In this document: positions 1-64,000 of the stretch, one piece after another
How positions within the stretch are numbered: the first letter of the stretch is position 1
Layout of the letters: every line of letters starts with the position of its first letter
Origin: Patescibacteria group bacterium
GTDB lineage: Bacteria > Patescibacteriota > JACPGU01
Assembly (NCBI GenBank): GCA_022703645.1
Contig: JAKLDG010000001.1
Span: 507,918-571,917, forward strand
Length of the DNA: 64,000 bases
Direction of reading: 5' to 3'
Translations under genes and position numbers: made by a program
The notes under the pieces: model-generated
The model's database searches: none
What the model saw: only the letters and a program-made list of their open reading frames with translations
What the model was told of the DNA's origin: nothing

Positions 1-262
1 TTATAATGTCTTTTCCTTCATAAGATAGATTATTTGCCAAGATTTGAAATGCAGACGGATTCATGGGGTTTGGAATGGTTCCATCAAAAGTGATGGTATT
101 CCCAGATACTTGTGGATTAACCGCGGAAATTTCCGTGTTTCCAGTCTCGGTTGCTTTTGTCTCAATTTTTTTTATATCAAACAAAGTAAAATAAGCCGCG
201 GTCGCAATAGCGGTTATAGTTAGAACCATCATCCCATGTTTTAAATGTTTATTTTTCGCCAT
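1..262 (-). CDS. Partial CDS (N-terminal 87 codons; C-terminus lies beyond the window start) for a small membrane-anchored hypothetical protein
   Basis: The reverse complement from the ATG at 260-262 reads MAKNKHLKHGMMVLTITAIATAAYFTLFDIKK... with a hydrophobic helix. It has no stop inside the window and is not in the supplied ORF track. Confidence 0.35.
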   Translation of the reverse strand, partial: MAKNKHLKHGMMVLTITAIATAAYFTLFDIKKIETKATETGNTEISAVNPQVSGNTITFDGTIPNPMNPSAFQILANNLSYEGKDII

Positions 263-322
263 TTAAAATTGTTTTCTTTATTTATTTGAAAATTGTAAAT
301 TGAAAATTGAAAATTTCTCCCC

Positions 323-883
323 CTACTCCCTTCCCCCTTCCGGAGCATAGAGTTTATATTCCGGCTGGCATGTTTCCATTATTTCCGCGGTAGAAGAAGT
401 CCAAGTGTTCGCCCCAGTTTCACTTACTGAACCAATACCATAATATAATATAGGATCTCTATCACAAGAAGTAGTAATTATAAAAATTTTTTCAATTACT
501 CCACCGGCATAAGTGGCTTTGACTTTCACATTCGCTGGACTGGCATCTGAAAAGACTGTCGCGCCAATTTTTACTGTAACCGTTGAAATACCGGCAGTGT
601 TTGTATTTGACCAAGTAGTACCTCCGACAGAAAAAGTGCCAAGCGCAGTGTCAATTATTTGCCAATCGAAAGTAACGCTTGCGCCGGCAAGGCTCGCTCC
701 ATCTTCATCAAAAGCAGAAACCGATAAATTCAACTCTGTATTCAAACTACCCGATATTCCAGAACAAAAAAGATATGCGGAACAAGCAGCGCAACTATTG
801 CAGGCAGCAGCCAAAGCAGGGGTTGGCATAAAGAACCCAAGCGTTAAAAGTATAGTTATGATAAATAATATCTTTTTTGTCAT
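323..883 (-). CDS. Secreted Cys-rich hypothetical protein (signal peptide ...PALAAAC)
   Basis: 186-aa ORF. The N-terminal K-rich/hydrophobic/AxA signal peptide and Gly/Thr/Ser-rich beta-type composition are seen in sequence. It is last in a co-directional run of secreted and TPR genes. Confidence 0.55.
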   Translation of the reverse strand: MTKKILFIITILLTLGFFMPTPALAAACNSCAACSAYLFCSGISGSLNTELNLSVSAFDEDGASLAGASVTFDWQIIDTALGTFSVGGTTWSNTNTAGISTVTVKIGATVFSDASPANVKVKATYAGGVIEKIFIITTSCDRDPILYYGIGSVSETGANTWTSSTAEIMETCQPEYKLYAPEGGRE

Positions 884-915
884 TTTTTTGATTTCTTGTT
901 TTTTTGCTTTTTTGG

Positions 916-1512
916 TTATTTACTGTACTGTGCTAACAAGTTTTTCATTTCTGGATTACCAGGAATTGCGCTTAACCCTTGGTTCAAGACACCTATCGCC
1001 TCTTGCGCTTTATTCATTAGATTATTATATAAAAAGGCTAAACTAATATAAACTTTATAGTTTTTGGCATCCAGACTGATTGATTTCTTATAATTAGTTT
1101 CGGACTCGCTATATTTTCCTTGATCTCTATAAACATTTGCTAAATTACTATAGGATCTGGCATCTGTAGGATCTTTTTCAATGGCTTGGAGATAGACTTT
1201 CTCAGCGCTATCGAGTTTCCCCAAGTTATAATATGCGACACCCAGATTGAAAAGATCCTCTGCAGTCGCCGCTCCATTTTGCTGCTTTGTGGTAATTTCC
1301 TTAACAATTTGATTATAATTTTTCTTCACATCTTGGGCTGGTGTTTGGGTTTGCTCGTTATTTGTATTTTGAACGGTATTTTGAACCGGTGTTACAGATG
1401 TATTATTCTTTTTATTAGTAAATTTGAAAACTAATCCTATACCCACGATAATAATAATGATCGCGGCAAGAATTAATGCTATTAGTTTTTGAGAAGTTGA
1501 TAGACTTTTCAT
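916..1512 (-). CDS. Membrane-anchored tetratricopeptide-repeat (TPR) protein
   Basis: N-terminal TM helix (LIALILAAIIIIIVGIGLVF). The C-terminal part carries repeated TPR signatures (LGVAYYNLGKLDSAEKVYLQAIEKDP, YSNLANVYRDQGKY...). Confidence 0.7.
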   Translation of the reverse strand: MKSLSTSQKLIALILAAIIIIIVGIGLVFKFTNKKNNTSVTPVQNTVQNTNNEQTQTPAQDVKKNYNQIVKEITTKQQNGAATAEDLFNLGVAYYNLGKLDSAEKVYLQAIEKDPTDARSYSNLANVYRDQGKYSESETNYKKSISLDAKNYKVYISLAFLYNNLMNKAQEAIGVLNQGLSAIPGNPEMKNLLAQYSK

Positions 1513-1530
1513 TTTTTATTTTATTTATTA

Positions 1531-3735
1531 TTAAAATGATTTGATTCTTGGTACGCGGATGGTTATGTTTTTATTAAATGTACTACCATCGCCATTTCCA
1601 GTAATTTTCAGTTTTATTATTCCTGATTCAATTAAATGAATTACCGCTTTTTGTTTGCCGGCAACTATCGAAGGATTGATAGTACTGGAACAGATACTTT
1701 CGACACCAGTGTCTGGATTTATTAGCGTACACTGCGTCGTATATTCCCCATTGGCAAATATTGCTCCGTCTGTATCTACTAAATAAAAGTCAAGTATCAC
1801 ATCATCACCCGCTCTTACCGGCGTAGAACATTTCGTTTTATCTGAACAAATGTCATAGTTGTTTCCGTCTTGCACGATGGTAATGCCTCCGCCATTAACG
1901 CCGGTTAAGGTTTGATTTCCGCGTTGCAAAGAAGCGCTAAAAATCAGGTTTGAAACGGCGGAGGAGGGAGTGCAGCTTCTTGTATCGTCTCGATTAGTTG
2001 GTGTTGTTAGAGAACCATCAATCCTTTGACATTCTGTTCCGCCATAAAGCGGCGCGGGATTATTGCAAGTTCGGGTCTGGAGATAACCCCCTGACTGATT
2101 GCAAACCCCCCACGCATCAGTAACCCAAGAATAAGTATAAGAAGGAGCGGCTGCGATTGAAAAATAACAATTTTGAGAAATCGTTTTATTGCCATCGCTA
2201 TCGGTAACTTCTACTTTTGCCGTATAAGCATGGCCGTTTTCAAGTCCATCTATACCGCAATTGCCACTGGTAATTGCGTAAGGGCTGATAGCATTATAGT
2301 CGTCTCTCCGGCAAGCTAATCCTGTAGGTGCTGTACTATCAGTTAAAATGAAATGATAATTTGTTATATAACCGTCTTCTGCGTCAAAAACATTATTCCA
2401 ATTAAAAGTAAAATTTTTGGTTCCTGCTGGTAATTCGGTATAAGGACAATTATTAATATTTGGTTGAGGAGGATAAGTATTGGTAGTGGGAGCAGTAGGG
2501 GCTGAACCAACTGTTACGGTAACGTTTTTGGACGCACTGCCTCCTGGACCCGTACATGTTGCTGTATAAGTAGTTGTGGCTGTAAGATTATTAACTGGTT
2601 GAGTCCCGGATATACCCGTCCAATTACCAGGATTAATAGTACAAGAAGTAGCATTGGAAGAATTCCATGTCAGAACAGTCGTACCATTGTAGGAAATCGA
2701 AGCGGGCGAAGCCGAAAAAGATATGGTAGGAAGAGGAATAGAAGGTATTAATTTAAAATATGCCATTACGGTCGCATTGGAAATAAGAGTAACAACAGTA
2801 TTTGCAGAACTGCTATTTTCTATAGAACCCCCACCAGAAATTATTACCCATTTATCAAACTCATAACCTGCTTTTGGGCTGGCAGAAATTGATAATTTTG
2901 ATCCGATTGCTCCGACTCCTCCACCCGAAACCGTTCCATTACCATCACTAGATTCAACATTTAATGTTACAGTCAAATTATTAACTATTGATTGATATGG
3001 ATTACTAGATGCATTACTGGTCGCAACCCATAATTGAACCGTAAAAGGACCTGAGGAATTATAAGTATGCTGAATAACAGGACCACCTGAACCTTGGTTG
3101 TTATCACCAAAGTTCCATAAATAACTAGTTATCGGCAAACCTGATGGAGACGAAGAAGAAGATGCGTCAAAATTAACAGTATTGTCATTTTTGGTATAAG
3201 TGAATAAAGCAATTGGTTTAATCGGATTGAAATAACTCGTTGCTGGCAGATTCCAGGCATATAGCCCCGCGCCTAAGCCATTCGGAGCATAGCTATAAAA
3301 ATAAGGTTTATATGTTACTGAACTACCCTCCGGAATGACTGGGTACTGTACGGTTATATTTATTTCATAGCAACCATATGCGCTTAAAGCTCCCGCATCA
3401 TAAAAATTTGACATACCGCTAAAACCAGTTCCTAATGCGAAAGTTATCCCACTCGTATGACCATAATCTGCATCGAAAATCCAAGAACTATTAATAGAAT
3501 TTACCCCGCCTTTAATCGTATATAACATTTTTGGCGCATTTGGATAAGCTGATGATAAATAACTATATGTATTACTTGCAGCACAAGAAGGCCAACCGGC
3601 AACACCAGTGATTGTTGTGGATATCGAAGCAGTCGCAGGAGCTGAAGCCGCTTTTGCTTTTTGAGGAACAGAAATAATTGAAGCAAAGATAGCCCCTATG
3701 AATAAAACAGCTATAAATAATATTTTTTTATTCAT
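1531..3735 (-). CDS. Large secreted multidomain adhesin-like protein (PKD-like, InlB-B-repeat-like, thrombospondin-type-1-like segments)
   Basis: 734 aa with a signal peptide (AIFASIISVPQKAKA). It contains a PKD-type motif (SYLWNFGDNNQGSGGPVIQHTY...FTVQLWV), an InlB B-repeat-like block (GNGTVSGGG...ASPKAGYEFDKWV...TVMAYF) and a W-x2-W-x2-C...G-x-Q-x-R-x-C TSP1-like motif (WVTDAWGVCNQSGGYLQTRTCNNPAPLYGGTEC). A GGAGGG Shine-Dalgarno sequence sits upstream inside the preceding gene. Confidence 0.65.
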   Translation of the reverse strand: MNKKILFIAVLFIGAIFASIISVPQKAKAASAPATASISTTITGVAGWPSCAASNTYSYLSSAYPNAPKMLYTIKGGVNSINSSWIFDADYGHTSGITFALGTGFSGMSNFYDAGALSAYGCYEINITVQYPVIPEGSSVTYKPYFYSYAPNGLGAGLYAWNLPATSYFNPIKPIALFTYTKNDNTVNFDASSSSSPSGLPITSYLWNFGDNNQGSGGPVIQHTYNSSGPFTVQLWVATSNASSNPYQSIVNNLTVTLNVESSDGNGTVSGGGVGAIGSKLSISASPKAGYEFDKWVIISGGGSIENSSSANTVVTLISNATVMAYFKLIPSIPLPTISFSASPASISYNGTTVLTWNSSNATSCTINPGNWTGISGTQPVNNLTATTTYTATCTGPGGSASKNVTVTVGSAPTAPTTNTYPPQPNINNCPYTELPAGTKNFTFNWNNVFDAEDGYITNYHFILTDSTAPTGLACRRDDYNAISPYAITSGNCGIDGLENGHAYTAKVEVTDSDGNKTISQNCYFSIAAAPSYTYSWVTDAWGVCNQSGGYLQTRTCNNPAPLYGGTECQRIDGSLTTPTNRDDTRSCTPSSAVSNLIFSASLQRGNQTLTGVNGGGITIVQDGNNYDICSDKTKCSTPVRAGDDVILDFYLVDTDGAIFANGEYTTQCTLINPDTGVESICSSTINPSIVAGKQKAVIHLIESGIIKLKITGNGDGSTFNKNITIRVPRIKSF

Positions 3736-4337
3736 TATTTAATACCCTCCAGAAAGCTTTCTATCATTGAATCATTTTTATTGAATTCCAAGCCTTTTTC
3801 CAAAACTTTTTTTGCTTCCTCTATATTCCCCTCCTCTTTCAAAATCATAGACAAACCGACATAATTGACTGAATTATTTAAACCCATATCTATAGACTTT
3901 TGATAATTTTCCTTTGCCAAATCATTTTTACCGGCCGCTAAATACGCATGCGCCATATTGGTATAGTTGATGGCAACATCCGGTTCCAAGGCAATTAGTT
4001 TTTGGTAATAAGAAATGGATTTATCATAATTCCCAAGATTGTAATAAACAGCGGCAATTTGCAACAGCGCGTCTTTATCATTAGGATTAATTAAAATATA
4101 TTTTTCCAAATCAGTTACGGAAGATTTAAAAATATTTATCTTTTCTTCTCCGGATATTTTCTTACCATCTTTCTCTCCTTTAAAAGCGCTGCTAATATCT
4201 TGTTTGGCAGTTTCGGCTTTTTGGGTTACATTTAATTTCACATTTTTTGAATATTGAACAAAACCAAAATACCCCGCTATAATGATCGCGATTAAAACTG
4301 GAATTAAAACTAAGATTGTTTTTTTACTTAATTTCAT
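3735..4337 (-). CDS. Membrane-anchored TPR repeat protein
   Basis: N-terminal TM (ILVLIPVLIAIIIAGYFGF). It has TPR signatures (AAVYYNLGNYDKSISYYQKLIALEP, YTNMAHAYLAAGKNDLAKENYQKSI). Its stop overlaps the start of the downstream gene by 1 nt. Confidence 0.7.
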   Translation of the reverse strand: MKLSKKTILVLIPVLIAIIIAGYFGFVQYSKNVKLNVTQKAETAKQDISSAFKGEKDGKKISGEEKINIFKSSVTDLEKYILINPNDKDALLQIAAVYYNLGNYDKSISYYQKLIALEPDVAINYTNMAHAYLAAGKNDLAKENYQKSIDMGLNNSVNYVGLSMILKEEGNIEEAKKVLEKGLEFNKNDSMIESFLEGIK

Positions 4338-4361
4338 TTTTTATTAAAATTTAAATGTTTT

Positions 4362-5135
4362 TTATGGTATTGTGCAATTTTGCGTAACAGTAGGCTTAGC
4401 GCCCGTACAAAAACTGTCATTTACTATAACTCCGTCCGATCTTCGGCAATAAACATTCCTGCTTTGTGTCCCATTATTACCAAGTACACAACTTCCCCAA
4501 TTACCCCAAGCGCCATTAATTGCCAAAGTAAATGTAGCCTTAACATCTTTGGCAGTATCCATCGTCACTGTACAGAGATTATTAGTACCGGTACAAGCCC
4601 CACTCCAACCGGTAAAAGCAGAGCCAGCGGAAGCGTTTGCCTTCAGCGTTATTGAACTATTATACATTTTATCTACATAACAGCTTGTACCACAGCTGAT
4701 ATCTCCGGCAGGATTAGTAGAAAGGACTCCCCCGGAACCAGTACCATCTTTGGTAACAGTAAGTCTATAAGTTTGAACAGAAAAGTTTGCCCTTACAAGA
4801 CCATTCCCCGCGCCAAAAGTAAAAATAGCAGGGTTAGAGTTTGGATCAGAAATAGAACCATTACTAGAAAGCACCGCCCAGTTAGAAAAAACATATCCGG
4901 GTTTAGCTGTAGCCTTAATTTCCCTAGTAGAACCGACTGCCCCGGGACCAGCCCCGCTTGTCGTACCCCAACTACTGGGATTAACCTGAAGCGCAAGATT
5001 ATAAGTGGTTTGCGCGAACCCCTTAATCGTACCGCCAACAAAAAAAACCAAAACTGCAATAACTAAAATCAACATCAATAAAATATTGCTTTTTTGCTTT
5101 GCTTTCTTATTTGTATTTATATCTATCGGATCCAT
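4362..5135 (-). CDS. Secreted protein with two InlB-B-repeat-like domains and a C-terminal thrombospondin-type-1-like repeat
   Basis: N-terminal signal anchor (LLMLILVIAVLVFFVGG). Repeats of the G.G.V...A.A.PGY.F..W.....N.....T...NA.F type appear twice. The C-terminus reads NGAWGNWGSCVLGNNGTQSRNVYCRRSDG...C...QNC. Confidence 0.6.
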   Translation of the reverse strand: MDPIDINTNKKAKQKSNILLMLILVIAVLVFFVGGTIKGFAQTTYNLALQVNPSSWGTTSGAGPGAVGSTREIKATAKPGYVFSNWAVLSSNGSISDPNSNPAIFTFGAGNGLVRANFSVQTYRLTVTKDGTGSGGVLSTNPAGDISCGTSCYVDKMYNSSITLKANASAGSAFTGWSGACTGTNNLCTVTMDTAKDVKATFTLAINGAWGNWGSCVLGNNGTQSRNVYCRRSDGVIVNDSFCTGAKPTVTQNCTIP

Positions 5136-5361
5136 TTTTTAAGTTAACTTAATTTGCCACTGAAAATACTTCTGTAGTATAACCCTTTAGATCTGCCATC
5201 TTTTCATCAAGGCATGATTTAGTTATCATCGTAGTATTCAAAATCCCAACCTTAGTCTTAAGTTCAGAAACATCAGATTTTTATTTTATTTATTTTTTAA
5301 TAATTTCTTTACCACATCCGCGCTTTTTCGATTTCTTGCTTTTTTGTTTAATTGTCCCTCT

Positions 5362-6804
5362 CTATGGCAAAACTGTGTCAAAAGTAATCACTGTGTCTCC
5401 TGCTTTTGCGCTAAATCCGCTCCAAAGCAAAATACTACCCGTAACCACTGGGTCAGCCAAAGCTGCTCCGTCTTTTTTTGCCGTACCAGAAGTATAATTA
5501 AAACCTGCCGGCAAGATATATTTCACATCAACTAACTTGTCCGCAGTGTCCCCATTACTGACTGTTAAAGTAACTTTTACAGTTTGGTTCGCTCCCCTTT
5601 TTGCAGTAGCATACATTGTCGAATCAGTAGTATTTTCCAATTTCGTATGAATTGAAACGCCTTTATATTGATAAGTATTCCCAGATGTTGTTGGACAAGT
5701 CGGAGAAATTACCGGGGTTGGGTTATTCGGATTACAAGAATTTTTAACAACTGCTGCATATCGCAAATCGGAACTTGTAGGATTTGGTAGATAAGCAATT
5801 GAATATTTCGTTTCACAAGCAGGAATTACCGCCCTTAAAACCGGATCAGATGTATCAGAATTATTATCTAAAGTCAAAAATACAGACGATTGTCTATCTG
5901 CTGCTATAGCACCACCAAAAATAAAATAATTACCGCTACCAGAACCACTTTGAATATAATAAATATTGGGAAATATATATCCTCCTGATGATTTATATTT
6001 TTTCGCAGTATAATTTGAATTACCGTCATTTGCCCCTAAAATATAACCTTTATCCGTACTGATAAACCGATATGTAGAATGAGTATCGATGCTATTTGCT
6101 ATTCCATAAATATTAGTATCATACTTTCTACCCTCATCTTTCCATTGTCTATCAATAGAACTAGGAGCAAGAACCCAAGAACACGCCACATAACCATCAC
6201 CATAAAGCATGCACATACCACTATCGCTTACACCAATTCTTTTTGCATTATTGGAAAAACCAGAAAAAGCCGGTTTACTTATGCTATAAGAAGATAAATA
6301 TGATTGCCAGCTAGAACCATTATTATCACTATAGTATGCACCGCCATCATTTTCTAATACAACAATTCTATTCCCAAAAGAACTTATATCTACTATTTTT
6401 GAAACATTATTACCTAAGGCTGGAATTTGATATGATGCAGTTATGTCTTCCTCGGGGGAAAATAAAGTAATATCGATTCTTTTTAATTTTGTCGCTGTTG
6501 AATAGAAGAGATAAGGAGACGGTTGAGGAGAAGTCGCAATAGCAGTAATCTCTTCGCTCGAAGGGATATTAATAGGGTTTTTCCATGTATTATTATTCCA
6601 GTCATAATAAACTATCTTATCAAAAACTTCTGCGCTTGTTTTCGTCTTCCCTTCATCCTGTGCCATACCGCGCAAAGATAGACCGTAAACCGCGCTAGCC
6701 ATAAGAAGCATAACTATAAAAATAAATGTTTTACTTTTCCCCGATGTATGCAAAAGATCATATCCCGCTCTCTTTAGTCTCAGTTTTAGATGAAAAAGTT
6801 TCAT
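5362..6804 (-). CDS. Secreted hypothetical protein with a C-terminal DUF11-like (conserved repeat domain) segment
   Basis: 480 aa with a signal anchor (TFIFIVMLLMASAVYGLSL). The C-terminal region (VKVTLTVSNGDTADKLVDVKYILPAGFNYTSG...) is typical of DUF11 surface repeats. Confidence 0.5.
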   Translation of the reverse strand: MKLFHLKLRLKRAGYDLLHTSGKSKTFIFIVMLLMASAVYGLSLRGMAQDEGKTKTSAEVFDKIVYYDWNNNTWKNPINIPSSEEITAIATSPQPSPYLFYSTATKLKRIDITLFSPEEDITASYQIPALGNNVSKIVDISSFGNRIVVLENDGGAYYSDNNGSSWQSYLSSYSISKPAFSGFSNNAKRIGVSDSGMCMLYGDGYVACSWVLAPSSIDRQWKDEGRKYDTNIYGIANSIDTHSTYRFISTDKGYILGANDGNSNYTAKKYKSSGGYIFPNIYYIQSGSGSGNYFIFGGAIAADRQSSVFLTLDNNSDTSDPVLRAVIPACETKYSIAYLPNPTSSDLRYAAVVKNSCNPNNPTPVISPTCPTTSGNTYQYKGVSIHTKLENTTDSTMYATAKRGANQTVKVTLTVSNGDTADKLVDVKYILPAGFNYTSGTAKKDGAALADPVVTGSILLWSGFSAKAGDTVITFDTVLP

Positions 6805-6822
6805 GTGATAATTTAATTTTAA

Positions 6823-7242
6823 TTAATGTATTTTTGCAAAGGCTGCCTTTTCCAATTTCTTAACACGAATATCTAAATCTAAGAAATCTTTTGAATCAAC
6901 TTTTGTTTTCAATTTCTCTCTAACCGCTTTAATCTCTGCTATTATCGCTTTTTCCATTATTCCCATACTATCAATCTTTTTCTCAACAAAATCCAATCTT
7001 TCAGCAAGGCCGTCAAGCTTACCTTCCAAGATGCCAAATCTCTTGTCAACCTGTTCAAATCTATTATCAATGTCATCCAATTTTTTGTCTACTCTTTTAA
7101 AGTTTTTATCAACAATAACAGCCAAACCGTTAACTTCATCTGAAATTTTTTGTGAAAGCAATGTTATTACCCTTTTCTCTGATTCTTTAATAGAACCATC
7201 AACAATTCCCTTAATTTTTTCTAAATCATTTTGATCTAGCAT
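6823..7242 (-). CDS. Coiled-coil hypothetical protein
   Basis: 139 aa, strongly heptad-like and charged (KKLDDIDNRFEQVDKRFGILEGKLDGLAERLDFVEKKID). It has no TM and no recognisable catalytic motif. Confidence 0.45.
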   Translation of the reverse strand: MLDQNDLEKIKGIVDGSIKESEKRVITLLSQKISDEVNGLAVIVDKNFKRVDKKLDDIDNRFEQVDKRFGILEGKLDGLAERLDFVEKKIDSMGIMEKAIIAEIKAVREKLKTKVDSKDFLDLDIRVKKLEKAAFAKIH

Positions 7243-7510
7243 CTTGCTTCTTTAGTTTATTATTTTCTTAATTTCTTATTTTTTTATCACCCCATTATCT
7301 ACAAATACCAAAAAACACAGACACACTTATCCCTTCATATCAAATTATAGAATTATAAATATAAAATAACAACAACTTTATTGTCGCTAATTTAAGCTTT
7401 TTTTAAAAATAAAAAAAGGATCAAAGAAATTTATGGGATTTACTAATTGATGCTCAGCTCAAAAATCAAAAACTATTGCATGTACTAAAATATTAGATTA
7501 TAAAGAATCC

Positions 7511-8497
7511 ATGAAGAAAAAAAGCAAAAAAAGATTTCATTTTTATTTATCTATGCTTTTTTTTGTGTGTCTAATTTTTTCAGTATTGAGCACTTTAAAG
7601 ATTGGCGCCGAAGCAGGCTCTGCTAATCATTTTTTTAGAAATCAATTAAACAAAAATCCGGAAGGATCTGGAATTCAAAGTATTAAAATATCCGGCATCG
7701 CAGGTAATATATATAGCTTCCTCTATGCTGGTCAGAGCCAAAGTAATCTAACGCTTGCACCGGGTGAAAGCGCAGATCTTTCGTTAAGTCTAAAAAATAC
7801 CAGCACTACCTATTGGGACAGAGGAACATTTCACCTTGGTACTAGTCATTCACAAGACCGAAATAGCATTTTCTCTGATGATTCATGGCTTTCTGCTGAT
7901 AGAATAGAAATGGATCAAGATATCGTAGAGCCCGGAAATTTTGCGCATTTTGGTTTTACTATCACAGCCCCAGAAAAAAGCGGCATCTACTATGAATACT
8001 TCCGACCGGTTATAGATGGTACCGCATGGCTGCAAGATGTAGGAATATTTTGGAAAATTACTGTTAAAAAACCAACTGATGATATTTCTGCTCTTCCTAT
8101 TTATAATAAAATCGGCGTCAAAAAGATTGTGATTTCAATTAGTTCTCAGAACCTGAAATGTTATGAAGGCGCAGATATTGTATGTGATTTCAAGATTTCT
8201 TCCGGAGCCCCAGGTCTCGATACACCAATCGGCAATTTCAAAGTTGAAAAGAAAAGAGATGTCGCCTACTCTGCTGCTTATGACCTATATATGAATTATT
8301 GGATGGCTTTCACACCAAACGAAGCCTATGGAATTCATGAATTGCCTTATTGGAAATATTCTTGGGGCACAGTTACAGAAGGCGCAAATCATCTCGGAGT
8401 TAAAGTCTCGCATGGCTGTGTCAGACTTGGTATTGGGTCAGCAAAACAAGTCTACGACTGGGCTCCAATTGGAACGCCAATACAGATAGTTGATTAA
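7511..8497 (+). CDS. L,D-transpeptidase (YkuD family) with an N-terminal Ig-like (NBR1-like) domain
   Basis: Signal peptide. The C-terminal catalytic domain carries the diagnostic SHGCVRL motif (HLGVKVSHGCVRLGIGSAKQVYDW). The N-terminal ~120 aa (LAPGESADLSLSLKNTSTTYWDRG...FTITAPEKSGIYYEYFRPVIDGTAWLQDVGIFWKITV) is homologous to three domains in the giant protein at 60146-64000. Confidence 0.85.
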   Translation: MKKKSKKRFHFYLSMLFFVCLIFSVLSTLKIGAEAGSANHFFRNQLNKNPEGSGIQSIKISGIAGNIYSFLYAGQSQSNLTLAPGESADLSLSLKNTSTTYWDRGTFHLGTSHSQDRNSIFSDDSWLSADRIEMDQDIVEPGNFAHFGFTITAPEKSGIYYEYFRPVIDGTAWLQDVGIFWKITVKKPTDDISALPIYNKIGVKKIVISISSQNLKCYEGADIVCDFKISSGAPGLDTPIGNFKVEKKRDVAYSAAYDLYMNYWMAFTPNEAYGIHELPYWKYSWGTVTEGANHLGVKVSHGCVRLGIGSAKQVYDWAPIGTPIQIVD

Positions 8498-8516
8498 ATA
8501 GAAATTAAATACAAAA

Positions 8517-8548
8517 GAAGAGTTTTTTATAACTCTTTTTTTGTATTT
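8517..8548 (+). terminator. Rho-independent terminator downstream of the L,D-transpeptidase gene
   Basis: Hairpin GAAGAGTT-TTTTAT-AACTCTT followed by TTTTTGTATTT. It lies between the + strand CDS and the 3' end of the convergent tRNA-Trp. Confidence 0.55.
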
Positions 8549-8550
8549 AA

Positions 8551-8621
8551 CAGGGGTGGTAGGAATCGAACCCACATCATTGGTTTTGGAGACCAATGTC
8601 CTACCATTGAACGACACCCCC
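8551..8621 (-). tRNA. tRNA-Trp (anticodon CCA)
   Basis: The reverse complement folds as a cloverleaf with anticodon loop CTCCAAA, T-arm GTGGG-TTCGATT-CCTAC, and acceptor GGGGGTG/CACCCCT with discriminator G. It closely resembles the E. coli tRNA-Trp anticodon arm (GGTCTCCAAAACC). Confidence 0.8.
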
Positions 8622-8762
8622 GCATCGCAGTGAGTTCCGTGCTTTCCATAAAAATTCAATTAAGAATTTTTCCTTCAAGCATTCCACACTGCTCCTTTTA
8701 CGAAAAAATCCGACTATATATTTTGGTATAGATTTTTTCGTTACTAATTCAAAGATTTTTAT

Positions 8763-8933
8763 TTATTTCGCTTCTTTATGCGGTGTATTTGCTCTGCATC
8801 TATTGCAAAATTTTACCAACTCCAATTTATCAGGAGTATTTCTCTTGTTTTTGGTCGTGTGATAATTTTTTTCTTTACATTTAGTGCATTCAAGAGTTAC
8901 TAATCCTCTTGGCCCCTTACTTTTCTTTGCCAT
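8763..8933 (-). CDS. rpmG: 50S ribosomal protein L33
   Basis: A 56-aa ORF not in the supplied track: [56 protein letters not shown]. It has the characteristic L33 CxxC...CxxC zinc-ribbon and the [11 protein letters not shown] motif. It sits in a tRNA cluster next to tRNA-Trp, as in many bacteria. Confidence 0.85.
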
Positions 8934-9019
8934 GTCTTCTTCCCGACATTACGTCGGGACTCCTTTTAATTAATACTTTATAACTTTTAACTTTACAACA
9001 TAATAGTTATCTATGCCAA

Positions 9020-9092
9020 AGCCGTTGTCGGGAATCGAACCCGAGACCTTCACCTTACCATGGTGACGCTCTGCCAACTGAGCTACAACGGC
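9020..9092 (-). tRNA. tRNA-Thr (anticodon GGT)
   Basis: Reverse complement GCCGTTG-TA-GCTCAGTTGGCAGAGC-G-TCACC-ATGGTAA-GGTGA-AGGTC-TCGGG-TTCGATT-CCCGA-CAACGGC-T. The cloverleaf is canonical and no CCA is encoded. Confidence 0.8.
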
Positions 9093-9162
9093 AAAAGAAA
9101 AATATAGTCGCGGAGCAACACCGAATTTTTAATTTTTAATATTTAATTCTGGTTTTTTATAA

Positions 9163-9235
9163 AGCCGCCCATCGGACTCGAACCGATGACCTGCCGCTTA
9201 CAAGGCGGCTGCTCTACCAACTGAGCTAGGGCGGC
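9163..9235 (-). tRNA. tRNA-Thr (anticodon TGT)
   Basis: Reverse complement GCCGCCC-TA-GCTCAGTTGGTAGAGC-A-GCCGC-CTTGTAA-GCGGC-AGGTC-ATCGG-TTCGAGT-CCGAT-GGGCGGC-T. Confidence 0.8.
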
Positions 9236-9239
9236 GAAA

Positions 9240-9322
9240 TGGTGGGAGCAGGATTTGAACCTACGAAGGCCGAAGCCAACAGATTTACAGTCTGTCCTCG
9301 TTGACCGCTTGAGTATCCCACC
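9240..9322 (-). tRNA. tRNA-Tyr (anticodon GTA), type II with long variable arm
   Basis: Reverse complement GGTGGGATACTCAAGCGGTCAACGAGGACAGACTGTAAATCTGTTGGCTTCGGCCTTCGTAGGTTCAAATCCTGCTCCCACCA. It is nearly collinear with E. coli tRNA-Tyr, with anticodon loop CTGTAAA. Confidence 0.85.
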
Positions 9323-9353
9323 ATAAAATTTTTAATTTTATAATTTTTAATTT

Positions 9354-9725
9354 TTAAAACGAATCTTCAATTGACCGGTCACATTTTCTCGAAATAGCCG
9401 CAAATATCAACGTCAGCTCATGAGCCTCCAACCATAATATCCTACATCTCCTACATCGATCAATATGGCTCTCATTTGAAGTTCCTATCATTCTTAGCCA
9501 ATACTTTGTTTCGTTGGCTTCTTTTTGACAAATTCGTGTTTTGTTCTTAAAATCCTTCTTACTGCTTGCTCCATTAGCTTCCATATAATTAGCTCCGATA
9601 CTTGTTGCTGATCTAACTATCTGAGAAATTAAAGGTCTCGATATTTCATTCCCGTCAATCCCCATGCAAAATTTTATAACATTTTCACCAAACCGCGCAA
9701 CCCTCTCTTCTAAATCATAGTTCAT
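9354..9725 (-). CDS. Four-helix-bundle protein (TIGR02436 / '23S rRNA intervening-sequence protein' family)
   Basis: 123 aa with the characteristic segment SQIVRSATSIGANYMEANGASSKKDFKNKTRICQKEANETKYWLRM. This family is very common in CPR genomes near rRNA/tRNA loci and introns. The gene is flanked by inverted copies of AATTTTTAATTTTTAA (9343-9358 and 9753-9768). Confidence 0.7.
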   Translation of the reverse strand: MNYDLEERVARFGENVIKFCMGIDGNEISRPLISQIVRSATSIGANYMEANGASSKKDFKNKTRICQKEANETKYWLRMIGTSNESHIDRCRRCRILWLEAHELTLIFAAISRKCDRSIEDSF

Positions 9726-9768
9726 TTGTGCGTTTATTTAAAAATTACAAAATTAAAAATTAAAAATT

Positions 9769-10482
9769 TTACTCAATTCCCTTCATCTCTGCTATTTTAT
9801 CTGTAACTTCACGGATTAATTTTTGGTAATCTTCGTTATCTTTATCCAAAACCAAAGCTTTTTTGTAAGCATCAATCGCTTTATCATAACGTCTTAATGC
9901 CGCAAAGGCAAGACCGAGATTAATATAGCGGTGTGGAACAAGACTATTTAATTGAATAGATTTTTGATATGCATCTATGGCCTCTACATATCTGCCTTGA
10001 TTAAATAATGATAAACCAAGATTATTATAAGTTAAATCATTGTGCTTATCATACTTTAAAGCAATTTTAAAAGATTCTTTAGCATCGGAGTAAACTCCCT
10101 GCTCAAGATAAATAATTCCTAATTTATTATATATTTTAGAATTTGTCGGGTCAATCTCCAATCCTCCAATTAAAACCCTTTCTGCCTCACCATACTCTTT
10201 TTTCTCCATAAATTTATCAGCCTTTTCTATTAATAGGTCCATTGATGCTTCATCTTTGCTTGTTTTTTCTTTTCTAATTGAAAGCATTTTCTTGCCGGTT
10301 TTTCTTTTTTTATTAAAATAGTCTTCTTCCGATGCCTCAAATTTATTCATTTGCTGGATCATGCCATCTCCATTTTCTGAACCTTCCGGAATGTTTTTCA
10401 ATTCACCTGATACCGCGGGAAACTTTCGGGCAATTATAATAAATATGACCGCCAGCGCTATTAATAAAATTATTATTTCCAT
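9769..10482 (-). CDS. Membrane-anchored TPR repeat protein
   Basis: N-terminal TM (MEIIILLIALAVIFIIIA). Multiple TPR signatures (YNKLGIIYLEQGVYSDAKESFKIALKYD, YNNLGLSLFNQGRYVEAIDAYQKSIQLN, YINLGLAFAALRRYDKAIDAYKKALVLD). Confidence 0.7.
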   Translation of the reverse strand: MEIIILLIALAVIFIIIARKFPAVSGELKNIPEGSENGDGMIQQMNKFEASEEDYFNKKRKTGKKMLSIRKEKTSKDEASMDLLIEKADKFMEKKEYGEAERVLIGGLEIDPTNSKIYNKLGIIYLEQGVYSDAKESFKIALKYDKHNDLTYNNLGLSLFNQGRYVEAIDAYQKSIQLNSLVPHRYINLGLAFAALRRYDKAIDAYKKALVLDKDNEDYQKLIREVTDKIAEMKGIE

Positions 10483-10640
10483 ATTATTTTGTCCTATTGT
10501 TGTTTTATTTCTATTATATTCTATGTCTGATAAATATTAACTTATTCAAAACATGAAATTCAGAAATTAAGAAATTCAAGAAATTATAATTTCTCCTAAT
10601 TTCGCACCCAGCATAATTTCCCAATTTCTATCCCTACATT

Positions 10641-11462
10641 TTAATCGTTTTCATCATCTTTTTCAACTTTTTCTCCTATTTGAACTTCAATTCTACTCTT
10701 ATCCTTATCTACCTCAACCAATACAGACTGTTTTATAATATTTTGGTCTATTACCACACCCATACCTTTTTTTGTCTTAATTTTACTGCCTAATTCTGGA
10801 AGATTTTTCACTAATGATTCATAAACTTCAGCCTCGTAGGCGAGACAACACATTAGTTTTCCACATACACCGCTTATTTTACCACTCCCCTTTCCAGCAA
10901 GATTTTGAGACTTTGCCATATCCATTGTAATACTTTCAAGGTTTTGCAAGAAACTCGAGCAACAGAAAGGCCTACCGCATCTCCCAAATCCGCCAAGAAA
11001 TCTCGCCGTATCTTTTGGCCCAATTTGTCTCAAGACTACTTGTTTTTTCAGCTTTGTTGTCAGGTCCTTTACTAATTGACGGAAATCAACTCTGCTTTCT
11101 GACGAAAAAATGAATGTTACCTTGCTTTCATCAAAACCAAAATTGGCATCCAATATTTTCATATTTAAATCATGTTTTGCAACCAACTCAACCGCTATTT
11201 TCAGATATCTTGCTTTTTCTTTTTCCTGTTCTTTTATAATACCATAATCGCTTTCGTCAAAAGCCCGAATAACAGGAAGAAGTTCCCTTTCCTTTGAACG
11301 CGAGTCCATATCTCGAAGATTCACAACCTCTCCTACCTCTTTTCCGAAAGAAGTTTCAACTACCACCATATCTCCTTTTTTTAATTCAATACCGTTCGGA
11401 TCAAAATGATATATCCTGCCGCCTTTGTGAAATCTAATTCCTGCGATAACTTTCATGACCAC
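10641..11462 (-). CDS. ricT: PSP1 C-terminal domain protein (RicT/YaaT-like)
   Basis: It has the conserved Cys cluster GRCGRPFCCSSFL...GVCGKLMCCLAYE and the N-terminal ...YHFDPNGIELKKGDMVVVETSFGKEVG region. It sits immediately downstream of holB, the conserved holB-yaaT arrangement. Confidence 0.8.
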   Translation of the reverse strand: MVMKVIAGIRFHKGGRIYHFDPNGIELKKGDMVVVETSFGKEVGEVVNLRDMDSRSKERELLPVIRAFDESDYGIIKEQEKEKARYLKIAVELVAKHDLNMKILDANFGFDESKVTFIFSSESRVDFRQLVKDLTTKLKKQVVLRQIGPKDTARFLGGFGRCGRPFCCSSFLQNLESITMDMAKSQNLAGKGSGKISGVCGKLMCCLAYEAEVYESLVKNLPELGSKIKTKKGMGVVIDQNIIKQSVLVEVDKDKSRIEVQIGEKVEKDDEND

Positions 11463-11468
11463 CTCCTG

Positions 11469-12434
11469 CTACATTTGTAATATAAAGTCTTCTATCAAAA
11501 GACGCTTTGAGGCATTAGTTTCAAGTTTAGCCAATAATAAAAATAAGCTCGTAAGCGTCTTTACTATTTTATCATATTCTAAATTTTTTTCCAAGCTTTC
11601 AAACACTTTTTTGTTAATATCTTGCATTTGCTCATTTCCCTGTTTTGACAATAGTAAGTGGTAAAGTATCAAAACCCATGTTTGAATCGTTTCTTTTACT
11701 TCTCCCCTGTCATCAATCTTTTTCGCTAGAATCATTTTTTTGAATAGGTCACTATTTACCAATAATATATTCAATTCCTCTGCGAAAGCTCTCGAATTTT
11801 CTTCGATTAACTCCTTTTCAATAATATTTCTGTCTAAAAATGTATTTATGTTACCAAGATTAAAAAAATAGTAAAGGTCGGCCAATCCACTGGTATTGAA
11901 TTTTGTATCTATAAAGCCTTTAATCTTTTTGAGGCTTGGTCGGGCAAAAAAAACCGCTGGACAGCGTGAGAGTACTGTCTTTGGCAATAATTCTTTATTA
12001 TCTGTTATCAAAATTATCAAAGAATTAGAGGGCGGCTCTTCGAGGGTCTTGAGCAATAGATCCTTTGATTGGTAGCCAATATTCTGCGCATTGTTAATTA
12101 TGATTATTTTTTTCTTTCCATAATAAGATGAGAGTTCGACATTTTTCTTGGCTTCTACTATATCCTCTTTAAGAATTTCTTCATCCTTGCCCTTATTCAG
12201 TATAAATCCCCCTGAAATATAGCCATTTTTACTCATTTTACACGATTTACACTCACCACAAGGATATTCTGATTCTTTACCATCGCATTGGATGTAGCGA
12301 GCAAGTTCTATTGCAAAAAGGAATTTCCCGCTTCCAGCCGGACCATAAAAAACATAGGTATGGTGAAGTTTGCCATTTTTCACAGCATTTTTGAAGAAAT
12401 CAAAGTTTTTTTTGTGAACATCAAGAATATTCAT
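11469..12434 (-). CDS. holB: DNA polymerase III delta' subunit
   Basis: AAA+ Walker A (HTYVFYGPAGSGKF) and a zinc-module Cys cluster (CDGKESEYPCGECKSCK); 321 aa. Its synteny with the PSP1 gene supports the call. Confidence 0.8.
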   Translation of the reverse strand: MNILDVHKKNFDFFKNAVKNGKLHHTYVFYGPAGSGKFLFAIELARYIQCDGKESEYPCGECKSCKMSKNGYISGGFILNKGKDEEILKEDIVEAKKNVELSSYYGKKKIIIINNAQNIGYQSKDLLLKTLEEPPSNSLIILITDNKELLPKTVLSRCPAVFFARPSLKKIKGFIDTKFNTSGLADLYYFFNLGNINTFLDRNIIEKELIEENSRAFAEELNILLVNSDLFKKMILAKKIDDRGEVKETIQTWVLILYHLLLSKQGNEQMQDINKKVFESLEKNLEYDKIVKTLTSLFLLLAKLETNASKRLLIEDFILQM

Positions 12435-12503
12435 TGAGTATTGGATATTTTAACGTTTTTATTATATAATTAACATTATACTACAAATAATATTTTTACA
12501 CAT

Positions 12504-12818
12504 ATGACAAAATTTGAGGACAAAGTGTTAACCTGCGAAGAATGCGGAACAGAATTTGTCTGGGATGCTTCCGAGCAGGCTTATTTTGCAAAAAAAGGAT
12601 TTAAAAAAGTTCCAAAAAGATGCCGCGCCTGCAGAGCGGCCAGAAAGATTGAAGAGGAAAAAGAAAAAAAGAATGAAAAAGAGATTACTTGCATAAAATG
12701 CGGAAAAAAAGGGGTAACTTCACAGGAGCTAAAAGAAGGAGAGGAAATCTATTGCATGGATTGTTATCTAAAAGAACGGGAAAATCCATCATCAAATACC
12801 CAAGTCAAAACTGAATAA
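12504..12818 (+). CDS. Small CxxC zinc-ribbon domain protein
   Basis: 104 aa with two CxxC pairs (CEECGTEF..AYFAKKGFKKVPKRCRACR; CIKCG...YCMDCY). It resembles the 'probable zinc-ribbon' (zf-trcl-like) family. Confidence 0.5.
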   Translation: MTKFEDKVLTCEECGTEFVWDASEQAYFAKKGFKKVPKRCRACRAARKIEEEKEKKNEKEITCIKCGKKGVTSQELKEGEEIYCMDCYLKERENPSSNTQVKTE

Positions 12819-12863
12819 CTCTTATTAGCGTCATTCGCGTGTCATTCGCGACATTCGTGTAGC

Positions 12864-12900
12864 TTTCAAAAAATAAGCCCCGATCCTCTATTGAGGATCG
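12864..12900 (-). terminator. Rho-independent terminator downstream of the 12917..13153 gene (possibly bidirectional)
   Basis: Hairpin CGATCCTC-TATT-GAGGATCG. On the minus strand it is followed by TTATTTTTT (A-run on the plus strand). Confidence 0.55.
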
Positions 12901-12916
12901 AAGCATATGAAATAGG

Positions 12917-13153
12917 TCAAACTTTTGCCTTAAAGCTTTTCCTGAGAGCCCTTTTTGTACCGGGCTTAAATGTTTTTGTTGCGCCGCACTTCTTGCAGTT
13001 CAATTCGTAGGTATTCGTTTTGTGGTTATATGTGACCTCATCACCCCACTTGTGATTTTGCGCTTCGCAAACCTTTCTTTTGATTTTCTTAATGCCTTTC
13101 TTTACTCCCCCTTTAACCTTATGAGCTACCTTTTTGATTTTTTTTCGCACCAA
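12917..13153 (-). CDS. Small highly basic hypothetical protein with a CxxC...CxxC motif
   Basis: 78 aa, Lys/Arg-rich N-terminus, CEAQNH...CKKCG. It lies just downstream of rpmB and could be nucleic-acid-binding. There is no family assignment. Confidence 0.4.
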   Translation of the reverse strand: MVRKKIKKVAHKVKGGVKKGIKKIKRKVCEAQNHKWGDEVTYNHKTNTYELNCKKCGATKTFKPGTKRALRKSFKAKV

Positions 13154-13208
13154 AAAAACCTCCCTTCGAAAGAATTGATATTTTGATCAAACTTGGAGAA
13201 AAAACCAA

Positions 13209-13394
13209 TTATTTGGTCTTACCAAGAGATTTCAAACATTTTGCGCAAACCTTGAGACGAATCTTTTGCCCCTTATTATTTACCGTAACAGCTTGAAGAT
13301 TAGGAGAAAAAGTCCTTCTAGTTTTTCTATTGGAATGGGAAACATTGTTCCCCGTACCTTTTGATTTTGAACAAACATCACAAACCTTTGACAT
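13209..13394 (-). CDS. rpmB: 50S ribosomal protein L28
   Basis: MSKVCDVCSKSKGTGNNVSHSNRKTRRTFSPNLQ... matches the L28 signature (M.(K/R)VC..(C/T)GK....GNN.SH(S/A)...(T/K).RR(F/W).PNL). Confidence 0.85.
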   Translation of the reverse strand: MSKVCDVCSKSKGTGNNVSHSNRKTRRTFSPNLQAVTVNNKGQKIRLKVCAKCLKSLGKTK

Positions 13395-13561
13395 GGTGAA
13401 ATAATTAATTTAATATGAAAGTATCCACTTGTTAAGTGTATCAAAGTTTTCCCCTTAAGTCAATGCTATATATCCAATTGAATATTGTAAAATTGAGAAT
13501 TGATTGAAAATTGGAAATTGAAAATTTAAAATTTACTATAAATTATAAATAAAAACATAAT

Positions 13562-14230
13562 ATGATTTTTCAATTATTACAGAATCCCTTAATTTTAGTT
13601 TTCTTTCTCGTAAGTATTATCTTGGCGGTTGCTTTTCATGAATTTTGCCATGCCTGGGCTGCAACACGCCTTGGCGATTTTACCGCGAAATACCAAGGAA
13701 GACTAACTTTAAACCCGTTAAAACATCTTGATCCGATCGGTTTTATCCTTATGCTTGTGGCTGGATTTGGCTGGGGAAAGCCAGTACCCGTAAACAGTAA
13801 TGCATTGAAAAAAAGAAGTGACGAAGCGTTGATATCCGTCGCCGGTCCAGTATCGAATGTAATCTTTGCCTTCATTGTTGCAATACCTTTATTAATTCTT
13901 CAGAATTTTTCATCCCTTCCTGAAACAAATGCAATTCTAGTATTTCTCTCAACTCTATTGGAAGTAAATATATTACTTGGAGTTTTTAATCTTATTCCCC
14001 TGCCACCACTAGATGGGTTCAACATTGTCAGATCTTTAACTCCTAATGCATGGCAGCCTTCTATTGAGAAATTTGGGAAAAGCGGACCGGCAATTCTAAT
14101 TGGAATTATTGCCCTAGATTATATAACAGGAATTGACCTTCTTTATCCCTTGATAATGGGAGGAGAAAGAATAGTTAGCGGGGTAATATCTCAATCAATT
14201 ATGTTCTTCATTGATTTAATTAAGCATTAA
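13562..14230 (+). CDS. Site-2 protease family (peptidase M50) zinc metalloprotease
   Basis: Multi-pass membrane protein. It has an HExxH motif in a TM helix (AFHEFCHAWAA) and a C-terminal LIPLPPLDG motif typical of S2P/M50. Confidence 0.75.
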   Translation: MIFQLLQNPLILVFFLVSIILAVAFHEFCHAWAATRLGDFTAKYQGRLTLNPLKHLDPIGFILMLVAGFGWGKPVPVNSNALKKRSDEALISVAGPVSNVIFAFIVAIPLLILQNFSSLPETNAILVFLSTLLEVNILLGVFNLIPLPPLDGFNIVRSLTPNAWQPSIEKFGKSGPAILIGIIALDYITGIDLLYPLIMGGERIVSGVISQSIMFFIDLIKH

Positions 14231-14423
14231 ATAATTAACGATAATTCACGTTTTAACAAACCCTGTTTTGAGATGGGGCTAGTGGTTTAAGATCGACCTA
14301 CAATTTTTATTAGGGAGCTCACTATATGATTTCGCTGATGTGAAGTCATGAGAGCACCCACCTAGATTATCTAGGTCACGATCTTTTCTCATTTGGCCCT
14401 ATCTTAAAGCAGAGTTTTTGTGC

Positions 14424-14497
14424 CGGGGCATGGGATAGTGGCAGTCCGCAAGGCTGGGGGTCTTGTAGCGGCGGTTCGATTCCGCCTGCCCCGACCA
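14424..14497 (+). tRNA. tRNA-Pro (anticodon GGG), CCA encoded
   Basis: CGGGGCA-TG-GGAT-AGTGGCA-GTCC-G-CAAGG-CTGGGGG-TCTTG-TAGC-GGCGG-TTCGATT-CCGCC-TGCCCCG-A-CCA. It has the C1:G72 pair and A73 typical of bacterial tRNA-Pro, and G37. Confidence 0.75.
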
Positions 14498-14861
14498 ACC
14501 GAAACAATTTGCGAATTCAGTGCAAGAATTCAGTTGTTGGCTATCTTATCTGTATTTTATTTGGCAGCATTTCAAAATATAATCAGAAACCTGCGCCAGA
14601 TGCGAGCAAGAAGCACCTTTCGGTCTCAAAGTACTTTTTTGATTTTTATTAAAATCAAAACTATGACTTTATCATAGAGCCTTAAGTTTTCGGCGGTTCC
14701 AGTCCTTAGACTAAAACACATTGCCTATTCTGTGGCTTAGTATAGCATTTTTTTGAGAGTAAAAAAAGAGCGAGATTTTCGTGAGAAAAAATCGCTCTAT
14801 TATTTCAGAGAAAAAGATCAAGGGTTCAAAAAATTCAAGAACCCAAGATTCAGGATTCGGA

Positions 14862-15809
14862 TCACTCCGGGAGAAACCCAGACACCGAAGCATAGGAGCC
14901 GCCGTAGCTGTCAATACTGCGCGCACCGAACCTCACCCCGCCGCCGCCAAAGTCGAAGTAAGGCGCACTACTGCAGAGATTGAAATCGTTATCAAAAAGA
15001 GACTGATCTCCGGCGCAATCCATGTCCAGCTCCTCCCAACGAGAAAGTCGTTTATGGTGAGTTAAGATAACAGAGCCGATCTCAAGAGACCCCTCACCGA
15101 ACTCCCCACCGAACTCTCGTCGAATATACAGCTTATGCCCCCCTTGAACTGACTTGCCTCGCCATCTCATGCCGAGTTGCATGGGGTGAATAATGATGTC
15201 AGCTCCCTTTTGCATTTCGATGAGGCGATCTATCATATCGGCTGTCCGTGAAAGTCGACCAAAGTAACCCGGCGTAATCTGCACTCCTTGATATTTATAA
15301 AAATTCCCTCTCGATAAAGCAATCTTTTCCAGAACCAGATTTACACCGGAGCAATAGCGCGCAGGGCGGTCCTCCACCTTCGGATAAAACTTTTCTGCCA
15401 GCGCGTACTCGTTCGGAACTGCAAAAGGACCCTCCACCCATTTTGGCAAAACGAGTTTCGGATACACGTCACACATATAGCGGAATGTCGGCTCCGGGTC
15501 AAGGCGGGGGAAATATTTTAGGAGTATCTCCACCTGCTTTTCGATTGGCTTCGGTCCCCTGTACTCCGGCGGGTAAGTATATTTTGACTTCACTTCCTTG
15601 TCGGCGAAATCCTTGGGTGTGCGGTTTTTCGCAATAAACTGCGCGAACATTTCAGCAAGACCCGGGGTTTCGTTAATACGCTGAGCCTCTTCATCGGAAA
15701 GCTCAGCCTTGTCATACTGTGTCTCCACGATAGACATGCACTTGCGACCTTTCGGATCTCGGTGTGTAACTTTCGACGGGGCCAATGTTTTATCTTCCAT
15801 CGGAACCAT
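14862..15809 (-). CDS. Orphan hypothetical protein with anomalously high GC (putative horizontally acquired gene)
   Basis: 315-aa ORF. Its DNA is visibly GC-richer (about 50%) than its surroundings, with different codon usage (GCC/CCG/CGC-rich). It is flanked by ~350 bp and ~520 bp of non-coding DNA, immediately 3' of tRNA-Pro. I recognise no family; the C-terminus is Gly/Ser/Tyr-rich (FDFGGGGVRFGARSIDSYGGSYASVSG). Confidence 0.5.
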   Translation of the reverse strand: MVPMEDKTLAPSKVTHRDPKGRKCMSIVETQYDKAELSDEEAQRINETPGLAEMFAQFIAKNRTPKDFADKEVKSKYTYPPEYRGPKPIEKQVEILLKYFPRLDPEPTFRYMCDVYPKLVLPKWVEGPFAVPNEYALAEKFYPKVEDRPARYCSGVNLVLEKIALSRGNFYKYQGVQITPGYFGRLSRTADMIDRLIEMQKGADIIIHPMQLGMRWRGKSVQGGHKLYIRREFGGEFGEGSLEIGSVILTHHKRLSRWEELDMDCAGDQSLFDNDFNLCSSAPYFDFGGGGVRFGARSIDSYGGSYASVSGFLPE

Positions 15810-16329
15810 CTCCTTTCAGTACAATGCTCTTCAGCTTTTTAACCCAGATACTCGGGTTTTTAAGGTTCATAAAATCTGAACCGTCTATCTGTTAAATTAT
15901 ACCACGAAACTAAATAAAAGTAAAGTATTTTAGTCGGTTAAGCCATTTTATTCGCAACTATCTTTGTTATACATCTTATTCTTTTATTTTTCATTCCAAA
16001 ACCTTTATCTTTTTATCTATCCCTGCTATAATAAATCAAATTTCAAAATAGCCGCAATTTCCTAAATCGTGGCAAGAAGCGAAGGCGGAAAATTGAGCGG
16101 AAAATTCGGATTCGGGGTTTTTGGGCGGAACAATTCTGCCCCCATCAGAATGCTCCGCCCAAAATGAGATTCAGAAATTCTTATTCGGGTTTTCTTCATA
16201 AAAATTTCGCGCTTCGTTCAATAGTTGCGACCAAAAAAATCACTTCCCTCTTTTGCAAAATAGAGTTATATTATAAATAAATCAATTAATCAATAAAGCA
16301 AGGAAACAAAAAATCAATAAAAAATCATT

Positions 16330-16632
16330 ATGAAATCAAACAAAAATGAACTCGGTTTTTCTGTTTTTGGAACCATTTTTGCAGTTGTGCTATTAATTGT
16401 ATTAATTGGTGCCGGATATTTTGCTTATCAACTCGTAAAAGACAACAAGAATAATTTAACAACTAAGAACGCGAAAGATATGATCACGAACCAAGTCGGC
16501 AAAACCAAAAATGAGATCGATTCCGCTGCCAGTAGTGCTGCAACCAGCGCCATAAATGAGATAAAAGACAGCGCAGCAAATAGTGCCAAAGGCGCGGTAA
16601 ATGATACTGTAAATAATGTTTTAGGAAAATAA
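16330..16632 (+). CDS. Small membrane-anchored hypothetical protein
   Basis: 100 aa, N-terminal TM (FSVFGTIFAVVLLIVLIGAGYFAY), then a low-complexity Ser/Ala/Asn tail. It sits immediately upstream of the 756-aa gene. Confidence 0.5.
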   Translation: MKSNKNELGFSVFGTIFAVVLLIVLIGAGYFAYQLVKDNKNNLTTKNAKDMITNQVGKTKNEIDSAASSAATSAINEIKDSAANSAKGAVNDTVNNVLGK

Positions 16633-16641
16633 AAATCAAAT

Positions 16642-18912
16642 ATGGAAAATGAGAACTATGTTGTAAAAGTCGGAAAAATTTTATCACGTCAGAAAAAACC
16701 TGACCGCTATACTTTAGTTTCTATTTTGAAACCACAAACTATCGAAGAAAAAAACCACGGGATAATATATTTTATTATCGAGATTCTTTCTACTGATCCT
16801 TCAATGATGCGGGTTGCAAAATTAATCGAAAAAACTACTATTGATGAATATTACCAGAATCTATCTGATGGGCTAACGAGTCTTGAAAACGCTTTAAAAA
16901 AAATTAATGAGAGACTCGCCAGTCTTGCTGACGAAGGAGAAATCGGCTGGATTGGTAAAATTAATGCCGTTATTGCGGTCTTGGAACAAAATATTCTTCA
17001 TGTCACGCAAAGCGGGAATCTCGAAGCATATCTGGTTCGCAATCATCAGATAACCCATATTACCGAGAACCTGTCTTCTCCAAATGAAAAACCAAACCCC
17101 ATAAAAACTTTTATCAATATTGCATCGGGAGATCTTATCGTTGGGGATAAAGTTATTATTTCAACCTCAGAGCTTTTCTATCATTTTTCTCTTGATGATC
17201 TGCGCCGTATTGCTGCAAAATTCTCCCCTTCTATTGCCGCAGCATATATAGTAAAGATGCTGCGCAAAGAAGAAATTGAATCAATCAACACTTTGATTTT
17301 AGAATTAGGCGTAGGCGAAGAAAGCGACAATAAATTTAGCGAGATTGGAAAAAAGATTTTTAATGAAGAAAATATCGTTGAACAATATCAAACAAAAGTT
17401 TTACCTTTCTGGCGCGCCTTTCTGACTAGATCGAAAAAAGGAGTCAGTCAAGTAAAAGACAAAACAAAAGAAGTTTATGGCGATCGAATAGCTCCTTCAG
17501 TGAGTAAATTTGCAGAGGAAGCAAGTAAGAAAGTAAATGAAAAATTAGCCCAGAAAGAAATGCCGAAAATCGAAAAAGAAAAAAAAGGAAAAGCCGCAAA
17601 AGATCTGTTGGGACTTATCTCTAATGAACCTACCAAAAAAGGAAAACTTGTCACACCTCAACAGGGACTTTTTGACAGCCCGCGCAGAAATCCTTTCGTT
17701 ATAATTATTAGTAAAACTACTACAATAATAGGGCATGTAAAGGAAAAAGTCTCTGGTTCAAAGAAAATGAGCCAGGTTTTCGGCATTATTGCCATTGCGC
17801 TTATTGTGATACTCACTTTCTCCGGCATCCTTTCTTATGGCAAAAAATCAGCTGCTAATAAAAGAACGCGGATCGAACAACAATACATGGATCTAAAAAA
17901 TAAAGTTGATGGCGCAATTAAAGCAAATGAACTTGGTGATATCAAAAATGCCCAAGCACTTCTTGAGGAGGCAAAGAATGAGATTAAATCCATTTCTTCT
18001 TCAAAATATATGCAAGGGGAGATTTTTGCTTTAGAGAAAAAAATCGATGATTCGGTCGCAACAATATTTAAAATACAACAAGTTGATGACGCAACTTCTT
18101 TAACAAATTTTAATACCGTTGACCCTACTATAAAACTGGGAAATATATTTCGTGTTGGAAATAAAGTTTTTGCAATTGACCGTGAAAGATATAAAGGCGT
18201 TTCTTATTCGCTTGATGAAAAGAAAACTTCAAGTGAAGCAAATCTTACTTTCGATGGCTTGATTGCTAGTATCACACTATTGAATGATAAAAATTCCGTT
18301 GCCATGTTGACGAATAATCCCGATGGACTTTATGTTTTTAATGCGAAAGTTGACGCAACACAAAAAACCAAACAAATAACTGATGAAGCCTGGCCGCAAG
18401 GCAAAGCTGTTTCAAGCTATTTGGGGAATATTTATATTTTAGTCCCAAAAGACAGTCAAATTTATAAATATGCTTCATTGGTAAATAATTACAGCGCCAA
18501 AAATAATTATATCAAAGATGTTGGGGTTGATATTTCTAACTCAATTGATATGGCGATAGATGGAAGTGTTTACCTACTGCAAAAAAATGGCGATGTGGTG
18601 AGATTTACAGCAGGTAAAAAAGATGTGTTTGGTCTTACCGGAATACCATCTGACAGCAGCGTTAAAGAAAAAGACCCGAATGCTTTGATGATAAATCCTA
18701 TCCGTATCATCACCACAGTAGATATGCAGAATATTTATGTGGCTGATGCCGGCGCAAAAAAAATTATTGCATTCGATAAAGACGGGAAATACAAAACTCA
18801 ATATGTATCTAGTAAATGGACAGATATGAAAGATATCTGGGTTGCCCCAGACTTAAATAAGGTTTTCGTTCTTTCAGGAACAGAATTATTCGAAGTAAAT
18901 ACGACTAAATAG
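16642..18912 (+). CDS. Bitopic membrane protein with an N-terminal PP2C-like (possibly catalytically degenerate) domain and a C-terminal extracytoplasmic beta-propeller-like region
   Basis: 756 aa with a central TM (VFGIIAIALIVILTFSGIL). The N-terminal motifs resemble PPM/SpoIIE phosphatases (VTQSGNLEAYLVRNHQITHITEN ~ GDSRaYlvr...lT.DH; ASGDLIVGDKVIISTSELF ~ GD.lll.SDGl), but I cannot find the DGxGG metal-binding motif. The C-terminus has NHL/YVTN-like strands (NIYVADAGAKKIIAFDKDGK). Confidence 0.4.
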   Translation: MENENYVVKVGKILSRQKKPDRYTLVSILKPQTIEEKNHGIIYFIIEILSTDPSMMRVAKLIEKTTIDEYYQNLSDGLTSLENALKKINERLASLADEGEIGWIGKINAVIAVLEQNILHVTQSGNLEAYLVRNHQITHITENLSSPNEKPNPIKTFINIASGDLIVGDKVIISTSELFYHFSLDDLRRIAAKFSPSIAAAYIVKMLRKEEIESINTLILELGVGEESDNKFSEIGKKIFNEENIVEQYQTKVLPFWRAFLTRSKKGVSQVKDKTKEVYGDRIAPSVSKFAEEASKKVNEKLAQKEMPKIEKEKKGKAAKDLLGLISNEPTKKGKLVTPQQGLFDSPRRNPFVIIISKTTTIIGHVKEKVSGSKKMSQVFGIIAIALIVILTFSGILSYGKKSAANKRTRIEQQYMDLKNKVDGAIKANELGDIKNAQALLEEAKNEIKSISSSKYMQGEIFALEKKIDDSVATIFKIQQVDDATSLTNFNTVDPTIKLGNIFRVGNKVFAIDRERYKGVSYSLDEKKTSSEANLTFDGLIASITLLNDKNSVAMLTNNPDGLYVFNAKVDATQKTKQITDEAWPQGKAVSSYLGNIYILVPKDSQIYKYASLVNNYSAKNNYIKDVGVDISNSIDMAIDGSVYLLQKNGDVVRFTAGKKDVFGLTGIPSDSSVKEKDPNALMINPIRIITTVDMQNIYVADAGAKKIIAFDKDGKYKTQYVSSKWTDMKDIWVAPDLNKVFVLSGTELFEVNTTK

Positions 18913-19321
18913 CCTTTGCTAGATTTAGCCCCCTCTCAGCAAGAAAAGTATTTATCTGATTAAAATTTTCAGCAACTTTTTTTATGTTATCAAATTGCCC
19001 TAGAGCTTTCAGAAAATCTTTCTTTTCTAATATTTCCGCAAAGATTTTTATAATCATCCCAAGCTCGGTAATATCTTTAAATCCAAGTGGGATAAAAAAG
19101 CTATCCCATTCATTCTTTTGGCCTAGATCGTTTTTTGCATTTTCGATCATAGTACCAGCCTTATTTAAAGCCGCGATATAACTCTTTCTTTTACCATCGT
19201 TCATCAAAAGACCTTTTACTAGTTCTTTAACGTCAATCTTATCGCCACTTTTTTCTTCTAAGCCAAATTTATTTTCTGACTTTGATTGCTTAGGTTTTCC
19301 AAAAATATTATCCAATTTCAT
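18905..19321 (-). CDS. Hypothetical cytoplasmic protein
   Basis: 138 aa, no TM and no recognised motif. It overlaps the stop of the convergent 16642..18912 gene by 8 nt and lies upstream of argS on the same strand. Confidence 0.4.
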   Translation of the reverse strand: MKLDNIFGKPKQSKSENKFGLEEKSGDKIDVKELVKGLLMNDGKRKSYIAALNKAGTMIENAKNDLGQKNEWDSFFIPLGFKDITELGMIIKIFAEILEKKDFLKALGQFDNIKKVAENFNQINTFLAERGLNLAKAI

Positions 19322-19364
19322 ATCAAATCTTCCTACTATTAACTTAATAACTTTATAGCTATTC

Positions 19365-20975
19365 TTACATTTTCTTCTTTGCTTCTATTCCCATTAACCC
19401 CAGACAATCCTTTAGTACTATTTCTGTTGCTTTAATGATTTTCAAACGGATCGCTTCTCGCTCGTCTCCTATTATTCTACAATTATCATAGAATTTATGA
19501 AAATCGGTCGCCAAGTCATGAATATAGGTAGCCAAACGGTAAACTTCGTAGCTCTCCCCTACTTGCTTCACTAATTCCGGATAACCGCTAAGTTTTTTCA
19601 CAACTGCAACTTCAAATTTATCAAAATTTCCAAATAGATTTTTTGTTTTCTTGTTTTTTTGTTTAATTGATTTGCCTAATACACTATTTATCCTCGCACT
19701 CGCATACTGAATATAGAAAATCGGATTTTTATTGCTTTGCGATCTTGCTAGATCAAGATCAATGTCGATATGACTGTTGCTATCGCGAGAAATGAAAAAA
19801 TAGCGTGCCGCTTCGGTTCCGAGATCTTCCACTGCCTCGCGAAGTGTTATAAATGTTCCCTTGCGTTTGCTCATCCTCACTTCTTTCCCGTTTTCGATTA
19901 ACCGCACAAATTGAGTGATAATTATATCAAGTTTGTCCTTATGCCCGAGTATTTCGGCAACAGCTTTAAATCTGGAAATATATCCGTGATGATCAGCCCC
20001 CAGAATCATGATGACTTTACTGAATTTTCTCATCGACAATCTTTCATATAAATATGCAATATCACTCATTAGATATGTGAATTCTCCATCGCTTTTTCGC
20101 ACTACTCTGTCTTTTTCATCACCAAACTTTTTAGTCTTCAACCAATATGCTCCATCTTGTTCATAAACCAAGTGTTTTGCCTTGAGATATTCCCACATTT
20201 TATGAACTATTTTATCCTTGAATAAACTCTGCTCGCTAAACCATCTATCATATTTAATTCCAAAAAACTTGATATCCTTTTTGATAAAATCATCCATTAT
20301 AATCTTTGCTCCAATTTCTCCGGTTTTTTCAAGATGCGAGTTTATCCAATCAATCCCTTTTTGCCTTTTTATTTTTCGCGCAACGTAACTAATGTAATCT
20401 CCTCGATATATATCTTCTCCTTCTTCAAGTTTTACGTCAAGATCCAGCGCAACATATATTGATTTTGCTAAAACATTTTTTACTTGATTGCCGGCATCGT
20501 TGACATAATATTCGCGCCTAGCGTCATAGCCTACCTTTTTCAAAACATTTGCCAGTGTATCGCCGGAGAATCCTCCCCTACCGTTTCCCATAGTCAGCGG
20601 ACCAGTAGGATTGCCAGAAATAAATTCTACTTGCACTTTTTTCTTTTTCCCAACATTTGTTGATCCATACCTTGATTTCTCTTTCAAAATAATATTTATC
20701 TCTTTTTCATAAATAGCCGAACTCATAAAAAAATTAATAAATCCATTGCAAACTTCTATTTTTTCAAGCTCTTTAACCTTGCTTAATCTCTCGGCAATTC
20801 CCCCTGCAATTTCATTTGGATGTTTACCAATTTTTTTTGCAAGAATAAAAGCAATATTACTGGAAAAATCACCAAATCCCTCTTTTTCCGGGACCAAAAT
20901 ATCGAGGTCCTCAATTTTTAACTTATAAAGACTCTTTACCGCCATCTGAATTTTTTTCTTGAGTAATTCTTTCAT
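19365..20975 (-). CDS. argS: Arginine--tRNA ligase
   Basis: Class I aaRS signatures of ArgRS: ISGNPTGPLTMGNGRGG (HIGH-equivalent region) and VRMSKRKGTFITL (KMSKS-equivalent), plus the C-terminal DALR anticodon-binding region. I place the start at the internal Met (MKELLKK..., ATG at 20975) rather than the longer track ORF that runs into the transposase gene. Confidence 0.85.
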   Translation of the reverse strand: MKELLKKKIQMAVKSLYKLKIEDLDILVPEKEGFGDFSSNIAFILAKKIGKHPNEIAGGIAERLSKVKELEKIEVCNGFINFFMSSAIYEKEINIILKEKSRYGSTNVGKKKKVQVEFISGNPTGPLTMGNGRGGFSGDTLANVLKKVGYDARREYYVNDAGNQVKNVLAKSIYVALDLDVKLEEGEDIYRGDYISYVARKIKRQKGIDWINSHLEKTGEIGAKIIMDDFIKKDIKFFGIKYDRWFSEQSLFKDKIVHKMWEYLKAKHLVYEQDGAYWLKTKKFGDEKDRVVRKSDGEFTYLMSDIAYLYERLSMRKFSKVIMILGADHHGYISRFKAVAEILGHKDKLDIIITQFVRLIENGKEVRMSKRKGTFITLREAVEDLGTEAARYFFISRDSNSHIDIDLDLARSQSNKNPIFYIQYASARINSVLGKSIKQKNKKTKNLFGNFDKFEVAVVKKLSGYPELVKQVGESYEVYRLATYIHDLATDFHKFYDNCRIIGDEREAIRLKIIKATEIVLKDCLGLMGIEAKKKM

Positions 20976-21013
20976 GCTATTTTTGGAATGACATCCCGTG
21001 AGGGTGTCAAAAA

Positions 21014-21496
21014 TTAATTGTCTTTCTGATAGTCTACCACAGGATATGCCATCAAGCAATCATGCAAAAATTCTTCTCCCGCTTTTTTGACCCATCCTGA
21101 ATAGCTACAAAATTTATAATTTTTCAATTCTTCGAAATCCTTAACCAACCCATGCTTGATTGGATTGCCATGAATATAGTTAAAATGTGAATAAAAATCT
21201 TTTTCATCTCTTATACACCAATCCCAATATTGATAAAATACTTTTCTGCCTTTGCAACCATCAATTTCATTGAGTTTTTTTGCAATGACGCAGTTGCATC
21301 TATTTATTATTCTCGGTATTCCGACACCCTTGCGGGATGTCATTCCGATTTCAAGTAATAAATGGTAGTGGTTATCCAAAATCACAAATGCATATAAAGA
21401 AACATCCGTATCTTGAAATATATTAGAAAATATTTCAAATACAATCTCTTTTCTATTTTTTAAGATATTTAATCCATCTAAACACCTTACGGTCAA
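21014..21496 (-). CDS. IS200/IS605-family HUH (Y1) transposase, REP-associated tyrosine transposase (RAYT)-like
   Basis: HUH motif LYAFVILDNHYHLLLEI and catalytic-Tyr region HFNYIHGNPIKHGLV, the latter typical of RAYT/TnpA_REP (Y-x-H-x-NP-v-k-h-g-l-v). 160 aa. I see no obvious IS200-type terminal hairpins flanking it. Confidence 0.65.
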   Translation of the reverse strand: MTVRCLDGLNILKNRKEIVFEIFSNIFQDTDVSLYAFVILDNHYHLLLEIGMTSRKGVGIPRIINRCNCVIAKKLNEIDGCKGRKVFYQYWDWCIRDEKDFYSHFNYIHGNPIKHGLVKDFEELKNYKFCSYSGWVKKAGEEFLHDCLMAYPVVDYQKDN

Positions 21497-21565
21497 AAAA
21501 TATATCTCATTTTCTAACTTTAGATGGAATGGTCGATGCTTGTTTAGTATTTTAATCTTTTTCTT

Positions 21566-22708
21566 CTATTTTAAAAGCCCCTCAACAATCTTGGCAACAT
21601 CATCCGCCGCGTTTGGCGTTGCAATTTTCAATGCGTTTGTTTTCAATTTTTTCAGCAACACTTTGTCCTTCATTACTTTTTTTACCAATTTTGCAATTCC
21701 TTTTGGATCATCAGATCTCAAAGCCGCTTTATTTTTGAGCAAAAACTTGGAATTTGCTTCCTCCTGTCCCGGAATTGGATTTGAAATAATCAAAGGGTTC
21801 CCCATTGCCAGAGATTCAGAAACAGTCAACCCTCCCGGTTTGGTAATAATGATATCACTAACCGCCATCAATTCTTCTATATTATCCACGAATCCAAAAA
21901 TTTTAATATTTCTATTATCCCCAGCTATTTTCTCAAGTTTTTCTTTCAACTCAATATTCTTTCCGGCTACAACTAATATTTGGATATTGGGTATTGAGTA
22001 TTGGATATTTCTGAGTACCCCCTCTAGCGGTCCCATTCCAAACCCACCTGAGAAAATCGCGGTTGTAAATCCTTTATCAATTTCAAGTTTCTTTCTGATT
22101 TTTTCTCCATCATATTTTTTACTGAATTTTTTATCGATTGGAATTCCGGTGACAAATATGCGGTCTTTTTTTATTCCCGCCTTGGTTAATTCTTTTTTTA
22201 CCGAATCTGTTGCCACGCTATATATGTCTACATCCTTATCTATCCAAAGACTATGCGATTCATAATCCGTAACCGTAAGCAAGGTCTTGGTTCTCAAACC
22301 ATATTTTTCCCGCCAAAAATTAATAATGTTCGCGGCAACGAAATGTGTGCAAACTGTAACATCCGGATCAAAATCAAAAATAAATTTCTTGAACTCGTTT
22401 GCATTTATACGGTCAAATAATAGGCGAAAATCAGTTGAAGAGGAAGGAATATTATGATAAAGCCAATCATAAAACTTCGGCGCATATTTCACCACATCAA
22501 CATAAAACTGCGTATAAAACTTTTTTGATAAAATAGTGGAATATTCCAGCAGATCGACATTTTTAACAATAATTTCTTGTTTTATTGTTTTGTTGTTTCT
22601 TTGTTTACTTGCTTTATTGCTTTTTTGTTTAATTGCCTGCTCCACCGCTTCCGCTGCTTTAATATGCCCAGCACCAGCTTTCAATGAAACAATTAATACT
22701 TTTTTCAT
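21566..22708 (-). CDS. Glycosyltransferase family 28 (MGDG-synthase/UgtP-like diacylglycerol glycosyltransferase)
   Basis: N-terminus KKVLIVSLKAGAGHIKAAEAV (UgtP/MGDG-synthase type G-loop). The C-terminal GT28 domain (ITKPGGLTVSESLAMGNPLII...QEEANSKFL) matches. It has an N-terminal K/Q/N-rich low-complexity insert. Confidence 0.7.
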   Translation of the reverse strand: MKKVLIVSLKAGAGHIKAAEAVEQAIKQKSNKASKQRNNKTIKQEIIVKNVDLLEYSTILSKKFYTQFYVDVVKYAPKFYDWLYHNIPSSSTDFRLLFDRINANEFKKFIFDFDPDVTVCTHFVAANIINFWREKYGLRTKTLLTVTDYESHSLWIDKDVDIYSVATDSVKKELTKAGIKKDRIFVTGIPIDKKFSKKYDGEKIRKKLEIDKGFTTAIFSGGFGMGPLEGVLRNIQYSIPNIQILVVAGKNIELKEKLEKIAGDNRNIKIFGFVDNIEELMAVSDIIITKPGGLTVSESLAMGNPLIISNPIPGQEEANSKFLLKNKAALRSDDPKGIAKLVKKVMKDKVLLKKLKTNALKIATPNAADDVAKIVEGLLK

Positions 22709-22716
22709 ATTTTGTT

Positions 22717-23295
22717 TTATTGTTTTTTTGATTTCTTGTTTAATTGATCTTCCTTAACGAAATACTTATTCTCAATAAACACAATTAACCAACCCACAAA
22801 TAATCCCAACCCCGCACCTAACAAAACGTCGCTTGGCCAGTGCGCGCCAAGGTAGATGCGTGAGAAAGCGATCAGAACTCCCATTACCCAAACTAACCAA
22901 GCATGCTTCGGATATCTTTTCCCAATTATATATGCGCAAGCAAATGCGGTAAATGCATGTCCGGAAAGAAAAGATGAATCTACCCATTTGACATCCCAGA
23001 AATCTAATCCAGTCAATCCGATAGTTTGATAAGGTCTTGGTCTGTTTACCGCTAATTTAATCAAGTATTCGTTCAGTGCAACATCTATAATTAAAGCAGT
23101 AATCACCAACCAAAATGTACGGAATCCTTTTTTCTTTCCCCAAATCGCAATTGCTAATGCGATCAAAATCCAAATTCCGCCCCATGTCCCAAGATTGGTA
23201 AAAAACAAAGCGACATCAACCAACCACGTTGGATGCGTCCAATGATTAATAAATGTGAAAACGCTTAGGTCGATTTGTTGAAAAAAATCTAACAT
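22717..23295 (-). CDS. PAP2-family phosphatase (phosphatidate / undecaprenyl-diphosphate phosphatase type)
   Basis: All three PAP2 motifs are present: KLAVNRPRP, SFLSGHA, SRIYLGAHWPSDV. It is a multi-pass membrane protein. Confidence 0.8.
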   Translation of the reverse strand: MLDFFQQIDLSVFTFINHWTHPTWLVDVALFFTNLGTWGGIWILIALAIAIWGKKKGFRTFWLVITALIIDVALNEYLIKLAVNRPRPYQTIGLTGLDFWDVKWVDSSFLSGHAFTAFACAYIIGKRYPKHAWLVWVMGVLIAFSRIYLGAHWPSDVLLGAGLGLFVGWLIVFIENKYFVKEDQLNKKSKKQ

Positions 23296-23307
23296 TTTTG
23301 TATTTAT

Positions 23308-24516
23308 CTAAACACTTTTTATCTTTGCAAACTTCCTCTTCCCTACTTGAACCAACATTCCAGTATAAACTGTGATACTTGCAGTAACATCTGTGATTTT
23401 TGCATCGTCGATTTTTACTCCACCCTGCTCAACTAATCGACGCGCTTCGCTCTTGCTACCCGCCAAACCAAGATCGAAAAGTAATTCCACGATTCCATGA
23501 ATTTTGCCTTTCACTTTCATCTCAGGAATATCTTGCGGCTTCTCGCGATCGCGGAATTGTTTATTGAAAGCCTCTCCTGCTTTTAGCGCCTCACCTAAAC
23601 CGCAAAACACCTTGACGATTTCTTCTGCAAGTTTAAATTTGAGATTGCGTGGATTTTCGCCTTTTTTCAGCGCATCAGAGAATATTTTAATTTCACTGTC
23701 CGACAAATCAGTTAAAAGCTCAAATCCGGGAATAATCATCCCATCCGTCCAGTTCATAACCTTGCCAAACATCTCTTCTGGTGTTTCATCCAAGGCAATG
23801 ATATTTCCTTCCGTTTTCCCCATTTTTTTTCCGCTAATATCAACTAAAAGTTTGGTAGTAATGACAAATTTTTCTTTATTCAGCATTTTCTTCATTAATG
23901 TTCTGCCGGCAAGCATATTAAACATTTGGTCATTTCCACCAACTTCCCCATCAACATTCATTGCCACTGAATCGTAAGCTTGCATCATTGGATACAGAAA
24001 TTCATGAAGATATAGGTCTTTTTCTTCTTCGATTCTCTTCTTAAACATATCGCGCGCCAGCGTTTGCTGCGCAGTAAAATTGGATGAAAGCATTATCAAA
24101 TCGGCAAAACTCAATTTTGCCAGCCATTTTGAATTATATTTTATTTCTGCCGGATTTTTACCTTTGAAATCAATGATCAACGATAATTGTTTTATATAGT
24201 TTTTCATATTGGCCTTTACCTGTTTATCAGTTAACTGAATGCGGGTCGCTAATTTGTCGGTTGGGTCTCCAATCTTGGCGGTAAAATCACCAATTAAAAC
24301 GATAATTTTGTGTCCCAGTTTTTGAAATTCTGCCAATTTCCGAAATGGTATAGCATGCCCAATATGAATATTGGGTCCCGTTGGATCAATTCCTTGATAT
24401 ATGGTGAGTTTTTTACCTGATTTTAAAAGTTTTTCAAGAAATACTCTATTTGGGTAAATATTTTCTACTCCCCGATTTAGAAGATGTTCAATTTTTGTTT
24501 CGTCAAATTTTTTCAT
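23308..24516 (-). CDS. tyrS: Tyrosine--tRNA ligase
   Basis: Class I HIGH motif (GIDPTGPNIHIGHAIP), KMSKS-like KKMGKTEG, and a C-terminal S4 RNA-binding domain (SKSEARRLVEQGGVKIDD). 402 aa. The S4 domain favours TyrRS over TrpRS. Confidence 0.85.
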   Translation of the reverse strand: MKKFDETKIEHLLNRGVENIYPNRVFLEKLLKSGKKLTIYQGIDPTGPNIHIGHAIPFRKLAEFQKLGHKIIVLIGDFTAKIGDPTDKLATRIQLTDKQVKANMKNYIKQLSLIIDFKGKNPAEIKYNSKWLAKLSFADLIMLSSNFTAQQTLARDMFKKRIEEEKDLYLHEFLYPMMQAYDSVAMNVDGEVGGNDQMFNMLAGRTLMKKMLNKEKFVITTKLLVDISGKKMGKTEGNIIALDETPEEMFGKVMNWTDGMIIPGFELLTDLSDSEIKIFSDALKKGENPRNLKFKLAEEIVKVFCGLGEALKAGEAFNKQFRDREKPQDIPEMKVKGKIHGIVELLFDLGLAGSKSEARRLVEQGGVKIDDAKITDVTASITVYTGMLVQVGKRKFAKIKSV

Positions 24517-24689
24517 ATTATTTCGTTTATTATTAATGAAACTATACTAATAATACAATAAATAACCAGAAAAACAAATATATATTTTACCCTTAATCCT
24601 AAAATTTGACATTCCATTTTTCTTGTACAAAAATCCACTCGTGTGATATAATAATTGTTGTTTCATATAACAATAATTAACTAACAATA

Positions 24690-27341
24690 ATGTACAAACC
24701 ACAGAGAAGAATCAAACTTTTCAAAAGAAGAAGGAAACCATTCCAAGTAAATAATGCTTTCGTTTTTACTCCCGATGTGACTGATGAAGCGCAAAAAGAC
24801 TTTGAAGAAGCCAAGGAAGAATTCGACCCAGAAAAAAGACGCCGCAGATGGAAAATTGCTATATATATAGTTGCAGCTTTTTTTCTTTTTTGCGCTTCTG
24901 TTTTTGCTTGGTTTAGTAAAGATTTGCCAAACCCTTATAAAATTAATAACCGTACCGTTGCCCAATCATCAAAGATTTTGGATCGCAACGGTAAATTACT
25001 TTACGAGATTTATGGGGAAGAAAAAAGAACTCTCATTACGCCAGCTCAGATTCCTGATAATGTAAAGAAAGCGACAATCGCAATAGAAGATCAGGAGTTT
25101 TACAAACACTCCGGTTTTGATTTGAAAGGAATTGTCCGTGCCGTTTTCCGTGATATTGCTTCCAGAGATTTGCAACAGGGCGGATCAACTATTACCCAAC
25201 AATTTGTAAAAAAAGCTCTGCTTACTTCTGATAAAAGCATCACCAGAAAAATTAAGGAGTTAATCTTATCTATTGAAATTGAAAAAATTTACTCTAAAGA
25301 TGAAATCCTTACAATGTATCTCAATGAAATTCCTTATGGCAATAACGCTTATGGTATCGAAGCAGCCAGCAAAACATATTTTAATAAAGAAGCAAAAGAC
25401 CTGACTCTCGCTGAAGCTGCGACTCTCGCTGCTATTCCACAAGCGCCGACATATTATAACCCATATGGTTCAAATACCGATCTGCTTATGAAAAGAAAAG
25501 ATACCGTACTGGATAAAATGATTGAGATTCAGCTTGTTACAGATGAGCTTGCTAACCAAGCGAAAAAAGAGGATATCAAATTCGTTCAGAAAGATCAAGG
25601 AATTCTTGCGCCACATTTTGTGATGTATGTAAAAGAACAATTAGCAGAAAAATATGGCGAAGACAGACTAAATCTAGGCGGGCTTACTGTTACAACTTCG
25701 CTCGATCTTGATAAACAAAAGATCGCAGAAGATATCCTCACCAAAGATATTCCAAACTTGAAATCTGGCGGAGCTAGTAATGCCGCATTGGTATCTATGG
25801 ACCCAAAGACCGGAGAAATTTTGGCTATGGCCGGATCGGTTAATTATTTTGACACCGAAAACGATGGTAACGTCAATGTAGCTTTGCGCCCTCGTCAACC
25901 AGGCTCATCACTAAAGCCAATAATTTATACTTTGGCATTCACCCAAGGTTACTCCCCCTCCACCATGTTGATGGATGTTGAAACGGATTTTGGACAAGGA
26001 TACAAACCAAAAAACTATGATGGCGCTTTTCGCGGTCCGGTATCAATTCGTAAGTCTCTTGGAAACTCATTAAATATTCCTGCTGTAAAAACTTTGGCTC
26101 TTGTCGGTATTAAAAATGCTACTGATTTTGCACAAAAACTCGGCATTGCATCTCTCAATGATCCAAACCGCTACGGCTTGTCTCTTGTTCTTGGAGGTGG
26201 CGAAGTAAAACTTTTGGAATCCACTACTGCTTATTCGGTATTGGCAAACCAAGGAATAAAACACGACCCGCATCCAATTTTAAAAATTGTAGATTCAAAC
26301 GGCAAGACCCTTGAAGAATATAAACCAGATGAAGATAAGGGCGAAAGAGTTGTCGATGAAAATGCCACCTATCTTACTACAAATATTTTATCAGATGATT
26401 CTGCAAGAGCAGAAGTATTCGGCATGGGCGGAATTCTTACGCTTCCCGGACGACCCGTAGCAGCAAAGACTGGCACAACTGATGAATACCGAGATGCATG
26501 GACACTGGGATACACTCCATCTGTTGTTACTGGTGTTTGGGTTGGTAATAATGACAATAAAGAAATGAGTCATGCTTCAGGCGCGATGATTGCTGCGCCA
26601 ATCTGGAATAGCTACATGAAAGCAGTTTTGGCAAATACTCCTGTTGAAAAATTTGCTGTTCCTTCAGATATTATTCATGCAAACGTTGATGCTCTGACTG
26701 GACTACTGCCAATAGATACAGGCGCGGTTTCCGGTGATTCTGCAACAAAACTTCCAACAAAAGATGAGGTATTTTGGAAAAAGTTCCCAGTAAAAAACAC
26801 TGACAATGTTCATAAATTCGTCAAAGTTGTTAAAGGCGAAGATAAACTTGCTGCAAAAGATTGTCCGGAAGGGATGACTGAAAACAAAGCTTACCTGGAG
26901 TTTCATTCTGAAATGCCCGACAATCCAAACTGGGAAAACCCGGTTGTTGCCTGGGCAAAAGCTGCCGGTTATAATAATATGCCATCTGAAGAGATGAGTT
27001 GTAAAGATATTGAAAAAGAAAATCAACCCACTATAACAATACTTTCTCCAAAAAATAACGACTCAATATCAAATGGCTTGCTGGATGTTTCTATCGCATT
27101 TAAAGCTCCAAAAGATATTGATAATGTTAAATATTTTATTAATGAGGAAGAAATAGCAGAGAAGAAATCTGGTGTTGCAGGAAATTCTTTCAATCTCGAG
27201 GCTTTTGCGCTACCTACAAATCTTAAGGGAAAAGTTAAAATTAAAGTCCAACTTACAGATAAGATCGGGTTAACAGCATTTAATGAGATAGAGCTAAATA
27301 TTTTATCTTCCCTCACACTCCCTTCTCCAGCAAACCCATAA
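24690..27341 (+). CDS. Class A penicillin-binding protein 1A (bifunctional transglycosylase/transpeptidase)
   Basis: GT51 motifs (IAIEDQEFYKHSGFD; RDxxxxxLQQGGSTITQQ) and transpeptidase motifs (SSLKP = SxxK; KTGTT). An N-terminal TM anchor is present. It has a ~200-aa Ig-like C-terminal extension. Confidence 0.85.
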   Translation: MYKPQRRIKLFKRRRKPFQVNNAFVFTPDVTDEAQKDFEEAKEEFDPEKRRRRWKIAIYIVAAFFLFCASVFAWFSKDLPNPYKINNRTVAQSSKILDRNGKLLYEIYGEEKRTLITPAQIPDNVKKATIAIEDQEFYKHSGFDLKGIVRAVFRDIASRDLQQGGSTITQQFVKKALLTSDKSITRKIKELILSIEIEKIYSKDEILTMYLNEIPYGNNAYGIEAASKTYFNKEAKDLTLAEAATLAAIPQAPTYYNPYGSNTDLLMKRKDTVLDKMIEIQLVTDELANQAKKEDIKFVQKDQGILAPHFVMYVKEQLAEKYGEDRLNLGGLTVTTSLDLDKQKIAEDILTKDIPNLKSGGASNAALVSMDPKTGEILAMAGSVNYFDTENDGNVNVALRPRQPGSSLKPIIYTLAFTQGYSPSTMLMDVETDFGQGYKPKNYDGAFRGPVSIRKSLGNSLNIPAVKTLALVGIKNATDFAQKLGIASLNDPNRYGLSLVLGGGEVKLLESTTAYSVLANQGIKHDPHPILKIVDSNGKTLEEYKPDEDKGERVVDENATYLTTNILSDDSARAEVFGMGGILTLPGRPVAAKTGTTDEYRDAWTLGYTPSVVTGVWVGNNDNKEMSHASGAMIAAPIWNSYMKAVLANTPVEKFAVPSDIIHANVDALTGLLPIDTGAVSGDSATKLPTKDEVFWKKFPVKNTDNVHKFVKVVKGEDKLAAKDCPEGMTENKAYLEFHSEMPDNPNWENPVVAWAKAAGYNNMPSEEMSCKDIEKENQPTITILSPKNNDSISNGLLDVSIAFKAPKDIDNVKYFINEEEIAEKKSGVAGNSFNLEAFALPTNLKGKVKIKVQLTDKIGLTAFNEIELNILSSLTLPSPANP

Positions 27342-27380
27342 AACATTAGACAAAAAATAAAAAAACTTTATAATAAAGTC

Positions 27381-28238
27381 ATGAATTCAGAAAATCAGAA
27401 AGGTATAGCTCTCATTATTACTATTATGCTTTCAGCTATCATGCTGACTACTGTTTTTGTGGCTAGCCGTGAGATGATTGACGAAACAAGAAATTCTACA
27501 AGAATTGATAATTCATTAATCGCCTACTATGCCGCTGAGTCTGGGCTTGAAGATGCATTATTACAATACAGATACAGTAAAGATACTGAGATAAACAACC
27601 CTCCTAGATGTTGGAATATTGATGCTGATACTGCGGTCACATCTGGATGTAGTGAAACTTGGACGCCAAATTCAAGTAATTATAATAATCGTCTATATAA
27701 AGTAAAAATGTGGTATAAGGTTAGTTCTATAAATGATCCAATTATATTAAATAAAGATGATGTTTTAGAGATCTCACTACCGGCAAATAGTAGTGTAGAT
27801 TTTAAATGGTCCGATGTAAATACAATACCTTCTATTAATAGAATGGGAGTTGAAATATCGACTTATGATCTGAATGATACTACAAATATTGAAACGAAAT
27901 TTGTTGATCCGATAAATAATACTCAAGCATTTTCAGCGACTGGCTCATCAAAAATAGTCAGAATTAAACCTTGGTATATTACAGGACCTCCCAGTTCCCC
28001 AACTGGTGCAACTATGCCTACCGATGGCTCAATACCAGGAATATTAATTACAAACCCACTTGATACCAGCAAAGGAATTACCGGTACCAATTTTGGCGGA
28101 CCAACTACTTTCATTGAATCAGTTGGTTATTTTGGCGGAGTCCAAAGAAAAATAGTTGCAAACATTGATAGATCCTCAGGCCAGGTTCTAAGTATAATGG
28201 ATTTTGTTATTTACTCAGGAAGCGACCTCGTTAAATAA
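27381..28238 (+). CDS. PilX-N-like minor pseudopilin
   Basis: N-terminus QKGIALIITIMLSAIMLTTVFVASREMIDETRNSTRIDNSLIAYYAAESGLEDAL matches the PilX N-terminal domain pattern (class-III-like leader, hydrophobic helix, ...AEAG). The remainder is Thr/Asn-rich and extracellular. Confidence 0.55.
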   Translation: MNSENQKGIALIITIMLSAIMLTTVFVASREMIDETRNSTRIDNSLIAYYAAESGLEDALLQYRYSKDTEINNPPRCWNIDADTAVTSGCSETWTPNSSNYNNRLYKVKMWYKVSSINDPIILNKDDVLEISLPANSSVDFKWSDVNTIPSINRMGVEISTYDLNDTTNIETKFVDPINNTQAFSATGSSKIVRIKPWYITGPPSSPTGATMPTDGSIPGILITNPLDTSKGITGTNFGGPTTFIESVGYFGGVQRKIVANIDRSSGQVLSIMDFVIYSGSDLVK

Positions 28239-28317
28239 ATATCTATTGGAAATTGGTCATTAGATATTGGCCATTTTCTGCGACCAAAATTTTAGGAGTA
28301 AGTTCTCTTTACTACAC

Positions 28318-29472
28318 CTAAACATTCTTAATAACCTGCAACGTTTCGCGCGCGCATTTTTCCCAACTGAAATGTTTGAGCCTCTCTTTGCCTTTGCGGA
28401 TTAAAGATAGACGTCTAATGGGATTTTTAGATAATTTTATTATCGCATCAGCTATTTCCTTGGGATTTTCTGGATCGACAAAAACACATGTATTTGAAAA
28501 TAATTCTTCAAATACTGGTATCTGGCTGACTATTGCAGGAATACCAGCATAAAATGCTTCTAATACTGGCAAACCGAATCCTTCATATTTTGAAACAAAA
28601 ACTAGAGTTTGCGCGTGTTTCAATAAAATATTTTTTTCCCATTCCTTTACATAGCCGGTAATTACCACTCTATCACCAAGATTATACCTTTTTACCACCT
28701 CTTCCGCTTCATTCCAACCAAGCCCTCTTTTCCCAACTAAAACCAACTGTAAATCATGACCTGAAGATAAAACCTCGTAATAAGATTTAATCAAATTCAA
28801 AATATTTTTTTTACTTTCAAGTCTCCCGATATAAATTAAGTAAGGCTTATCTATTTTATATTTGGCTTGAACTTCTTCCCACTTCCCCTTTTCCCACTCA
28901 TCACCTGTCTCAGTAGGAGGACTGAATCCAAGATAAATTACTTCAATTTTATCCGGGTCACAGTTATAAAAAGCAATTAGGTCTTCCTTTGAAGATCGGG
29001 AGTCTGTAATAATTTTTTCTGAGAATTTTACAGCAAAATATACTGATAGATTTAAATAGAATCTTGCTATAGCTGAATAACTCGCAGGAATATATTTGAA
29101 TGCGACATCATGAATGGTAACAATCTTTTTTATTTTTTTATCAAAAAAGGAAAGTATGAAAGGGATTGAGTTTGATGGAATAAAAAACCTTTTTGGTTTA
29201 TTTTTCGAAAAAAGAAGTTCTATTGCTAACCTGATCTGTGTCCAGAAAAAAGGAAAATATATTTTTCTTAAATGAAAATTTTTTGGCAAGTCGGAAAACT
29301 CAATATCATTTGAGTTTTGAACGTAAAGTATGTATTTAGCATGTTGCAAATCTCCTTCGGAATTAGTTGACGCATCAATTTTTTTAAACCAATGTAAAAG
29401 TTGCGTAGAATAATATTCTACACCGGTTTTTTTACCAATATTTACTCTTGATGCATCAATACCTATATTCAT
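28318..29472 (-). CDS. Glycosyltransferase family 4 (GT-B fold)
   Basis: C-terminal EGFGLPVLEAFYAGIPAIVS motif typical of GT4/RfaG-like enzymes; 384 aa. Confidence 0.75.
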   Translation of the reverse strand: MNIGIDASRVNIGKKTGVEYYSTQLLHWFKKIDASTNSEGDLQHAKYILYVQNSNDIEFSDLPKNFHLRKIYFPFFWTQIRLAIELLFSKNKPKRFFIPSNSIPFILSFFDKKIKKIVTIHDVAFKYIPASYSAIARFYLNLSVYFAVKFSEKIITDSRSSKEDLIAFYNCDPDKIEVIYLGFSPPTETGDEWEKGKWEEVQAKYKIDKPYLIYIGRLESKKNILNLIKSYYEVLSSGHDLQLVLVGKRGLGWNEAEEVVKRYNLGDRVVITGYVKEWEKNILLKHAQTLVFVSKYEGFGLPVLEAFYAGIPAIVSQIPVFEELFSNTCVFVDPENPKEIADAIIKLSKNPIRRLSLIRKGKERLKHFSWEKCARETLQVIKNV

Positions 29473-29538
29473 ATTTTTTTGAAATTTAAATTTGTGATTT
29501 TGAATTTGTTTGGGATTTAGAATTTAGGATTTTATTTT

Positions 29539-30813
29539 TTAGAATCGTTCAATCTCTGCGCCAAGCGCAATCAACTTTTCTTCCAACTTCTCGTATCCTC
29601 TATCAATGTGATAAATTCTGTGTACCACCGACTCCCCTTCTGCAATCAACCCCGCAAGAACTAAAGCTGCTCCGCAACGTAGGTCCGAAGCTTGCACATC
29701 GGCTCCAATTAATTTTTCCTCTCCGTGAATTATTGCAGTTTGCCCTTTTATTTCAATTTTTGCACCAAGACGAACTAATTCAGGGACATGCATAAAACGA
29801 TCGGGGTAAATTTTTTCTGAGATATCACTAACCCCTATAATTCTACATGCCAAAACCATGAAAACCGCTTGTAAGTCAGTCGGAAATAATGGATATGGAT
29901 TTGTATCAAACGAAAAAGGTTTTAATTGACCACCACTTTTAACTTTTATAAAATCTTTTCCTATTTCAATTTTGGCACCTGAATCTTTAAGAATCTCAAG
30001 CGGATATTTTAAGTGGTCTGGAATACAATTTTTTATCACTACGTTGCTGTTGGTTAATATCGCTGCCACAACAAAAGTACCACATTCAATCCTGTCGGGG
30101 ATAACAGTGTATTCAACACCATGAAGCTTTTCAACTCCTTGAATTTTTAGTACTGAAGTACCGATTCCGGAAATATCAGCGCCCATTTTTACTAACATAT
30201 TTGCCAGATCCGTACACTCTGGCTCTTTTGCCGCACTCTCTATCACAGTTTGACCCTCAGCTAAAGTTGCCGCCATCAAAACATTATCTGTGCCTAAAAC
30301 TGAAGAACCAAATTCACTCGCCAATATCATAGAAGCGCCAATTAATTTTTCGGCCTCAGCCGTAATATAGCCGTGTTCCAATTCAACCCTCGCGCCAAGT
30401 TTTTCCATCCCTTTTATATGTAGATCTACCGGTCTTGGTCCAAATGCACAACCCCCAGGAAGAGAAACTCTGCACTTTTTATATTTTGCCAGCAGTGGGC
30501 CAAGTACAATTATCGATGCACGCATTTTTTTCACCAATTCATAAGGCGCCTCAGTCTTTATCTTTTTCCCCCGCGATATCATCATCGTACCGTTTTTAAA
30601 AGTAATATTTTTCCCAATATATTCCAAAATCTCCATTAACACCCTGACATCCATCAAATCTGGAATCCCATGCAACACAACATTCTCATCTGTTAATAAA
30701 GATGCCCCCATAAGAGGAAGAGCCGCATTCTTTGAACCTGATACTGCCACTTCTCCATTTAATTTTTTGCCGCCAGTTATTCTGAAATTATCCATATACC
30801 TATTATATAACAT
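29539..30813 (-). CDS. murA: UDP-N-acetylglucosamine 1-carboxyvinyltransferase
   Basis: MDNFRITGGKKLNGEVAVSGSKNAALPLM... and the catalytic-Cys loop (LPGGCAFGPRPVDLH). The true start may be the second Met (MDNF..., 18 nt downstream of the track start). Confidence 0.9.
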   Translation of the reverse strand: MLYNRYMDNFRITGGKKLNGEVAVSGSKNAALPLMGASLLTDENVVLHGIPDLMDVRVLMEILEYIGKNITFKNGTMMISRGKKIKTEAPYELVKKMRASIIVLGPLLAKYKKCRVSLPGGCAFGPRPVDLHIKGMEKLGARVELEHGYITAEAEKLIGASMILASEFGSSVLGTDNVLMAATLAEGQTVIESAAKEPECTDLANMLVKMGADISGIGTSVLKIQGVEKLHGVEYTVIPDRIECGTFVVAAILTNSNVVIKNCIPDHLKYPLEILKDSGAKIEIGKDFIKVKSGGQLKPFSFDTNPYPLFPTDLQAVFMVLACRIIGVSDISEKIYPDRFMHVPELVRLGAKIEIKGQTAIIHGEEKLIGADVQASDLRCGAALVLAGLIAEGESVVHRIYHIDRGYEKLEEKLIALGAEIERF

Positions 30814-30884
30814 TGTATGTAATAAAAAAAGCTAAATTCTTTGAAAAATTGGACAAAACCCCATATTACTGTTAGAATAGTACC

Positions 30885-32255
30885 ATGAAAAAGAAAAGTA
30901 AAATTCGGAAATTATTTACTGCTATAGCTTACGCGATTATCGCTATTATATTCTCAATAATTTGTTTGGGTATTATTTTTTATGCATCCGGATATAGATT
31001 TAATCCAAAATCCAAAAGAATAGAAAAAACTGGAATGCTATTAATCGATTATAAAGAAAATGGATTAAAAGTATTTCTTGATAAAAAAGAAATTACGATG
31101 CAAATGAGTAAAACTATCTCTTTGGCTTCATCAGCACGCTATGTTGCCAATGTCTTACCGGGAGAATATGACATGGAGTTAAAGGTTGATGGAAAGGCCG
31201 CTTACGATGAACATATTGTCATTCGTCCAGAATTAATCACTCAAATCAGTAACCTAGTTTTATTACCAGAAAGTATTAAGGATGAGGTTATTGCAAGTGA
31301 TAATTTTGCTGTATATAAAATTTCTCCAGATAATAAAAAGGTTGCATACCAAAAGAAAAAAGGCGCATTTGGCATTTATGATGTTGATGCGAGAAAAGAC
31401 AGCCCTTTAGATTCTTCAGTTTTCTCGAACTCAGTTGAGGAATTCAACTGGAGCCAGGATAGTAGAAAGATAATTTTAAAATACAAAGTCGAGAATATCA
31501 TGAATTATTATATTTATGATGTTTTTGATCCCTCAATATCGTTTCATTTAAAAGATAAGTTTAGCAATCTACCTGATTTTGAAAATGTATTCTTTTCTCC
31601 AAAGAATTCGAACGACTTACTCGGAATGCTCGAAAATAAATTATATAAAATAAATAGCGGCCCTTTGGATAAAAATATAGTAGAAGAAGGTATAGATTTT
31701 ATTATCCAAAGAAGCGAAAATATTTTTTATCATGAAACAAAAAATAATGTCTTAGTAGAGTTGGATACAGCTATCTATGCAAAAAATATATTACTCGAAA
31801 ATTTCAAGCCTGCACCGGATTTTGATATTTTTGTTTTAAATGGAAAAAATTTATATATAAAGAATGAGGGCAACCTATATTCTATTCGAGATAAAAATAA
31901 TCTGGATATGATAGATAAAGAAATTGATGAAGTAGTTATTTCAAATAATAAAGATGGTCTTTATTACACGCATGGTTACGAAATTTTGGATTTGAACAGC
32001 GGTAAAACCGTTCTCAGGTTCAGTAAAGTTATCTCAAATCTCAAAGAATTTTATAAAGGTCTTTATTTTATTTACCAAAGTGGAAATGATTTGAATATTA
32101 TTTCAAAAGATGGGAAAAGCGACAGACTTATAATTTCCTCAAAAAATCCATTTATTGAAATAGAAGTATTAGAAAATAATAAGATTTTAACTATTCTGCA
32201 AAATCCCCAAAATACTATAGAATTTGGAATTATAGATCTCGGGTTACAACAATAA
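30885..32255 (+). CDS. Membrane-anchored PEGA-domain / beta-propeller-like hypothetical protein
   Basis: N-terminal TM (AIAYAIIAIIFSIICLGIIFYA). It has a PEGA-like strand motif (VANVLPGEYDMELKVDGKAAYDEHIVI) and TolB-like repeats downstream (WSQDSRKIIL...). Confidence 0.45.
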   Translation: MKKKSKIRKLFTAIAYAIIAIIFSIICLGIIFYASGYRFNPKSKRIEKTGMLLIDYKENGLKVFLDKKEITMQMSKTISLASSARYVANVLPGEYDMELKVDGKAAYDEHIVIRPELITQISNLVLLPESIKDEVIASDNFAVYKISPDNKKVAYQKKKGAFGIYDVDARKDSPLDSSVFSNSVEEFNWSQDSRKIILKYKVENIMNYYIYDVFDPSISFHLKDKFSNLPDFENVFFSPKNSNDLLGMLENKLYKINSGPLDKNIVEEGIDFIIQRSENIFYHETKNNVLVELDTAIYAKNILLENFKPAPDFDIFVLNGKNLYIKNEGNLYSIRDKNNLDMIDKEIDEVVISNNKDGLYYTHGYEILDLNSGKTVLRFSKVISNLKEFYKGLYFIYQSGNDLNIISKDGKSDRLIISSKNPFIEIEVLENNKILTILQNPQNTIEFGIIDLGLQQ

Positions 32256-32271
32256 CTATTCCATTCTAAGA

Positions 32272-33060
32272 TTATCTTGTACCCATTGTTTTTAAAATAC
32301 TGTTCGAATTAGGACGCGGGTCTGTCTGTTGTGATTCTACGATCAATCTTTTATAGTTCGTACCAACTGGAGTACAAGTCATGAGAGTCAAAATATTACC
32401 ATTGCCCTGACTCAAAACAGATAAGTCATTTGGAGCAACAATTTTGATATTATTTACTATATAGGTATATCTTTTGTAATTATAGTTAACATAAACCGTG
32501 TCTCCAACAACTAGTTTGTTCAAAATACTAAATACATTACTATATGCACTCTTACTCCACCAATAATAAGAAGAATGACCGGTAATAAAAACATTCCCCT
32601 TCTCTCCTGGCATCGCGGTATCAGGGTAATGTACCACTCCTTGCGATAAAAGTTTATCAATATCAGCTGGCTGTTTTGAATCAGCAAAAAGTATCGGGGC
32701 AGAAACTCCAATTTTTGGTATTATTAATGTATTATTTGGCTCAACCTTTTCTGCTGTTTTATAAACCTTCGGCAGGTCCAGCCCCCACCAACTGCCGGAA
32801 TGATCATCAACATAATTCACATACCACCACCATTTAACATTATTCCAAAAGGCAGGACCATTAATAACCCCAAAAACAGAACTAAACACGATAATACTAA
32901 CTAAAATAAATTTTATGCTTTCCCAAAACATTCCGCTAAAAACCGCTATTTCCCTTTTGAGCCAGTACGGAATAATCCCCCTTCTTTTAGATAAAGAAAA
33001 ATCTTTTTTTGTTTCATCATTCATAGTATAATTATACAGTAAATAGGTTTCATTTTTCAA
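32272..33060 (-). CDS. Sortase-family transpeptidase
   Basis: TM anchor, His loop (NVFITGHSSYY), catalytic Cys motif TLMTCTP (TLxTC) and a downstream conserved Arg (NYKRLIV). Confidence 0.7.
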   Translation of the reverse strand: MKNETYLLYNYTMNDETKKDFSLSKRRGIIPYWLKREIAVFSGMFWESIKFILVSIIVFSSVFGVINGPAFWNNVKWWWYVNYVDDHSGSWWGLDLPKVYKTAEKVEPNNTLIIPKIGVSAPILFADSKQPADIDKLLSQGVVHYPDTAMPGEKGNVFITGHSSYYWWSKSAYSNVFSILNKLVVGDTVYVNYNYKRYTYIVNNIKIVAPNDLSVLSQGNGNILTLMTCTPVGTNYKRLIVESQQTDPRPNSNSILKTMGTR

Positions 33061-33096
33061 CTAAGTTTTCCCTTAGCTTGTTATAGCCAGTAATTT

Positions 33097-33180
33097 GGCC
33101 GAATGGCGGAACTGGCAGACGCGCACGACTCAAAATCGTGTGGTAGCAATACCATGTGGGTTCGACCCCCACTTCGGCCA
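33097..33180 (+). tRNA. tRNA-Leu (anticodon CAA), type II
   Basis: GGCCGAA-TG-GCG-GAACTGGCAGA-CGC-G-CACGA-CTCAAAA-TCGTG-[TGGTAGCAATACCATG]-GTGGG-TTCGACC-CCCAC-TTCGGCC-A. It is near-identical in architecture to E. coli tRNA-Leu, and sits immediately upstream of gpmI. Confidence 0.8.
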
Positions 33181-33212
33181 TTTCTTCGCAACTCAAAAAA
33201 ACCAAAATAAAA

Positions 33213-34841
33213 ATGTTTAATCTACTTAAGAAAAAAGAAATTCCAATAAAAGAAAAAATTAAAAAGATCCCGCGACCGGTAGCGCTGATAATTCTTGATG
33301 GTTACGGAATTTCTCCTATAAAAGAAAATAATGCTGTCTATATGGCGGAAACGCCGAATATTGATACGTATCAGAGAAAGTACCCAAAGGCTTTGCTCTA
33401 TACTGCTGGCAATGAAGTTGGACTACCCTATGGTGAATTTGGAAATTCTGAGGTTGGCCATCTTAATATCGGTTCTGGTAGAATCGTGTATCAACCTCTC
33501 TTAAGAGTATCAAACGAAATTGAAGCAGGACACCTCTATGATAATGCAGTAATGAAAAAAATAATCGCTCATTTAAAAAAGTATAAGGGAGCGCTACATT
33601 TGATGGGGTTACTTTCTGCTGGCGGCGCGCACTCTCATATTGAGCATCTTCTATCACTTCTTGAATGGTGCAAAAACGAAAAAATTAAAACAGTTTATAT
33701 TCACGTATTTACAGACGGACGCGATGCTCCCCCCCAATCTGCTCAGGAGTATATCGACAGCTTGGAAGCAAAGATTAAAGAATTGGGTATCAATGCAAAA
33801 ATAGCGAGTATTTCTGGACGTTTTTATTCAATGGACAGAAACAAAAAATGGGATCGCACAAAGAAAGCTTATGATGTTATAATTGGCAATTCCAAAGTAA
33901 AAAGTGATAGTATCCCGCAGATATTATCTGAAACTTATGGTAAAGGAAAAAGCGATGAGTTTCTTGAACCCCATAGCCTTACTGATGAAAAAGGAAATTT
34001 AATAGGTAAAGTTAATAATGGTGATGCTCTTTTATTTTTCAATATTCGCCCCGATCGTTCACGCCAGATTCTCTCCCCTTTCGTAAGCAACAGATTCAAT
34101 AGTTTTAAAATTAAAAAGTTTTCAAATCTTCATGTTGCGACTCTCACAGAATATGATCCAAAAATTAAAGCTGAAGTTGCTTTTCCCGAAAAAGAAATCG
34201 AACATCCGCTTGGCGAGATATTGTCAAAAAAAGGCTTGAAACAATTTCGAATTGCAGAAGCAGTGAAATATCCGCATGTAACATATTTTTTTAATGGAGG
34301 ACAAGAAAAACCCTTTAAAGGTGAGATTAGAAAACTTATTCCGTCAATTCCTGAATCTAGTTATACAAAAAAACCAGAGATGAGCGCTGAAAATGTTAAA
34401 GAAGAAGTTTTGAAAAGATTAGATGAAGGCAAATTTGATTTCTATTTAATTAATTTTGCAAACTCTGATATGATAGGCCATACAGGCAATCTCAAAGCAG
34501 CAATTAAGGCTATTGAATTTTTAGATCGTTGCATTGGAGAAATTGTCGAAAAAATTTTGTCAATCGGTGGCGCTATATTTATTACTGCCGATCATGGAAA
34601 TTCTGAAGAAATGGTAAACTCTCAGAGTGGTGAAAATGACACGGAACACAATATATATCCAGCTCCTTTTATGTTAATAATAAAAAGTCTTGAACATAAA
34701 AAAGAAACTAAAGATTTTAAACAAACAATCTCCGAACCCATCGGAGCGCTGGCTGATATTGCGCCAACGATACTCGATCTCATGAACATTGAAAAACCAG
34801 AGGAGATGACAGGTATATCACTACTTAATAGTCTAAAATAA
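33213..34841 (+). CDS. gpmI: 2,3-bisphosphoglycerate-independent phosphoglycerate mutase
   Basis: PVALIILDGYGISP...ETPNID...GNSEVGHLNIGSGR... are diagnostic iPGM motifs. I place the start at the internal ATG (33213), because the longer track ORF would overlap tRNA-Leu. Confidence 0.85.
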   Translation: MFNLLKKKEIPIKEKIKKIPRPVALIILDGYGISPIKENNAVYMAETPNIDTYQRKYPKALLYTAGNEVGLPYGEFGNSEVGHLNIGSGRIVYQPLLRVSNEIEAGHLYDNAVMKKIIAHLKKYKGALHLMGLLSAGGAHSHIEHLLSLLEWCKNEKIKTVYIHVFTDGRDAPPQSAQEYIDSLEAKIKELGINAKIASISGRFYSMDRNKKWDRTKKAYDVIIGNSKVKSDSIPQILSETYGKGKSDEFLEPHSLTDEKGNLIGKVNNGDALLFFNIRPDRSRQILSPFVSNRFNSFKIKKFSNLHVATLTEYDPKIKAEVAFPEKEIEHPLGEILSKKGLKQFRIAEAVKYPHVTYFFNGGQEKPFKGEIRKLIPSIPESSYTKKPEMSAENVKEEVLKRLDEGKFDFYLINFANSDMIGHTGNLKAAIKAIEFLDRCIGEIVEKILSIGGAIFITADHGNSEEMVNSQSGENDTEHNIYPAPFMLIIKSLEHKKETKDFKQTISEPIGALADIAPTILDLMNIEKPEEMTGISLLNSLK

Positions 34842-34857
34842 TTTTTAAAAAATAATT

Positions 34858-36987
34858 ATGAAAAAAACAAACATTTTTAGGCCTAGATCAGTTGCGGTTA
34901 TAGGCGCATCAAACAAACCCAAAAAGCTTGGTTTCCAAGTATTGAAAAATATTATTGATGGCGGATATTCCGGTAAGGTTTATCCCATAAATATTGATCA
35001 AAAAGTAAAAAAAATACTTGGACTAAAATCGTATACTTCAATTTCCAATATTAAAGGTAAGGTAGATATGGCCGTATTTCTGATTCCTGCCAAATTCGTT
35101 GCAGCTGCACTCGAAGAATGCGGAAAGAAAAGAATCAAATTAGCAGTTATAATTACCGCTGGCTTCAAAGAAGTTGGATCTGAAGGACTAGCGATGGAAA
35201 ATGAATTATTAAAAATCGCAAAAAAATATGGCGTTAAAATTCTCGGTCCAAACTGTCTTGGATATATAGATACCTCAATTAATCTTAATGCTTCATTTGC
35301 TCCATCCTATCCAAAAAAAGGAGGCGTTGCGGTAATCAGTCAATCTGGAGCAATCTGCACCGCAATTCTTGATTGGGCCAGTAAAAGTAATATTGGATTT
35401 TCAAAATTTTTTTCGCTAGGTAACAAACCCGATATAACGGAACTTGATCTGATATCCTATTTATCCAAGGATAATGAAACAAAAGTGATAATTGCTTATC
35501 TCGAGAATATAGCTGGGAATTCAAATGGCGGCGATTTTAGAAAAATAGCAAGCAACACAACTATAAAAAAACCAATAATTATATTAAAAGCTGGAACAAG
35601 CAGCAAAGGAGCAAGCGCAATATCTTCACATACTGGTTCTCTAGCGGGATCTGACCAGTCAATCACTGCGCTTTTCAAACAAAGCGGAGTTATACGAGCT
35701 TCATCACTGGAGGATATGTTTGATTGGGCGGAAAGTTTTGGCGCAGCAAAATTACCTGGTGGAAACCGCGTAGCAATTATTACAAATGCTGGCGGACCGG
35801 GAGTAATGACTACTGATGCGATAGAAGGAACACACCTCGAACTTGCAACACTTTCACAGGAAACTACTGAAAAGCTGAAAAAAACACTTCCATCATCTGC
35901 AAATACTCATAACCCAATCGATGTTATTGGAGATGCTGATGCAGTACGTTATAAAAATGCTTTAAATATTGTCGAAAAGGATGACGGCGTAGACTCTATC
36001 CTTGTATTACTCACTCCCCAAACTTCAACACAAATTACTGATACAGCAAAATTGGTAATAAAGAAAATTAAAAATTCCAATAAAACAATTATCCCAGTTT
36101 TTATGGGTGGTAGAAAAATAAATAAAGGAATTGATATTTTTGAAAAAAATTCTTTGGCGGTTTTCGAATATCCGGAAAGAGCTGTAAAGGCGCTGGAAAA
36201 AATTTCTTATTGTCAGTCTTGTGAAATGGGAATCAAAAAAATTTATAAACCAAAAAAAATATATATCAATAAAGCAAAGAAGCAAAAGATTGATAATATT
36301 CTTGTAAAATCTTTGCATGATTTTTCTGGTCGCCAAGCATTAATAGCCGGTGCAGAAGCCGATATTATAATAAAAAACTACGGATTAAATACTGTGAAGT
36401 CTGTTTTTGCAGCAACTCGCGCAAAAGCGATAGCAGAAAGCAATAAAATTGGTTACCCCGTTGTTATGAAAATCGATTCTCCTGATATTGTTCACAAAAG
36501 CGATGTTGGTGGTGTTATAGTCGGAATAAAAAACGAAACTGAAGCGGGCAGAGCTTATTCGCAAATTATGAAAAATGTTAAAAAAGTAAATCCGAAAGCA
36601 GTTATTAATGGCGTTGTTATTTACGAAATGATTTCCGGCGGAATGGATTTCTTTATTGGCGCAAAACGCGATCCGCTCTATGGGCCAATGATAGGTTTTG
36701 GTCTTGGTGGAATTTATCTTGAAGTTTTGAAAGATGTTACTTTCCGTCTCGCTCCCCTTTCAACCTTTGACATTGAAAAAATGATTGAAGAATTAAAATC
36801 AGTTAAAATTATTGAAGGAGCTCGCGGCAAAAAAGCGCTTAATAAAAAATGGATCATTGATGCAATGATTAAGGTTTCTAATTTGATGATAAACCATCCT
36901 CAAATATCAGAAATGGATATTAACCCATTCAAGGTTTACGAGGATCATACAATAGCTCTCGATAATCGGTTTATTTTAAATCAATAA
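34858..36987 (+). CDS. Acetate--CoA ligase (ADP-forming), fused alpha/beta subunits (NDP-forming acyl-CoA synthetase)
   Basis: N-terminal CoA-binding fold (RSVAVIGASNKPKKLGFQVLKNIIDGGYSGKVYPIN), a succinyl-CoA-synthetase-like ligase domain, and a C-terminal ATP-grasp domain; 709 aa. It matches the archaeal/CPR-type ADP-forming ACS. Confidence 0.8.
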   Translation: MKKTNIFRPRSVAVIGASNKPKKLGFQVLKNIIDGGYSGKVYPINIDQKVKKILGLKSYTSISNIKGKVDMAVFLIPAKFVAAALEECGKKRIKLAVIITAGFKEVGSEGLAMENELLKIAKKYGVKILGPNCLGYIDTSINLNASFAPSYPKKGGVAVISQSGAICTAILDWASKSNIGFSKFFSLGNKPDITELDLISYLSKDNETKVIIAYLENIAGNSNGGDFRKIASNTTIKKPIIILKAGTSSKGASAISSHTGSLAGSDQSITALFKQSGVIRASSLEDMFDWAESFGAAKLPGGNRVAIITNAGGPGVMTTDAIEGTHLELATLSQETTEKLKKTLPSSANTHNPIDVIGDADAVRYKNALNIVEKDDGVDSILVLLTPQTSTQITDTAKLVIKKIKNSNKTIIPVFMGGRKINKGIDIFEKNSLAVFEYPERAVKALEKISYCQSCEMGIKKIYKPKKIYINKAKKQKIDNILVKSLHDFSGRQALIAGAEADIIIKNYGLNTVKSVFAATRAKAIAESNKIGYPVVMKIDSPDIVHKSDVGGVIVGIKNETEAGRAYSQIMKNVKKVNPKAVINGVVIYEMISGGMDFFIGAKRDPLYGPMIGFGLGGIYLEVLKDVTFRLAPLSTFDIEKMIEELKSVKIIEGARGKKALNKKWIIDAMIKVSNLMINHPQISEMDINPFKVYEDHTIALDNRFILNQ

Positions 36988-37005
36988 AAAGACATGCTAG
37001 AAATT

Positions 37006-38706
37006 TTACTTCAAATCTTCTATCTTTAATTCAAGACTTTTCCTGCCGTTCCATTCGTTTTCAGAAATCTTATAAACTATATCCAGATCTTTGCCGTAAT
37101 AAAGTTGATCCCCCATTTCTCCGTGATTGAAAAGTATCGCCGAAAATTCTTTGCCATCTTTGGTTAGCTTTAATTTTGTATGAGTCGCATCTTTGCCTAC
37201 TTTTTTTGCTTCTTTCACTTTCACTCCATAAGTGACAAATAATGGTTCGTTATTTCCATGACCAAAAGGTTCAAACTTTTTAATTTCCTTGAAAAGTTGC
37301 TGAGTAATTTCTTTGAATTCAATTTCTTTTTCGATGTCTAAAACGGATACCAGCTCTTCTTCTTTTAATTTATTCCTTCCATATTGCAAAACCTGCATTT
37401 CAAAAAGTTCATAATTTTCACTTTTTAATGAAAATCCCCCGGCGCCTCGATGGCCCCCGTAATTTATAAAAATCTTTTCGAATATTCTTAATGTTTCAAC
37501 CACATTTAGATCCACACTTGAACGAACGGAACCCTTTATAACCCCTGCTTCTTCCGCCATGCAAAAAACGGGACGGGAAAATTCCTCGCTAATTCTTCCA
37601 GCAATCAAGCCAATAATTCCTGAAGTCCATTTTTCATCTTTCAGTAGCATAATATTTTCAATTTTTTCCGTAGAATACCTTTTCCTCAAGATATCCATAT
37701 TATGCAATATAGTATCCTGTCTTTCGTGATTTAGCTTATCAAGCTTCATTGCCAGAACTCCTGCCTCACCCTCATCTGTCGCAAGAAGCAATTCCAGAGC
37801 TGTTGCCGCATGCGCCATTCTTCCGGCAGCATTGAGCCTCGGAGCGATTTGGAAACCAACCATATATGGATCAGAATTTTTAAAATCGATTCCCGCTACT
37901 TTTTCCAAAGCCTTCAATCCCACATTGCGAGTTTTTGTCAGAACCACTAAACCAAAATGCGCTATTATTCTGTTTTCATCTATTAGGGGTACGATATCTG
38001 ATATTGTTCCCAACGCGACTAGATCCAGGTACCATTTCAAATACCCAGGACTTATAACTTCTTTCTTCTTTTTCTTATTAATTTCGGCCACAAGAGCGCA
38101 AACCAATTTGAATGCGACTCCCACACCAGCGAGATCGCGAAAAGGATATTTGGAATCTTTCCTTTTAGGGTTCACAACAGCCACAGCATTCGGCAATACA
38201 TTTGGCACTTCGTGATGATCAGTAATTACCGTATCAATCCCCTTCTTTTTTGCATATGCGACTTCCTCTTTATTGCTAACTCCATTGTCTACTGTAATTA
38301 TCAAATCTGTTTTTTTGTTTTTAAGAAAATCGATAGCTTTTTTATTCAATCCATAACCTTCCTGCATCCTATGAGGAATATAGAAACTCACCTTAGCTTT
38401 CAATTTTTCTAAAATATTGTAGACAACGGCGGTTGATGTAATACCATCTACATCATAGTCGCCGAATATCACTATATTCTCATTTTTGTTTAATGCCTCG
38501 ATAGTTCTCTTTACCGCTTTATCCATGTCCTTGAGCAAAAATGGATCATACATCTCATCGTACTTCGGATCAAAAAACTTTTCCGCTTCTTTTTTATTTT
38601 TAATACCACGATTGAAAAGCATCTGCACTACAATATCATCCCAGCCTTTAAATTGTTCTTTGTATTTATCATCCGCCAAATTTTGAATATTCCATCCTTT
38701 TTCCAT
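37006..38706 (-). CDS. recJ: Single-stranded-DNA-specific exonuclease RecJ
   Basis: DHH-family motifs (IVIFGDYDVDGITSTAV; TVDNGVS; VITDHHE) and a DHHA1 region (GGHRGAGG). Confidence 0.85.
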   Translation of the reverse strand: MEKGWNIQNLADDKYKEQFKGWDDIVVQMLFNRGIKNKKEAEKFFDPKYDEMYDPFLLKDMDKAVKRTIEALNKNENIVIFGDYDVDGITSTAVVYNILEKLKAKVSFYIPHRMQEGYGLNKKAIDFLKNKKTDLIITVDNGVSNKEEVAYAKKKGIDTVITDHHEVPNVLPNAVAVVNPKRKDSKYPFRDLAGVGVAFKLVCALVAEINKKKKKEVISPGYLKWYLDLVALGTISDIVPLIDENRIIAHFGLVVLTKTRNVGLKALEKVAGIDFKNSDPYMVGFQIAPRLNAAGRMAHAATALELLLATDEGEAGVLAMKLDKLNHERQDTILHNMDILRKRYSTEKIENIMLLKDEKWTSGIIGLIAGRISEEFSRPVFCMAEEAGVIKGSVRSSVDLNVVETLRIFEKIFINYGGHRGAGGFSLKSENYELFEMQVLQYGRNKLKEEELVSVLDIEKEIEFKEITQQLFKEIKKFEPFGHGNNEPLFVTYGVKVKEAKKVGKDATHTKLKLTKDGKEFSAILFNHGEMGDQLYYGKDLDIVYKISENEWNGRKSLELKIEDLK

Positions 38707-38774
38707 ACTTCTATATTAAACAAAAAAACAAAGCTCGAATAGCCTTGTTTTTAATGATATAAATTGCATAATAG

Positions 38775-39650
38775 CTATTTCACAATTACTCTTCCATTTA
38801 CCGAAAGGATAACATATTCATTTATTTTTTCACCTTGCTGATAAATTTTTGCAAGCTTATCGAGTTGTTCCGAAGCATCAGCAGTCGTGTCAAAAATAAT
38901 ATAAATTGGTTTTTTATCTTTTATTACATTTGCACGAAGTTCAAACGTCGTCTGTGTAATAGAATAGTTTACCACATTGAGCCCAAATCTTTTTTTCAAT
39001 GATTCATCCACGATGTTTACAAAATCGATAAAATCAGTAGCTACTATTTTCGAATCAGTTTTCACAGGCGCCTGAGCCAGGTCTACAACTATAGGCATCT
39101 TCACATCCTCTTTGACTTCTGAAATTACTACACCCTGATTATCGAGTAAATACTTCCGTTCTCCGGTCTGCCAAATTAATGTAGTTGGTTTTTCTTGGAT
39201 TTTTATTTTTAGTTGTGCTGGAAAAACTTTGTATACTCGTACATCGTCGATTCTTTTATAATAATCAATTAGCACGCTTCTAACTTGATTGGAATTTATT
39301 AAAAAAAGATTTTTATTTTTAACATTTCTATCTTCCAGAAATTTCACAACATCGCTTTCCAATAAAATCTGGTTATTTACAACAATAATCTTTTTAATTT
39401 TAAAAACATTCGAAAATAAAGCAACATAGGCGATGCCAGCCAAAAGTAATATTACTAATAATATCTTTGTAAATGAGATGTAAATGTTTTTTTCCGGTCT
39501 TCCATAAACCTCATTTGCATAATGAGCAGGAACATTACCTGCGCGCGATCTTACACGAAAAACTAAGGCCGCCCTTTTTTTTGGCGCACCTTTATAAATT
39601 TCTACTCTTTGAGATCTAGGCGTTTTGTTTTTGTTTCTTTTGAATAACAT
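38775..39650 (-). CDS. ftsQ: Cell division protein FtsQ/DivIB (POTRA domain)
   Basis: Basic N-terminus plus a single TM (ILLVILLLAGIAYVALF), then a POTRA-like segment. It sits directly after murC in the dcw cluster. Confidence 0.6.
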   Translation of the reverse strand: MLFKRNKNKTPRSQRVEIYKGAPKKRAALVFRVRSRAGNVPAHYANEVYGRPEKNIYISFTKILLVILLLAGIAYVALFSNVFKIKKIIVVNNQILLESDVVKFLEDRNVKNKNLFLINSNQVRSVLIDYYKRIDDVRVYKVFPAQLKIKIQEKPTTLIWQTGERKYLLDNQGVVISEVKEDVKMPIVVDLAQAPVKTDSKIVATDFIDFVNIVDESLKKRFGLNVVNYSITQTTFELRANVIKDKKPIYIIFDTTADASEQLDKLAKIYQQGEKINEYVILSVNGRVIVK

Positions 39651-39684
39651 ATTAATAACTTTTTAACTTTCTACTTTATAACTT

Positions 39685-41157
39685 TTAACTTTTCCTGAGA
39701 TATTCTTCTCCGATCTTATATACATTACTCGCTCCAATAGTCATTATAACAGAATCTTTCTTGGTATTTTTTTTGAGATATTCAACAACCTTATCATAAC
39801 CCGGGACATATATAGCTTCCGCCCCATTGCTATTTATCTCATCAACTAGATCGGCAGCTGTGATTTTCTTTCTGTCTTCCTCTGAATCGCGAACAGAATA
39901 TATATCCGGAATTATCACCAAGTCTGCGTTGCCGAAAGCAGCGCCAAATTCCTTTTTTAATAAATATGTTCTACTATACTGATGCGGTTCAAAAACTGCA
40001 ATTATTTTTTTACCCTTGTAAAATCTCCTTGCGCCCTCCAAGGCTGATTTAATTTCAGTTGGATGATGCGCATAATCATCTACAACTATTATTCCATTCT
40101 TTTCTCCTTTTATCTGAAATCTTCTGTTGGTGCCTTCAAAAGTTTTTAGAAATTCTTTTATTGTTTTTATATCTACACCCAAATAGCTCGCAACGATTAT
40201 CGCGGCACAAGCATCAGACACATTATGTTTTCCCGGAATGCGTAAAATAAATTCACCGAGATCCTTGCCTTCAGATAAAGAAAAACGCGTTTCCCCATCC
40301 CCTTGCAGAATATCTTCCACTTCCCAGTACTCATCGATTACATCATCCTGCATTCGATTTTTTGAACCGAAACCATATGCAAAAACTTTGCACTTTGCTT
40401 CCTTTGCGACTTCAAGATTATTCTTGTCATCTGCCGATATCACGAGTAATCCATCTTTTGGCAGATGACGCACGAATTCTTTGAAAGCATTTTTAATTTC
40501 AACAATGTCCCGATAATAATCCAGATGGTCCGCCTCGATATTTGTAATAACAGCGATCCTGGGATATAGATCAAGAAAAGATCTATCGTACTCACAGGCT
40601 TCAGCAACAAAATATTCTCCGCGACCAGCCAAATAATTTCCTCCAATATTTTTTACTTCACCGCCAATCATCGCAACCGGATCCATACCAGCATTTTCAA
40701 GAATCAAAGATATCATTGTGGTTGTAGTAGTTTTGCCATGCGTACCGGAAATCGCTATTCCTTTTTTTAGATTCATTATTTTACCCAGAACGAATGAGCG
40801 CTTTACTATTGGTATACCGAACTTTAAAGCTTTCTCAATTTCTGGATTATTTTTTGGAATTGCTGATGAAATTATTATAATATCCGTGCCCTCGTCTAAA
40901 TTCTTTGCATCGTGCCCGATATAAGTTTTTATATCGCTATCATTTAATTTGTCAGTTAATGCAGACCTGGTCATGTCCGAACCAGAAACTCTAAAACCCA
41001 TACTTTTCATAATATGCGCTAATCCGCTCATCCCAATACCACCAATACCAATAAAATAACACTTGCTACGAGTATTATTAAAAATCTTATCGTAAGGATT
41101 AAAAAATAATCTAATTCTCTTTTTTACCGCGCCATTGACTTTTGTAATTATATTCAT
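39685..41157 (-). CDS. murC: UDP-N-acetylmuramate--L-alanine ligase
   Basis: YFIGIGGIGMSGLAHIM...GFRVSGSD and the GTHGKTTTT P-loop. The Mur ligase middle and C-terminal domains are present. Confidence 0.9.
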   Translation of the reverse strand: MNIITKVNGAVKKRIRLFFNPYDKIFNNTRSKCYFIGIGGIGMSGLAHIMKSMGFRVSGSDMTRSALTDKLNDSDIKTYIGHDAKNLDEGTDIIIISSAIPKNNPEIEKALKFGIPIVKRSFVLGKIMNLKKGIAISGTHGKTTTTTMISLILENAGMDPVAMIGGEVKNIGGNYLAGRGEYFVAEACEYDRSFLDLYPRIAVITNIEADHLDYYRDIVEIKNAFKEFVRHLPKDGLLVISADDKNNLEVAKEAKCKVFAYGFGSKNRMQDDVIDEYWEVEDILQGDGETRFSLSEGKDLGEFILRIPGKHNVSDACAAIIVASYLGVDIKTIKEFLKTFEGTNRRFQIKGEKNGIIVVDDYAHHPTEIKSALEGARRFYKGKKIIAVFEPHQYSRTYLLKKEFGAAFGNADLVIIPDIYSVRDSEEDRKKITAADLVDEINSNGAEAIYVPGYDKVVEYLKKNTKKDSVIMTIGASNVYKIGEEYLRKS

Positions 41158-41301
41158 AAAAAAATTTTATTATACCAGAATATTTTAGCAGAAATAAGGT
41201 AAAGTTGCAAAAAATTTTCAATTTTCATTTCTCAATTTTCATTGAATTTTCAATGATTCAATTCTATAATTTGGAAAATTGAAAATTGTAAAATTGAAAA
41301 T

Positions 41302-42423
41302 TTATTTGGATATTTCCTTGATTATTTCTTCCGCAATGATTTTACTGCTATTTTCAGGAAAAATACTTTCCATATTTTTTATCATTCTATTTCTTGTCTT
41401 CTTGTCTTTAATCATAAAATCAATCTCTTCTAAAAATTTTTCGCCATCCAAAAATTTTTCATCCAAAATCGAGGCAACGCCAATTTCTTTTAAAAATTGA
41501 GCGTTCATACTTTGATGATCAGCCGCAGCAGAAGGTAGCGGTATAATTATCGCAATCTTTTTTAAAGCAATTATTTCCGCGATTGAATTTGCTCCAGCAC
41601 GTGAAACAACCAGATCTGCATTCGCCATCATTTCCCCCATTTCTTCTCCTATGTGTGAATAGATAAGATAATCTTTGCGATCCTTCTCGTCCAATTCAAA
41701 ATATCCTTGTTTGAAATAATTCGCTTCTTTCACGCCAGTCTGATGAATTAAAACATATTTTGCAACTAATTTATCTAAAATCTCATTTATGTGCTTGTTT
41801 ATTGCGCTCGAACCCTGTGATCCTCCAAAAACAAAAACTATGGGCTTCTTTGGATTAAGACCATACTTTTTATAAAACTTTTGTTTATTTTCTACTATTG
41901 ATGAAATTTCTTCTCTAACAGGATTTCCGGTAAAAACACATTTCCCTATTGGTAAGTTCTGGTATTCTTCAACAGGAAATCCTAGATAAATCTTTTTTGC
42001 AAACCGCAAAAGTATTTTATTTGAAAGCCCCAAGATGGAATCTGATTCGTGTATTAAAAATGGAATTCTCAGTAATGCTGCAGCCATACAGAGTGGAACG
42101 GTTACGAAACCGCCTTTGGCAAAAATAATTTTCGGTCGATTTAAAAGTAGAATAAAAATAGATTGGATAAAGCCAAGCGCAATAAGTAATAAATCTGTAT
42201 AATTACGCCAGTTGCCATATCTTCGCCATTTACCGGCAAATATTCCTTTATATCTAATTCCCCTCGAAAGAACGATTCTTTTTTCAATACCAAAAAATCT
42301 TCCAATATAAATAAAATCGATATCTATTCCCTTCTTTTTAGATATCTTCATAAGATCATCTATTATCGCTATATTTGGCAGTACATGACCTCCCGTACCA
42401 CCACCAACAAAAATTATCTTCAT
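41302..42423 (-). CDS. murG: Undecaprenyldiphospho-muramoylpentapeptide beta-N-acetylglucosaminyltransferase (GT28)
   Basis: MKIIFVGGGTGGHVLP (G-loop). C-terminal GT28 motifs (VSRAGANSIAEI...) are present, in the canonical position between ftsW and murC. Confidence 0.9.
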   Translation of the reverse strand: MKIIFVGGGTGGHVLPNIAIIDDLMKISKKKGIDIDFIYIGRFFGIEKRIVLSRGIRYKGIFAGKWRRYGNWRNYTDLLLIALGFIQSIFILLLNRPKIIFAKGGFVTVPLCMAAALLRIPFLIHESDSILGLSNKILLRFAKKIYLGFPVEEYQNLPIGKCVFTGNPVREEISSIVENKQKFYKKYGLNPKKPIVFVFGGSQGSSAINKHINEILDKLVAKYVLIHQTGVKEANYFKQGYFELDEKDRKDYLIYSHIGEEMGEMMANADLVVSRAGANSIAEIIALKKIAIIIPLPSAAADHQSMNAQFLKEIGVASILDEKFLDGEKFLEEIDFMIKDKKTRNRMIKNMESIFPENSSKIIAEEIIKEISK

Positions 42424-42448
42424 TTTGTTTTATTGATTTCTTGATTAA

Positions 42449-43564
42449 TTATTTATTCTGGTACTTCGATACATTAAGTAAAATTCCTGATGCAAATAAA
42501 ATCATCACAAGTGATGTACCTCCATTGCTGATAAATGGTAGTGGCACTCCAGTTAAAGGAGCTAGAGCGACCATTGTTGAAATATTTAATATGGCTTGAA
42601 ATATCACCCAGCTGGTTATACCAAACGCAACTAACTTACCAAAATAATCTGTGCATTTATTCGCAATCGTATAGCCGCGCCAAGCAAAAAGCGTAAAAAG
42701 TAGAATCGGCATTGCAACGATTTTCAAAAAACCAAGCTCTTCCGCTATTATCGCAAAAGCTGAATCCCCTGCAGCTTCAGGAATATATCCAGTATATTTT
42801 TGTCCTGATTTTCCAAATCCTCTTCCCCAAAACCCACCTGAACCTACAGCTATTAAAGCTTGATTTACGTGGAATCCTATTCCGAGCGGATCCTTCTCTG
42901 GATCCAAGAAAACTAATAGCCTTTGCATTCTATAGGTCGATTTTTTAATCATTATTAAAATTCCAATTCCACCAATACCAAGAACTGAAGCTATGTATGT
43001 TAACCGCAAACCCGCCACAAAATACATTGCTATACTAACACTCCCAATTACAAGGAAAGTCCCAAGATCCGGCTGTTTCAACATCATCGCAGCAGTTAAT
43101 ATGATTAAAACACAAAAAGGAATGAAGGTTCGTTTAAAAGAATTTACATCTTTCCGATGAGTATCAAAATACGTAGCCGCATAAAGTATTATTGAAAGCT
43201 TTAATACTTCTGATGGCTGAAATAGCGTAAAGCCAAGGTTTATCCATCTCGTAGCACCATTATAGTGAAAACCCACTCCTGGAATAAAAACCGCTGCAGT
43301 TAACACAAATGAAATAACAAAAAGAGGCAAAGCAATCTTTTTCCAAAAATGATAATCGATTTTTTGCGCTACAAACCAAGCCGCTATACCCATAGCCGCA
43401 AAAACCAATTGTTTATATAGATATGTATTGGGATTGCCGAAGTTTTCAAAACTAATAACTGATGAAACGGATGATAACATTATCAAACCAAAACCAACCA
43501 AAGCAAAAGTAACTAAGGTTAAAATCAAATCAACTTGTGGTTTTTTGAAACGATTAGTTATCAT
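42449..43564 (-). CDS. ftsW: SEDS-family peptidoglycan glycosyltransferase / lipid II flippase FtsW
   Basis: 10-TM FtsW/RodA/SpoVE architecture with conserved ...PDLGT... and C-terminal PLPFISNGGTS motifs. It holds the ftsW position in the dcw cluster. Confidence 0.85.
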   Translation of the reverse strand: MITNRFKKPQVDLILTLVTFALVGFGLIMLSSVSSVISFENFGNPNTYLYKQLVFAAMGIAAWFVAQKIDYHFWKKIALPLFVISFVLTAAVFIPGVGFHYNGATRWINLGFTLFQPSEVLKLSIILYAATYFDTHRKDVNSFKRTFIPFCVLIILTAAMMLKQPDLGTFLVIGSVSIAMYFVAGLRLTYIASVLGIGGIGILIMIKKSTYRMQRLLVFLDPEKDPLGIGFHVNQALIAVGSGGFWGRGFGKSGQKYTGYIPEAAGDSAFAIIAEELGFLKIVAMPILLFTLFAWRGYTIANKCTDYFGKLVAFGITSWVIFQAILNISTMVALAPLTGVPLPFISNGGTSLVMILFASGILLNVSKYQNK

Positions 43565-43615
43565 ATTATTTTGAATTTTAAATTTTGGATTTGTTTAGAA
43601 ATTAGATATTAGGAT

Positions 43616-44935
43616 TTAGGATTTTAATTCAAAAACTTGTTTTTTGAATTGGTCTCCTCTATCAAATTCATTATTAAACAAATTAAAACTTGCGCCTCCC
43701 GGAGATAATAAAATTATATCATTTTTTGCTGAAATTGAGTATGCCTTTTGTACCGCCTCTTTCATCGACGAAACATCAAAAAGCGGTACTGATTTTTTGA
43801 ATTTCTTTTTTATAATATCCGAAAAAGTTCCCGGCAACATCACGACACGGATGTTGCGCTGATTAATGATATCAGCAAGCTCATCAACTTCTTCACCAAA
43901 ACCCTTATCTATCCCACCCATAATTAAAATGGGGTTTTCAAATCGTTTCAGCGAGTAAATTATTGACAGCGGATGGGTAGCAGTAGTGTCATTTATAAAT
44001 CTTCTGCCATGTAATTCTTTTATAAATTCTTGGCGCCCCTCCAGACCCTTGAAGCTTTTCTTAATGTGAGCAATTGACGTATCGCTAATTCCAAATTTTT
44101 CTGCTATTATTTTTAAAACTTCTTCTGGCTTATCTTTATCAAAAATACTTATATCGCTTTTTACATTTTTTGTAAGTTTTTTTAATTCATTAGGGATTAT
44201 GAGCATATCGCCCTTTTTCTGATATTTAAATATGAGCGTCTTCGCTTCTTCGTATTTTTTGAAAGTTCCATGAAAATTTATATGCTCCGGATAAATATTT
44301 GTTAATACGGATATATTTGGAGAAACTTTTGCGTACCTCGCATGATCGAGTTGAAAACTTGAAAGCTCCAAAACAACTATCGATTTTCCATCAGCCTGTT
44401 GTAAACAATCAAATACTGATTTGCGAATATTCCCTCCTAAAAAAACCTTATTAAATTTCGAAAGATTAATTCCTGATTTCTTGTTTTTTTGTTTCCTTGT
44501 TTTCTTGATTTCTTGTTTTAAGAGTTCATAGATTAACGCGGTTAAAGTTGATTTACCTTTTGTTCCGGTAACTCCGATTTTGAAAGCAGGAGAATTTTCG
44601 AAAAATATTCCAACATCGTTTTCTATTTTAACTTTTGCTTTTTTCGCAATTTTCAAAAACTTATTATCATCTTTTATCGCAGGCCCGCGAATAATGAAAT
44701 CTTGCGTTTTAAAATCTTCTTCACGATGCTCCCCGAAATGATAAGTAATATTTTTAAATTTTTTTAATTTTGCAATTGAAGCTTTTAACTCAATCTTACT
44801 CTTTGAATCTATTACTAAAACATTGGCACCAAGTTTTGCAAAAAAACTCGCGCTTCCGATCCCCCCGCCATGAAGCCCAAGCCCCCAGACAAGAACTTTT
44901 TTACCCTTATACTTTTTGATTAAATTATTTTTCAT
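43616..44935 (-). CDS. murD: UDP-N-acetylmuramoylalanine--D-glutamate ligase
   Basis: N-terminal Rossmann motif (VLVWGLGLHGGGIGSASFFAKLGANV) and P-loop GVTGTKGKST. It contains a Lys-rich insertion (KQEIKKTRKQKNKKSG) encoded by a leader-like AACAAGAAATCA motif repeated twice. Confidence 0.85.
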   Translation of the reverse strand: MKNNLIKKYKGKKVLVWGLGLHGGGIGSASFFAKLGANVLVIDSKSKIELKASIAKLKKFKNITYHFGEHREEDFKTQDFIIRGPAIKDDNKFLKIAKKAKVKIENDVGIFFENSPAFKIGVTGTKGKSTLTALIYELLKQEIKKTRKQKNKKSGINLSKFNKVFLGGNIRKSVFDCLQQADGKSIVVLELSSFQLDHARYAKVSPNISVLTNIYPEHINFHGTFKKYEEAKTLIFKYQKKGDMLIIPNELKKLTKNVKSDISIFDKDKPEEVLKIIAEKFGISDTSIAHIKKSFKGLEGRQEFIKELHGRRFINDTTATHPLSIIYSLKRFENPILIMGGIDKGFGEEVDELADIINQRNIRVVMLPGTFSDIIKKKFKKSVPLFDVSSMKEAVQKAYSISAKNDIILLSPGGASFNLFNNEFDRGDQFKKQVFELKS

Positions 44936-45603
44936 TTTAATTCCTCTAATAGTCTCTCAAATTCCTCTCCATATTTTATCTCAAATTTTTCTAAACGATT
45001 TGTGGTAGGATGGTGAAATTCTATCCGTTTTGCAATCAGCGCAAAGCCTTTTGTTTTCAATCCTTCAACGCGTCCGTAGTATAATTTATCACCAACAATC
45101 GGATGACCGATGTATTCCATGTGCACGCGAAGCTGATGTGTGCGACCGGTTACCGGTTCGAGTTTGATCAATGTGAACTCCCCGCCAATTCTTTTTAAAG
45201 TTTCATAATTTGTAATTGCCTTCTCCCCTCCTCGCATAACAGTCCGCTTTTGTTTTATCTTGCGATCAAGCCCGATCGATGCATCAACGACCCCATGTTT
45301 TTTATCAAATATTCCCAACACTATTGCATGATAAACTTTTTTCACCTTCCTTTCACGAAATTGCTGTTCAAGATTTTTCTGCGCTTTTTCGTTTTTGGCT
45401 AAAACAACTAATCCTGATGTAAATTTATCCAAGCGATGAACAAGAAATAGGTTTTTCTGATTAAAATACTTTCTCAAATAATTAACGATATTATTTTCGT
45501 TTTCTCCTCTCGGCTGATCCACTTCAATCCCCGCTTCTTTATTCACAACTATAATATCGGGGTCTTCATATATAATTTTAACTTTTTGTAAATGGTTATT
45601 CAT
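44932..45603 (-). CDS. RluA-family pseudouridine synthase
   Basis: Catalytic motif HRLDKFTSGLVVLAKN (HRLD..TSG). Its stop overlaps the murD start by 4 nt (ATGA), so it is translationally coupled inside the dcw operon. Confidence 0.8.
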   Translation of the reverse strand: MNNHLQKVKIIYEDPDIIVVNKEAGIEVDQPRGENENNIVNYLRKYFNQKNLFLVHRLDKFTSGLVVLAKNEKAQKNLEQQFRERKVKKVYHAIVLGIFDKKHGVVDASIGLDRKIKQKRTVMRGGEKAITNYETLKRIGGEFTLIKLEPVTGRTHQLRVHMEYIGHPIVGDKLYYGRVEGLKTKGFALIAKRIEFHHPTTNRLEKFEIKYGEEFERLLEELK

Positions 45604-45636
45604 TTTCTAAATAATCCAATTTTTAATTTTGTAATT

Positions 45637-46653
45637 TTATCGAACTCCTCCCCCAATTATTCCAATCAATGTCCCAATCACAGCCAATATCGCTCCCAGC
45701 AACCAAAATCTCATTACAATCTTTGGTTCCGTCCAACCCTTTGCTTGCAGATGATGGTGCAGGGGCGCTGAAACAAATATCTTTTTCTTAAAAACTTTTT
45801 TACTAAATATTTGAAGCATTGAAGAAGAAGCTTCAATCACGAATAATAAACCAATAACTACCAAAACCACTGCAGAATTTGTCAGTAATGCTACAACGGC
45901 CAGCGTGGAACCAAGCGCGAATGCTCCCGTATCCCCCATAAAAAATCTCGCCGGGTTAATATTGAACCAAAGAAATGTGACTAACGCTCCTACTATTGCG
46001 CCGCAAAATGCAGCTAGGTGAAGTTGCCCTTGGAAAAAAGCTATCGCGCCAAATGCGCTAAAAGCAATACCCAAAAGTCCACCAGCCAACCCATCTAAAC
46101 CATCTGTAATATTTACTGCGTTTGCTGTACCAATAACTACAAACATAAAAAATGGAATGTACCACGCACCAATATGGAAATCCCCCACTGCTGGTATATG
46201 CAAAACATCAAATCCCATTCGATAGAAAAACCAATATGCGCCAAGACCCGAGAGTAAAATTAACCAAAAAAACTTTGGTTTTGCGCCAAGACCTTTTATC
46301 GCGCTCTTTCCTCGCATATTCAGCACATCATCCACCGCGCCTAATATTCCGGTTGTAACTAAAACAAATAGTGGCAGCCATGTTTCTGTACGATCAAAAT
46401 TGAAAATGAGTGTTAGAACCGCTGCCGTAACCCATACGAGTAATCCGCCCATTGTCGGCGTACCAGCTTTATGTTCATGAAATTTTTTATATACCGGTAC
46501 GTCAGTATTATCCCAAGATTTGTCGCGGATTTGTTGCGCAACTTTATATTTATATAAAAAGTTTGTGAGCAGCGGTGTCCATACCATTGCCACAATAAAA
46601 GAGCCGAATGTTGTTAGTCCGATTCTAATAATTTCGTTTAAATTTAAATCCAC
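45637..46653 (-). CDS. mraY: Phospho-N-acetylmuramoyl-pentapeptide-transferase
   Basis: Motifs GTPTMGG, NAVNITDGLDGLA and the C-terminal HHH loop (APLHHHL); a polytopic membrane protein. Confidence 0.9.
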   Translation of the reverse strand: MDLNLNEIIRIGLTTFGSFIVAMVWTPLLTNFLYKYKVAQQIRDKSWDNTDVPVYKKFHEHKAGTPTMGGLLVWVTAAVLTLIFNFDRTETWLPLFVLVTTGILGAVDDVLNMRGKSAIKGLGAKPKFFWLILLSGLGAYWFFYRMGFDVLHIPAVGDFHIGAWYIPFFMFVVIGTANAVNITDGLDGLAGGLLGIAFSAFGAIAFFQGQLHLAAFCGAIVGALVTFLWFNINPARFFMGDTGAFALGSTLAVVALLTNSAVVLVVIGLLFVIEASSSMLQIFSKKVFKKKIFVSAPLHHHLQAKGWTEPKIVMRFWLLGAILAVIGTLIGIIGGGVR

Positions 46654-46689
46654 TTTTTTCTCCTTTCTATTATTCTTTAACTTTCAACT

Positions 46690-47880
46690 TTATAACTTTA
46701 TACTTTCAACTATCCTTTCCATCTTCATTCCCCTTGAACCCTTTACCAATATTATATCATTTTTTTGTATAAAACTCCATATTTCTTGGCTTGCTATAAG
46801 CGAATTTTCAAACCAAGTTAATTTTGGCCCAAGGTCTTTTTTATATTTATCAAAAACTTTTTTCATTTTTTCACCAACTAAAATAACAAAATCCGCATTA
46901 CCTTTTAGCTGTCTGCCAATACTCAAATGTAGTTTATCGCTTTGATCCCCAAGTTCCAACATATCAGCAAGTATAAATACCCTTCTCCGTTTTATCGTAT
47001 CAGTATTTTTGATATCATTTACTATTTCAAAAGCTGCCAACATACTTTCAGGATTTGCATTATAAATATCACTGATTATGATTGAACCGTTTATTCCATT
47101 TATTATGTTTGTCCGGTCTTTGGGTAATCTATAATTTTCCAGATTCTTTTTTATTTCTTTTAAAGTCATTCCATAAATAATACCGCAGCAAACGGCAGAG
47201 AGAGCGCTATATACATTGTGTCTTCCAACTACTTTTAAATTTATTTTTTCTTTCTCTTTTTTGTAAATTAAATCAAAACTTAAACCGTCTTTCGTTGATT
47301 TAATTTTCTTTGCAACGACATCTGCGCCATCATCTGTCCCATAAAATAATATATTGCCAATAGTTCTTGTTTTCATTTCGCGGACTTTTTTGTCATCGAA
47401 GTTAAGAACCGCCCAACCATTTTTATCGAGAGATTCTACCAGCGTTCCTTTTTCTTTTGCCACTCCATCTAGATCACAAAAATATTCGAGATGAGAACAA
47501 GCAACTCTAGTGACAACTGCTATGTTTGGTTTTATAAAAGAAGTCAGATATTTCAAGTCCCCTACTCGATCGGCGCCCATTTCTAAAACCAATTTTTCCG
47601 GAAAATTTTTCGAGAAATAAGTTCTGCGAAAAATATCGAAGATATTTTTCGCGCTTTTCGATCCAATAATAGTTAATGGAACACCGATTTCATTATTGAA
47701 ATTCGCTTCATTTTTTCTTGTATTAAATACTGGGGCTAAAACTTCATAAATAGCATCCTTCGCTGAAGTTTTGCCAATGCTACCGGTAACAGCGATAACA
47801 TCCGGATGGAATTTGGTTAGCAGCCTGACGGCGCATTTTCTTAAAATGGATTGAGCTAATGTTTTGATTTGTGATTTCAT
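46690..47880 (-). CDS. murF: UDP-N-acetylmuramoyl-tripeptide--D-alanyl-D-alanine ligase (short form lacking the N-terminal domain)
   Basis: MurF-type motifs: TGSIGKTS P-loop, NFNNEIGVPLTI, YNANPESM and the C-terminal LVKGSRGMKME. It is only 396 aa, so the N-terminal domain 1 is missing. Confidence 0.7.
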   Translation of the reverse strand: MKSQIKTLAQSILRKCAVRLLTKFHPDVIAVTGSIGKTSAKDAIYEVLAPVFNTRKNEANFNNEIGVPLTIIGSKSAKNIFDIFRRTYFSKNFPEKLVLEMGADRVGDLKYLTSFIKPNIAVVTRVACSHLEYFCDLDGVAKEKGTLVESLDKNGWAVLNFDDKKVREMKTRTIGNILFYGTDDGADVVAKKIKSTKDGLSFDLIYKKEKEKINLKVVGRHNVYSALSAVCCGIIYGMTLKEIKKNLENYRLPKDRTNIINGINGSIIISDIYNANPESMLAAFEIVNDIKNTDTIKRRRVFILADMLELGDQSDKLHLSIGRQLKGNADFVILVGEKMKKVFDKYKKDLGPKLTWFENSLIASQEIWSFIQKNDIILVKGSRGMKMERIVESIKL

Positions 47881-48007
47881 AAAATGTTTTAGAAATTTTC
47901 AATTTTCAGTTTTCAATTTTCATTGTAAGTATCGCTTCGCGATGTATTTATTTGAAAATTGAATCATTGAGAATTGATTGAAAATTGTAAATTGTAAAAT
48001 TGGAAAT

Positions 48008-49795
48008 TTACTTTACCAGTCCCTTTTCTCTCTTGATCTGTTCTTCCTTCCATACCTCATCCGGTGGAATTTGGTAATAATTGAGAATGCCTTTTGCCAT
48101 TTCTCCGAAAACCGGAGCGGCTGTAGATTCCGCCCAGATAACATCCTTTGGAACATTTATTCTTACAACCATTACAAAAAGCGGGTTATCCGTAGGACCG
48201 AAACCGATAAATGAACCAATAAATTTATCTGTTTCATAACCTCCGGTTTTTCGAGGAATTTGCGCTGTACCTGTTTTGCCCCCTATGCGATAACCCTTTA
48301 CTCTCGCCTGCTTTCCATGACCTCTCTCTGCAACACTAACCATCATTTCGGTAATTTTTTTTGCTGAATCCTCACTCAACGCTCTTCCAATTATTTTTGG
48401 ATCAACTTTTTGAACCTTTCCATTTTTATCAATATATTCTTTAACAATATGTGGCGCAACCATCAACCCACCATTTGCAACCGCACCCATTGCTTGAGCT
48501 AATTGAATCTCGGTAGTATTAATACCTTGACCAAATGACATTGTCGCTAAATCAACCGGTATCGCATCCTCTTTATCTCTCACTGCTCCTGGTGATTCGC
48601 CATCAATCTCTATCCCGGTACGCTTTCCGAAATTAAAACTATTAACGTAATCATAAAATTTATCTTTTCCTGTTTTCTGAATCATCCAGACCATACCAAC
48701 ATTATCAGAGTTTTCTAAAACCTGAGTCATTGTTTCATAGCCATAAGGTTTTTTCTGTGAATTCCATATTACCGCGTCCTGCACTTTAACATTTGCATCA
48801 AAATATTCTCCGGTTTCAGGTGTTACCGTTCCACTATCAATACCAGCTGCCATTGCAATTAATTTAAACACCGAACCCGGTTCATAGGCATCAGAAATCG
48901 CATTACACTGAAAAATACTATAGTCTTTTACGTCAGTATATTTTGCTGGATCATATGTCGGCCATTCTGCCAGCGCGAGAATCCCTCCGCTTTTTGCATC
49001 CATTACCACGATTGACCCACTGTCTGCTTTGTGGTCTTCTACAGCTTTCTTAACTTGATTTTCTGCCATAAATTGAATGACTCGATCTATAGTCAGAACT
49101 ACATCTTTACCATTCTTTGGCATCACTACTTTGCTGTCAGCAACTGTTATCTGACGTCCAAGAATATCGCGTTCCGAAATTATCTTTCCTTCCTGACCTT
49201 TTAAAACATCATTTAGATAACCCTCAATGCCATATTTACCTTCACCTTCACCATCAACGAAACCTAAAAATTTTGCTCCCATACTTCCTTCTGGATAATC
49301 GCGGTAAGTTTCGGGAATTAATACAATTCCTGGCAATTTTAGGGCCTCAATTTTCTTGCTTACTTCATCAGGCAGCTTCCGCTTTAACGGCGGTATATAT
49401 ACTTTCTTTTCATTTAAAAGCTTTAAAATATCTGCCGCGGGCATATCTATTATCGGTCCCAAACCATTTGCCACCGCATTTTCATCCTCAACCTGCTGTG
49501 GAATAATCATCACAGACCAAAAAGTTTTATTTGTTACCAATGGATAATGGGTATCGCTATAAATGTCGCCAACATAAATTTCACCGCGTGCCGGCATAAT
49601 TTTCTGTTCTTTGTATCTCTGATCATAAGCTAATTGTTCATAGTGCGCATGCTGAATGACTTGCTTTTGAAAAAGACGTATACATATACCTCCAAAAACA
49701 AGCAATACTATAAAGAAAACAAAGGTAATACGCGCTTTTGTACTCCCCTGCTCTTCCATTCGCAAATTTGAACTAACAGCATTAAACCCAAACAT
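48008..49795 (-). CDS. ftsI: Class B penicillin-binding protein (FtsI/PBP2 transpeptidase)
   Basis: TM anchor and PBP-dimer domain. Transpeptidase motifs: SxxK in GSVFKL, SxN in SDN, and KTGT. It holds the ftsI position after ftsL. Confidence 0.85.
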   Translation of the reverse strand: MFGFNAVSSNLRMEEQGSTKARITFVFFIVLLVFGGICIRLFQKQVIQHAHYEQLAYDQRYKEQKIMPARGEIYVGDIYSDTHYPLVTNKTFWSVMIIPQQVEDENAVANGLGPIIDMPAADILKLLNEKKVYIPPLKRKLPDEVSKKIEALKLPGIVLIPETYRDYPEGSMGAKFLGFVDGEGEGKYGIEGYLNDVLKGQEGKIISERDILGRQITVADSKVVMPKNGKDVVLTIDRVIQFMAENQVKKAVEDHKADSGSIVVMDAKSGGILALAEWPTYDPAKYTDVKDYSIFQCNAISDAYEPGSVFKLIAMAAGIDSGTVTPETGEYFDANVKVQDAVIWNSQKKPYGYETMTQVLENSDNVGMVWMIQKTGKDKFYDYVNSFNFGKRTGIEIDGESPGAVRDKEDAIPVDLATMSFGQGINTTEIQLAQAMGAVANGGLMVAPHIVKEYIDKNGKVQKVDPKIIGRALSEDSAKKITEMMVSVAERGHGKQARVKGYRIGGKTGTAQIPRKTGGYETDKFIGSFIGFGPTDNPLFVMVVRINVPKDVIWAESTAAPVFGEMAKGILNYYQIPPDEVWKEEQIKREKGLVK

Positions 49796-49915
49796 ATTCT
49801 CTTTTAATCTTTTAATAAAAAATAAACAAACATAGGAAAATAAAACCTATGTTTTTAAGATACTACCATTATAAGCCTAGAAGCCCGAGAAAGCCAAGCA
49901 AAAGGGCTTTTAAGA

Positions 49916-50272
49916 CTATTTCATAGCCAAAGAACCGCTGATACTACTAAAGTACTTTAATTCCTTCATCGGCACAAACGAAAGATCTTTTGATTTCTCT
50001 GAGATCTTGTTTAATGATTCAAGTCTGGCAGCTTCAACTTGCAATCTCTCATTTTCAGCCTGAACTTTTGCTTTTTTTTGCTCCAGGTCTTGTAAAGCGT
50101 AACCTTTTGTGGTTATCTGGTTTGACTGCGCAAGATAAAATAAGCTAATTAATGAAAATATTAATATTGTAATAAAGCTCAAAGCAACGGGACCAAGCCT
50201 CAAACCACTCTTACGGTATGTAGAGTGATATCTGCCTATTCTTGCTTGTTTTCTTCTATTTAATATTTTCAT
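49916..50272 (-). CDS. ftsL: Cell division protein FtsL
   Basis: 118 aa with a single TM (VALSFITILIFSLISLFYL) followed by a coiled coil (KKAKVQAENERLQVEAARLESL). It lies between rsmH and ftsI. Confidence 0.7.
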   Translation of the reverse strand: MKILNRRKQARIGRYHSTYRKSGLRLGPVALSFITILIFSLISLFYLAQSNQITTKGYALQDLEQKKAKVQAENERLQVEAARLESLNKISEKSKDLSFVPMKELKYFSSISGSLAMK

Positions 50273-50296
50273 ATGTGTATTTATTTGTTTTTTTGT

Positions 50297-51172
50297 TTAA
50301 ATGACCTCTGCGACTCGCATTTTGGCGCTTCTTGATAATCTGTTTTCAATCTGTTCAGATCTGCCCGGCATGATCACTTTTTTATTTATGATTTTTAGAA
50401 TACCTTGTTTGTTTTTTTCTCTTAAAAAATTTTTTACTATTCTATCCTCTCCGGAGTGAAAAGATATTACTACCAGCCTTCCACCGCTTTTTAATACTTT
50501 TAAAGAATTTTCTAATGCTTTTTCTAAGTTTTTAAATTCTTCGTTTACCTCAATTCGCAGAGCCATGAATGTCAGCGTTGCCGGGTTTGTTTTGCCGTGT
50601 TGCGCTTTTACAGATCTGACAATTGCCGCTAAGTCATCTGTTGTTTCTATTCTTTTCTTTCGCCTCACTTCAGTAATCTTTTTTGCTATTACCCTTGCAA
50701 ATCTCTCATCTACATTTTTTAAAACTTCTTCCAATCTTTCCCTGGTATATGAATTTACTACTTTCTCTGCAGTAAAATCTTTATCAAGGTCTAATCTCAT
50801 ATCTAGTGGCTCATTTTTTAAAAAAGAAAAACCCCTACCACTTTCTTTTATTTGATAAAGGTTTGTCCCCAAGTCGAATACAATCCCATCAACTTTGCCA
50901 ATGTCATTTGATAACAGAATGTCAGCAACATCGAAAAAATTACGATTGTATAAAGACAAGTTTTTGTAAGCACCAAATTTACTTTTTGCATTTTTGTAAA
51001 TTTCCTTATCTACTTCTATTCCGATTACGTGACCGGTAAAGTCTTTCTTATTTAATATTTCACCAGTATGACCACCAAACCCGAATGTCGCATCTATATA
51101 TATACCATTAGGTTTGATTTCCAAAGCTTCAACCGCCTCTTTCTTCAATACTGTAGTGTGAATGTTTTTCAT
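50297..51172 (-). CDS. rsmH: 16S rRNA (cytosine1402-N4)-methyltransferase
   Basis: GIYIDATFGFGGHT SAM-binding motif; 291 aa; dcw position downstream of mraZ. Confidence 0.9.
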   Translation of the reverse strand: MKNIHTTVLKKEAVEALEIKPNGIYIDATFGFGGHTGEILNKKDFTGHVIGIEVDKEIYKNAKSKFGAYKNLSLYNRNFFDVADILLSNDIGKVDGIVFDLGTNLYQIKESGRGFSFLKNEPLDMRLDLDKDFTAEKVVNSYTRERLEEVLKNVDERFARVIAKKITEVRRKKRIETTDDLAAIVRSVKAQHGKTNPATLTFMALRIEVNEEFKNLEKALENSLKVLKSGGRLVVISFHSGEDRIVKNFLREKNKQGILKIINKKVIMPGRSEQIENRLSRSAKMRVAEVI

Positions 51173-51230
51173 TATGATTGGGTTTAAGCTTTCTAACTTT
51201 TACTTTTTATCTTCAAGTAAGTAATTAGCA

Positions 51231-51394
51231 GAAGCCTGAAGTCGGTAGGTTTGTTTTTGTTTTTGTTCAAAACATTTAGGATGGAGGTTCCCGCCCTTTC
51301 TTGAGAACAATATTTGTTCGCAAGAAAGGGCGGGATAAATTTTTTGTTTTTGTTTTATCCCGACTATTATGTCGAAATGTTGACTTCAGGCTTG
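51231..51394. repeat. Inverted-repeat / palindromic element (MITE- or REPIN-like) in the unusually long mraZ-rsmH spacer
   Basis: Outer inverted repeats GAAGCCTGAAGTC (51231-51243) and GACTTCAGGCTTG (51382-51394), 12/13 matched. Flanking T-rich direct repeats (TTTGTTTTTGTTTTTGTT at 51251 and TTTTTTGTTTTTGTTTTAT at 51341). A central 45-bp near-perfect GC-rich palindrome CCCGCCCTTTCTTG-agaacaatatttgttcg-CAAGAAAGGGCGGG (51290-51334) has a loop that is itself a hairpin. Confidence 0.6.
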
Positions 51395-51632
51395 TTATAA
51401 AAATCTTTTAAGAAGCCTCTGATAAGCAATATTTAGTTATAAAATTTAAGATTTTTTAGATAAAATTCATGAATAAAATTTTGAGTTTAGTTGATACTAA
51501 GCGAAAAATTTTTGAAAGAATTTTAGCAAAAAAGATAAATTTTTAACAAATACATTGTTTGTCTGAGGTTTCTTCTTCCTCCTAAAAGATCCTTAATCAG
51601 TTTTTAAATGCGGCTACGTATTTTGCGATTTT

Positions 51633-52064
51633 TTAAACTCCAAGAGACGAGAGTTTATCCGCAATATCTGAGGAATTTTTCTCGATATTTGCTTCATACT
51701 TCTTCCAGGCACTCTCGTCCCAGATCTCTATTCTGTTATAGAGTCCTGCAACGACAATGTCTTTCTTTAGATGAGCAAAATCCCTCAAATATTGTGGCAA
51801 AACTATTCTTCCTGTTTTATCAGGAACGATATCCATTGCTCCTGCAAGCATTAAACGTGCGTAATCACGTGCTGATTTATCAGTAGTTGGCATATTGCCG
51901 AGCTTCTCAGCAATCACATCCCACTCTTTTTTTCCGTACATAAACAGGCAGTCATCCAACCCGCGAGTCACTACAACACCTTCGTGAAGTTCGCCTCGGT
52001 ATTTTGGAGGGGTTGCAATCCTTCCTTTGTCATCAATTGTGTATGAATACTCGCCAATGAACAT
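51633..52064 (-). CDS. mraZ: Transcriptional regulator MraZ
   Basis: MFIGEYSYTIDDKGRIATPPKYR... contains the duplicated SpoVT/AbrB-like MraZ halves; it is the first gene of the dcw cluster. Confidence 0.9.
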   Translation of the reverse strand: MFIGEYSYTIDDKGRIATPPKYRGELHEGVVVTRGLDDCLFMYGKKEWDVIAEKLGNMPTTDKSARDYARLMLAGAMDIVPDKTGRIVLPQYLRDFAHLKKDIVVAGLYNRIEIWDESAWKKYEANIEKNSSDIADKLSSLGV

Positions 52065-52154
52065 CTTTTCTTGGTTTAAAGTTTAATGATTTTCACCCGT
52101 TAGAAGTACGGGTACTTTTAGCCCTCTTTTTTACTTATTGTGAACCTGATGGAT

Positions 52155-52192
52155 TATCCACTTTTCCCCACTCTTATCCACAATTTCCCACT
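52155..52192 (-). promoter_or_regulatory. MraZ operator: four direct GTGG(G/A) repeats at exact 10-bp spacing upstream of mraZ
   Basis: On the minus strand the sequence reads AGTGGGaaattGTGGATaagaGTGGGGaaaaGTGGA, with CCAC at + strand 52157-60, 52167-70, 52177-80 and 52187-90. MraZ is known to bind GTGGG-type direct repeats in its own promoter. Confidence 0.6.
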
Positions 52193-52243
52193 CGCTTGAT
52201 ACATAATAAACCTTTTTTTAAGTCTTTGCAAGCAAAATAAAGG

Positions 52244-52277
52244 TAGAAAAAAATGACCTTGTTGGGTCATTTTTTTC
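52244..52277 (-). terminator. Rho-independent (bidirectional-type) terminator downstream of the giant surface-protein gene
   Basis: A-run, then AATGACC-ttgttg-GGTCATT, then TTTTTTT, located between the stop of 52349..56056 and the mraZ operator. Confidence 0.6.
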
Positions 52278-52348
52278 TAAATGGTATTGATTTGTGGATA
52301 ATTATTGAGAATAATTCTCAAAAATATCTATTTCCCACTTAGCTATCA

Positions 52349-55300
52349 TTATTTCAATCTTGTATTCTTTATTATCTTTTCAATCTTAGTAGTGTTGGTA
52401 CCATATTTACCTTCAAACGTGAATTTGGTATCAAAAGCTGAAGCAGTGGTTAACCCTTGAACATCAAAGGTTATCACAGTTGAACCATTATTAACAACTA
52501 GCCCAGTAACACAATTACTTTTTACTGTTAATGGATTACCGTCTGCGTCAGAAGCCCCAACTACCTTGTAGCCTGATGGCATAGATGCGCAGGCTTTGAC
52601 GGTCCAGTTGGTAGTAGATTCAAGAACAAATTCGTAAGAATGAGAGTTAACACCAGCGCCCCAGACCACAGATTCTGGGTAAGTCAGGTTAAGATTTGCT
52701 GGAGTAGTAATAAAGTCTTCATCACCTGGGTCTACTGCTACACAAATCTTGTTGGCATCTTTAGAGCTACATTTAACCTTCACACTCTTCATAACTTTGT
52801 TGTTCATCTTTGCTACCGGTCCTTTATTGAAGTTAAACTTATCAGAAGTTAATTTTCTACAAATGGTAGTAGTATGAGTTGAACTATCTACCGGATCGGA
52901 GATAACCACACGGGTAGCAGTGATATAGTTATCAATCTTAGGAAGAATGATATATTGAGAACTCTTTGTAATTGCAGCTTCTTTGGTGGTTGCTGTGTTA
53001 CCATCATATATAGAAGCACATTGAGCCTTAACCTTCTTGTCGAAGTCTTTAGATCCTAATGCAGTTATTAATGCTGCTTGGGTATAGACTTTGGTATTAA
53101 CTGAATCGATTACTTCTCCACGAGAGTCCCCTACTGGCCCAGGAATTAGAGAAGTTTTTGCTGATTTCTTTTCCTTACCATTTACTATGCCTGCAAAACC
53201 TACAACATCTTTACTATACACTACATGCAGATCACCTGTAGCTAATATAGCAGCTTTTACTGAAACGCCTAACGCAAATCTAGTAAAGTGAGTTGTAGTA
53301 AATGTTATATAGTAGTTAGAACCAGAGATACCAGTATCAGTAATGTTGTCATGATCAGCCCAGGTATTCCCTGCATCGGGAGAAAAGAATACATGGACAT
53401 CAGTAATAGCATAGCCAAGACTGTCCAAAAGAGCCTTATCAATCTTTAATGTTATTGTTACTGGAGAATTGAATGTCAGACCATCTGGTGAAAATTCATA
53501 TGAAGTTAATCCATCATATATACCGAATGGACCGGTGATCATGAAGTTAGATCCTGTTCCATCAATGCTGATTGTTGTGTCAGTGGAAAGCGCGCCAGCA
53601 GGAACAGTGATAGAAGCATTTGTGTCTGGAGTTGTAAGAGTAGCCCCCGCACTGGTAACCAATCCTGAAACATAAGCAGGGTTAGTTGGAGCAGCATTAG
53701 AGATGGAAATACTATTAATCTCAGGGGTAGAATTAGGATCGTTTGACATTAAGATTGTTTTATATTGAATGTACTGTCCTGTTGGAGAGCCAACTGGTTC
53801 TCCGGAATTACCATGATTTTGCCAATCAGACCACGCGCCTGAATATATTTCAAATTCATTAATGGCTACTGTATTAACTGCGCCTTCATCAACTTGTTTG
53901 GTGATATGTAACCTGAGTTTCCTTGTCTCAACTGTACTGAAGGATATTGAGAAATGATTATTAGAATTATTACCAATAACTTGTTGGACAGTATTCCAAT
54001 CAGAATCTACGGTTGGCTCACAATTATTATCATCTACACATACCTGAATATCAAAATCTACAGGATACATTTTTGTGCCGTACCATAGATCAACTTTAGA
54101 TACTTTGGTTGGAGATGCAAAATCAACCGCTACCCATTGAGGATTGGATGGCGATATTGATGATCCATTATCTTCGCTCTGCCAACCACTAAATTCCCTA
54201 TCACCATCAGCGATATTTGATACGTCACCAAATGGATAGTTTGGTTCTCCAGAACTAGATGAAAGATTTTTATTTAAAATAATATTTGTAATTGGATCAG
54301 CAGCAGCAGTTCGAGTCTGTAATGTTATTGATGTGCCAGCAGGAGTATTTGCAGTCCAGTCAATCGTACCCCAGTCTGTCTGGGCTCCAGTATTAATTAT
54401 GGAGGAAACCAAAGATGAAGAACCCGAATAACCTAACGGACCCAGCTTCTGCGCGTAAATTTGTGTGTTTAGCATACTATAGTCTTCCCATGCAGTGATT
54501 GCGCTTCCGGTTTCTGCTGTAGTTAAAACGGGAAAGCTTTGTCCGGCAGCTTTAGTGGCAATCGCCAAGCCATCTGCTCCCCACAAAGTGTTGCCGAAAG
54601 AATCTATATCTTGTCCATAAATATCAGAGTTCATACCGGAACGAAAATCGTTCCATACGATTATAGCACCTCCGTTGCCATCAGAAGCAATCTGATGGTC
54701 AAACTGAACTTGACCAAAATAATTCGAAACCGCTACTCCCGCAGGATTCCATATTAAAGAACCGGAAGAGTCAATTTTTTGAGCATAAATATTATATGTA
54801 GTTGGCGTATTGCGATCGTCAGCCCAGCTTATTATTGCGCCACCGTTGCCATCTGAAACAATTTTAGAATATACTTCCATACTTGTCGTAGTCGCGATTC
54901 CAACTCCATCTGCCTGCCATTTTATTGCCCCGGAGCTGTCAACTCTCTGGGCATAAACATTATTATCATTTGGGCTTACTCTATCATCCGACCAAGTTAC
55001 TATTACACCATTGCTACCATCCGATGTAATCTGCGGATCCTGACCACCATTTATCGTTACTTCAGCCCATTGCAATGAACCGGAACTACTAATTCTTTGC
55101 GCAAAAAGACCAGAACCATTTTGAGTGATATTAAGACCATCCCAAACCACTATCGCACCGCCTGAACCATCCGAAACCAATTTCGAATTTGAGTCCCTAT
55201 AAGTATTATTAGTAGAAATCTTGACGCCGTCCGTTGCCCATTGGAAAGAACCTGACGAATCTAATTTTTGCGCATAAACATGATATTGCCAATTTCTGCT

Positions 55301-56056
55301 GTCAAACCATGATACAATAAACCCACCGTTTCCATCCTGAATAATCATAGGTTTGCCCTGACCGCGTTGCGCCGCGCAAACAACAACTCCAGAGCCCCAT
55401 ATTAAATTACCTGAAGAATCAATCCTTTGAGCATAGATATCATCACCGTTATAATTACGATAGTCACCCCATACCACAACTACTCCTCCAAAACCGTCTG
55501 GGGTGATATGGTAATCTCTTTCTGAACCTATATCTTCATACAGACTTAGCTGTTTTACTTCCCACATAACTCCACCTGACGGATTAACCTTCTTGATTAC
55601 TAAATCAGCATTGGTATTATCAAACATCGCCATTATAGTGTTGCCATTGCCATCCGGAATAATATTTGTAAACATATATTGTAGCGCATCTGAAGATATA
55701 TTTAAACCGCCATTCTGCCATTTTGATATTGACAGATCCATAGCCAATCTTCCGGCGCTTGAGGTATTGACAGATCCTTCGGTTGAGTAGTATTTATTCC
55801 AACCAGCCGCATCTCCTGGGAGAACCGCCATAGACGCCTGATCCGCGCCTCCAGTCCAGTCGTTTTGGGTGAAGATCACGGTGCCTGAAGCTTTGGTATT
55901 AAACATCATAAGCTTTTTCAAACTTAGTCCGTCTAGACTTACCACTACAGCAAAAGATGCAATTAGAGCCAAAGCAGAAATTCCAATAAAAAGTTTATAG
56001 TTCTTTTTTGGAGTACATTTCTTTGGTTTGCATTTTTTACAAAACATTTTTTTCAT
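52349..56056 (-). CDS. Giant secreted/surface protein: beta-propeller repeats + discoidin (F5/8 type C) domain + C-terminal Ig-like domains
   Basis: 1235 aa. The N-terminus is basic and Cys-rich (CKKCKPKKC) followed by a TM/signal anchor. It has about eight ~50-aa repeats (YAQ(K/R)(I/L)DSSG...W...GV......sDG.GG.I..W.D.R). The discoidin-like segment reads VAVDFASPTKVSKVDLWYG...FDIQVCVDDNN...LRLHITKQ. Confidence 0.6.
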   Translation of the reverse strand: MKKMFCKKCKPKKCTPKKNYKLFIGISALALIASFAVVVSLDGLSLKKLMMFNTKASGTVIFTQNDWTGGADQASMAVLPGDAAGWNKYYSTEGSVNTSSAGRLAMDLSISKWQNGGLNISSDALQYMFTNIIPDGNGNTIMAMFDNTNADLVIKKVNPSGGVMWEVKQLSLYEDIGSERDYHITPDGFGGVVVVWGDYRNYNGDDIYAQRIDSSGNLIWGSGVVVCAAQRGQGKPMIIQDGNGGFIVSWFDSRNWQYHVYAQKLDSSGSFQWATDGVKISTNNTYRDSNSKLVSDGSGGAIVVWDGLNITQNGSGLFAQRISSSGSLQWAEVTINGGQDPQITSDGSNGVIVTWSDDRVSPNDNNVYAQRVDSSGAIKWQADGVGIATTTSMEVYSKIVSDGNGGAIISWADDRNTPTTYNIYAQKIDSSGSLIWNPAGVAVSNYFGQVQFDHQIASDGNGGAIIVWNDFRSGMNSDIYGQDIDSFGNTLWGADGLAIATKAAGQSFPVLTTAETGSAITAWEDYSMLNTQIYAQKLGPLGYSGSSSLVSSIINTGAQTDWGTIDWTANTPAGTSITLQTRTAAADPITNIILNKNLSSSSGEPNYPFGDVSNIADGDREFSGWQSEDNGSSISPSNPQWVAVDFASPTKVSKVDLWYGTKMYPVDFDIQVCVDDNNCEPTVDSDWNTVQQVIGNNSNNHFSISFSTVETRKLRLHITKQVDEGAVNTVAINEFEIYSGAWSDWQNHGNSGEPVGSPTGQYIQYKTILMSNDPNSTPEINSISISNAAPTNPAYVSGLVTSAGATLTTPDTNASITVPAGALSTDTTISIDGTGSNFMITGPFGIYDGLTSYEFSPDGLTFNSPVTITLKIDKALLDSLGYAITDVHVFFSPDAGNTWADHDNITDTGISGSNYYITFTTTHFTRFALGVSVKAAILATGDLHVVYSKDVVGFAGIVNGKEKKSAKTSLIPGPVGDSRGEVIDSVNTKVYTQAALITALGSKDFDKKVKAQCASIYDGNTATTKEAAITKSSQYIILPKIDNYITATRVVISDPVDSSTHTTTICRKLTSDKFNFNKGPVAKMNNKVMKSVKVKCSSKDANKICVAVDPGDEDFITTPANLNLTYPESVVWGAGVNSHSYEFVLESTTNWTVKACASMPSGYKVVGASDADGNPLTVKSNCVTGLVVNNGSTVITFDVQGLTTASAFDTKFTFEGKYGTNTTKIEKIIKNTRLK

Positions 56057-56119
56057 TTTTTATTTTTCCTTTTTTTACTTTTTATATTAATATGACTTAA
56101 GTTTGATGATTTTTAAATT

Positions 56120-57163
56120 TTATTTTATCTCTTGATTCAATTTACGATTTTTTTCCTCCTGCTTCTGTAACTCTTCAAGTAACTTTTTTGCTTCCTTTAC
56201 TGCTGCTTTATTGGGATTCTTTTTTGGACCGATGGTAACTTTTATGCTTTTTATACCTTCTATATTTCCTGCCTTATCGACCGAATAATAATAAACCGTA
56301 TATTCGCCTGCTCCACTTAATTTGATTGGCGAAGAATAAACATTAAAATTTCCAGATTCTCCGGTTCTATAATAAGTTTTTTCTACCCCAGATTTTACTG
56401 TTGAACTTGGCGGAAGAGCAGATAATAAATCTGGCTGACCAGAAATACTGTCAAAAACAATTCTACCTTCACTTGGTACCGGCAATAAAGCGGGGTGATA
56501 AAAACTGTTTCCACTATAACTAAACGCTTTTGCAAAAGCATCAACATTTATTCCGTATTGAGAAAATTGTTGTGGATCTTTTGTATCATATAGAGTCATA
56601 TGAACCGTATCAGAACCAATGTTTGTTGTAACTAGATATACATAAATGTCCTGCGGTTCTGAAAAAGGTTGTCCGCCGGAATAATTTGCTTCTAATTCAT
56701 TTAATGATAAAGTTGCAGGAAGCAAGCCACTGCCACTTTGGCTGCTGGAGAATAAAACTGCAGGAGAATACGTACCGCCGGTTGAAAATTCATCCATATA
56801 GCTCACCCCGTTAAAAGACATTCCAGTTCGCGCTAGTTCATAACCACCGTTGATATTCTCGACAATTGATAAATCAGGCTCGCCATCTATCTTATTGATT
56901 TCAGCAGCTGCGCTTCCTCTTCCAACTTTTTTAATCTCATCAGTTGCATTTAATACCACCTCTGCTTTGTCTTTGAAATACCAGCTTCCATCAGATGTTT
57001 TTGTTTTAGCACCTGTAACTTTTGCGGAAGTTAATGGTGCGATAGTATCACCAGCTAAAAAAGCAGAAGTCTTAATAACACCCACCCCTACAACAGCTAA
57101 CACCAATAATGTTAATAATGGTAATTTATATCTTGAATTGTTTTTCATATTTTTTCCTGTCAT
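56120..57163 (-). CDS. Secreted Ig-like-domain hypothetical protein with a Lys/Glu-rich coiled-coil tail
   Basis: 347 aa. Signal peptide (LLTLLVLAVVGVGVIKTSA), a Big-like strand (EYTVYYYSVDKAGNIEGIKSIKVTI) and a C-terminal KEAKKLLEELQKQEEKNRKLNQEIK. Confidence 0.45.
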   Translation of the reverse strand: MTGKNMKNNSRYKLPLLTLLVLAVVGVGVIKTSAFLAGDTIAPLTSAKVTGAKTKTSDGSWYFKDKAEVVLNATDEIKKVGRGSAAAEINKIDGEPDLSIVENINGGYELARTGMSFNGVSYMDEFSTGGTYSPAVLFSSSQSGSGLLPATLSLNELEANYSGGQPFSEPQDIYVYLVTTNIGSDTVHMTLYDTKDPQQFSQYGINVDAFAKAFSYSGNSFYHPALLPVPSEGRIVFDSISGQPDLLSALPPSSTVKSGVEKTYYRTGESGNFNVYSSPIKLSGAGEYTVYYYSVDKAGNIEGIKSIKVTIGPKKNPNKAAVKEAKKLLEELQKQEEKNRKLNQEIK

Positions 57164-57186
57164 GTTTGTAAAATTGCTGATATTAA

Positions 57187-60126
57187 CTAATATTTTAACT
57201 GCCAGCCGGCAATAATTATATCCGGATTGATCTGAAGTGAAGGATAGTTATATTTGTTTAATTCAACTAAATCAACCCACATATTTTCTACTCCATATAA
57301 CACGAAAGCGATGCTTGAAAGCGAATCACCGCCTTTTACTATATAAATATTTTCACCAGCACCTTGTGTTGACAGCTGATATTTGAATACCCATCCACTA
57401 TAAATTATATTTGGTATCGTGACAAGTGTGGAAAACTGTTCGCTATTCAACGCAACTAATATTTCTCTCGTAGTACCTAATTGCGCCGCAATACTATAAA
57501 GGGAATCCCCTGGTTGAACTACATAAAATCCATAAACGATTTCTTGGATTGGGTTTACGATCGATTCGGGGGTAGGTTCTGGGATCGGCGTTGGAGTTGG
57601 TTCAGGTATAGGAGTTGGAGTGGATTCTTCTGGAGTTGGTATGGCCTCAGAGATAGGTTCAGGAATAGGTTCGGAAGTTGGTGGAATAAAAGTATATACA
57701 GATGGCGGTTGTGGAGCTGTTTCGATAGTCCAGGAATAATTAGCAGGAGTTAAATCAACATTCCCTACTAGATCTGTAGCCTTAACTTCAAATGAATGAA
57801 CTCCTAAAGATAACCCGCTATAATTAACCGGGCTGGTACATACTGCAAATAAAGCTCCGTCAACCCGACATTCGAAAGTTGAGGCTTCACTGGAGCTGAA
57901 AGTGAAGGTTGCATCGGTTGAATAAGTTACCAAAGCTGGGTTGGAATCTATGATAGTATTTGGGCTAGTTGAATCAATATTTATCGGATTAGCTGAAGAT
58001 AGAACAGATTTATTAGCAAGCGCATCTTCTGAATAAATACAGATGTAAAAACCATTATTGGTTTCGTCTGATTGGTTCATAGAATCAGTATCCAGTTTTG
58101 TAAAGGTATCGGTAATAGAACAAGTGTTGGTAGCGAAATAATCCCATTTTTTCACCACAGCTGCGTCCCAGTCACCGGTAATAGTATCACTTGCGACTGG
58201 ACCTATTTCCACATCGTTTGCAAAGGAAAGAGCCGGAGCGGTAGCATCTATATTGATTTTATTGGCAGAAGCCAAAACAGATTTATTCCCAAGGGAGTCT
58301 TCACCATAAAGGCATATATAGAAACCATTATTGGTTTCGTCTGATTGGTTCATAGAATCAGTATCCAGTTTTGTAAAGGTATCGGTAATAGAACAAGTGT
58401 TGGTAGCGAAATAATCCCATTTTTTCACCACAGCTGCGTCCCAGTCACCGGTAATAGTATCAGAAGACACTGGACCAGCAGCTATATCATTGGTAAAAGA
58501 AAGTGCTGGTGGAGTTGCATCTATACTAATACTATTAGTAGAAACTAAGATAGATTTATTACCAAAACCGTCCTCCCCATAAAGACAAATATACCTGCCG
58601 TTATTGGTTTCATCTGATTGGTTCATAGAATCAGTATCCAGTTTTGTAAAGGTATCGGTAATAGAACAAGTGTTGGTAGCGAAATAATCCCATTTTTTAG
58701 TAGTTGAATCTCCCCAAGAGCCTATAATAGTATCACTCTGAATTGGACCGGCTGCCACATCATCCACAAAGGAAAGAACCGGACTTAAATTATCTACTCG
58801 GAAGCTTGCCGAAGTCTGAACAGATCCATCTACCAGACTATCACTTGGAGTTACTCTAATCTGGTAATTGCTTTGATCTAAGCCATCCAAAGATCCCCCA
58901 CCATTCGAAGCATTTTTGGTATCCCAAACTATATTTAATGTTACCGCGCCACCGGAGGTATCAATCGGATTGCTAGTTCCTATCTGATAAGCATTACTAT
59001 TATTCAGATCAATAGCCCCAGACGAGGGTGTTGCAAAAGCAAGATAAGGAGCATACCAATTCATTCCCCCATCCGGTGAATATTCTACTTTTAGTTTAGT
59101 ATTTTGTAAGTTTGCATCAGAAATATTAGTCTGAATATTTACATAACCAGTACCATCAGTCGGCTGAGAAATAAATGAAGGAATGGTCGCCACGGGCGCA
59201 ATGTTTGCCGAAACAACAACCTCATTACTTAATGCGGATACAAGGGTACCCGATGTTGCGCATATTTTTATACTTTCTGCTGCAGAATATCTCATCATTG
59301 TATAACTTTTTACCCCTGAAGTTACTGCTGTGCCTGATGCCGGGTTAGAGAATAAAACACCCGAACCTAGTGTCCCCCCGCAATTCTGATCTGAAAGCAC
59401 CGGGGTAAGCGTAATTGTAGAAGTATTATCAGTCGTTACTGTATGACCAAATTGATCTTGTACTGCAATCACTGGTTTAACTGCAAAACCAATATTAATA
59501 ATAGCAGTAGCCGAAGGTTGATTTGTAAAAATAAGTTTATTTTTGGCTCCTATAGCTTGGGATAGAGCACCAAAACTAGTTGAATCGTTCACTATCCCCA
59601 CGATTGCTCCCGTTCCAGGGTTTGCTGATGTTCGATAAATATTTCCTGAAGAAGGAATAACGGATCCGTCAATAGCGCGTACTTGCAGCCCGCTAATAGT
59701 CATTACATCCGATTTATTTGCTGTACCATCTGTAGAAAAAGTAATTGTTATTGTTGTGGCCGTAACTGCTATAGAACTAGATGTTATATCTCTAGCTGCC
59801 GTATAAGTAACTGTCCCAACACCAGGATTAAATGACCAGTTATTTGGTGCTGTTAAAATTAAAGTGGTATTTGTTTGACTCGCTGCAAAGTCACCATTTG
59901 CTCCCTCGGTAATGACAATATTGCCAAGCGTCGTCCATGCTGGAGTTGTGGCATTTGCCGCTTTGTCTGCAGAAATATTTGTGCCTCCAGAAGATGGGGT
60001 TACATTTGCTGCTGCTTCAGTTTTCAGACTCATATAAACTCCGACGGACAGCAAAAAAATAATCACTCCGATTAAAAAGAATCGTAGATATTTATTTTTT
60101 ATGGTTTTTAGAAAAAGATTTTCCAT
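57187..60126 (-). CDS. Large secreted surface protein with three near-identical 91-aa tandem repeats, a Cys-containing Ig-like domain, a Pro/Thr/Glu linker and two C-terminal LysM-like repeats
   Basis: 979 aa. Signal anchor (FLIGVIIFLLSVGVYMSL). The triplicated unit reads ...KKWDYFATNTCSITDTFTKLDTDSMNQSDETNNG(F/R)YIC(L/I)Y.ED.... The Ig-like domain reads TFTFSSSEASTFECRVDGALFAVCTSPVNYSGLSLGVHSFEVKATDLVGNVD. The linker is PEPISEAIPTPEESTPTPIPEPTPTPIPEPTPE. The C-terminus has YVVQPGDSLYSIAAQLGTTREILVALNS.. and YIVKGGDSLSSIAFVLYGVENMWVDLVELNK...AGWQLKY. Confidence 0.6.
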   Translation of the reverse strand: MENLFLKTIKNKYLRFFLIGVIIFLLSVGVYMSLKTEAAANVTPSSGGTNISADKAANATTPAWTTLGNIVITEGANGDFAASQTNTTLILTAPNNWSFNPGVGTVTYTAARDITSSSIAVTATTITITFSTDGTANKSDVMTISGLQVRAIDGSVIPSSGNIYRTSANPGTGAIVGIVNDSTSFGALSQAIGAKNKLIFTNQPSATAIINIGFAVKPVIAVQDQFGHTVTTDNTSTITLTPVLSDQNCGGTLGSGVLFSNPASGTAVTSGVKSYTMMRYSAAESIKICATSGTLVSALSNEVVVSANIAPVATIPSFISQPTDGTGYVNIQTNISDANLQNTKLKVEYSPDGGMNWYAPYLAFATPSSGAIDLNNSNAYQIGTSNPIDTSGGAVTLNIVWDTKNASNGGGSLDGLDQSNYQIRVTPSDSLVDGSVQTSASFRVDNLSPVLSFVDDVAAGPIQSDTIIGSWGDSTTKKWDYFATNTCSITDTFTKLDTDSMNQSDETNNGRYICLYGEDGFGNKSILVSTNSISIDATPPALSFTNDIAAGPVSSDTITGDWDAAVVKKWDYFATNTCSITDTFTKLDTDSMNQSDETNNGFYICLYGEDSLGNKSVLASANKINIDATAPALSFANDVEIGPVASDTITGDWDAAVVKKWDYFATNTCSITDTFTKLDTDSMNQSDETNNGFYICIYSEDALANKSVLSSANPINIDSTSPNTIIDSNPALVTYSTDATFTFSSSEASTFECRVDGALFAVCTSPVNYSGLSLGVHSFEVKATDLVGNVDLTPANYSWTIETAPQPPSVYTFIPPTSEPIPEPISEAIPTPEESTPTPIPEPTPTPIPEPTPESIVNPIQEIVYGFYVVQPGDSLYSIAAQLGTTREILVALNSEQFSTLVTIPNIIYSGWVFKYQLSTQGAGENIYIVKGGDSLSSIAFVLYGVENMWVDLVELNKYNYPSLQINPDIIIAGWQLKY
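57971..58790. repeat. Intragenic tandem repeat, 3 copies x 273 bp (approximate bounds)
   Basis: The string gtttcgtctgattggttcatagaatca recurs at 58061, 58334 and 58607, i.e. at exact 273-bp spacing. Long stretches are identical between copies, and the + strand track ORFs 58072..58344 and 58345..58548 have identical N-termini for this reason. The repeats lie in frame within 57187..60126. Confidence 0.85.
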
Positions 60127-60145
60127 TTTTTATTTCTTTAAAAGT

Positions 60146-63100
60146 TTATTCAACGGTTAACTGCCAATAAATTCCTTTATCTTCCATCCAAACCAATCCT
60201 TCAACTACTGGCGTAAAATATGACTTATAAGTCCCGGCGTCCGCCGGAGCTTTAATTTTAAATGTAAATCTTCCTACTTCTCCTGGTTTTACTTCTGCTG
60301 TATCAAAAGAAGTACAGCGGTTTGGAGCTATCCAGTCGCTATTCGCAAATTCCGAAGTATAATCTTTTTGCTGAGTTGGACTTCCATAAATAGAGCCTGT
60401 ACCGAACCTAACTGGATTTGCACCGTCTTTGAACCAGCTAACCGTACCCGTGTTTTTCAGTTCAATCCAAACTTCAATCTCCTCCCCCGCTGAAATCTGG
60501 GTAGGATAGCCAGACTGACCGACTACCTCATAACCGTAAGTTGAAGTTGAACCTAAAATATCATATTTCAATAACCAGTCAGAATAAATAACATTTGCAC
60601 CACCGTCTAAACTGAGATTAGTATACTGATCTTGATTTAGTTCAACCAATCTTCTCCATTTCTCCTGATCGCCATAGAGTTTCAGCGCTATCCATTGCAG
60701 ATCTTCACCAGGTTCAACCTTATAGTAGCCGAATTCACCTGTTGGAGCTACCGTAGGTAATTCTTTAAATCTTAGTTTCCATCCTGCAACTATTATACTT
60801 GGATCACTTTCCAATGAAGGGAATATATCTTTATTTAATTCGACTAATCGCGTCCATTGTTCTTCATCCTGAAATAATTCGCGGGCAATTGATTTCAGCG
60901 AATCGCCATCTTGAACTATATAATAATCCCCTATTATTTTTTGCACTTCTGGCTGAGCTTGAGGAACTGGTTGAGAAACCGGCTGTGATTGATTTTCTGC
61001 TATTGGTTCTGATGTTTGTTGAATGTTGCCAAATCTCAATTGCCACTCACTATATATAATGTCAGGTCGGCTAACCAGACTTGGGAATGTATCTTTATTT
61101 AATTCTACGAGATCTCTCCACCTTTCACTATCGCCATAAACTTTTTCTGCAACTGTCTTAAGGTTTTCTCCTGGTTGAACAGTATAAATCCCTGAATCAC
61201 TTCTGACTGAAATTTCCCAGAATAAACCAATATCATTCATCCATCCTGTTCCATCAGCAACTGGAGTAAAATATGCTTTGTAATTTCCAATTTGCGTTGG
61301 AGCTTTAATTGTAAATTCGAACCTTGCCGTATCTCCCGATTCAATAAGAAAGTCTGGGATACTGGATGCTCTGTTTGGTGATAACCAATTTTCAGCGGCA
61401 AACTCAGAAATATAATCTCTTTTTTGGGCAGAGCTTCCAAACGATGACCCTGTTCCGAGACGGACATTACTGTCCCAAGCAACAGAACCGGTATTTTTTA
61501 CTTCAACCCAAACATCGGTAGTCTCGCCAGGTTTTAAAGTGCTTGGGTATGGTGATTGAGATACCAGTTCATAAGAATATATTAGTTGTGGTTCCGGTTG
61601 GATTTCAACTATTGGTTCAGGCTGTACCTCAGGTTGAGGTTGGACTTCGGGCTGTTCTTGACCATCTCCTACAACCGTAACTTCCCAATACAAACCAATA
61701 TCAGTCATCCAAGTTACTCCGTCTGCTACCGGTGTGAAATAAGCTCGATAAGTACCAGGCGTCGTTGGAGCTTTGATTGTAAATTGAGCCTTGGCATCGT
61801 TGCCTGGTTCAACATAGCTGCTGATTGCAGTAGAGTTTGGATTAATTATCGAAGTAGGTCTGTTTACAGATAGCCAATTGATATTTGCAAATTCTGATGG
61901 ATAATCTCTCTGTTGACTTGGACTACCATACATAGAACCGGTTCCGAGACGAACTTTGCTATCCCAAACAGCTGTACCGGTATTTTTTACTTCTATCCAG
62001 ACATCGGTTGTCTCACCCGGTTTTAGTGTACTTGGATATGGAGACTGAGAAACCAATTGATAATTATAACCTTCAACTGGAATGGTTTGCTCAATCTGCT
62101 GTTCTGGTTGTACTATTTCTTGCGGCTGCTCAGGTATTTCAGGTATTACCTCTGGCTGTAATATCTCTTCTGGTTGTTCTAACTCCGGCTCTTCGATAAT
62201 AGGTTCCGGTTCGGTTACCTCTACATTTTCACTAAATATTATTGAATCTGATACAGAACCTGAAACATTTCCTGCCGCGTCTTTATATTTTGCATAAACT
62301 GTTTTTGTACCATATCCAGTTGCCAAAGCCCAAGCCTTCGAATTAACAAACGTCTCCCAGCTGCTGCCGATAAAGTAAGCGTTGTTAGAAATCATCATTG
62401 ATATGGCATCAGTAGCGCCCAACGTCAGGGTAACGCTTGCCGATGCAGTTGAGCTTGCTCCGCTATTAATTGAGATAGAAGTGTTGGTCGGAGGTGTTGT
62501 ATCTTGAATTAGATTATTTCCTCCACCACTATTGTTTTGCTGGCTAACACTAATACTCCAAGTATAGCTTTCTGGCGTTGCATCGCTATTTCCTGCCAGG
62601 TCAACCGCGTAAACATAAAATGTGTGACTGCCATTTGCCAAACCTGAATAATTCTTTGGGCTGGAACAAGTAGTATAATAGCTACCGTCTATTTTGCATT
62701 TAAAAGTTGAAGACTCATCCGCGCTAAATACGAAAGTAGCGGATGAAGAAGTTGCGTTTAACGCCGGTGTAGAAGATAGAGTAGTTTCTGGAGGGATACT
62801 TTCAATTATATAACCATTTTCTATCCCAAAACCTGCGCCACTAATAGAATCCAGGGCTTTGATTTTTAGATCACCACTGCTTGTAATTGAAATCGAACAG
62901 TTCACTGTATAGCTATCAACCTGCGTACAAGCAAAATCAGTGAAACCAGCGGTAGTAGCTCCATCTACTGAAACACCGGCGCTATCAACTCCCCCGCTAT
63001 CGGTAATATGAATTGTCGTATTTGTAATATTTGCCGAAGAAGCTTTCGTTGGAGCAGAAATCGAAATAACTGGAACCGTAATAGTCACCGCGTAACCATT

Positions 63101-64000
63101 CTCGCTCTGTTCAGAGGTATTGGAAACCAGATCAAAGGCTTGGATTTTCAGATTACCGGAACTTAATAAACGGATTGTGCAATCTACGGTTTTGATATCC
63201 GTTTGTGTACAGTTTAAATTATCGTAATCATCTATTGTATTTTCATCATCTATAGAAACATTGACCGCTAATATTTCATTATCATCAGTGACATGAATTG
63301 CAGTATCAGTAATGGCACTATTAGAAGTTTTCGTTGGTGCAGTAATTATAATTACCGGACCAGTATTATCGATTACATAGTTATTTTCTGTCTGTGTCCC
63401 TTGATTATTAAATGAATCGAGAGCTTTGATTACTAAATTACCTGAAGAAGAAATATTTATGGAACAATCTACCGTTTTCGCATTAGTTTGAATACAAGAA
63501 AATCCGCTAGTTCCGGCAGTAGTTGAAGTATCTATTTCAACACTATTAGCCAAGACCCCAATATTGTCAGTAATATGAATCTCGGTCGTGGTAATTGCAG
63601 CATTTGAAAGTTTATCCGGAGCGCTGATGATTATAACTGGAGCTGAAGAATCAATGACATAACCATCTTCTTCCCCAGATATTTGATTTGATGCGCCGTC
63701 TTCAGCGCGAATTACCAATTTGCCTGAACCGGAAATTTCGATTGCGCAATCTACTGTACTACTATTGGTTTGAGTACAGCTGAAATTGCTATAAGCAACT
63801 GTGGTTGATGGATCGACTAAAACACCACCGGTAAAAATAGCGCCATTATCTGTAATATGAATAGTAGTATCAGTAACCAAACTGCCAGCAGTCTTGGTTG
63901 GAGCCGTGATAGAAACTACTGGGTTAACCATATCAATGATAAATCCATTTTCAGTTGCTACTGAATTATTAGCTACTACATCAGAAGCGCTAATTGCCAA
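60146..64000 (-). CDS. Giant surface protein, partial (N-terminus beyond window end): five Ig-like ~90-aa repeats, a Cys Ig-like domain, three NBR1-like domains shared with the L,D-transpeptidase, Glu/Pro-rich linkers and four LysM-like repeats
   Basis: >=1284 aa. Repeated units IISAPDKLSNAAITTTEIHITDN...NGYVID. A domain TFVFSADESSTFKCKIDGSYYTTCSSPKNYSGLANGSHTFYVYAVDLAGNSD. Three copies of (Y.Y.LVSQSPYPSTLKPGETTDVW.EVKNTG...W...RLGTGS...F.IKAPT..G.Y.AYFTPVADG..WM.DIGL.WE..V). Four copies of Y.V.PGE.L..(I/V)A.K.YGD.E.W..LVELN.D..PSL...P.II...W.L.F. The ORF is open to the window edge. Confidence 0.6.
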   Translation of the reverse strand: MAISASDVVANNSVATENGFIIDMVNPVVSITAPTKTAGSLVTDTTIHITDNGAIFTGGVLVDPSTTVAYSNFSCTQTNSSTVDCAIEISGSGKLVIRAEDGASNQISGEEDGYVIDSSAPVIIISAPDKLSNAAITTTEIHITDNIGVLANSVEIDTSTTAGTSGFSCIQTNAKTVDCSINISSSGNLVIKALDSFNNQGTQTENNYVIDNTGPVIIITAPTKTSNSAITDTAIHVTDDNEILAVNVSIDDENTIDDYDNLNCTQTDIKTVDCTIRLLSSGNLKIQAFDLVSNTSEQSENGYAVTITVPVISISAPTKASSANITNTTIHITDSGGVDSAGVSVDGATTAGFTDFACTQVDSYTVNCSISITSSGDLKIKALDSISGAGFGIENGYIIESIPPETTLSSTPALNATSSSATFVFSADESSTFKCKIDGSYYTTCSSPKNYSGLANGSHTFYVYAVDLAGNSDATPESYTWSISVSQQNNSGGGNNLIQDTTPPTNTSISINSGASSTASASVTLTLGATDAISMMISNNAYFIGSSWETFVNSKAWALATGYGTKTVYAKYKDAAGNVSGSVSDSIIFSENVEVTEPEPIIEEPELEQPEEILQPEVIPEIPEQPQEIVQPEQQIEQTIPVEGYNYQLVSQSPYPSTLKPGETTDVWIEVKNTGTAVWDSKVRLGTGSMYGSPSQQRDYPSEFANINWLSVNRPTSIINPNSTAISSYVEPGNDAKAQFTIKAPTTPGTYRAYFTPVADGVTWMTDIGLYWEVTVVGDGQEQPEVQPQPEVQPEPIVEIQPEPQLIYSYELVSQSPYPSTLKPGETTDVWVEVKNTGSVAWDSNVRLGTGSSFGSSAQKRDYISEFAAENWLSPNRASSIPDFLIESGDTARFEFTIKAPTQIGNYKAYFTPVADGTGWMNDIGLFWEISVRSDSGIYTVQPGENLKTVAEKVYGDSERWRDLVELNKDTFPSLVSRPDIIYSEWQLRFGNIQQTSEPIAENQSQPVSQPVPQAQPEVQKIIGDYYIVQDGDSLKSIARELFQDEEQWTRLVELNKDIFPSLESDPSIIVAGWKLRFKELPTVAPTGEFGYYKVEPGEDLQWIALKLYGDQEKWRRLVELNQDQYTNLSLDGGANVIYSDWLLKYDILGSTSTYGYEVVGQSGYPTQISAGEEIEVWIELKNTGTVSWFKDGANPVRFGTGSIYGSPTQQKDYTSEFANSDWIAPNRCTSFDTAEVKPGEVGRFTFKIKAPADAGTYKSYFTPVVEGLVWMEDKGIYWQLTVE

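Follow-up and report, generated by a model that had tools for sequence, protein, structure and literature searches.

A probably secreted protein of an uncultured Patescibacteria bacterium appears to carry, at residues ~533-590, a genuine but reduced thrombospondin type-1 repeat (TSR) of the thrombospondin-1 (TSP-1) or 'group 1' kind, as part of an exported surface adhesin; we put the probability of this reading as a whole at roughly three in four. TSRs are adhesion modules best known from animals and malaria parasites. Judged from its sequence, the segment is very probably a homologue of these repeats, and the chances of an adhesin role for the protein are about even. The finding adds one more lineage to a known domain family and does not amount to a new kind of system.

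The gene lies on a 64,000-nucleotide stretch of DNA, referred to here as the window (Table 1). The protein (the target) comprises, in this order, a probable signal peptide, an unknown N-terminal domain, a PKD domain, an InlB-B-like repeat, an Ig-like domain, a cysteine-containing β domain, the TSR and a β-rich C-terminal region. Its first residues, MNKKILFIAVLFIGAIFASIISVPQKAKA/ASAP, resemble a Sec signal peptide that would be cleaved at an AxA site, and its PKD and InlB-B domains are likewise of extracellular type. The PKD-like and InlB-B-repeat-like domains that the first-pass annotation of this DNA had proposed were confirmed by Pfam, with scores above the gathering values of 27 (PF18911), 23.5 (PF00801) and 23.6 bits (PF18998). 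The TSR is present as a single copy between β-sandwich domains, and HMM scans of the six-frame window gave no further copy. An identical sequence is deposited at NCBI as HRY60483.1 under the name 'PKD domain-containing protein [Patescibacteria group bacterium]'. That name is its only annotation so far.

Table 1 Features of the target gene and its neighbours, with positions in the window
Feature	Position	Strand	Basis
Gene for the 734-aa, probably secreted multidomain protein (target)	1531..3735	minus	ORF list, Pfam, exact look-ups
Probable Sec signal peptide, aa 1-29, cleavage after KAKA	3649..3735	minus	Read from the sequence
PKD domain, aa 181-245	3001..3195	minus	PF18911 53.8 bits, PF00801 31.3 bits; ColH PKD structures matched in the PDB
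Divergent InlB B-repeat (Flg_new_2), aa 263-330	2746..2949	minus	PF18998 41.3 bits
TSR domain (very probable), aa ~533-590	~1966..2139	minus	PDB phmmer, exhaustive search, alignments, HMMs, shuffles, AF2 model
198-aa TPR-repeat protein with a single N-terminal transmembrane helix; its gene starts 18 nt downstream of the target gene	916..1512	minus	TPR families, coordinates
200-aa protein, one N-terminal transmembrane helix and TPR repeats	3735..4337	minus	TPR families, junction sequence
257-aa protein with N-terminal membrane/signal segment, two InlB-B-like repeats and C-terminal TSR	4362..5135	minus	PF18998 61.9 bits, PF19030 29.5 bits (cut-off 23.8)
Second TSR, ADAMTS/THSD7A type, aa 205-257 of the 257-aa protein	4365..4523	minus	PF19030 TSP1_ADAMTS 34 bits for the segment alone; THSD7A (8oxr) E=2.6e-5

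Four independent sequence tests support the homology: a phmmer search of the PDB, an exhaustive search, an HMM from which the target was left out, and an HMM of canonical TSRs. When the target segment alone was searched against the PDB, thrombospondin-1 (1lsl) was the best match, with E=7.5e-5, followed by UNC5, C6, C8, properdin and ADAMTS, and all 22 matches at E<=10 were TSR proteins. Exhaustive phmmer searching of 1.84 billion proteins returned 433 that match the TSR at E<=0.001. The best single-domain relative among them, P0135, scored 40.3 bits in an alignment that spans 53 residues and includes all four cysteines of the target, and its own tandem repeat is a Pfam TSP_1 domain (33.1 bits). 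By comparison, 60 shuffled segments of the same composition reached 4.9±1.9 bits, with a maximum of 9.3, against a panel of TSR proteins on which the real segment scored 40.3 bits. The leave-target-out HMM, built from 14 relatives, gave the target 53.1 bits over residues 537-588. The canonical HMM, which we constructed for this analysis from 127 TSRs of PF00090-annotated proteins and ran with filters off, gave it 26.1 bits, mainly over ~31 residues, and this was its sole match in the six-frame window. Finally, the family profile of the target TSR matches TSP-1 at 1.4e-23. The TSR-like segment noticed in the first-pass annotation is thus borne out, both by the PDB match and by the distance between the real and the shuffled scores.

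That annotation had also named two observations that would speak against a TSR, namely silence of the TSP_1 profiles and a cysteine pattern incompatible with the fold. The profiles are indeed silent: neither Pfam TSP_1 nor its sister models (PF00090, PF19028, PF19030, PF19035 and PF22195, with TSP_1, TSP1_spondin, TSP1_ADAMTS and TSP1_CCN among them) matched the whole target at E<=1 or the isolated 68-residue segment at E<=10, and NCBIfam gave no match for the target. The cysteine pattern, in contrast, is compatible with the fold, since the target's four cysteines fall at positions C1, C3, C4 and C5 when aligned with six-cysteine relatives. No homologue came out of word-indexed searches that used the C-terminal 316 residues or a 70-residue segment as query, which we attribute to limits of the index, as the exhaustive search then recovered hundreds of relatives. 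A profile search with alignment A1 returned only short proteins (120 residues or less), nearly all annotated with PF00090, and yielded little taxonomic information.

Structure prediction, likewise suggested as a check, gave a mixed outcome. AlphaFold2 (AF2) modelled the domain from a 15-sequence alignment with a pLDDT of 75.5, placing β strands at residues 551-556 and 583-587 next to an irregular N-terminal strand, and this predicted secondary structure fits what is expected for a TSR. A Foldseek comparison of the model with the PDB gave nothing significant, the best TSR-containing matches having E=4-9. A single-sequence AF2 run on residues 421-734 stayed below a pLDDT of 30 across the TSR region.

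The peptide on which the first-pass annotation was based, SWVTDAWGVCNQSGGYLQTRTCNNPAPLYGGTECQ, is found at residues 536-570 of the minus-strand ORF (nucleotides 2026-2130). The range assigned to it, 2030-2160, stops at C569, the third of four cysteines, while the domain continues to C588. The motif was also misread: instead of W-x2-W-x2-C followed by G-x-Q-x-R-x-C, the target has W537-x4-W542-x2-C545 and then G-x2-Q-x-R-x-C. Strand A bears W537 and W542, the only tryptophans of the domain, with T534 at the position of W1; the x4 spacing between W2 and W3 recurs in the relatives P0033 and P0015. Strand B, Y551-L-Q-T-R555-T, leads into C557 (C3), and the BC loop, NNPAPLYGGTE, is flanked by C557 and C569 (C4), both invariant in alignment A1. 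The domain thereby retains the most diagnostic stretch of a TSR, strand B with the BC loop, in the form Q-T-R-T-C-N-N-P-A-P-x-x-G-G-x-x-C, whose 'QTRTC' is common among its relatives. A long segment, RIDGSLTTPTNRDDTRS, separates C569 from C588 (C5), an interval with about 9 additional residues.

Alignment with the six-cysteine relative P0135 identifies C545 as C1, C557 as C3, C569 as C4 and C588 as C5. The three-disulfide pattern that was to be looked for is therefore out of reach with four cysteines rather than six; at most two of the three bonds would be possible, C557-C569 (C3-C4) and C545-C588 (C1-C5). In the crystal structure of TSP-1, the layered core is capped by just these bonds, C3-C4 across the BC loop and C1-C5 at the bottom (Tan et al. 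2002, PMC2173040). The third, C2-C6, is lost, with C2 replaced (C545-N-Q-S-G-G) and no cysteine following C588 within the domain. Of the arginine layers, R555 (C3-2) is invariant in alignment A1, and Q553 and Y551 occupy C3-4 and C3-6; TSR3 of TSP-1 also has a glutamine at one R layer (PMC2173040). The layered core may consequently be thin, the Trp/Arg ladder being down to two tryptophans and one arginine. The domain is slightly acidic, with 4 Arg against 5 Asp/Glu.

Among known TSRs, TSR2/TSR3 of TSP-1 (1LSL), the group-1 prototype described by Tan et al. (2002), is the closest in the PDB. The two share strand B and the BC loop (R-x-C-N-N-P-x-P-x-x-G-G-x-x-C), the group-1 top layer with one cysteine closing strand B and another opening strand C, and the C1-C5 pair. 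Unlike TSP-1, the target lacks the C2-C6 disulfide and with it the CSVTCG motif and the O-fucosylation motif, has no W1, reads W-x4-W instead of W-x2-W, keeps one Arg layer where TSP-1 has two or three, holds ~9 more residues between C4 and C5, has a slightly negative net charge and no basic groove, and occurs as a single copy in a bacterial protein. The C-terminal TSRs of complement C6, C7, C8 and C9 likewise do without the third (bottom) disulfide (Tan et al. 2002, PMC2173040), and C6 and C8 are among the PDB matches of the target; these are, however, animal pore-forming proteins whose tryptophans are canonically spaced and which have no long insertion between C4 and C5. TSRs of the Plasmodium TRAP/CSP type also have a reduced layered core, and the TRAP repeat, like the target, has no W1 (Tan et al. 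2002, PMC2173040). They differ from the target in their group-2 disulfide pattern, which joins strands A and C at the top, in binding heparan sulfate via a basic surface, and in being glycosylated in the ER. As adhesion modules with which a small host-dependent organism attaches to host cells, they offer the closest functional analogy to the possible role of the target.

A chance or convergent likeness, in which a cysteine-, glycine- and proline-rich linker without the TSR fold mimics the motif, would account for the silence of Pfam and NCBIfam, the lack of a significant Foldseek match, the off-consensus strand A and a canonical match confined mainly to ~31 residues. The E-values are, however, calibrated and specific, and the PDB search gave TSR proteins only. 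In addition, shuffles of equal composition stay far below the real score, the closest relative, itself a Pfam TSP_1 protein, aligns over the full set of four cysteines, and the AF2 secondary structure agrees with a TSR. We therefore regard chance as very improbable. Still more remote, to the point of being negligible, is the introduction of eukaryotic DNA into the contig by contamination or chimeric assembly. TSRs are overwhelmingly eukaryotic and the TSR segment has a G+C content of 47.7% against a gene average of 40%; yet this value does not exceed what the gene shows elsewhere (maximum 50.6%), and it is to be expected where Gly, Pro, Ala, Cys, Arg and Trp are abundant. For the same reasons, recent acquisition, considered on the grounds of G+C content, was rejected. 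Moreover, an uninterrupted ORF holds the domain in frame with PKD and InlB-B domains of bacterial kind, the identical protein occurs on 8 contigs of separate data sets (JGI 3300009776, SRR5007146 and an NCBI MAG with an 867 kb contig), and the window has an ordinary bacterial gene content (ArgRS, PBPs, the DNA polymerase III delta-prime subunit and tRNAs).

The rival of most weight, though still an unlikely one, accepts the TSR and assigns it a purely structural task, as a rigid, disulfide-stapled rod element in a protein whose ligands are bound by other domains. Many tandem TSRs in large matrix proteins extend or stiffen stalks. The single copy embedded between β-sandwich domains would suit such a spacer, as would the acidic character and the depleted Trp/Arg ladder, which leave the positively charged 'recognition groove' of TSP-1 (PMC2173040) largely absent. 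On the other hand, the region best conserved between the target and its closest relatives takes in the BC loop, which is exposed, and the additional C4-C5 stretch R-x-D-G-S-L-T-T-x-x-N-R, a degree of conservation beyond what a pure spacer needs; the neighbouring protein, moreover, has a TSR of another type, which suggests purposeful recruitment.

The first-pass statement that these repeats are rare in bacteria is fair in itself; bacterial TSRs are uncommon but already on record, in Candidatus Thiodiazotropha and in metagenomic proteins, and the target is not the first. WP_139116989.1 (P0033) of Candidatus Thiodiazotropha endoloripes bears the NCBI name 'thrombospondin type-1 domain-containing protein', and its best repeat scores 33.6 bits. 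This bacterial protein, with W-x2-W-x4-W spacing, shares with the target the long post-C4 segment C-x-R-x-[DN]-G-[ST]-x-T-[ST]-x-x-[ND]-R and the lack of a Pfam match; it differs in its three tandem copies, its lipoprotein-like N-terminus, a C-x2-C pair replacing C1, the absence of C5 and its source, a gammaproteobacterial animal symbiont. P0015, a metagenomic protein of 2668 residues, starts with a prepilin-like N-terminus and carries 12 TSRs; in its source bacterium UGA codes for Gly, a genetic code that points to a Patescibacteria lineage. Its repeats are of the same subtype as the target (W-x2-W-x4-W, CNNPxPxYGGxEC, REDG[ST]LTTxxNRxEE), but they retain C3-C4 alone and stand in a tandem array, together with a pilin-like anchor and an LRR_5 domain. 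In other metagenomic bacterial proteins, TSP_1 domains that Pfam recognises occur together with cohesin, CARDB and InlB-B domains, and contigs of bacterial TSR proteins also carry nusA/tuf/rpsJ or lgt. A scan of GTDB genomes yielded PKD and InlB-B relatives only, with no locus carrying the TSR pattern DAWGVCNQ, and a literature search for type-1 TSRs in bacteria or the candidate phyla radiation gave nothing relevant, its bacterial material concerning type-3 repeats only.

Together, these relatives allow a speculative reading that we consider doubtful: a small undescribed TSR subfamily, defined by W-x2-W-x4-W, variable cysteine loss and the post-C4 insertion C-x-R-x-[DN]-G-[ST]-[LM]-T-[ST]-x-x-[ND]-R-x-E, might occur in Patescibacteria (including the UGA=Gly lineage with 12 copies on a pilin-like protein), in Thiodiazotropha clam symbionts and in amphioxus hemicentin-like proteins. 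If so, such a distribution would suggest that an adhesion module has passed between animals and bacteria, and host-dependent ultrasmall bacteria might attach to their partners via TSRs as apicomplexans do via TRAP.

Patescibacteria depend on attachment to other cells, and to our knowledge hardly any of the proteins on their surface contain a binding module that can be recognised. According to the reading we prefer, a reduced TSR in a surface adhesin, the target would be exported via Sec by means of its signal peptide. Outside the cell, a stalk made up of the PKD, InlB-B and Ig-like domains would present the TSR, which would act as a small binding module stabilised by disulfides, and the whole protein would form part of a surface adhesin. 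The operon would alternate secreted multidomain proteins, two of them with a TSR, with single-pass membrane TPR proteins, and the gene order suggests that the latter may keep the secreted proteins, which have no anchor of their own, at the cell surface. A sulfated glycosaminoglycan is an unlikely ligand because the domain is slightly acidic and the organism belongs to a microbial community; something on the surface of a host or partner cell would be the likelier ligand. The TSRs of the target and of its neighbour are two concrete candidates for attachment studies. As curated TSR profiles miss reduced bacterial versions, the distribution of TSRs in bacteria is probably underestimated.

A link to type IV pili was considered and dropped, as the genes just beyond the start of the window gave no useful Pfam match. 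Within the operon, the stop codon of the 200-residue TPR protein overlaps the start codon of the target (TAATG). The next secreted gene encodes the 257-residue protein, whose TSR follows the motif GAWGNWGSC...YCRRSDG...FC...NC and, as in the target, has four cysteines. This repeat matches the THSD7A/ADAMTS family (PF19030), including THSD7A d1-d2 in the PDB; it departs from that family in having no more than four cysteines, in its fusion to InlB-B-like repeats and in its bacterial origin. The regular expression W..W.{1,3}C, applied to the six frames, matched the neighbour's TSR alone and passed over the target because of its W-x4-W spacing.

The peptide that the first-pass annotation had read as a TSR (thrombospondin type-1 repeat) is encoded on the minus strand within a 734-aa ORF, at nt 2026-2130 rather than 2030-2160. 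The PKD and InlB B-repeat domains assigned to the same protein were both recovered with Pfam. The protein is identical to NCBI HRY60483.1, 'PKD domain-containing protein [Patescibacteria group bacterium]', whose existing annotation contains no TSR. The window has a G+C content of about 36% and is ordinary bacterial chromosome, with genes including those for ArgRS, penicillin-binding proteins, DNA polymerase III delta-prime, L,D-transpeptidase and six tRNAs.

Features of the 734-aa protein and its operon (all minus strand)
Feature	nt	aa	Remarks
480-aa secreted protein			first gene of operon
257-aa protein	4362..5135		two InlB-B-like repeats, C-terminal TSR
TSR of 257-aa protein	4365-4523	205-257	ADAMTS/THSD7A type
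200-aa single-pass TPR protein	3735..4337		N-terminal transmembrane helix, TPR repeats
734-aa protein	1531..3735		between 200-aa and 198-aa TPR genes
Putative Sec signal peptide		N-terminal	MNKKILFIAVLFIGAIFASIISVPQKAKA/ASAP; typical form, from sequence reading
N-terminal domain			no family assignment; between signal peptide and PKD
PKD domain		181-245	PF18911, 53.8 bits
InlB B-repeat		263-330	divergent; PF18998, 41.3 bits
Ig-like domain, then cysteine-containing beta domain			between InlB B-repeat and TSR
First-pass peptide	2026-2130	536-570	in TSR-like segment
C-terminal region			beta-rich; after TSR
198-aa single-pass TPR protein	916..1512		N-terminal transmembrane helix, TPR repeats
186-aa secreted protein	323-883		last gene of operon; cysteine-rich

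Pfam gave no TSP_1-clan match for the whole protein (E<=1) or the isolated segment (E<=10), and NCBIfam gave no match for the protein. All other sequence tests for homology were positive and specific, so that the Pfam miss is put down to a diverged N-terminal third of the domain rather than to missing homology. In a phmmer search of all PDB chains, a 68-aa segment matched thrombospondin-1 TSRs first (1lsl, E=7.5e-5; 3r6b; 12em), followed by UNC5A/B/D, complement C6 and C8, ADAMTS13, ADAMTS-5 and properdin; all 22 matches at E<=10 were TSR proteins. An exhaustive phmmer search of 1.84 billion representative proteins with a 64-aa segment returned 433 proteins at E<=0.001 (112 at E<=1e-10), the top ones being mostly multi-repeat TSR arrays. 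Against a panel from this search, composition-preserving shuffles (n=60) reached best single-domain scores of 4.9+-1.9 bits (maximum 9.3), versus 40.3 bits for the real segment, which matched 424 repeats above 15 bits. An HMM of 14 relatives, built leaving the protein out, scored it at 53.1 bits (aa 537-588), while a canonical TSR HMM, built from 127 TSRs of proteins with precomputed PF00090 annotation, gave 26.1 bits with filters off (aa 543-573) and had the segment as its sole match across the window translated in all six frames. Finally, a profile of the protein and its relatives matched TSP-1 at E=1.4e-23.

With these results, a chance or convergent resemblance to TSRs appears very improbable. 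Contamination is harder still to entertain, since the gene is continuous, recurs in independent assemblies (eight contigs encode the protein, among them JGI 3300009776 and SRR5007146, the longest of 867 kb), and the 47.7% G+C of the segment lies inside the gene's own range. As judged from these comparisons, the segment is thus shown to be a divergent TSR homologue in a multidomain protein bearing a putative signal peptide. The first-pass reading stands once its motif, coordinates and number of disulfides are corrected.

The closest single repeat (40.3 bits over 53 residues) belongs to P0135, an 894-aa metagenomic protein; it has all six cysteines, and the repeat adjoining it is recognized as Pfam TSP_1 (33.1 bits). 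Aligned to it, C545, C557, C569 and C588 correspond to C1, C3, C4 and C5, while no counterpart exists for C2 (the cysteine of 'TCG') or C6. The layered core seen in the crystal structure of TSP-1 is capped by precisely the C3-C4 and C1-C5 disulfides, whereas the C2-C6 bond, which does no more than 'consolidate' the bottom, is missing from the C-terminal TSRs of complement C6-C9 (PMC2173040). The four cysteines thus fit the fold and would allow two of the three disulfides that the first-pass annotation had expected; of the two observations that it took together as a refutation, the lack of a TSP_1 match was made, but a fold-incompatible cysteine pattern was not borne out. Counted back from C3, strand B presents R555 (R1 layer; the same residue throughout the alignment), Q553 (R2) and Y551 (R3). 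On strand A, W542 takes the W3 position (C1-3) and is accompanied by W537, a W-x4-W spacing instead of the proposed W-x2-W; W-x2-W-x4-W also occurs in relatives P0033 and P0015. T534 occupies the expected place of W1; the first tryptophan is missing from TRAP-type TSRs (PMC2173040). The BC loop, C-N-N-P-A-P-L-Y-G-G-T-E-C, has the textbook form.

The C4-C5 interval spans 18 residues, compared to 9 in TSP-1, and its extra stretch, Q-R-I-D-G-S-L-T-T-P-T-N-R-D-D, is kept in a handful of relatives. This subtype, marked by a conserved stretch inserted behind the fourth cysteine (C-x-R-x-[DN]-G-[ST]-[LM]-T-[ST]-x-x-[ND]-R-x-E), is rare (7 of 275 retrieved proteins). It was found in P0033 (WP_139116989.1, 'thrombospondin type-1 domain-containing protein', Candidatus Thiodiazotropha endoloripes) and P0151 (Ca. 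Thiodiazotropha), P0094 and P0152 (Branchiostoma floridae), P0135 and P0015, and is common to a few bacteria and amphioxus hemicentin-like proteins such as XP_035659771.1. P0135 shares with the 734-aa protein an Ig-like 'LTWNSSNATSC...TC' domain. The 2668-aa P0015 combines a prepilin-like N-terminus with this subtype in 12 repeats; its gene (ENA ERZ930065 contig k127_103368, 140-8146) adjoins lgt and an M23 peptidase gene and contains 171 in-frame TGA codons, given as Trp in the database translation. Reading TGA as Gly (code 25) restores GGWS, YGGxEC and REDGSLTT throughout, which indicates that the contig (G+C 29.6%) comes from a bacterium reading UGA as Gly and that the deposited protein is mistranslated.

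TSRs joined to bacterial domains also occur outside this genome: P0058 combines cohesin with four TSP_1 repeats, P0088 CARDB with TSP_1, and P0141, whose gene adjoins nusA, tuf, rpsJ and rplC, InlB-B repeats with five TSRs. For these bacteria, the searchable literature describes type-3 repeats only and no type-1 TSRs. The segment adds a new, unannotated and reduced member to a domain family that is already known but previously undiscussed in this lineage; it would carry greater weight if the long-insertion subtype were a coherent family that animals and bacteria have exchanged and that serves episymbiont attachment.

We propose that the protein is exported and that its TSR, held by two disulfides, would act as a small module for binding, carried on a stalk that PKD, InlB-B and Ig-like domains form, making the protein a putative adhesin component; a role of the TSR as a structural spacer only seems unlikely. 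With 4 Arg and 5 Asp/Glu, counted on the sequence, the TSR is without the basic groove that heparin-binding TSRs have, and its predicted acidic surface argues against sulfated glycosaminoglycans as ligand. Lacking an anchor itself, the proposed adhesin component may be retained by the membrane TPR proteins encoded alongside it, which may be candidate docking partners for the secreted proteins.

The stop codon of the 200-aa TPR gene overlaps the start codon of the 734-aa gene (TAATG). The neighbouring 257-aa protein carries a second TSR, also with four cysteines, which matches PF19030 (TSP1_ADAMTS; 29.5 bits for the whole protein, cut-off 23.8; 34 bits for the segment alone) and THSD7A (8oxr, E=2.6e-5). 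HMM scans and a motif search of the window in six frames revealed no TSR copies beyond these two. That adjacent secreted proteins bear TSRs of different subtypes speaks for the module being deliberately employed.

The mature part of the 186-aa protein, which has no significant family match, begins with the cysteine-rich AAACNSCAACSAYLFCSG. Two of the three small TPR genes alternate with secreted multidomain genes; the third (9769-10482, minus) likewise encodes a single N-terminal transmembrane helix ahead of TPR repeats, and its product may be a membrane docking partner too. A 123-aa ORF (9354-9725, minus) adjoins the tRNA cluster at 8550-9323 and is assigned, in the annotation precomputed for the JGI contig that matches, to Pfam 23S_rRNA_IVP (a four-helix-bundle protein). 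Three very large minus-strand ORFs in series probably encode further surface proteins: 52349-56056 (1235 aa, F5/8 type C (discoidin) domain), 57187-60126 (979 aa, LysM) and 60146-64000 (at least 1284 aa, continuing past the window end).

Follow-up and report, generated by a model that had tools for sequence, protein, structure and literature searches.

Why should one and the same domain occur in a predicted peptidoglycan cross-linking enzyme and in a giant surface protein encoded in the same window, and what could it be doing in both? The question is raised by a 64-kb stretch of Patescibacteria DNA (the window, 64,000 nucleotides in full), which encodes an L,D-transpeptidase (LDT) of 328 aa on the forward strand (7511..8497) and, on the reverse strand (60146..64000), a giant surface protein represented by its C-terminal 1284 aa, the N-terminus being cut by the window end. 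The initial annotation had read a region of the LDT as the same module that is found three times in the giant protein, had likened it to the NBR1-type Ig-like fold and had suggested that the two proteins share a substrate or a localisation signal. Standard annotation of the enzyme shows a YkuD domain alone, and the present analysis adds a second domain, of the FW family. Reviews of L,D-transpeptidases name LysM, PG4, PG_binding_1-type and BIg accessory domains, the FW type being absent from them.

Domain layout of the two proteins

The LDT is composed of a signal or anchor segment, an FW-like module and a YkuD domain, in that order. Residues 1-35 (7511..7615, forward strand; MKKKSKKRFHFYLSMLFFVCLIFSVLSTLKIGAEA) are basic and hydrophobic, with a top 15-mer Kyte-Doolittle hydropathy of 2.57, and probably correspond to a signal peptide or membrane anchor; they form a helix in the single-sequence AF2 model of the whole protein, of which they are the sole confident part (overall pLDDT of 35). 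The YkuD catalytic domain (residues 205-326; 8123..8488, forward strand) matches Pfam PF03734 with an E of 6.5e-18 and 66.2 bits, the cutoff being 23.4, and the match extends over profile positions 3-146 of 146. It can be aligned with the solved L,D-transpeptidases 4xxt, 4lzh, 1zat and 4jmn, in which SHGC[VI]R is kept, and its intact SHGCVRL (residues 300-306) lies opposite the SHGCIRL of 4xxt and fits the (S/T)xGC(I/V)R His/Cys motif. From the Pfam score and the SHGC motif the protein is thus predicted to be a YkuD L,D-transpeptidase. Solved structures of this class match only its residues 206-328, and no Big-type Pfam family matched it at E<=1, the matches being limited to YkuD, N_BRCA1_IG and a weak Fn3-like one.

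The same LDT protein was found, identical, on eight metagenome contigs, where its public annotation is YkuD only. A Patescibacteria MAG holds a full-length relative with 69% identity, and this one and another at 73% both keep the FW-like module. Scans of genome contigs and of metagenome contigs for FW-bearing transpeptidases returned one relative each. Comparison with one ortholog (L005) gave 85% identity in the catalytic domain and 61% in the FW-like module, SHGCVRL being invariant. A promoter and terminator scan near the gene produced nothing over shuffled expectation.

The giant protein (all its features being on the reverse strand) is made of Ig-like repeats, followed by P/E-rich linkers and, at the C-terminal end, by the arrangement FW-FW-LysMx3-FW, as delimited with Pfam and NCBIfam. 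The FW-like copies correspond to residues 641-776 (copy 1; 61673..62080), 804-932 (copy 2; 61205..61591) and 1152-1284 (copy 3, at the extreme C-terminus; 60149..60547), and are matched by a family HMM, a profile of 55 family modules, with E values of 5.7e-44, 3e-45 and 1.1e-48, respectively. Sequence reading places P/E/Q-rich linkers on both sides of copy 1 (61592..62278, a span that includes this copy), namely linker 1 (residues 575-640; 62081-62278) and linker 2 (residues 777-803; 61592-61672). Between copies 2 and 3 lie three LysM-like repeats (60563..61192), at residues 937-990 (61031-61192), 1024-1078 (60767-60931) and 1091-1146 (60563-60730). They were identified with Pfam LysM, at 25.8 bits where the cutoff is 20.9, and with NCBIfam PRK11198, which matches three stretches with an E of 1.4e-16 that is under the own cutoff of that full-length model. 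The giant protein of a closely related assembly (866-kb JGI contig Ga0116241_10000009) has 3288 aa, the last 2430 of which comprise the same three FW-like copies and none beyond. The protein terminates in ...YWQLTVE, and inspection of this C-terminus by eye revealed no LPXTG-type motif.

BLASTP with SEG masking on aligned LDT residues 67-186 with giant protein residues 807-933 (42% identity, E 1.4e-25), residues 68-185 with 645-776 (40%, E 6e-23) and residues 68-186 with 1155-1284 (31.5%, E 4e-20), and gave no further similarity between the two proteins outside the module. The homology of the four segments, as initially claimed, is therefore borne out, and the sequence strings and the pattern PGE..d....KNTG...W quoted in support of it agree with both the sequence and the family consensus. 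The interval first given for the LDT domain (7650-8070) was broadly right in position, with its 5' end slightly overshot: BLASTP, the family HMM and AF2 place the domain proper at residues 68-186 (7712..8068, forward strand). Among themselves the giant protein copies are 48-65% identical, the highest value being that of copies 1 and 2. There are exactly four copies in the 64 kb, tblastn with each copy and the family HMM against six-frame ORFs having detected no further one below E = 1. A chance or compositional origin of the likeness, for which one might point to Ig-like repeats being abundant in general and to low-complexity, P/E-rich stretches close by, can practically be dismissed, because SEG masking leaves the E values of 1e-20 to 1e-25 unaltered and thereby rules out low complexity as the source, the family HMM matches the LDT module with an E of 7e-44, and a confident fold is predicted for this module by AF2.

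Membership of the NBR1/FW family

The Pfam profile of the FW family (PF16158, N_BRCA1_IG) matches the giant protein in three stretches, the top one at residues 1167-1263 (copy 3), with 71.9 bits and an E of 7.7e-20, passing the gathering cutoff of 28 bits. In the LDT it matches residues 81-166 with 22.9 bits and an E of 1.3e-4, which is under the same cutoff. The LDT module is nevertheless placed in the family indirectly, because it matches the 55-module profile with an E of 7e-44 and the source proteins of that profile pass the cutoff, as does every homolog scanned with Pfam. The fold supports the assignment. The AF2 model of the LDT module, built on the 55-sequence alignment, is an eight-strand beta sandwich (pLDDT 95.3, pTM 0.86) whose best Foldseek matches in the PDB are the FW domains of human NBR1 (4OLE; E 1.5e-5, TM 0.69/0.72) and ILRUN (6VHI; TM 0.66/0.75), both of which outrank all other Ig-like domains. 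They are followed by accessory Ig-like domains of glycosidases, which are probably structural for the most part. The NBR1-type resemblance proposed at the outset thus holds for both proteins, the LDT match being below the Pfam cutoff, and the four copies belong to the NBR1/FW Ig-like family as newly found members of a known domain family.

What the modules have in common with the FW/NBR1-like domain (PF16158, IPR032350, CDD cd14947; 4OLE and 6VHI) is the Pfam family, the beta-sandwich fold, the motif KNTG..W and the strand AP..G.Y..[W/F]. The relationship is distant, with 13-15% identity between the LDT module and NBR1 in the structural alignment and a sequence E of 0.0015. The four tryptophans of the LDT module (W102, W126, W173 and W181) are conserved in 100%, 96%, 89% and 44% of the family, respectively. 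In an HMM alignment to 4OLE that leaves the C-terminal part unaligned, the one coinciding tryptophan is that of KNTG..W, with the Trp of the NBR1 'SHW' lying opposite F105 and that of 'FMW' within an NBR1-specific insertion. CARDB, NPCBM_assoc (NEW3) and Fn3-like E-set Ig families give weak Pfam matches overlapping the module and share with it the [KR]N.G hairpin motif, but PF16158 scores above them wherever both match, and the fold search ranks FW first. The antibody light-chain V regions retrieved when module profiles were run against the PDB (E 1e-3 to 1e-2) were rejected as relatives and read as a convergent Ig A-strand motif, SQSP..L..SPGE.

Conservation across 326 copies is highest at module positions N37 and W43 (100%), followed by W67, R72 and F88 (96%) and by D57, R58, S60 and F62 (76-84%). 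Residues 53-72 of the module, corresponding to LDT residues 112-131, are highly conserved although the AF2 model predicts them as non-strand, and in the HMM alignment nothing in NBR1 4OLE aligns with the consensus of this loop, P.DR.S.F....W...NR. Some of the conserved residues may be structural, and not part of a binding site. With about 125-135 aa, the present copies differ from the FW domain of NBR1 in having this conserved loop unaligned to 4OLE, as well as in their predicted extracytoplasmic location and usual arrangement in tandem arrays of 2-9, the FW domain of NBR1 being cytosolic. Bacterial FW domains of varied architecture, usually C-terminal, were described earlier (PMC3357945), and the bacterial FW proteins of the literature are XRE-family regulators located in the cytoplasm, wall enzymes not being among them (PMC3357945, PMC9233695).

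A widespread module of secreted proteins

An exhaustive HMMER search with a profile of the four copies, which defines the family counts, retrieved 4,490 protein clusters at E<=1e-3, of which 547 remain at E<=1e-30. A word-indexed homolog search was far less productive, returning no match for the LDT module alone, eight for the four-copy profile and four for the 55-sequence profile. Family members are mostly secreted and carry 2-5 tandem copies; 2-9 copies, often C-terminal, are present in 144 of the 158 retrieved proteins, and an N-terminal hydrophobic segment is found in 117 of the 150 top proteins, the corresponding count for an internal control window being 1 of 147. The few members with a source name are all Patescibacteria.

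Peptidoglycan-active partners comprise Amidase_2 (a cluster of 20), SpoIID (a cluster of 17), CHAP and YkuD, together with Peptidase_M23 (one member of a cluster of 3 and one singleton). Other partners are proteases (S8, C1, trypsin-like and C39-like), GSDH, GH6, GH113 and a nuclease/phosphatase fold, and with these among its partners the module is not specific to peptidoglycan enzymes. The commonest partner is an N-terminal region of about 240 aa, present in 44 of the 150 top proteins, for which Pfam and PDB sequence searches gave no match. In one family member, P0142, a signal is followed by a YkuD domain 50% identical to that of the window LDT and then by two FW modules, such that the pairing of YkuD and FW exists in both domain orders.

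The statement that the two proteins carry the same module stands as far as homology is concerned but goes too far, the LDT and giant protein copies representing different subtypes of this very large family. Unrelated proteins from other genomes and metagenomes have modules that share 47-52% identity with the LDT module, and the giant protein copies appear only 47th, 63rd and 106th among its 324 matches, those of P0142 being 79th and 100th. The modules nearest to the LDT-type subtype sit on GH-type and S8 proteins, which argues against a targeting matched to the substrate. The giant protein copies have in turn their nearest relatives elsewhere, for instance in P0014 at 76%. A recent transfer or duplication between the fibre and transpeptidase genes, which would imply a specific functional link, could be imagined from the presence of both genes within one 64-kb window and from the 31-42% identity across the module. 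It is nonetheless very improbable: the rank analysis of the 324 matches, placing the LDT copy nearer to modules of other genomes than to the giant protein copies, argues against recent exchange within the genome, the giant protein copies have those closer relatives of their own, and the relatives of the LDT at 69% and 73% identity show its architecture already. The low ranks of the giant protein copies also mean that the sharing is no private link of the two genes. The module being widely appended to secreted enzymes of bacteria, its occurrence in both LDT and giant protein is real yet fairly ordinary.

Possible roles of the module

The reading that we favour, and to which we give about an even chance, is that the FW-like module acts as a non-catalytic binder of the cell envelope or wall. 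It is an extracytoplasmic Ig-like unit of the NBR1 'FW' family (PF16158) with which Patescibacteria and other bacteria equip their surface proteins and secreted enzymes, usually as a tandem array. We infer both that it binds and what it would bind, a cell-envelope component that is most probably wall glycan or peptidoglycan, through a surface that may include the conserved loop P.DR.S.F....W...NR. In the LDT, with its single module between the N-terminal signal or anchor and the YkuD domain, binding would keep the transpeptidase at its substrate, and in the giant protein, where the three modules are interleaved with the three LysM repeats at the C-terminal end, after the P/E-rich linkers, it would help to tether the fibre C-terminus to the wall. 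The common substrate or localisation signal initially suggested for the two proteins is plausible, because most partners are secreted enzymes that act on the wall or degrade polymers, and because LysM, known to bind peptidoglycan, adjoins the FW copies.

The module can be compared with LysM, PG_binding_1, PG4/PG_binding_4 and SH3b, which have a similar partner spectrum. Wall accessory domains are non-catalytic, often tandem, occur on YkuD, amidase, M23 and CHAP enzymes and localise these to the wall (PMC12729407), and LysM and FW copies stand together in the C-terminal region of the giant protein. The folds of LysM, PG_binding and SH3b are however unrelated to that of the FW-like module, whose wall binding is putative and which, in contrast to them, occurs on proteases and on GH families for plant polysaccharides as well. 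Reviews term FW function enigmatic, even for eukaryotes (PMC9233695, PMC3357945), and the literature searched yielded no experimental binding results for any bacterial FW domain and nothing relevant that ties PF16158 or NBR1 to peptidoglycan, the cell wall or CPR.

It is possible, though rather unlikely, that the module is a passive spacer or stalk that sets only distance and orientation, as do the BIg domains of LdtMt2-type enzymes, holding YkuD within the wall, away from the membrane, in the LDT and adding length in the fibre. The window LDT indeed resembles the mycobacterial LdtMt2 class in its order of anchor, Ig-like domain and C-terminal YkuD with SHGC (PMC12729407), with the module exactly between membrane anchor and catalytic domain, and N-terminal BIg domains exist in known L,D-transpeptidases (PMC12729407). 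The LdtMt2 class differs in having one or two BIg domains, the window LDT having one Ig-like domain of another family (PF16158-related), and in a relative the modules are C-terminal to YkuD. A spacer would also agree with the glycosidase accessory domains among the non-FW fold neighbours, with the great diversity of partner enzymes and with the faster evolution of the module relative to the catalytic domain. In P0142, however, YkuD directly follows the signal peptide and precedes both modules, which cannot therefore be a membrane-to-enzyme spacer. Many members likewise hold their arrays at the extreme C-terminus, beyond the enzyme domain, the giant protein copies come after linkers and together with LysM, outside the long Ig-repeat shaft, and a long non-strand loop whose polar and aromatic residues hardly vary is unusual for a mere spacer.

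A role in protein-protein interaction, as in eukaryotic NBR1, would have the module co-localise enzymes with the fibre by recognising an S-layer or other surface protein, a host-cell surface protein or another FW domain. Characterised FW domains, all of them eukaryotic, bind proteins and not glycans, their ligands being Ams1, MAP1B and TAX1BP1 (PMC9582228, PMC9233695), and the fold and family tie to NBR1 and ILRUN is supported. Many partners are lytic (amidase, M23, CHAP and proteases) and could be aimed by a parasite at a host surface, the named family members all being Patescibacteria and the source organism probably an episymbiont. We consider this role improbable, since the relation to NBR1 is as distant as indicated above, the most conserved bacterial feature, loop 53-72, is unaligned to NBR1, the window names no partner protein, and tandem arrays beside LysM would fit better with avidity-based binding of a polymer.

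If the wall-binding reading is correct, the module would represent a new class of wall-targeting domain, which would help to explain how Patescibacteria place their lytic enzymes and would hint at an ancestral role behind NBR1 cargo binding; most of its near relatives belong to secreted enzymes of ultra-small episymbiotic bacteria, and many of these enzymes are peptidoglycan-active. If the module were a mere spacer, the result would be routine domain bookkeeping. An extended form of the wall-binding reading, possible if doubtful, is that extracytoplasmic FW-like arrays make up an unrecognised wall- or glycan-binding class, tethering wall-remodelling and lytic enzymes as well as surface fibres of Patescibacteria to the own or host wall through the bacterial-specific loop, and that the cargo-binding FW domain of NBR1 descends from an ancient surface-polymer-binding domain. 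A further variant, in which the transpeptidase would single out surface proteins with FW domains by means of its own FW module and link them covalently to peptidoglycan, is very improbable at best.

The neighbouring protein of 979 aa has the same layout as the giant protein, a P-rich linker being followed by two C-terminal LysM repeats, the neighbouring paralogous fibre carrying LysM alone where the giant protein has FW copies and LysM.

Homologous modules in an L,D-transpeptidase and a giant surface protein

The plus-strand gene at 7511-8497 encodes an L,D-transpeptidase of 328 aa with an N-terminus both basic and hydrophobic (residues 1-35; hydropathy 2.57 for the best 15-mer) and a C-terminal YkuD domain (residues 205-326; Pfam PF03734, 66.2 bits for a cutoff of 23.4), whose active-site motif SHGCVRL is intact and aligns to solved L,D-transpeptidases. 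Between anchor and catalytic domain lies the stretch 7650-8070 (residues 47-186), for which the initial annotation had proposed three further copies in the giant surface protein at 60146-64000 on the minus strand. The window holds the C-terminal 1284 aa of the latter, its ORF continuing past the window end. BLASTP aligned the entire module to all three copies: residues 67-186 to giant 807-933 (42% identity, E 1.4e-25), 68-185 to 645-776 (40%, E 6e-23) and 68-186 to 1155-1284 (31.5%, E 4e-20). These values were the same with or without SEG masking, a chance likeness being hardly conceivable, and the strings and motif quoted in that annotation agree with the proteins. The giant copies share 48-65% identity among themselves, and neither tblastn nor a search of all six-frame ORFs of 50 aa or longer with the family HMM detected any other copy in the window below E = 1.

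The giant gene product has 3288 aa on a related metagenome contig of 866 kb, whose locus differs from the window at the base level; the last 2430 aa of this ortholog contain the three copies only. The copies form an FW-FW-LysMx3-FW region following P/E-rich linkers (FW being the NBR1-type domain discussed below), while the equivalent region of the neighbouring 979-aa fibre has LysM repeats only. No LPXTG-type motif was seen by eye at the ends of either protein.

The transpeptidase architecture is, judging from its relatives, conserved: a full-length protein from a Patescibacteria MAG is 69% identical (module 61%, YkuD 85%), and a second relative (73%) spans residues 55-328. In another family member, P0142, the order is reversed (signal-YkuD-FW-FW), with a YkuD domain 50% identical to that studied here. 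The window copy reads KNTS (7796-7804, residues 96-98) where 94% of the family and the 69% ortholog read KNTG, the substituted position being among the best conserved in the family.

Family assignment and fold

The NBR1-type Ig-like fold suggested from the motif pattern is supported by profile matches, a structural model and structural ranking. Pfam PF16158 (N_BRCA1_IG, the NBR1 'FW' domain) matches three stretches of the giant protein (E 7.7e-20) and, less strongly, the transpeptidase (E 1.3e-4), where its 22.9 bits fall under the 28-bit cutoff, which is why the public annotation of this protein is YkuD alone. From these matches the module is assignable to a known family, relatives of it already passing the model. 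AF2, which reached a pLDDT of only 35 from the transpeptidase sequence alone, modelled the transpeptidase module as an eight-strand beta sandwich (pLDDT 95.3, pTM 0.86) when supplied with 55 diverse aligned modules of the family. Foldseek searches of the PDB ranked first the FW domains of human NBR1 (4OLE, E 1.5e-5, TM 0.69/0.72) and human ILRUN (6VHI, TM 0.66/0.75), followed by Ig-like accessory domains of glycosidases.

The relationship is nevertheless distant, with 13-15% identity in the structural alignments and a family profile that reaches 4OLE at E 0.0015 only. Alignable parts are limited to the KNTG..W region and the AP..G.Y strand; of the NBR1 tryptophans, one has F105 in its place and another falls in an NBR1-specific insertion.

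Weak PDB matches of the module profiles to variable regions of antibody light chains (E 1e-3 to 1e-2) come from an A-strand motif, SQSP..L..SPGE..., which all four copies carry at about module residues 13-30 (e.g. window 7748-7801) and which differs little from the kappa-chain TQSPATLSLSPGE. This likeness probably reflects convergence within Ig-like folds rather than homology.

A secreted family and the possible role of the module

An exhaustive HMMER search of 1.84 billion cluster representatives with the four-copy profile retrieved 4,490 proteins at E<=1e-3 (547 at E<=1e-30), the source-named members being from Candidatus Saccharimonadales, Candidatus Parcubacteria and 'Patescibacteria group'. 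Most of the top 150 proteins have 2-5 copies in tandem (9 at most), in many cases at the very C-terminal end. An N-terminal hydrophobic segment occurs in 117 of these 150 proteins, for 1/147 in an internal control window, and many of those lacking it resemble fragments starting inside the module; the family as sampled is therefore extracytoplasmic. 

Sharing of the module is, in sequence comparisons, not specific to the two genes. Of 324 family modules, those best matching the transpeptidase copy (47-52% identity) belong to unrelated proteins from other samples, in glycosyl-hydrolase-core, S8 and Big-domain groups, and the giant copies rank only 47th, 63rd and 106th. The latter belong to another subtype, whose GTGS.YGS..Q.RDY.SEFA loop is longer, and their closest relatives are also elsewhere (e.g. 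the family protein P0014, at 76%). Each gene has therefore inherited its own member of a large family, and a recent intragenomic transfer between them is very improbable.

Partner domains were surveyed by clustering the non-module parts and Pfam-scanning the cluster representatives, with small clusters and singletons scanned as full proteins; sizes thus refer to clusters of non-module segments. The partners were an unannotated ~240-aa N-terminal domain (44), Amidase_2 (20), SpoIID (17, often alongside Amidase_2 in one protein), glucose/sorbosone dehydrogenase (GSDH, 10), subtilase S8 (10), fn3/Big_1/F5-F8-C (7), relatives of the giant protein (4), a glycosyl hydrolase core (Glyco_hydro_cc, 4), Peptidase_M23 (one member of a cluster of 3 and one singleton), C39-like (two singletons) and, in single proteins, CHAP, YkuD, papain-like C1, trypsin-like, GH6, GH113, a nuclease/phosphatase fold and cohesin. 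The ~240-aa domain follows the signal peptide in 44 of the top 150 (P0011, P0012 and P0015 among them) and displays an invariant Glu in the motif NP.VIL.TLQKEQ(G/S)L, with conserved Cys and Tyr residues. It had no Pfam match at E<=0.001 and no PDB sequence match at E<=1, and could be an undescribed wall hydrolase.

The initial annotation had suggested a common substrate or localisation signal for the two proteins, a plausible idea better widened to a large secreted family. In the preferred reading, which has about an even chance of being right, the module is a non-catalytic binder of some part of the cell envelope, a wall polymer being the likeliest. Arguing for this are the peptidoglycan-active partners (Amidase_2, SpoIID, M23, CHAP, YkuD), the placement of tandem arrays at the ends of proteins, a layout typical of wall binding through avidity, and the location of the giant copies with LysM past the linkers where the neighbouring fibre has LysM alone. 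In addition, module residues 53-72, long and non-strand in the model, are among the best conserved parts of 326 copies (D57 76%, R58 80%, S60 84%, F62 81%, W67 96%, R72 96%) and have no aligned counterpart in NBR1. Against it, proteases, a dehydrogenase and hydrolases of plant polysaccharides are among the partners too, and the transpeptidase-type subtype is also present on non-peptidoglycan enzymes. A passive Ig-like spacer is a possibility of some weight but unlikely; the pairing with YkuD in both orders is not what a spacer between membrane and enzyme would lead one to expect, and it favours envelope binding. A role in protein-protein interaction is rather improbable, even though the FW ligands known so far, those of eukaryotic domains, are proteins (PMC9582228), which also counts against envelope binding.

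Bacterial FW domains have been described as 'strikingly diverse in domain structure' and usually C-terminal, the discussion centring mainly on cytoplasmic XRE-FW regulators (PMC3357945, PMC9233695). As accessory modules of L,D-transpeptidases, a 2025 review names LysM, PG4, BIg and a three-helix PG-binding domain, with no FW type among them (PMC12729407). Literature searches linking PF16158 or NBR1 with peptidoglycan, cell wall or CPR found nothing, and an FW-type accessory domain on a YkuD transpeptidase is an architecture undescribed in the literature searched. Wall or glycan binding, if shown, would be the first bacterial function for an FW domain and would hint at the role that the cargo-binding domain of NBR1 had ancestrally.

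Genomic surroundings

The window carries ordinary bacterial chromosome genes (holB, a PSP1-domain gene, tRNAs, the dcw cluster). Four genes, at 52349-64000 and 46690-52064 on the minus strand in the window and in L006, a locus of a closely related assembly, run head-to-tail (giant 3288-aa protein, 979-aa LysM fibre, 347-aa protein, 1235-aa F5/8-type-C protein), with the dcw division/wall cluster (mraZ, rsmH, a small ORF, PBP/FtsI, a Mur ligase, mraY) directly downstream of them. The fibre is called as 979 aa in the window (57187-60126, minus strand) and as 888 aa in L006 (7311-9977). A naive ungapped comparison of the overlap gave 4004 mismatches in 17,881 positions, taken to reflect length differences, the flanking 347-aa protein being identical. 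There seems to be variation among strains in the surface-protein genes.

Four minus-strand tRNA genes (Trp-CCA, Thr-GGT, Thr-TGT and Tyr-GTA; 8550-9323) occupy the ~850-bp 'gap' that follows the transpeptidase gene, and after them comes a 23S-rRNA-intervening-sequence-protein homolog (9354-9725). A 257-aa protein (4362-5135, minus strand) combines InlB B-repeat-like domains (Flg_new_2) with an above-cutoff match (E 8.8e-7) to PF19030, the thrombospondin type 1 domain of ADAMTS proteins, which is unusual in a bacterium. A protein of 139 aa (6823-7242, minus strand), predicted to be a coiled coil and with no Pfam match, is encoded upstream of the transpeptidase gene in divergent orientation; a 45% identical counterpart takes the same position in L005 (5141-5560), the Patescibacteria MAG locus with the transpeptidase ortholog.

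Follow-up and report, generated by a model that had tools for sequence, protein, structure and literature searches.

A GC-rich gene beside tRNA-Pro in a Patescibacteria contig encodes a putative solo target protein of a diversity-generating retroelement

In a complete diversity-generating retroelement (DGR) of the family described here, a DGR reverse transcriptase (RT) and the protein Avd, a homopentamer in BPP-1, reverse-transcribe the RNA of a template repeat (TR). Template adenines are copied at random, and the resulting cDNA overwrites the last ~130 nt of a target gene, the variable region (VR), so that ~20 residues on a binding surface at the C terminus are randomized anew. According to PMC12875486, it is not yet understood how the cDNA locates the VR and replaces it. 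Wu et al. 2018 (PMC5758913) report 73 DGR targets that are non-adjacent, for example in Treponema denticola. Here we describe a gene from a 64-kb stretch of Patescibacteria DNA (the window) that would represent only the recipient half of such an element: a target open reading frame (ORF), a footprinted VR, a CTTGA element, and a promoter-like site and terminator of its own. The following features were assigned at this locus:

14424 to 14497, plus strand: tRNA-Pro(GGG), called by ARAGORN and Rfam; a neighbor, not demonstrably an integration site.
14760 to 14798, minus strand: predicted intrinsic terminator for the target gene, with a 14-bp stem, a TCAC loop, and seven T in a row, from inverted-repeat search and RNA folding.
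14818 to 14854, minus strand: five CTTGA-like pentamers (CCTGA, CTTGG, CTTGA, TTTGA, CTTGA), conserved 3′ of the VR.
14864 to 14993, minus strand: putative VR, the last ~43 codons, from its match to a TR profile and its adenine-mutagenesis footprint.
14862 to 15800, minus strand: coding sequence of the putative target protein, 312 aa, from the ORF list, an identical public protein (P0001), and 47 further homolog clusters.
15896 to 15924, minus strand: promoter-like site (TTTACT, 17 nt, TG-TATAAT), from a consensus scan with 10/12 matches, a pattern match only.
16118 to 16165, no strand assigned: near-perfect hairpin with a 19-bp stem, from folding, located upstream of the target gene in the divergent intergenic region.

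The original prediction placed a single GC-rich orphan gene in a compositional island of ~1.8 kb immediately 3′ of tRNA-Pro. The ORF is intact, and its open frame runs on along the minus strand to 15809 (315 aa). An AAGGAG ribosome-binding site (15815 to 15810) adjoins the first ATG and lies 9 nt ahead of the second (15800); because of this placement the start at 15800 is favored, in agreement with the 312-aa annotation of P0001. The GC content of the ORF is 50.6% (0.506) and its GC3 0.547, compared to a GC content of 0.36 for the remainder of the window. The window has 33 ORFs that reach 250 aa or more; the 32 others ranged from 0.29 to 0.42 in GC and from 0.24 to 0.35 in GC3, which confirms the predicted sharp outlier in GC and codon usage near tRNA-Pro. 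A sliding-window GC plot, the check proposed along with the prediction, gave the same result (0.48 to 0.51 over 14800 to 15850; 0.30 to 0.37 on either side). The predicted extent, in contrast, was too large: the GC steps coincide with the ends of the ORF, the flanks (14498 to 14861 and 15810 to 16329) are host-like at 0.34 to 0.37, and the island consists of the ~950-bp ORF alone. Within 14498 to 16330 the target gene is the only ORF with homologs. The flanks are non-coding as described; they are not simply decayed, since they carry the terminator, a conserved cis element, and the promoter-like site.

The protein had not been recognized from its sequence, and indeed no curated family accounted for it: NCBIfam and PADLOC returned no matches, and those in Pfam and PHROGs were at chance level. 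A second suggestion, that of an acquired defense or toxin gene, likewise found no support in PADLOC. The label of orphan did not survive a search for homologs, which recovered 48 clusters (clustered at 90% identity) with 37 to 61% identity to the window protein, one of them (P0048) a partial match only, and a wider family of 2,002 cluster representatives (50% identity) at E ≤ 1e-3. The hosts of this family are mostly Patescibacteria/CPR and their phages, and Pfam matched nothing in any of the 47 aligned members.

The genomic neighborhoods of these homologs point to a function. In 11 to 13 of the 15 other loci, the homolog adjoins a DGR comprising bAvd, RT, and TR; bAvd and/or RVT_1 were called beside it in L001, L002, L032, L033, L034/35, L047, and L049, and tblastn detected an RT at 10 of 11 loci. 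In five related loci, the mismatches between TR and VR fell at TR adenines in 16/20, 16/16, 22/22, 19/19, and 12/13 cases, and L047 and L004/L015 likewise have a TR. A search of genome, metagenome, and viral contigs with a degenerate pattern of the VR 3′ end returned mostly chance matches, with L004/L015 and L020 as the only true relatives. On the strength of these sequence comparisons, we identify the gene as the predicted variable (target) protein of a Patescibacteria/CPR-type DGR, and a putative DGR role is now assigned to a family of ~2,000 clusters that lacks a Pfam entry.

The window copy bears the corresponding trace in its own sequence. A profile built from the TRs of five related DGRs had a single match in the window, at 14864 to 14993 (E = 1.9e-6), and the protein columns corresponding to this segment are hypervariable upon a conserved scaffold. 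The GC-rich run ccgccgccgccaaagtcgaag falls within the segment and encodes FDFGGGG on the minus strand. Scored against the consensus of the five family TRs, which is not the window copy's own TR, the segment is divergent at 81% of the adenine columns (21 of 26) and at 21% of those without adenine (15 of 72), a pattern that we interpret as the footprint of adenine mutagenesis. Its end, CCGGAGTGA, resembles the VR end of L001, the closest relative linked to a DGR.

Directly 3′ of the VR lies the family-specific pentamer array, the first pentamer 7 nt past the stop codon and the start-to-start spacings 7, 8, 9, and 8 nt; a hairpin (GGGTTC-N11-GAACCC, 14822 to 14844) is contained within it. The same array was found 3′ of the VR in L001, L004, L032, L033, L034, L038 to L041, L046, and L047 and was absent downstream of the TRs. 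A four-repeat version of the pattern matched the window once and matched none of 50 shuffles. A single conserved hairpin 3′ of the VR was considered and rejected: short stems occur in several loci in differing registers, and the robust feature is the periodic array rather than one covarying helix. Past the array, related loci, too, carry a strong hairpin and then a run of T, as at the terminator of the window copy. On the other side of the gene, the promoter-like site lies ~85 nt upstream of the ribosome-binding site (15810 to 15815). The hairpin at 16118 to 16165 may not belong to the element; its 19-nt arm has no other copy in the window. The Rfam search of the flanks returned no family besides tRNA and 6S RNA, the latter a near-threshold match upstream of tRNA-Pro.

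The other half of a DGR was sought throughout the 64 kb. Neither tblastn nor an RT hidden Markov model (HMM) over the six-frame translation detected an RT (best E = 1.9); over the same six frames, an Avd HMM built on five family loci reached E = 0.32 at best; a tblastn search that used two Avds and fragments of RT as queries yielded nothing below E = 0.9; and blastn (word size 7) and nhmmer with the TR profile recovered the VR alone, with no TR and no second copy of the VR. A complete DGR cassette is absent from the window. A PF05635 (23S_rRNA_IVP) gene at ~9354 to 9725 was considered as a candidate Avd and rejected, as the family Avd HMM did not match it and no RT lies nearby. In a profile search of proteins for RTs, none of the best 120 of >7,000 matches was traceable to this genome.

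The GC content that first drew attention to the gene is a trait of the target gene family in every host examined. The GC content of the target exceeded that of its own RT by 7 to 28 points and that of its own flanks by 6 to 21 points in every locus examined (target/RT/flank, 0.53/0.46/0.45, 0.59/0.31/0.39, 0.61/0.41/0.45, and 0.62/0.39/0.42 in four loci). It was the highest of the three in 11 of 11 loci, and three more loci, in which the target was compared to the remaining locus, agree. Across the family, adenine shows the strongest depletion of all bases at third codon positions. Because the GC excess is limited to the ORF in every related locus examined, the "island" is a family trait, and GC-richness is no evidence of a recent foreign origin. 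Moreover, since the contrast also occurs where the RT and Avd of a resident DGR are host-like or lower in GC, it is uninformative about how recently the gene was transferred. Methods that call foreign DNA from GC deviation would systematically mislabel this family in AT-rich Patescibacteria.

These observations bear directly on two other accounts of the locus. The ORF could be the foreign, GC-rich cargo of a mobile island whose remnant sits at the 3′ end of tRNA-Pro, an account that we now regard as very improbable. The gene lies only 364 nt from tRNA-Pro between non-coding flanks, but 14498 to 16330 contains no integrase or recombinase ORF, and the 3′ end of the tRNA (last 16 or 25 nt, up to 3 mismatches) has no direct repeat elsewhere in the window; a CTGCCCC match noted at ~16150 is attributable to chance. 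Related DGR cassettes do occur beside recombinase genes or in phage-like context (L033, L047, and L049), L002 adjoins a tRNA cluster, and the DNA past tRNA-Pro in L037 has fragments resembling tRNA 3′ ends; set against these, the deviant GC stops at the ORF boundaries with host-like DNA beyond, and the same contrast is seen within resident DGRs. The order of an M50 protease gene and tRNA-Pro(GGG) recurs in a relative, L037; in a search via the neighboring M50 protease, the only close relative (85% aa identity) lay on a contig of 1.4 kb that breaks off immediately past tRNA-Pro. The idea of a remnant was nevertheless close in spirit, because the gene would be one half of a retroelement system, the recipient, with the donor half absent from the window; what lacks support is integration of a foreign island at the tRNA. 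Still less credible, to the point of being nearly negligible, is an assembly chimera in which a fragment from a GC-richer organism was mis-joined into the contig. Over both junctions, a GenBank metagenome-assembled genome (L011) and a JGI contig (L036) match the window at 100% identity, and a short-read Logan contig (L012) does so over the tRNA-side junction. Although the GC step is abrupt and L012 breaks off at 16113, within the upstream hairpin, the steps coincide precisely with the boundaries of the ORF, the host-like, AT-rich DNA outside it contains the gene's terminator, ribosome-binding site, and promoter-like site, and the ORF-limited step is common to every other locus examined. The GC island beside a tRNA is thus a false lead that can be set aside, most probably neither an island gained by horizontal transfer nor an assembly error.

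A closer question is whether the VR is still being rewritten. With modest confidence, we regard the window copy as a solo DGR target, probably orphaned, with a VR that is now frozen. Two further solo copies, L046 and L048, were found, making 3 of ~16 loci examined. At 78 conserved columns, the three solo copies deviate 14, 14, and 8 times and six DGR-linked copies 1 to 6 times (one-sided Mann-Whitney P = 0.013, comparing 3 with 6 proteins that lack phylogenetic independence); six substitutions and an insertion of 4 residues fall in and beside the near-invariant RHRGRSVRRAREVF motif of the window copy. This surplus in solo copies is consistent with loss of the diversifying machinery. GC3 also tends to be lower in solo copies (0.55 to 0.68) than in DGR-linked copies (0.59 to 0.81). 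Alternatively, a DGR elsewhere in the genome or in a resident phage, >14 kb away on one side or >48 kb on the other, may rewrite the VR in trans, recognizing it by its end and by the CTTGA array; we consider this possible but less likely. The intact ORF, the strong adenine footprint, the array with its family spacing, and the resemblance of the VR end to that of DGR-linked L001 are what a target in use would retain, and solo copy L046 keeps its array as well (L048 does not). Yet TR, RT, and Avd are all missing from the 64 kb, substitutions have accumulated at conserved core sites, and non-adenine divergence from the TR consensus reaches 21% in the window copy versus 6 to 11% in DGR-linked copies. 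Precedent is divided: non-adjacent or remote targets are documented for other DGRs in PMC5758913 and PMC8144416, and a reconstituted DGR acts on a target borne by a separate plasmid in PMC12875486, whereas PMC5758913 describes CPR-lineage DGRs as mostly single-target, with none >100 kb from the RT. The VR is identical in three public assemblies, L011, L012, and L036, although perhaps from the same reads; these assemblies, 100% identical to the window and probably of common read origin, are therefore uninformative about VR heterogeneity. We thus hold the gene to be probably orphaned rather than diversified in trans. As an orphan, it would encode an apparently cytoplasmic, putative binding protein of fixed specificity that is drifting at otherwise conserved sites.

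Two further ideas are speculative, and we think each improbable. In this DGR lineage the CTTGA array could serve as the site of target recognition, for example by docking a complex of Avd, RT, and cDNA, and the GC enrichment could be a product of selection to shield the body of the gene from collateral adenine mutagenesis. Were the array such a site, solo targets such as the window copy would be rewritable in trans, and either idea, if true, would offer a handle on the cDNA integration step of DGR retrohoming. The excerpts of the DGR literature compared here mention neither the ORF-limited GC enrichment nor the CTTGA array 3′ of the VR; the target-versus-RT GC contrast and the VR-side array could interest DGR specialists.

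DGR targets are expected to display the VR on a C-type-lectin (or Ig) fold; structural comparison places the window protein only loosely among known folds. The predicted C-terminal domain opens with strand-helix-helix and closes with beta strands bearing the VR. In a Foldseek search with this isolated domain, the best matches were C-type-lectin-like (E = 0.27 to 1.2; target-normalized TM score, 0.41 to 0.45; not significant); C-type-lectin or snake-venom lectin-like domains made up five of the six best matches and 13 of the 50 listed, none significant. A profile search of the PDB gave no matches at E ≤ 10. Like the C-type-lectin-fold DGR proteins Mtd, TvpA, AvpA, and TaqVP (PMC5006420, PMC6328139), the window protein would carry a C-terminal VR on a compact domain. 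It differs from them in an N-terminal helical part of ~120 residues and the conserved basic motif RHRGRSVRRAREVF, and none of these solved DGR proteins was among the listed Foldseek matches.

The closest described systems are the CPR DGR targets, termed "DGR clade 2" by Roux et al. 2021 (PMC8144416) and the "CPR" lineage by Wu et al. 2018 (PMC5758913). Several features are shared: homologs of the window protein adjoin bAvd, RT, and a TR with adenine mismatches, the VR likewise takes up the final ~130 nt of the gene, the hosts are likewise Patescibacteria and phages, and, as reported there, the protein has no recognizable transmembrane or conserved domain. The window copy differs in that TR, Avd, and RT are absent within 64 kb and the conserved core motif is degraded. 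It resembles the non-adjacent or remote targets in being a VR-bearing gene away from any RT that has kept its VR-end sequences, although those targets were defined through a known TR in the same genome, and the window copy has no TR in 64 kb. Finally, a canonical GC-rich IMH with a GC-rich hairpin was not evident 3′ of the window VR. As in BPP-1, whose IMH and stem-loop are described in Guo et al. 2011 (PMC3240598) and PMC12875486, a candidate cis element containing a short inverted repeat lies directly 3′ of the VR, at the target and not at the TR. The BPP-1 element consists of a 14-mer and, after it, a hairpin, both GC-rich, whereas that of the present family comprises 4 to 6 AT-rich CTTGA-like pentamers 7 to 9 nt apart, a candidate target-side cis element that would set the VR apart from the TR.

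The target gene beside tRNA-Pro is an extreme compositional outlier, which confirms the GC and codon-usage anomaly of the original prediction. In 300-nt windows, GC content was 0.48 to 0.51 over ~14800-15850 and 0.30 to 0.37 on both sides. The target ORF (GC = 0.506, GC3 = 0.547) stood apart from the rest of the window (GC = 0.36) and from all others of the 33 window ORFs of at least 250 aa (GC = 0.29 to 0.42, GC3 = 0.24 to 0.35). Its third-position bases were A.17, C.24, G.31, and T.28, versus A.33, C.13, G.15, and T.39 in the other 32 ORFs. Of the 1.8-kb island that had been proposed, the ORF is GC-rich, but its flanks of 364 nt and 520 nt have host composition. The gene and its surroundings comprise the following features:

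14424-14497, plus strand, tRNA-Pro(GGG)
14760-14798, intrinsic terminator of the target gene (14-bp stem, then seven T)
14862-15809, minus strand, target ORF (open frame of 315 aa)
15896-15924, promoter-like site of the target gene

The true product is probably the 312-aa protein of the GenBank annotation (P0001), because the AAGGAG ribosome-binding site at 15815-15810, which touches the first ATG, precedes the ATG at 15800 by 9 nt.

The protein had not been recognized from sequence, and curated libraries (Pfam, PHROGs, NCBIfam, and PADLOC) likewise gave no usable match. It is not the orphan it had been called: we recovered 47 homolog clusters (46 near full length, 37 to 61% identity), and among 1.84 billion cluster representatives searched with a profile, 2,002 proteins matched at E ≤ 1e-3, 947 of them at E ≤ 1e-30. 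Named sources of homologs were Patescibacteria, e.g., Taylorbacteria. The conserved core of the family alignment (A1) includes AAQLGMRHRGRSVRRAREVF, NEFGLGSLAVGSIVLTHPERL, and LDMDCxGDEF, and the final ~40 residues are hypervariable over the fixed scaffold F.F..G.V.F......YGS.SGFLPQ.

A diversity-generating retroelement (DGR) targets this family. Genes for bAvd (PF22296) and reverse transcriptase (RT; PF00078) adjoin the homolog in L001, L002, L032, L034/35, L047, and L049, and the same parts are present in L033, with the donor block upstream and inverted. By tblastn, 10 of 11 loci had an RT, three viral contigs among them. In all five loci tested, the final ~135 nt of the gene recur nearby as a template repeat (TR), and mismatches between the TR and the variable region (VR) of the gene fell at TR adenines in 16/20, 16/16, 22/22, 19/19, and 12/13 cases. 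Differences that fall almost entirely at template adenines are the hallmark that defines mutagenic retrohoming by DGRs.

Individual elements vary in architecture. The usual order is target, TR, Avd (opposite strand), and RT; the phage-like contig L033 (2946-4525) has the inverse, with TR and RT upstream of the target on the opposite strand and Avd between. The RT ORF is frameshifted at a (GA)n microsatellite encoding RERERE in two unrelated genomes (L001, ~8290-8330; L002, ~8400-8470) and intact in L032, L034, L047, and L049; the split RT could reflect a slippage on/off switch or sequencing error. In L002 (~6895-6900), the VR of homolog P0013 carries a 1-nt deletion relative to its own TR, resulting in a frameshift, read-through of the pentamer array described below, and an aberrant 332-aa product.

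The window copy retains both a VR and a cis array directly 3′ of it:

14864-14993, minus strand, VR
14854-14850, 14847-14843, 14839-14835, 14830-14826, and 14822-14818, array of CTTGA-like pentamers, starting 7 nt past the stop codon

The VR was the sole match in 64 kb to a DNA profile built from five TRs of the family (E = 1.9e-6). Relative to the TR consensus, it differs at 21/26 adenine columns (81%) and 15/72 non-adenine columns (21%); by the same test, DGR-linked VRs differ at 42 to 77% and 6 to 11%, respectively. The ccgccgccgcc run in the original prediction is the antisense of GGC GGC GGC GGG, where the templates have AAC/GAC/AAG-type codons. The five pentamers are spaced by 7, 8, 9, and 8 nt, and most related loci carry this array, identically spaced, after the VR, among them the distant L004 (a Humimicrobiaceae MAG) and the viral L040 and L041. 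No second match to the four-repeat pattern occurs in the window, and 50 shuffles yielded 0. The array was not found downstream of TRs, where a different conserved hairpin lies instead.

With the family alignment, AF2 confidently modeled the window protein (pLDDT 85.7) as a helical N-terminal part and a C-terminal alpha/beta domain, which opens with strand-helix-helix and holds the VR in its closing beta strands. No signal peptide or hydrophobic segment was found in the protein sequence, and Foldseek searches of the model against PDB and BFVD returned no significant neighbor. For the C-terminal domain alone (pLDDT 78.7), lectin-like domains of C-type-lectin or snake-venom type made up five of the six best PDB matches and 13 among the 50 listed; these matches (EMS16, ZK002, rhodocetin, BDCA2, convulxin, and DEC205) reached only E = 0.27 to 7, with target-normalized TM of 0.41 to 0.45 for the best five.

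The donor half is missing from the window. L001 and L002 Avd and RT queries gave nothing below E = 0.9 by tblastn, RT and Avd HMMs reached at best E = 1.9 and 0.32 against the six-frame translation, and no second VR copy was present in the 64 kb. A donor half is thus lacking for 14.8 kb beyond the VR and for 48 kb in the opposite direction. At ~9354-9725 (minus strand), beside the tRNA-Tyr/Thr cluster, sits an isolated PF05635 (23S_rRNA_IVP) gene. Avd proteins can weakly match PF05635, as that of L047 does; we rejected this gene as an Avd candidate, as it was unmatched by the family Avd HMM and has no RT nearby.

The window copy is a CPR-type DGR variable-protein gene present as a solo copy. 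Neither RT nor TR lies within 5 kb of two further solo copies, L046 (P0018) and L048 (P0044). The first (5001-6053), which retains the CTTGA array, neighbors AbiEii/DUF4325 and type IV pilus genes; the second (5001-5849), flanked by a ribosomal-protein cluster and alaS, has lost the array.

We slightly favor the interpretation that the window target has been orphaned and frozen. Of 78 highly conserved columns, 14, 14, and 8 deviate in the three solo proteins, compared to 1 to 6 in the six DGR-linked ones (one-sided Mann-Whitney P = 0.013, for a small sample of proteins that are not phylogenetically independent), and the window protein carries six substitutions and a 4-residue insertion in or beside the near-invariant RHRGRSVRRAREVF motif. 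Diversification in trans appears rather unlikely by comparison. It is consistent with the intact ORF, VR end, and CTTGA array of the window copy, and passages of PMC12875486 describe DGRs able to act on a target in trans. Against it stand the excess deviation and altered motif, the recurrence of solo copies, and their tendency to lower GC3; furthermore, CPR DGRs are mostly single-target in the passages of PMC5758913, which also place targets >100 kb from the RT in another lineage. A small remainder of probability falls to readings other than orphaning and trans diversification.

The GC-richness of the target gene is intrinsic to the family. At every related locus examined (L001, L002, L020, L032-L034, L038-L041, and L046-L048, together with window 14862-15809), target ORF GC exceeds that of its own RT (by 7 to 28 points), Avd, and flanks.

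GC content of target ORFs and their surroundings at related loci
L001: target.53, RT.46, flanks.45
L002: target.61, RT.51, flanks.55
L020: target.47, RT.39, flanks.39
L032: target.59, RT.31, flanks.39
L033: target.63, RT.50, flanks.48
L034: target.61, RT.41, flanks.45
L040: target.62, RT.39, flanks.42
L041: target.55, RT.34, flanks.37
L046: target.56, rest of locus.42
L047: target.62, rest of locus.40
L048: target.56, rest of locus.45

At these loci the GC steps fall at the ends of the target ORF, GC rises slightly at the TR, and homolog GC3 reaches 0.59 to 0.81. In the target ORF, depletion at third positions is stronger for A than for T; adenine avoidance as the cause of the contrast fits this depletion but is not proven by it. 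Because GC-richness is a family trait, the anomaly cannot be taken as evidence for recent transfer, tRNA-directed integration, or misassembly. Integration at tRNA-Pro, as originally suggested, is not supported: besides the target gene, the segment from tRNA-Pro onward (14498-16330) held no integrase or other homolog-bearing ORF, and a search for a direct repeat of the tRNA-Pro 3′ end found no copy. An assembly chimera is effectively excluded, since three public assemblies (a GenBank MAG, a JGI contig, and a Logan contig) match the window at 100% identity, the first two across both junctions.

The order M50 protease, conserved RNA-like segment, and tRNA-Pro(GGG) is common to the window and its relative L037, whose contig ends too early to reveal what lies beyond tRNA-Pro. 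The segment between the protease gene and tRNA-Pro (14262-14414, plus strand) is a near-threshold match to 6S/SsrS RNA (RF00013) that covers the full model at 41.9 bits and E = 2.9e-7, below the gathering score of 46.4; conserved in L037, it was missed by the gathering-threshold scan. In L037 (1232-1445), tRNA-Pro(GGG) is followed by two tRNA-3′-end-like fragments, GTTCGACCTGCCCGCCCGA and GGTTCCACCTGCCCCGA, after which another tRNA begins; the fragments may be scars of past integrations at the locus. The divergent intergenic region of the window contains a near-perfect hairpin at 16118-16165 (19-bp stem, TTTTGGGCGGAACAATTCTG / CAGAATGCTCCGCCCAAAA, loop CCCCCAT). No further copy of its arm occurs in the window, and the short-read Logan contig stops just before it.

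The target-versus-RT GC contrast was not mentioned in the passages of published DGR surveys that we found; together with the CTTGA array, it might merit specialist follow-up. These elements correspond to the DGR clade restricted to Patescibacteria that a 2021 study describes (PMC8144416).

Follow-up and report, generated by a model that had tools for sequence, protein, structure and literature searches.

Rut sites occur in leaders and intercistronic regions, and well-known examples are rutA-boxB-rutB of lambda tR1 and the mgtA and corA leaders of Salmonella. Such a site consists of unstructured RNA that is C-rich and G-poor over roughly 60-80 nt, and Rho prefers YC dinucleotides. Another type of architecture is that of 6S RNA, in which a large bubble of two strands lies between a closing stem and an apical hairpin, and which can be embedded in an operon transcript. 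By location, the described system nearest to the locus studied here is the mraW RNA motif (Rfam RF01746), which is found in Actinomycetales upstream of mraW/rsmH and has an unknown function (Weinberg et al. 2010, PMC2864571). It is listed there as probably cis-regulatory, with only a question mark entered under "switch" (PMC2864571). In the stretch of 64,000 nucleotides from a Patescibacteria group bacterium analyzed in this study (64 kb, hereafter the window), mraZ and rsmH are separated by a spacer that contains an inverted repeat and a long palindrome. We conclude, with a probability of about 0.9, that this element forms the core of a conserved structured RNA specific to its lineage, located on the sense strand between mraZ and rsmH of CPR3-type Patescibacteria. 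The preliminary description of this DNA had offered a structured RNA on the operon strand as its alternative to a mobile element, and the comparative evidence supports that alternative. The RNA was previously uncatalogued and is confined to a small CPR clade. As a candidate cis-regulatory RNA motif it belongs to a familiar class. What is unusual are its G-free clamped strands and the Shine-Dalgarno-like and anti-Shine-Dalgarno-like boxes that accompany them.

The element lies at the start of the dcw operon. The first gene of the operon is mraZ (51633-52064, (-) strand), whose stop codon starts the spacer, and the first gene 3' of the spacer is rsmH (50297-51172, (-) strand), which encodes the 16S rRNA C1402 N4-methyltransferase and has no Shine-Dalgarno sequence. 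Proteins identical to the products of these two ORFs are recorded as Pfam MraZ and Pfam Methyltransf_5, respectively. An ftsL/DivIC-like gene (49916-50272, (-) strand), recognized by a weak DivIC match, comes next, followed by ftsI (48008-49795, (-) strand), for which the Pfam assignment is that of an identical protein, and then by mur genes. The ORF coordinates confirm the spacer length of 460 bp given at the outset (51173-51632), and the identical MraZ is also encoded on several metagenome contigs, each with the same 460-bp gap between mraZ and rsmH. Upstream of mraZ, a terminator-like hairpin at 52279-52244 marks the end of the preceding gene. It is followed by a promoter-like site, still upstream of mraZ, and four GTGGR MraZ boxes with 10-nt spacing are located at 52157-52191, just 5' of mraZ. 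This arrangement of a promoter and four boxes is kept in the relatives, and such a promoter-operator layout agrees with autoregulation by MraZ. Because a terminator scan found no terminator-like site on the sense strand of the spacer, the module is predicted to be part of the mraZ-rsmH mRNA and to be co-transcribed with the dcw operon.

In the direction of transcription, the module of the window begins with an upstream box that is also the 5' strand of a pairing named P0 (51578-51595, (-) strand; UAAGGAUCUUUUAGGAGG, with AGGAGG at 51578-51583). The 3' strand of P0 (51398-51415, (-) strand; CUUCUUAAAAGAUUUUUA) pairs with it in the minimum-free-energy fold. The loop between the two is occupied by an AT-rich insertion of about 160 nt (51416-51577, (-) strand), which splits the upstream box from the core, folds as a long imperfect hairpin and is found in the window only, being missing in all the relatives. 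It holds a promoter-like TTGTTA-18-TGcTAAAAT at 51549-51520 according to a promoter scan. We considered whether the insertion is a repeat and rejected this, as blastn against the window returned low-complexity matches only. The core is closed by P1, with its 5' strand at 51382-51393 ((-) strand; AAGCCUGAAGUC) and its 3' strand at 51232-51243 ((-) strand; GACUUCAGGCUU), both supported by folding and covariation. Within P1 there are, in order, an optional small hairpin P2 (51357-51378, (-) strand; AUUUCGAC / GUCGGGAU) with two U.G pairs on the (-) strand, a G-free single strand J2/3 (51340-51356, (-) strand; AAAACAAAAACAAAAAA), the central hairpin P3 (51289-51335, (-) strand; 15 + 6 bp and a 3-nt loop), a single-stranded C-rich box that is anti-Shine-Dalgarno-like (51275-51288, (-) strand; ACCUCCAUCCUAAA), and a second G-free strand, the C/A-rich J3/1 (51248-51267, (-) strand; AACAAAAACAAAAACAAACC).

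Most of the repeats first noticed in the spacer can be found again in this architecture. The outer inverted repeat is P1, in which AAGCCTGAAGTC at 51232-51243 pairs with 51382-51393 at 12 of 12 positions; its arms have no other good copies in the 64 kb when 2 mismatches are allowed. The central palindrome, described as 45 bp long, is P3, at 51289-51335 with 22-nt arms, 1 mismatch and a 3-nt loop. The T-rich direct repeats are present as well, since TTTGTTTTTGTTTTTG-type tracts flank the palindrome on both sides when the + strand is read. The statement that the element is GC-rich holds for the helix bases only, and as a whole the element has 38% GC against 36% for the window. Folding is highly stable on either strand (z = -9.2 for the + strand and -12.2 for the - strand), and 0 of 200 shuffles were as good.

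RsmH homologues mark the organism as a CPR3-like Patescibacterium and form a graded series of relatives. To place the element in its lineage, mraZ-rsmH junctions of relatives were obtained by RsmH homology (L006, L008, L009, L010, L012, L013, L039, L042, L043 and L044), and two more (L029 and L033) were added by a pattern scan. This makes 12 distinct relatives and, with the window, 13 members; the 13 sequences form one clade and several of them are closely related. RsmH of the relatives is 54-78% identical to that of the window. The module is present at the mraZ-rsmH junction, on the sense strand of the operon, in 12 of 12 relatives, with spacers of 164-592 bp. In an outgroup with 49% RsmH identity, mraZ and rsmH are 3 nt apart and there is no module, which is an empty site. 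The preliminary description had looked to this junction for signs of mobility, and the only empty site encountered is that of the 49% outgroup, all 12 relatives carrying the element. Since it occupies the same site in every one of the relatives and is absent from the outgroup, the module arose once in this clade and was retained afterwards.

All 13 members fold individually into the shared architecture, with z-scores from -5.8 to -13.9, and the core measures 105-169 nt. The helices differ widely among them. P1 has 11-20 bp. P2 is represented in the relatives by 0-2 hairpins, some of which have UUCG, UUUG or GCAA loops. P3 has 5-22 bp, and its sequence and length are entirely different between subgroups (for example CCCGCCCUUUCUUG..., CUCUCUCUG..., CUCUUUUGAGC... 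and GUAUCU...) with the pairing retained. Unlike the helices, the single-stranded boxes are conserved at the sequence level. All relatives carry the box (A/U)GGAGGG(Y)U..AAGG about 10-25 nt 5' of P1, with little or no variation in 11 of them, whereas that of the window is degenerate (AGGAGGAAG). In the G-free strand between P2 and P3, AAAACAAAAACAAAA is conserved across the members. The ACCTCCATCCTA of the C-rich box is invariant in 11 of the 13 and absent in the two most divergent members, L012 and L044. The second G-free strand starts with CACCUCCAUCCUA(A/U)A, also written CACCUCCAUCCUAAA, and ends with AAAAACAAAA, after which the return strand of P1 follows. Altogether, the 596 nt of the single strands enclosed by P1 comprise 336 A, 144 C, 113 U and only 3 G (56% A, 24% C and 0.5% G). 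The C/G ratio of these junction strands is 48, compared with 0.95 for the remaining intergenic DNA of the window when its sense strand is read. This composition, compared below with that of a rut site, would equally fit an S1/30S standby site, in a genome that makes almost no use of Shine-Dalgarno sequences, or a site for a KH/Hfq-type protein.

The helices are supported by covariation. With RNAalifold on a MAFFT alignment, 11 of the 13 pairs of P1 are changed on both sides and 96% are paired; in P3, both-side changes occur in 5 of 9 pairs. Over P1 and P3 together, compensatory changes are found in 16 of 22 pairs and standard pairs fill 92.5% of the cells, compared with 79.6% in column shuffles, none of 500 of which equals it; these two figures, like the scores given below, come from an alignment that was fitted to the P1 + P3 covariance model and so favors the structure, and the P1 result is identical without fitting. 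Sliding the 3' partner by 1-3 columns reduces the paired cells to 32-50%. The covariation score is 0.417 against 0.210 for the shuffles, none of the 500 scoring as high, and 0.05-0.14 for the slid controls. For the P0 pairing (51578-51595 with 51398-51415), no covariation was detected by RNAalifold, and it is therefore given here as a conserved sequence box only.

The functional strand can be read from the same alignment. The consensus helices contain 26 G.U cells, valid on the operon strand only, versus 8 A.C cells, the kind that turns into G.U when the opposite strand is read. The sense folds of the individual members contain 42 G.U pairs, mostly in P3, and the UUCG and GCAA tetraloops read correctly on the sense strand only. 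Minimum free energies did not tell the strands apart; the antisense strand is rich in U and pairs with little selectivity, which makes this comparison uninformative. On the sense strand itself, no intrinsic terminator is formed by P3, as a terminator requires a GC-rich hairpin directly followed by a U-tract on the transcribed strand and here ACCUCCAUCC comes 3' of P3.

Comparison with catalogued RNAs gave no known family for the module. A scan of the whole window at Rfam gathering thresholds returned six tRNAs only. The preliminary description had also pointed to Rfam for the spacer, and a permissive scan of 51100-51700 produced only meaningless look-alikes of microRNAs and snoRNAs, driven by the palindrome; in a permissive scan of seven related loci nothing was found at the motif. 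Neither the window spacer nor the scanned relatives matched models of 6S RNA, SRP RNA, riboswitches or ribozymes. Like the mraW motif, the module is a structured and conserved RNA that precedes mraW/rsmH within the dcw cluster. However, when location, taxa and model score are compared, the two differ in lineage (Actinomycetales versus Patescibacteria) and the model does not fit, as RF01746 gave no match at E up to 10 in 51100-51700 or at E up to 0.5 in the seven related loci. The module shares a closing stem, a two-stranded bubble and an apical hairpin with 6S RNA, but its shortest core is only 105 nt, its apical helix goes down to 5-9 bp and its bubble strands have 25-45 nt. In the literature, we found no relevant description of an RNA between mraZ and rsmH in CPR.

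Several other identities were considered and rejected. A conserved peptide in the spacer does not agree with insertions of 21 and 40 nt among the members, nor with the lack of a conserved start codon after the GGAGGG box; an AUG-initiated mini-ORF (MTSDQ...) exists in the L006-type members only. A retron-like ncRNA, with a1/a2 repeats and a long msd hairpin, was rejected because no reverse transcriptase is encoded close by and the element keeps one fixed place in a housekeeping operon. A boxA-like antitermination signal, CCCUUUAAAACAA, is present only in the L006-type subgroup and not in the window, L010, L012, L043 or L044. Mimicry of 16S h44/h45/3' tail (UGAAGUCAUAA ... CACCUCC) was likewise set aside, since the likeness is seen in a subset only and the sequence of P1 covaries freely.

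The reading preferred at first was that the spacer harbors a non-autonomous MITE/REPIN-like element, mobilized in trans by the transposase encoded at 21014-21496. It has obvious attractions, namely a perfect 12-bp terminal inverted repeat, a long internal palindrome, a small size and a REP-associated tyrosine transposase homologue in the same window. The ORF at 21014-21496 is indeed a homologue of these transposases, though below the cut-offs (NCBIfam NF047646, 68.2 bits with a cut-off of 80; Pfam Y1_Tnp, 22.6 bits with a cut-off of 23), and it lacks the N-terminal part of the profile. The copy number speaks against mobility. With all filters off, a covariance model (R1) has one match in the 64-kb window, at 51228-51397 on the (-) strand with 97 bits; the runners-up are 14.6 bits elsewhere and 17.7 bits on the antisense of the same site. 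On the related loci, about 290 kb in all, the model has one match per locus. In the window, the inverted repeat and palindrome do not recur beyond chance. A pattern across the conserved internal boxes was also run against JGI metagenome contigs, IMG/VR and a GTDB set with one genome for each species. It truly matched only mraZ-rsmH junctions from related Patescibacteria, and the rest were unrelated coding sequence matched by chance. The one relative in the GTDB set, JAQULF01, was matched at its mraZ-rsmH site alone, and because it belongs to the scanned genome collection this single match amounts to a whole-genome test. Plasmid and phage records had no similarity to the element, and the GC palindrome of the window type was not present in viral contigs, so these metagenome, viral, plasmid and phage searches yielded no other loci. 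No direct repeat or target-site duplication flanks the inverted repeat. Beside the RAYT-like ORF there are no REP-like hairpins or element-like sequences, only AT-rich palindromes inside the ORF. Thus, in contrast to a MITE or REPIN, the element is single-copy, sits at a fixed orthologous position in all 12 distinct relatives, has stems that evolve by compensatory changes and is unlinked to the transposase gene. Since it is unique where searched and conserved in place, the very observations on which the preliminary description had made its mobile reading depend, we regard that reading as refuted and give it almost no credence. It follows as a caution that inverted repeats should not be taken as a sign of mobility just because a transposase gene is near. 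A role for the + strand, be it as an intrinsic terminator (P3 with its T-tract), as an antisense RNA to dcw or as a protein-bound DNA palindrome, is very improbable too. The appearance of a hairpin plus T-tract on that strand, noted early on, is real in the window, and P3 followed by a U-rich tract is terminator-like there and in L010, but in most relatives it is broken, because the G.U pairs of P3 on the sense strand turn into C.A mismatches. Moreover, the tetraloops are correct on the sense strand only, no + strand gene needs termination here, and the stem sequences vary freely with compensation, unlike a protein operator. As G.U pairs and tetraloops mark the sense strand, the + strand hairpin plus T-tract is a by-product of P3 and the A-rich strand.

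For the function of the structured RNA, we suggest that it probably acts in cis, making its G-free strands available to a trans factor and thereby adjusting how strongly the genes after mraZ are expressed. In such a mechanism, P1 and P3 would serve as a scaffold that holds two G-free, C-bearing strands unpaired and close to each other. A factor with affinity for single-stranded RNA would land on these strands and, once bound, would govern the extent to which transcription or translation continues from mraZ into rsmH-ftsL-ftsI. Depending on the member, 20 to about 195 nt lie between P1 and the rsmH AUG, and the spacing between the mraZ stop codon and the module is also variable. The former makes direct masking of the start site unlikely and suits a mechanism that tolerates different distances. 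Among the possible versions, Rho-dependent attenuation is the likeliest single one, and we propose it tentatively and by analogy. The hairpin and the two strands on either side of it, C-rich and poor in G, would then form a rut-like Rho loading site, and the upstream GGAGGG/UUUUAGGA could mask the internal CCUCC/UCCUAAAA patch. By sequence, UUUUAGGA in the upstream box can pair with UCCUAAAA in the internal one, and GGAGG with CCUCC, and RNAduplex finds the pairing always, as it must. Neither the GGAGGG:CCUCC nor the UUUUAGGA:UCCUAAAA pairing has covariation support, both sides being invariant or, in L012 and L044, lost together. The likeness to known rut sites lies in two unstructured, C-containing and G-poor strands with a hairpin between them, in an untranslated stretch of an operon where a variable distance is tolerated. 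The differences are that the strands of the module are dominated by A and that an outer clamp helix is not present in known rut sites. Most of the junction strands are A, with C in AC context, and YC steps are limited to the CCUCC box and a few CC/UC. A gene for Rho was not found among the 10 window ORFs scanned, and our literature search returned nothing relevant on Rho in CPR.

Other factors and other modes of action could make use of the same strands, and we consider each of them unlikely to a different degree; the serious competitors are a 30S/S1 standby site, a protein site and a processed small RNA. A ribosome standby or translation element, in which the A/C-rich strands recruit 30S/S1 for rsmH after a long untranslated gap, is unlikely in our view, though it agrees with how genes start in this genome. 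Shine-Dalgarno sequences are absent from 41 of 48 gene proxies, whose leaders are A-rich (for example aaaacaaaatATG), so the A/C strands resemble native ribosome landing sequences; many gene starts also have A-rich periodic tracts (repeat families D2-D4). The L006-type members have an AUG directly after the CA-rich strand, and in some members a short upstream ORF from the AUG of the P1 3' strand could be driven in this way. However, this AUG is missing in the window and L043, the rsmH start is 160-195 nt away in three members, and the 3' strand of P1 intervenes between the strands and the start codon. Processing of the operon transcript into a small RNA that acts in trans, with the C-rich box CACCUCCAUCC as a seed against G-rich mRNA, seems distinctly unlikely. 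The most conserved stretch is indeed an unpaired C-rich box in a stable scaffold, and the module is self-contained, its distance to both flanking genes being variable, but on the sense strand it lacks both a promoter and a terminator that would be its own, two members are entirely without the box, and GGAGG-type ribosome-binding sites are rare in the genome, which leaves few obvious targets. The little use of Shine-Dalgarno sequences also means that GGAGGG and CACCUCC are not ordinary ribosome-binding signals here. They could instead form an intramolecular switch, (UUUU)AGGAGGG against CACCUCCAUCCUAAAA, that exposes or hides a loading site, or CACCUCC could mimic the 16S 3' tail, and we hold either to be improbable. 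If one of them were true, the condition of the ribosome pool would be linked to the expression of RsmH, which methylates 16S C1402, and of the division genes behind it. Quite improbable are a riboswitch that senses a ligand, for instance SAM as the cofactor of RsmH, and a site bound by a specific protein, which could be RsmH or a cell-division regulator with a KH domain. There are conserved unpaired nucleotides within covarying helices upstream of a SAM-dependent enzyme, and the mraW motif is a precedent (PMC2864571). Nevertheless, long low-complexity G-free A/C strands are unlike known ligand pockets, there is no conserved alternative terminator or start-site-masking helix, and no known riboswitch model matches. 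Hence we favor a cis-acting module that offers its G-free strands to a trans factor, with Rho as the tentative candidate.

The Patescibacteria (CPR) are uncultured bacteria with tiny genomes, and their RNA-based regulation is almost uncharted. This study adds a covariation-supported RNA in the most conserved cell-division operon, at the boundary between the gene for the repressor MraZ on one side and those for RsmH and the essential ftsL-ftsI-mur group on the other. The G-free strands together with the Shine-Dalgarno-like and anti-Shine-Dalgarno-like boxes, set in a genome with very little use of sequences of this kind, make the module a compact object for biochemical tests. In E. coli, the balance between MraZ and RsmH is important for viability. 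If the module meters read-through or translation, it would represent a clade-specific uncoupling of mraZ from the rest of the dcw operon.

The RAYT-like ORF that the preliminary description proposed as the mobiliser of the spacer element (21014-21496, minus strand) is a homologue of REP-associated tyrosine transposases, with scores of 68.2 bits for NF047646 and 22.6 for Pfam Y1_Tnp, both below the respective cut-offs of 80 bits and 23. About the first 24 profile positions are missing, and the ORF overlaps the end of argS. With no REP-like hairpins adjoining it, the ORF may represent a copy that has been domesticated or is decaying. Better candidates for dispersed repeats or promoter-associated elements than the structured RNA module between mraZ and rsmH are the intergenic stretches of 8-nt periodic GAAAATTG / CAATTTTC units (13465-13539, 41212-41307 and 47893-48013). 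These are found in several spacers of the window, two of them within the dcw cluster. In two related loci, L008 and L010, the extra spacer is taken up by AT-rich periodic sequence of a similar kind. Longer repeats, namely three tandem 273-nt copies that are 75-83% identical and a 210-nt pair (57968-58786 and 61370-62068), sit within two ORFs of very great length (979 aa and >1284 aa), and presumably correspond to domain repeats in giant surface proteins.

In the mraZ-rsmH spacer of the window, the loop of the hairpin formed by the upstream box, i.e., the conserved GGAGGG-type sequence 5' of the outer closing helix P1, is occupied by about 160 nt of inserted AT-rich sequence (51416-51577, minus strand; 18-27% GC). 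The insertion is exclusive to the window's species and forms a long imperfect hairpin on folding. Inside it lies a promoter-like TTGTTA-18-TGcTAAAAT site (51549-51520) from which a second rsmH transcript could start, 5' of the core module.

The spacers of the relatives have features of their own. In L006-type members, an AUG opens the 3' strand of P1, immediately after the CA-rich strand, and starts a short ORF of 6-18 codons (MTSDQ...; L006 3752-3793, also in L009, L039, L042, L008 and L033). In four members (L006, L009, L039 and L042), this ORF stops 11-33 nt short of the rsmH AUG. At the P1 3' strand, the window and L043 lack a start codon. Extra GC-rich hairpins that share no sequence relationship with the module and are not followed by a U-tract are scattered in the AT-rich spacers of L008 (3615-3665), L010 (3495-3520 and 3870-3895) and L039 (878-912). 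L029 has, 3' of its module, a short-repeat block of the AATATCTTAATATC type (1366-1451) that forms a 22-bp inverted repeat immediately 5' of rsmH.

Shine-Dalgarno sequences are hardly used by this genome, being absent near the start in 41 of the 48 long ORFs taken as gene proxies across the whole window. Gene leaders are A-rich with an occasional C, e.g., aaaacaaaatATG, and gene starts repeatedly show periodic A-rich tracts. The 5' UTR of the window's mraZ carries GAGGGCUAAAAG (about 52100-52111, minus strand), near-identical to the GGAGGGCUAAAAGG box in the mraZ-rsmH spacers of relatives and followed by an ACCCGU...ACGGGU hairpin; in L009, the mraZ leader contains GGAGGGUUAAUAACC. At 52157-52231 (minus strand), a promoter-like TTGCAA-17-TATTAT site closely precedes four GTGGR boxes at exact 10-nt spacing. 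The same layout lies 5' of mraZ in L006, L008, L009, L012, L013, L029, L039, L043 and L045, and is kept throughout the clade and also in the outgroup, where mraZ and rsmH are 3 nt apart. This arrangement of boxes and promoter-like site suggests an operator for MraZ at the dcw promoter.
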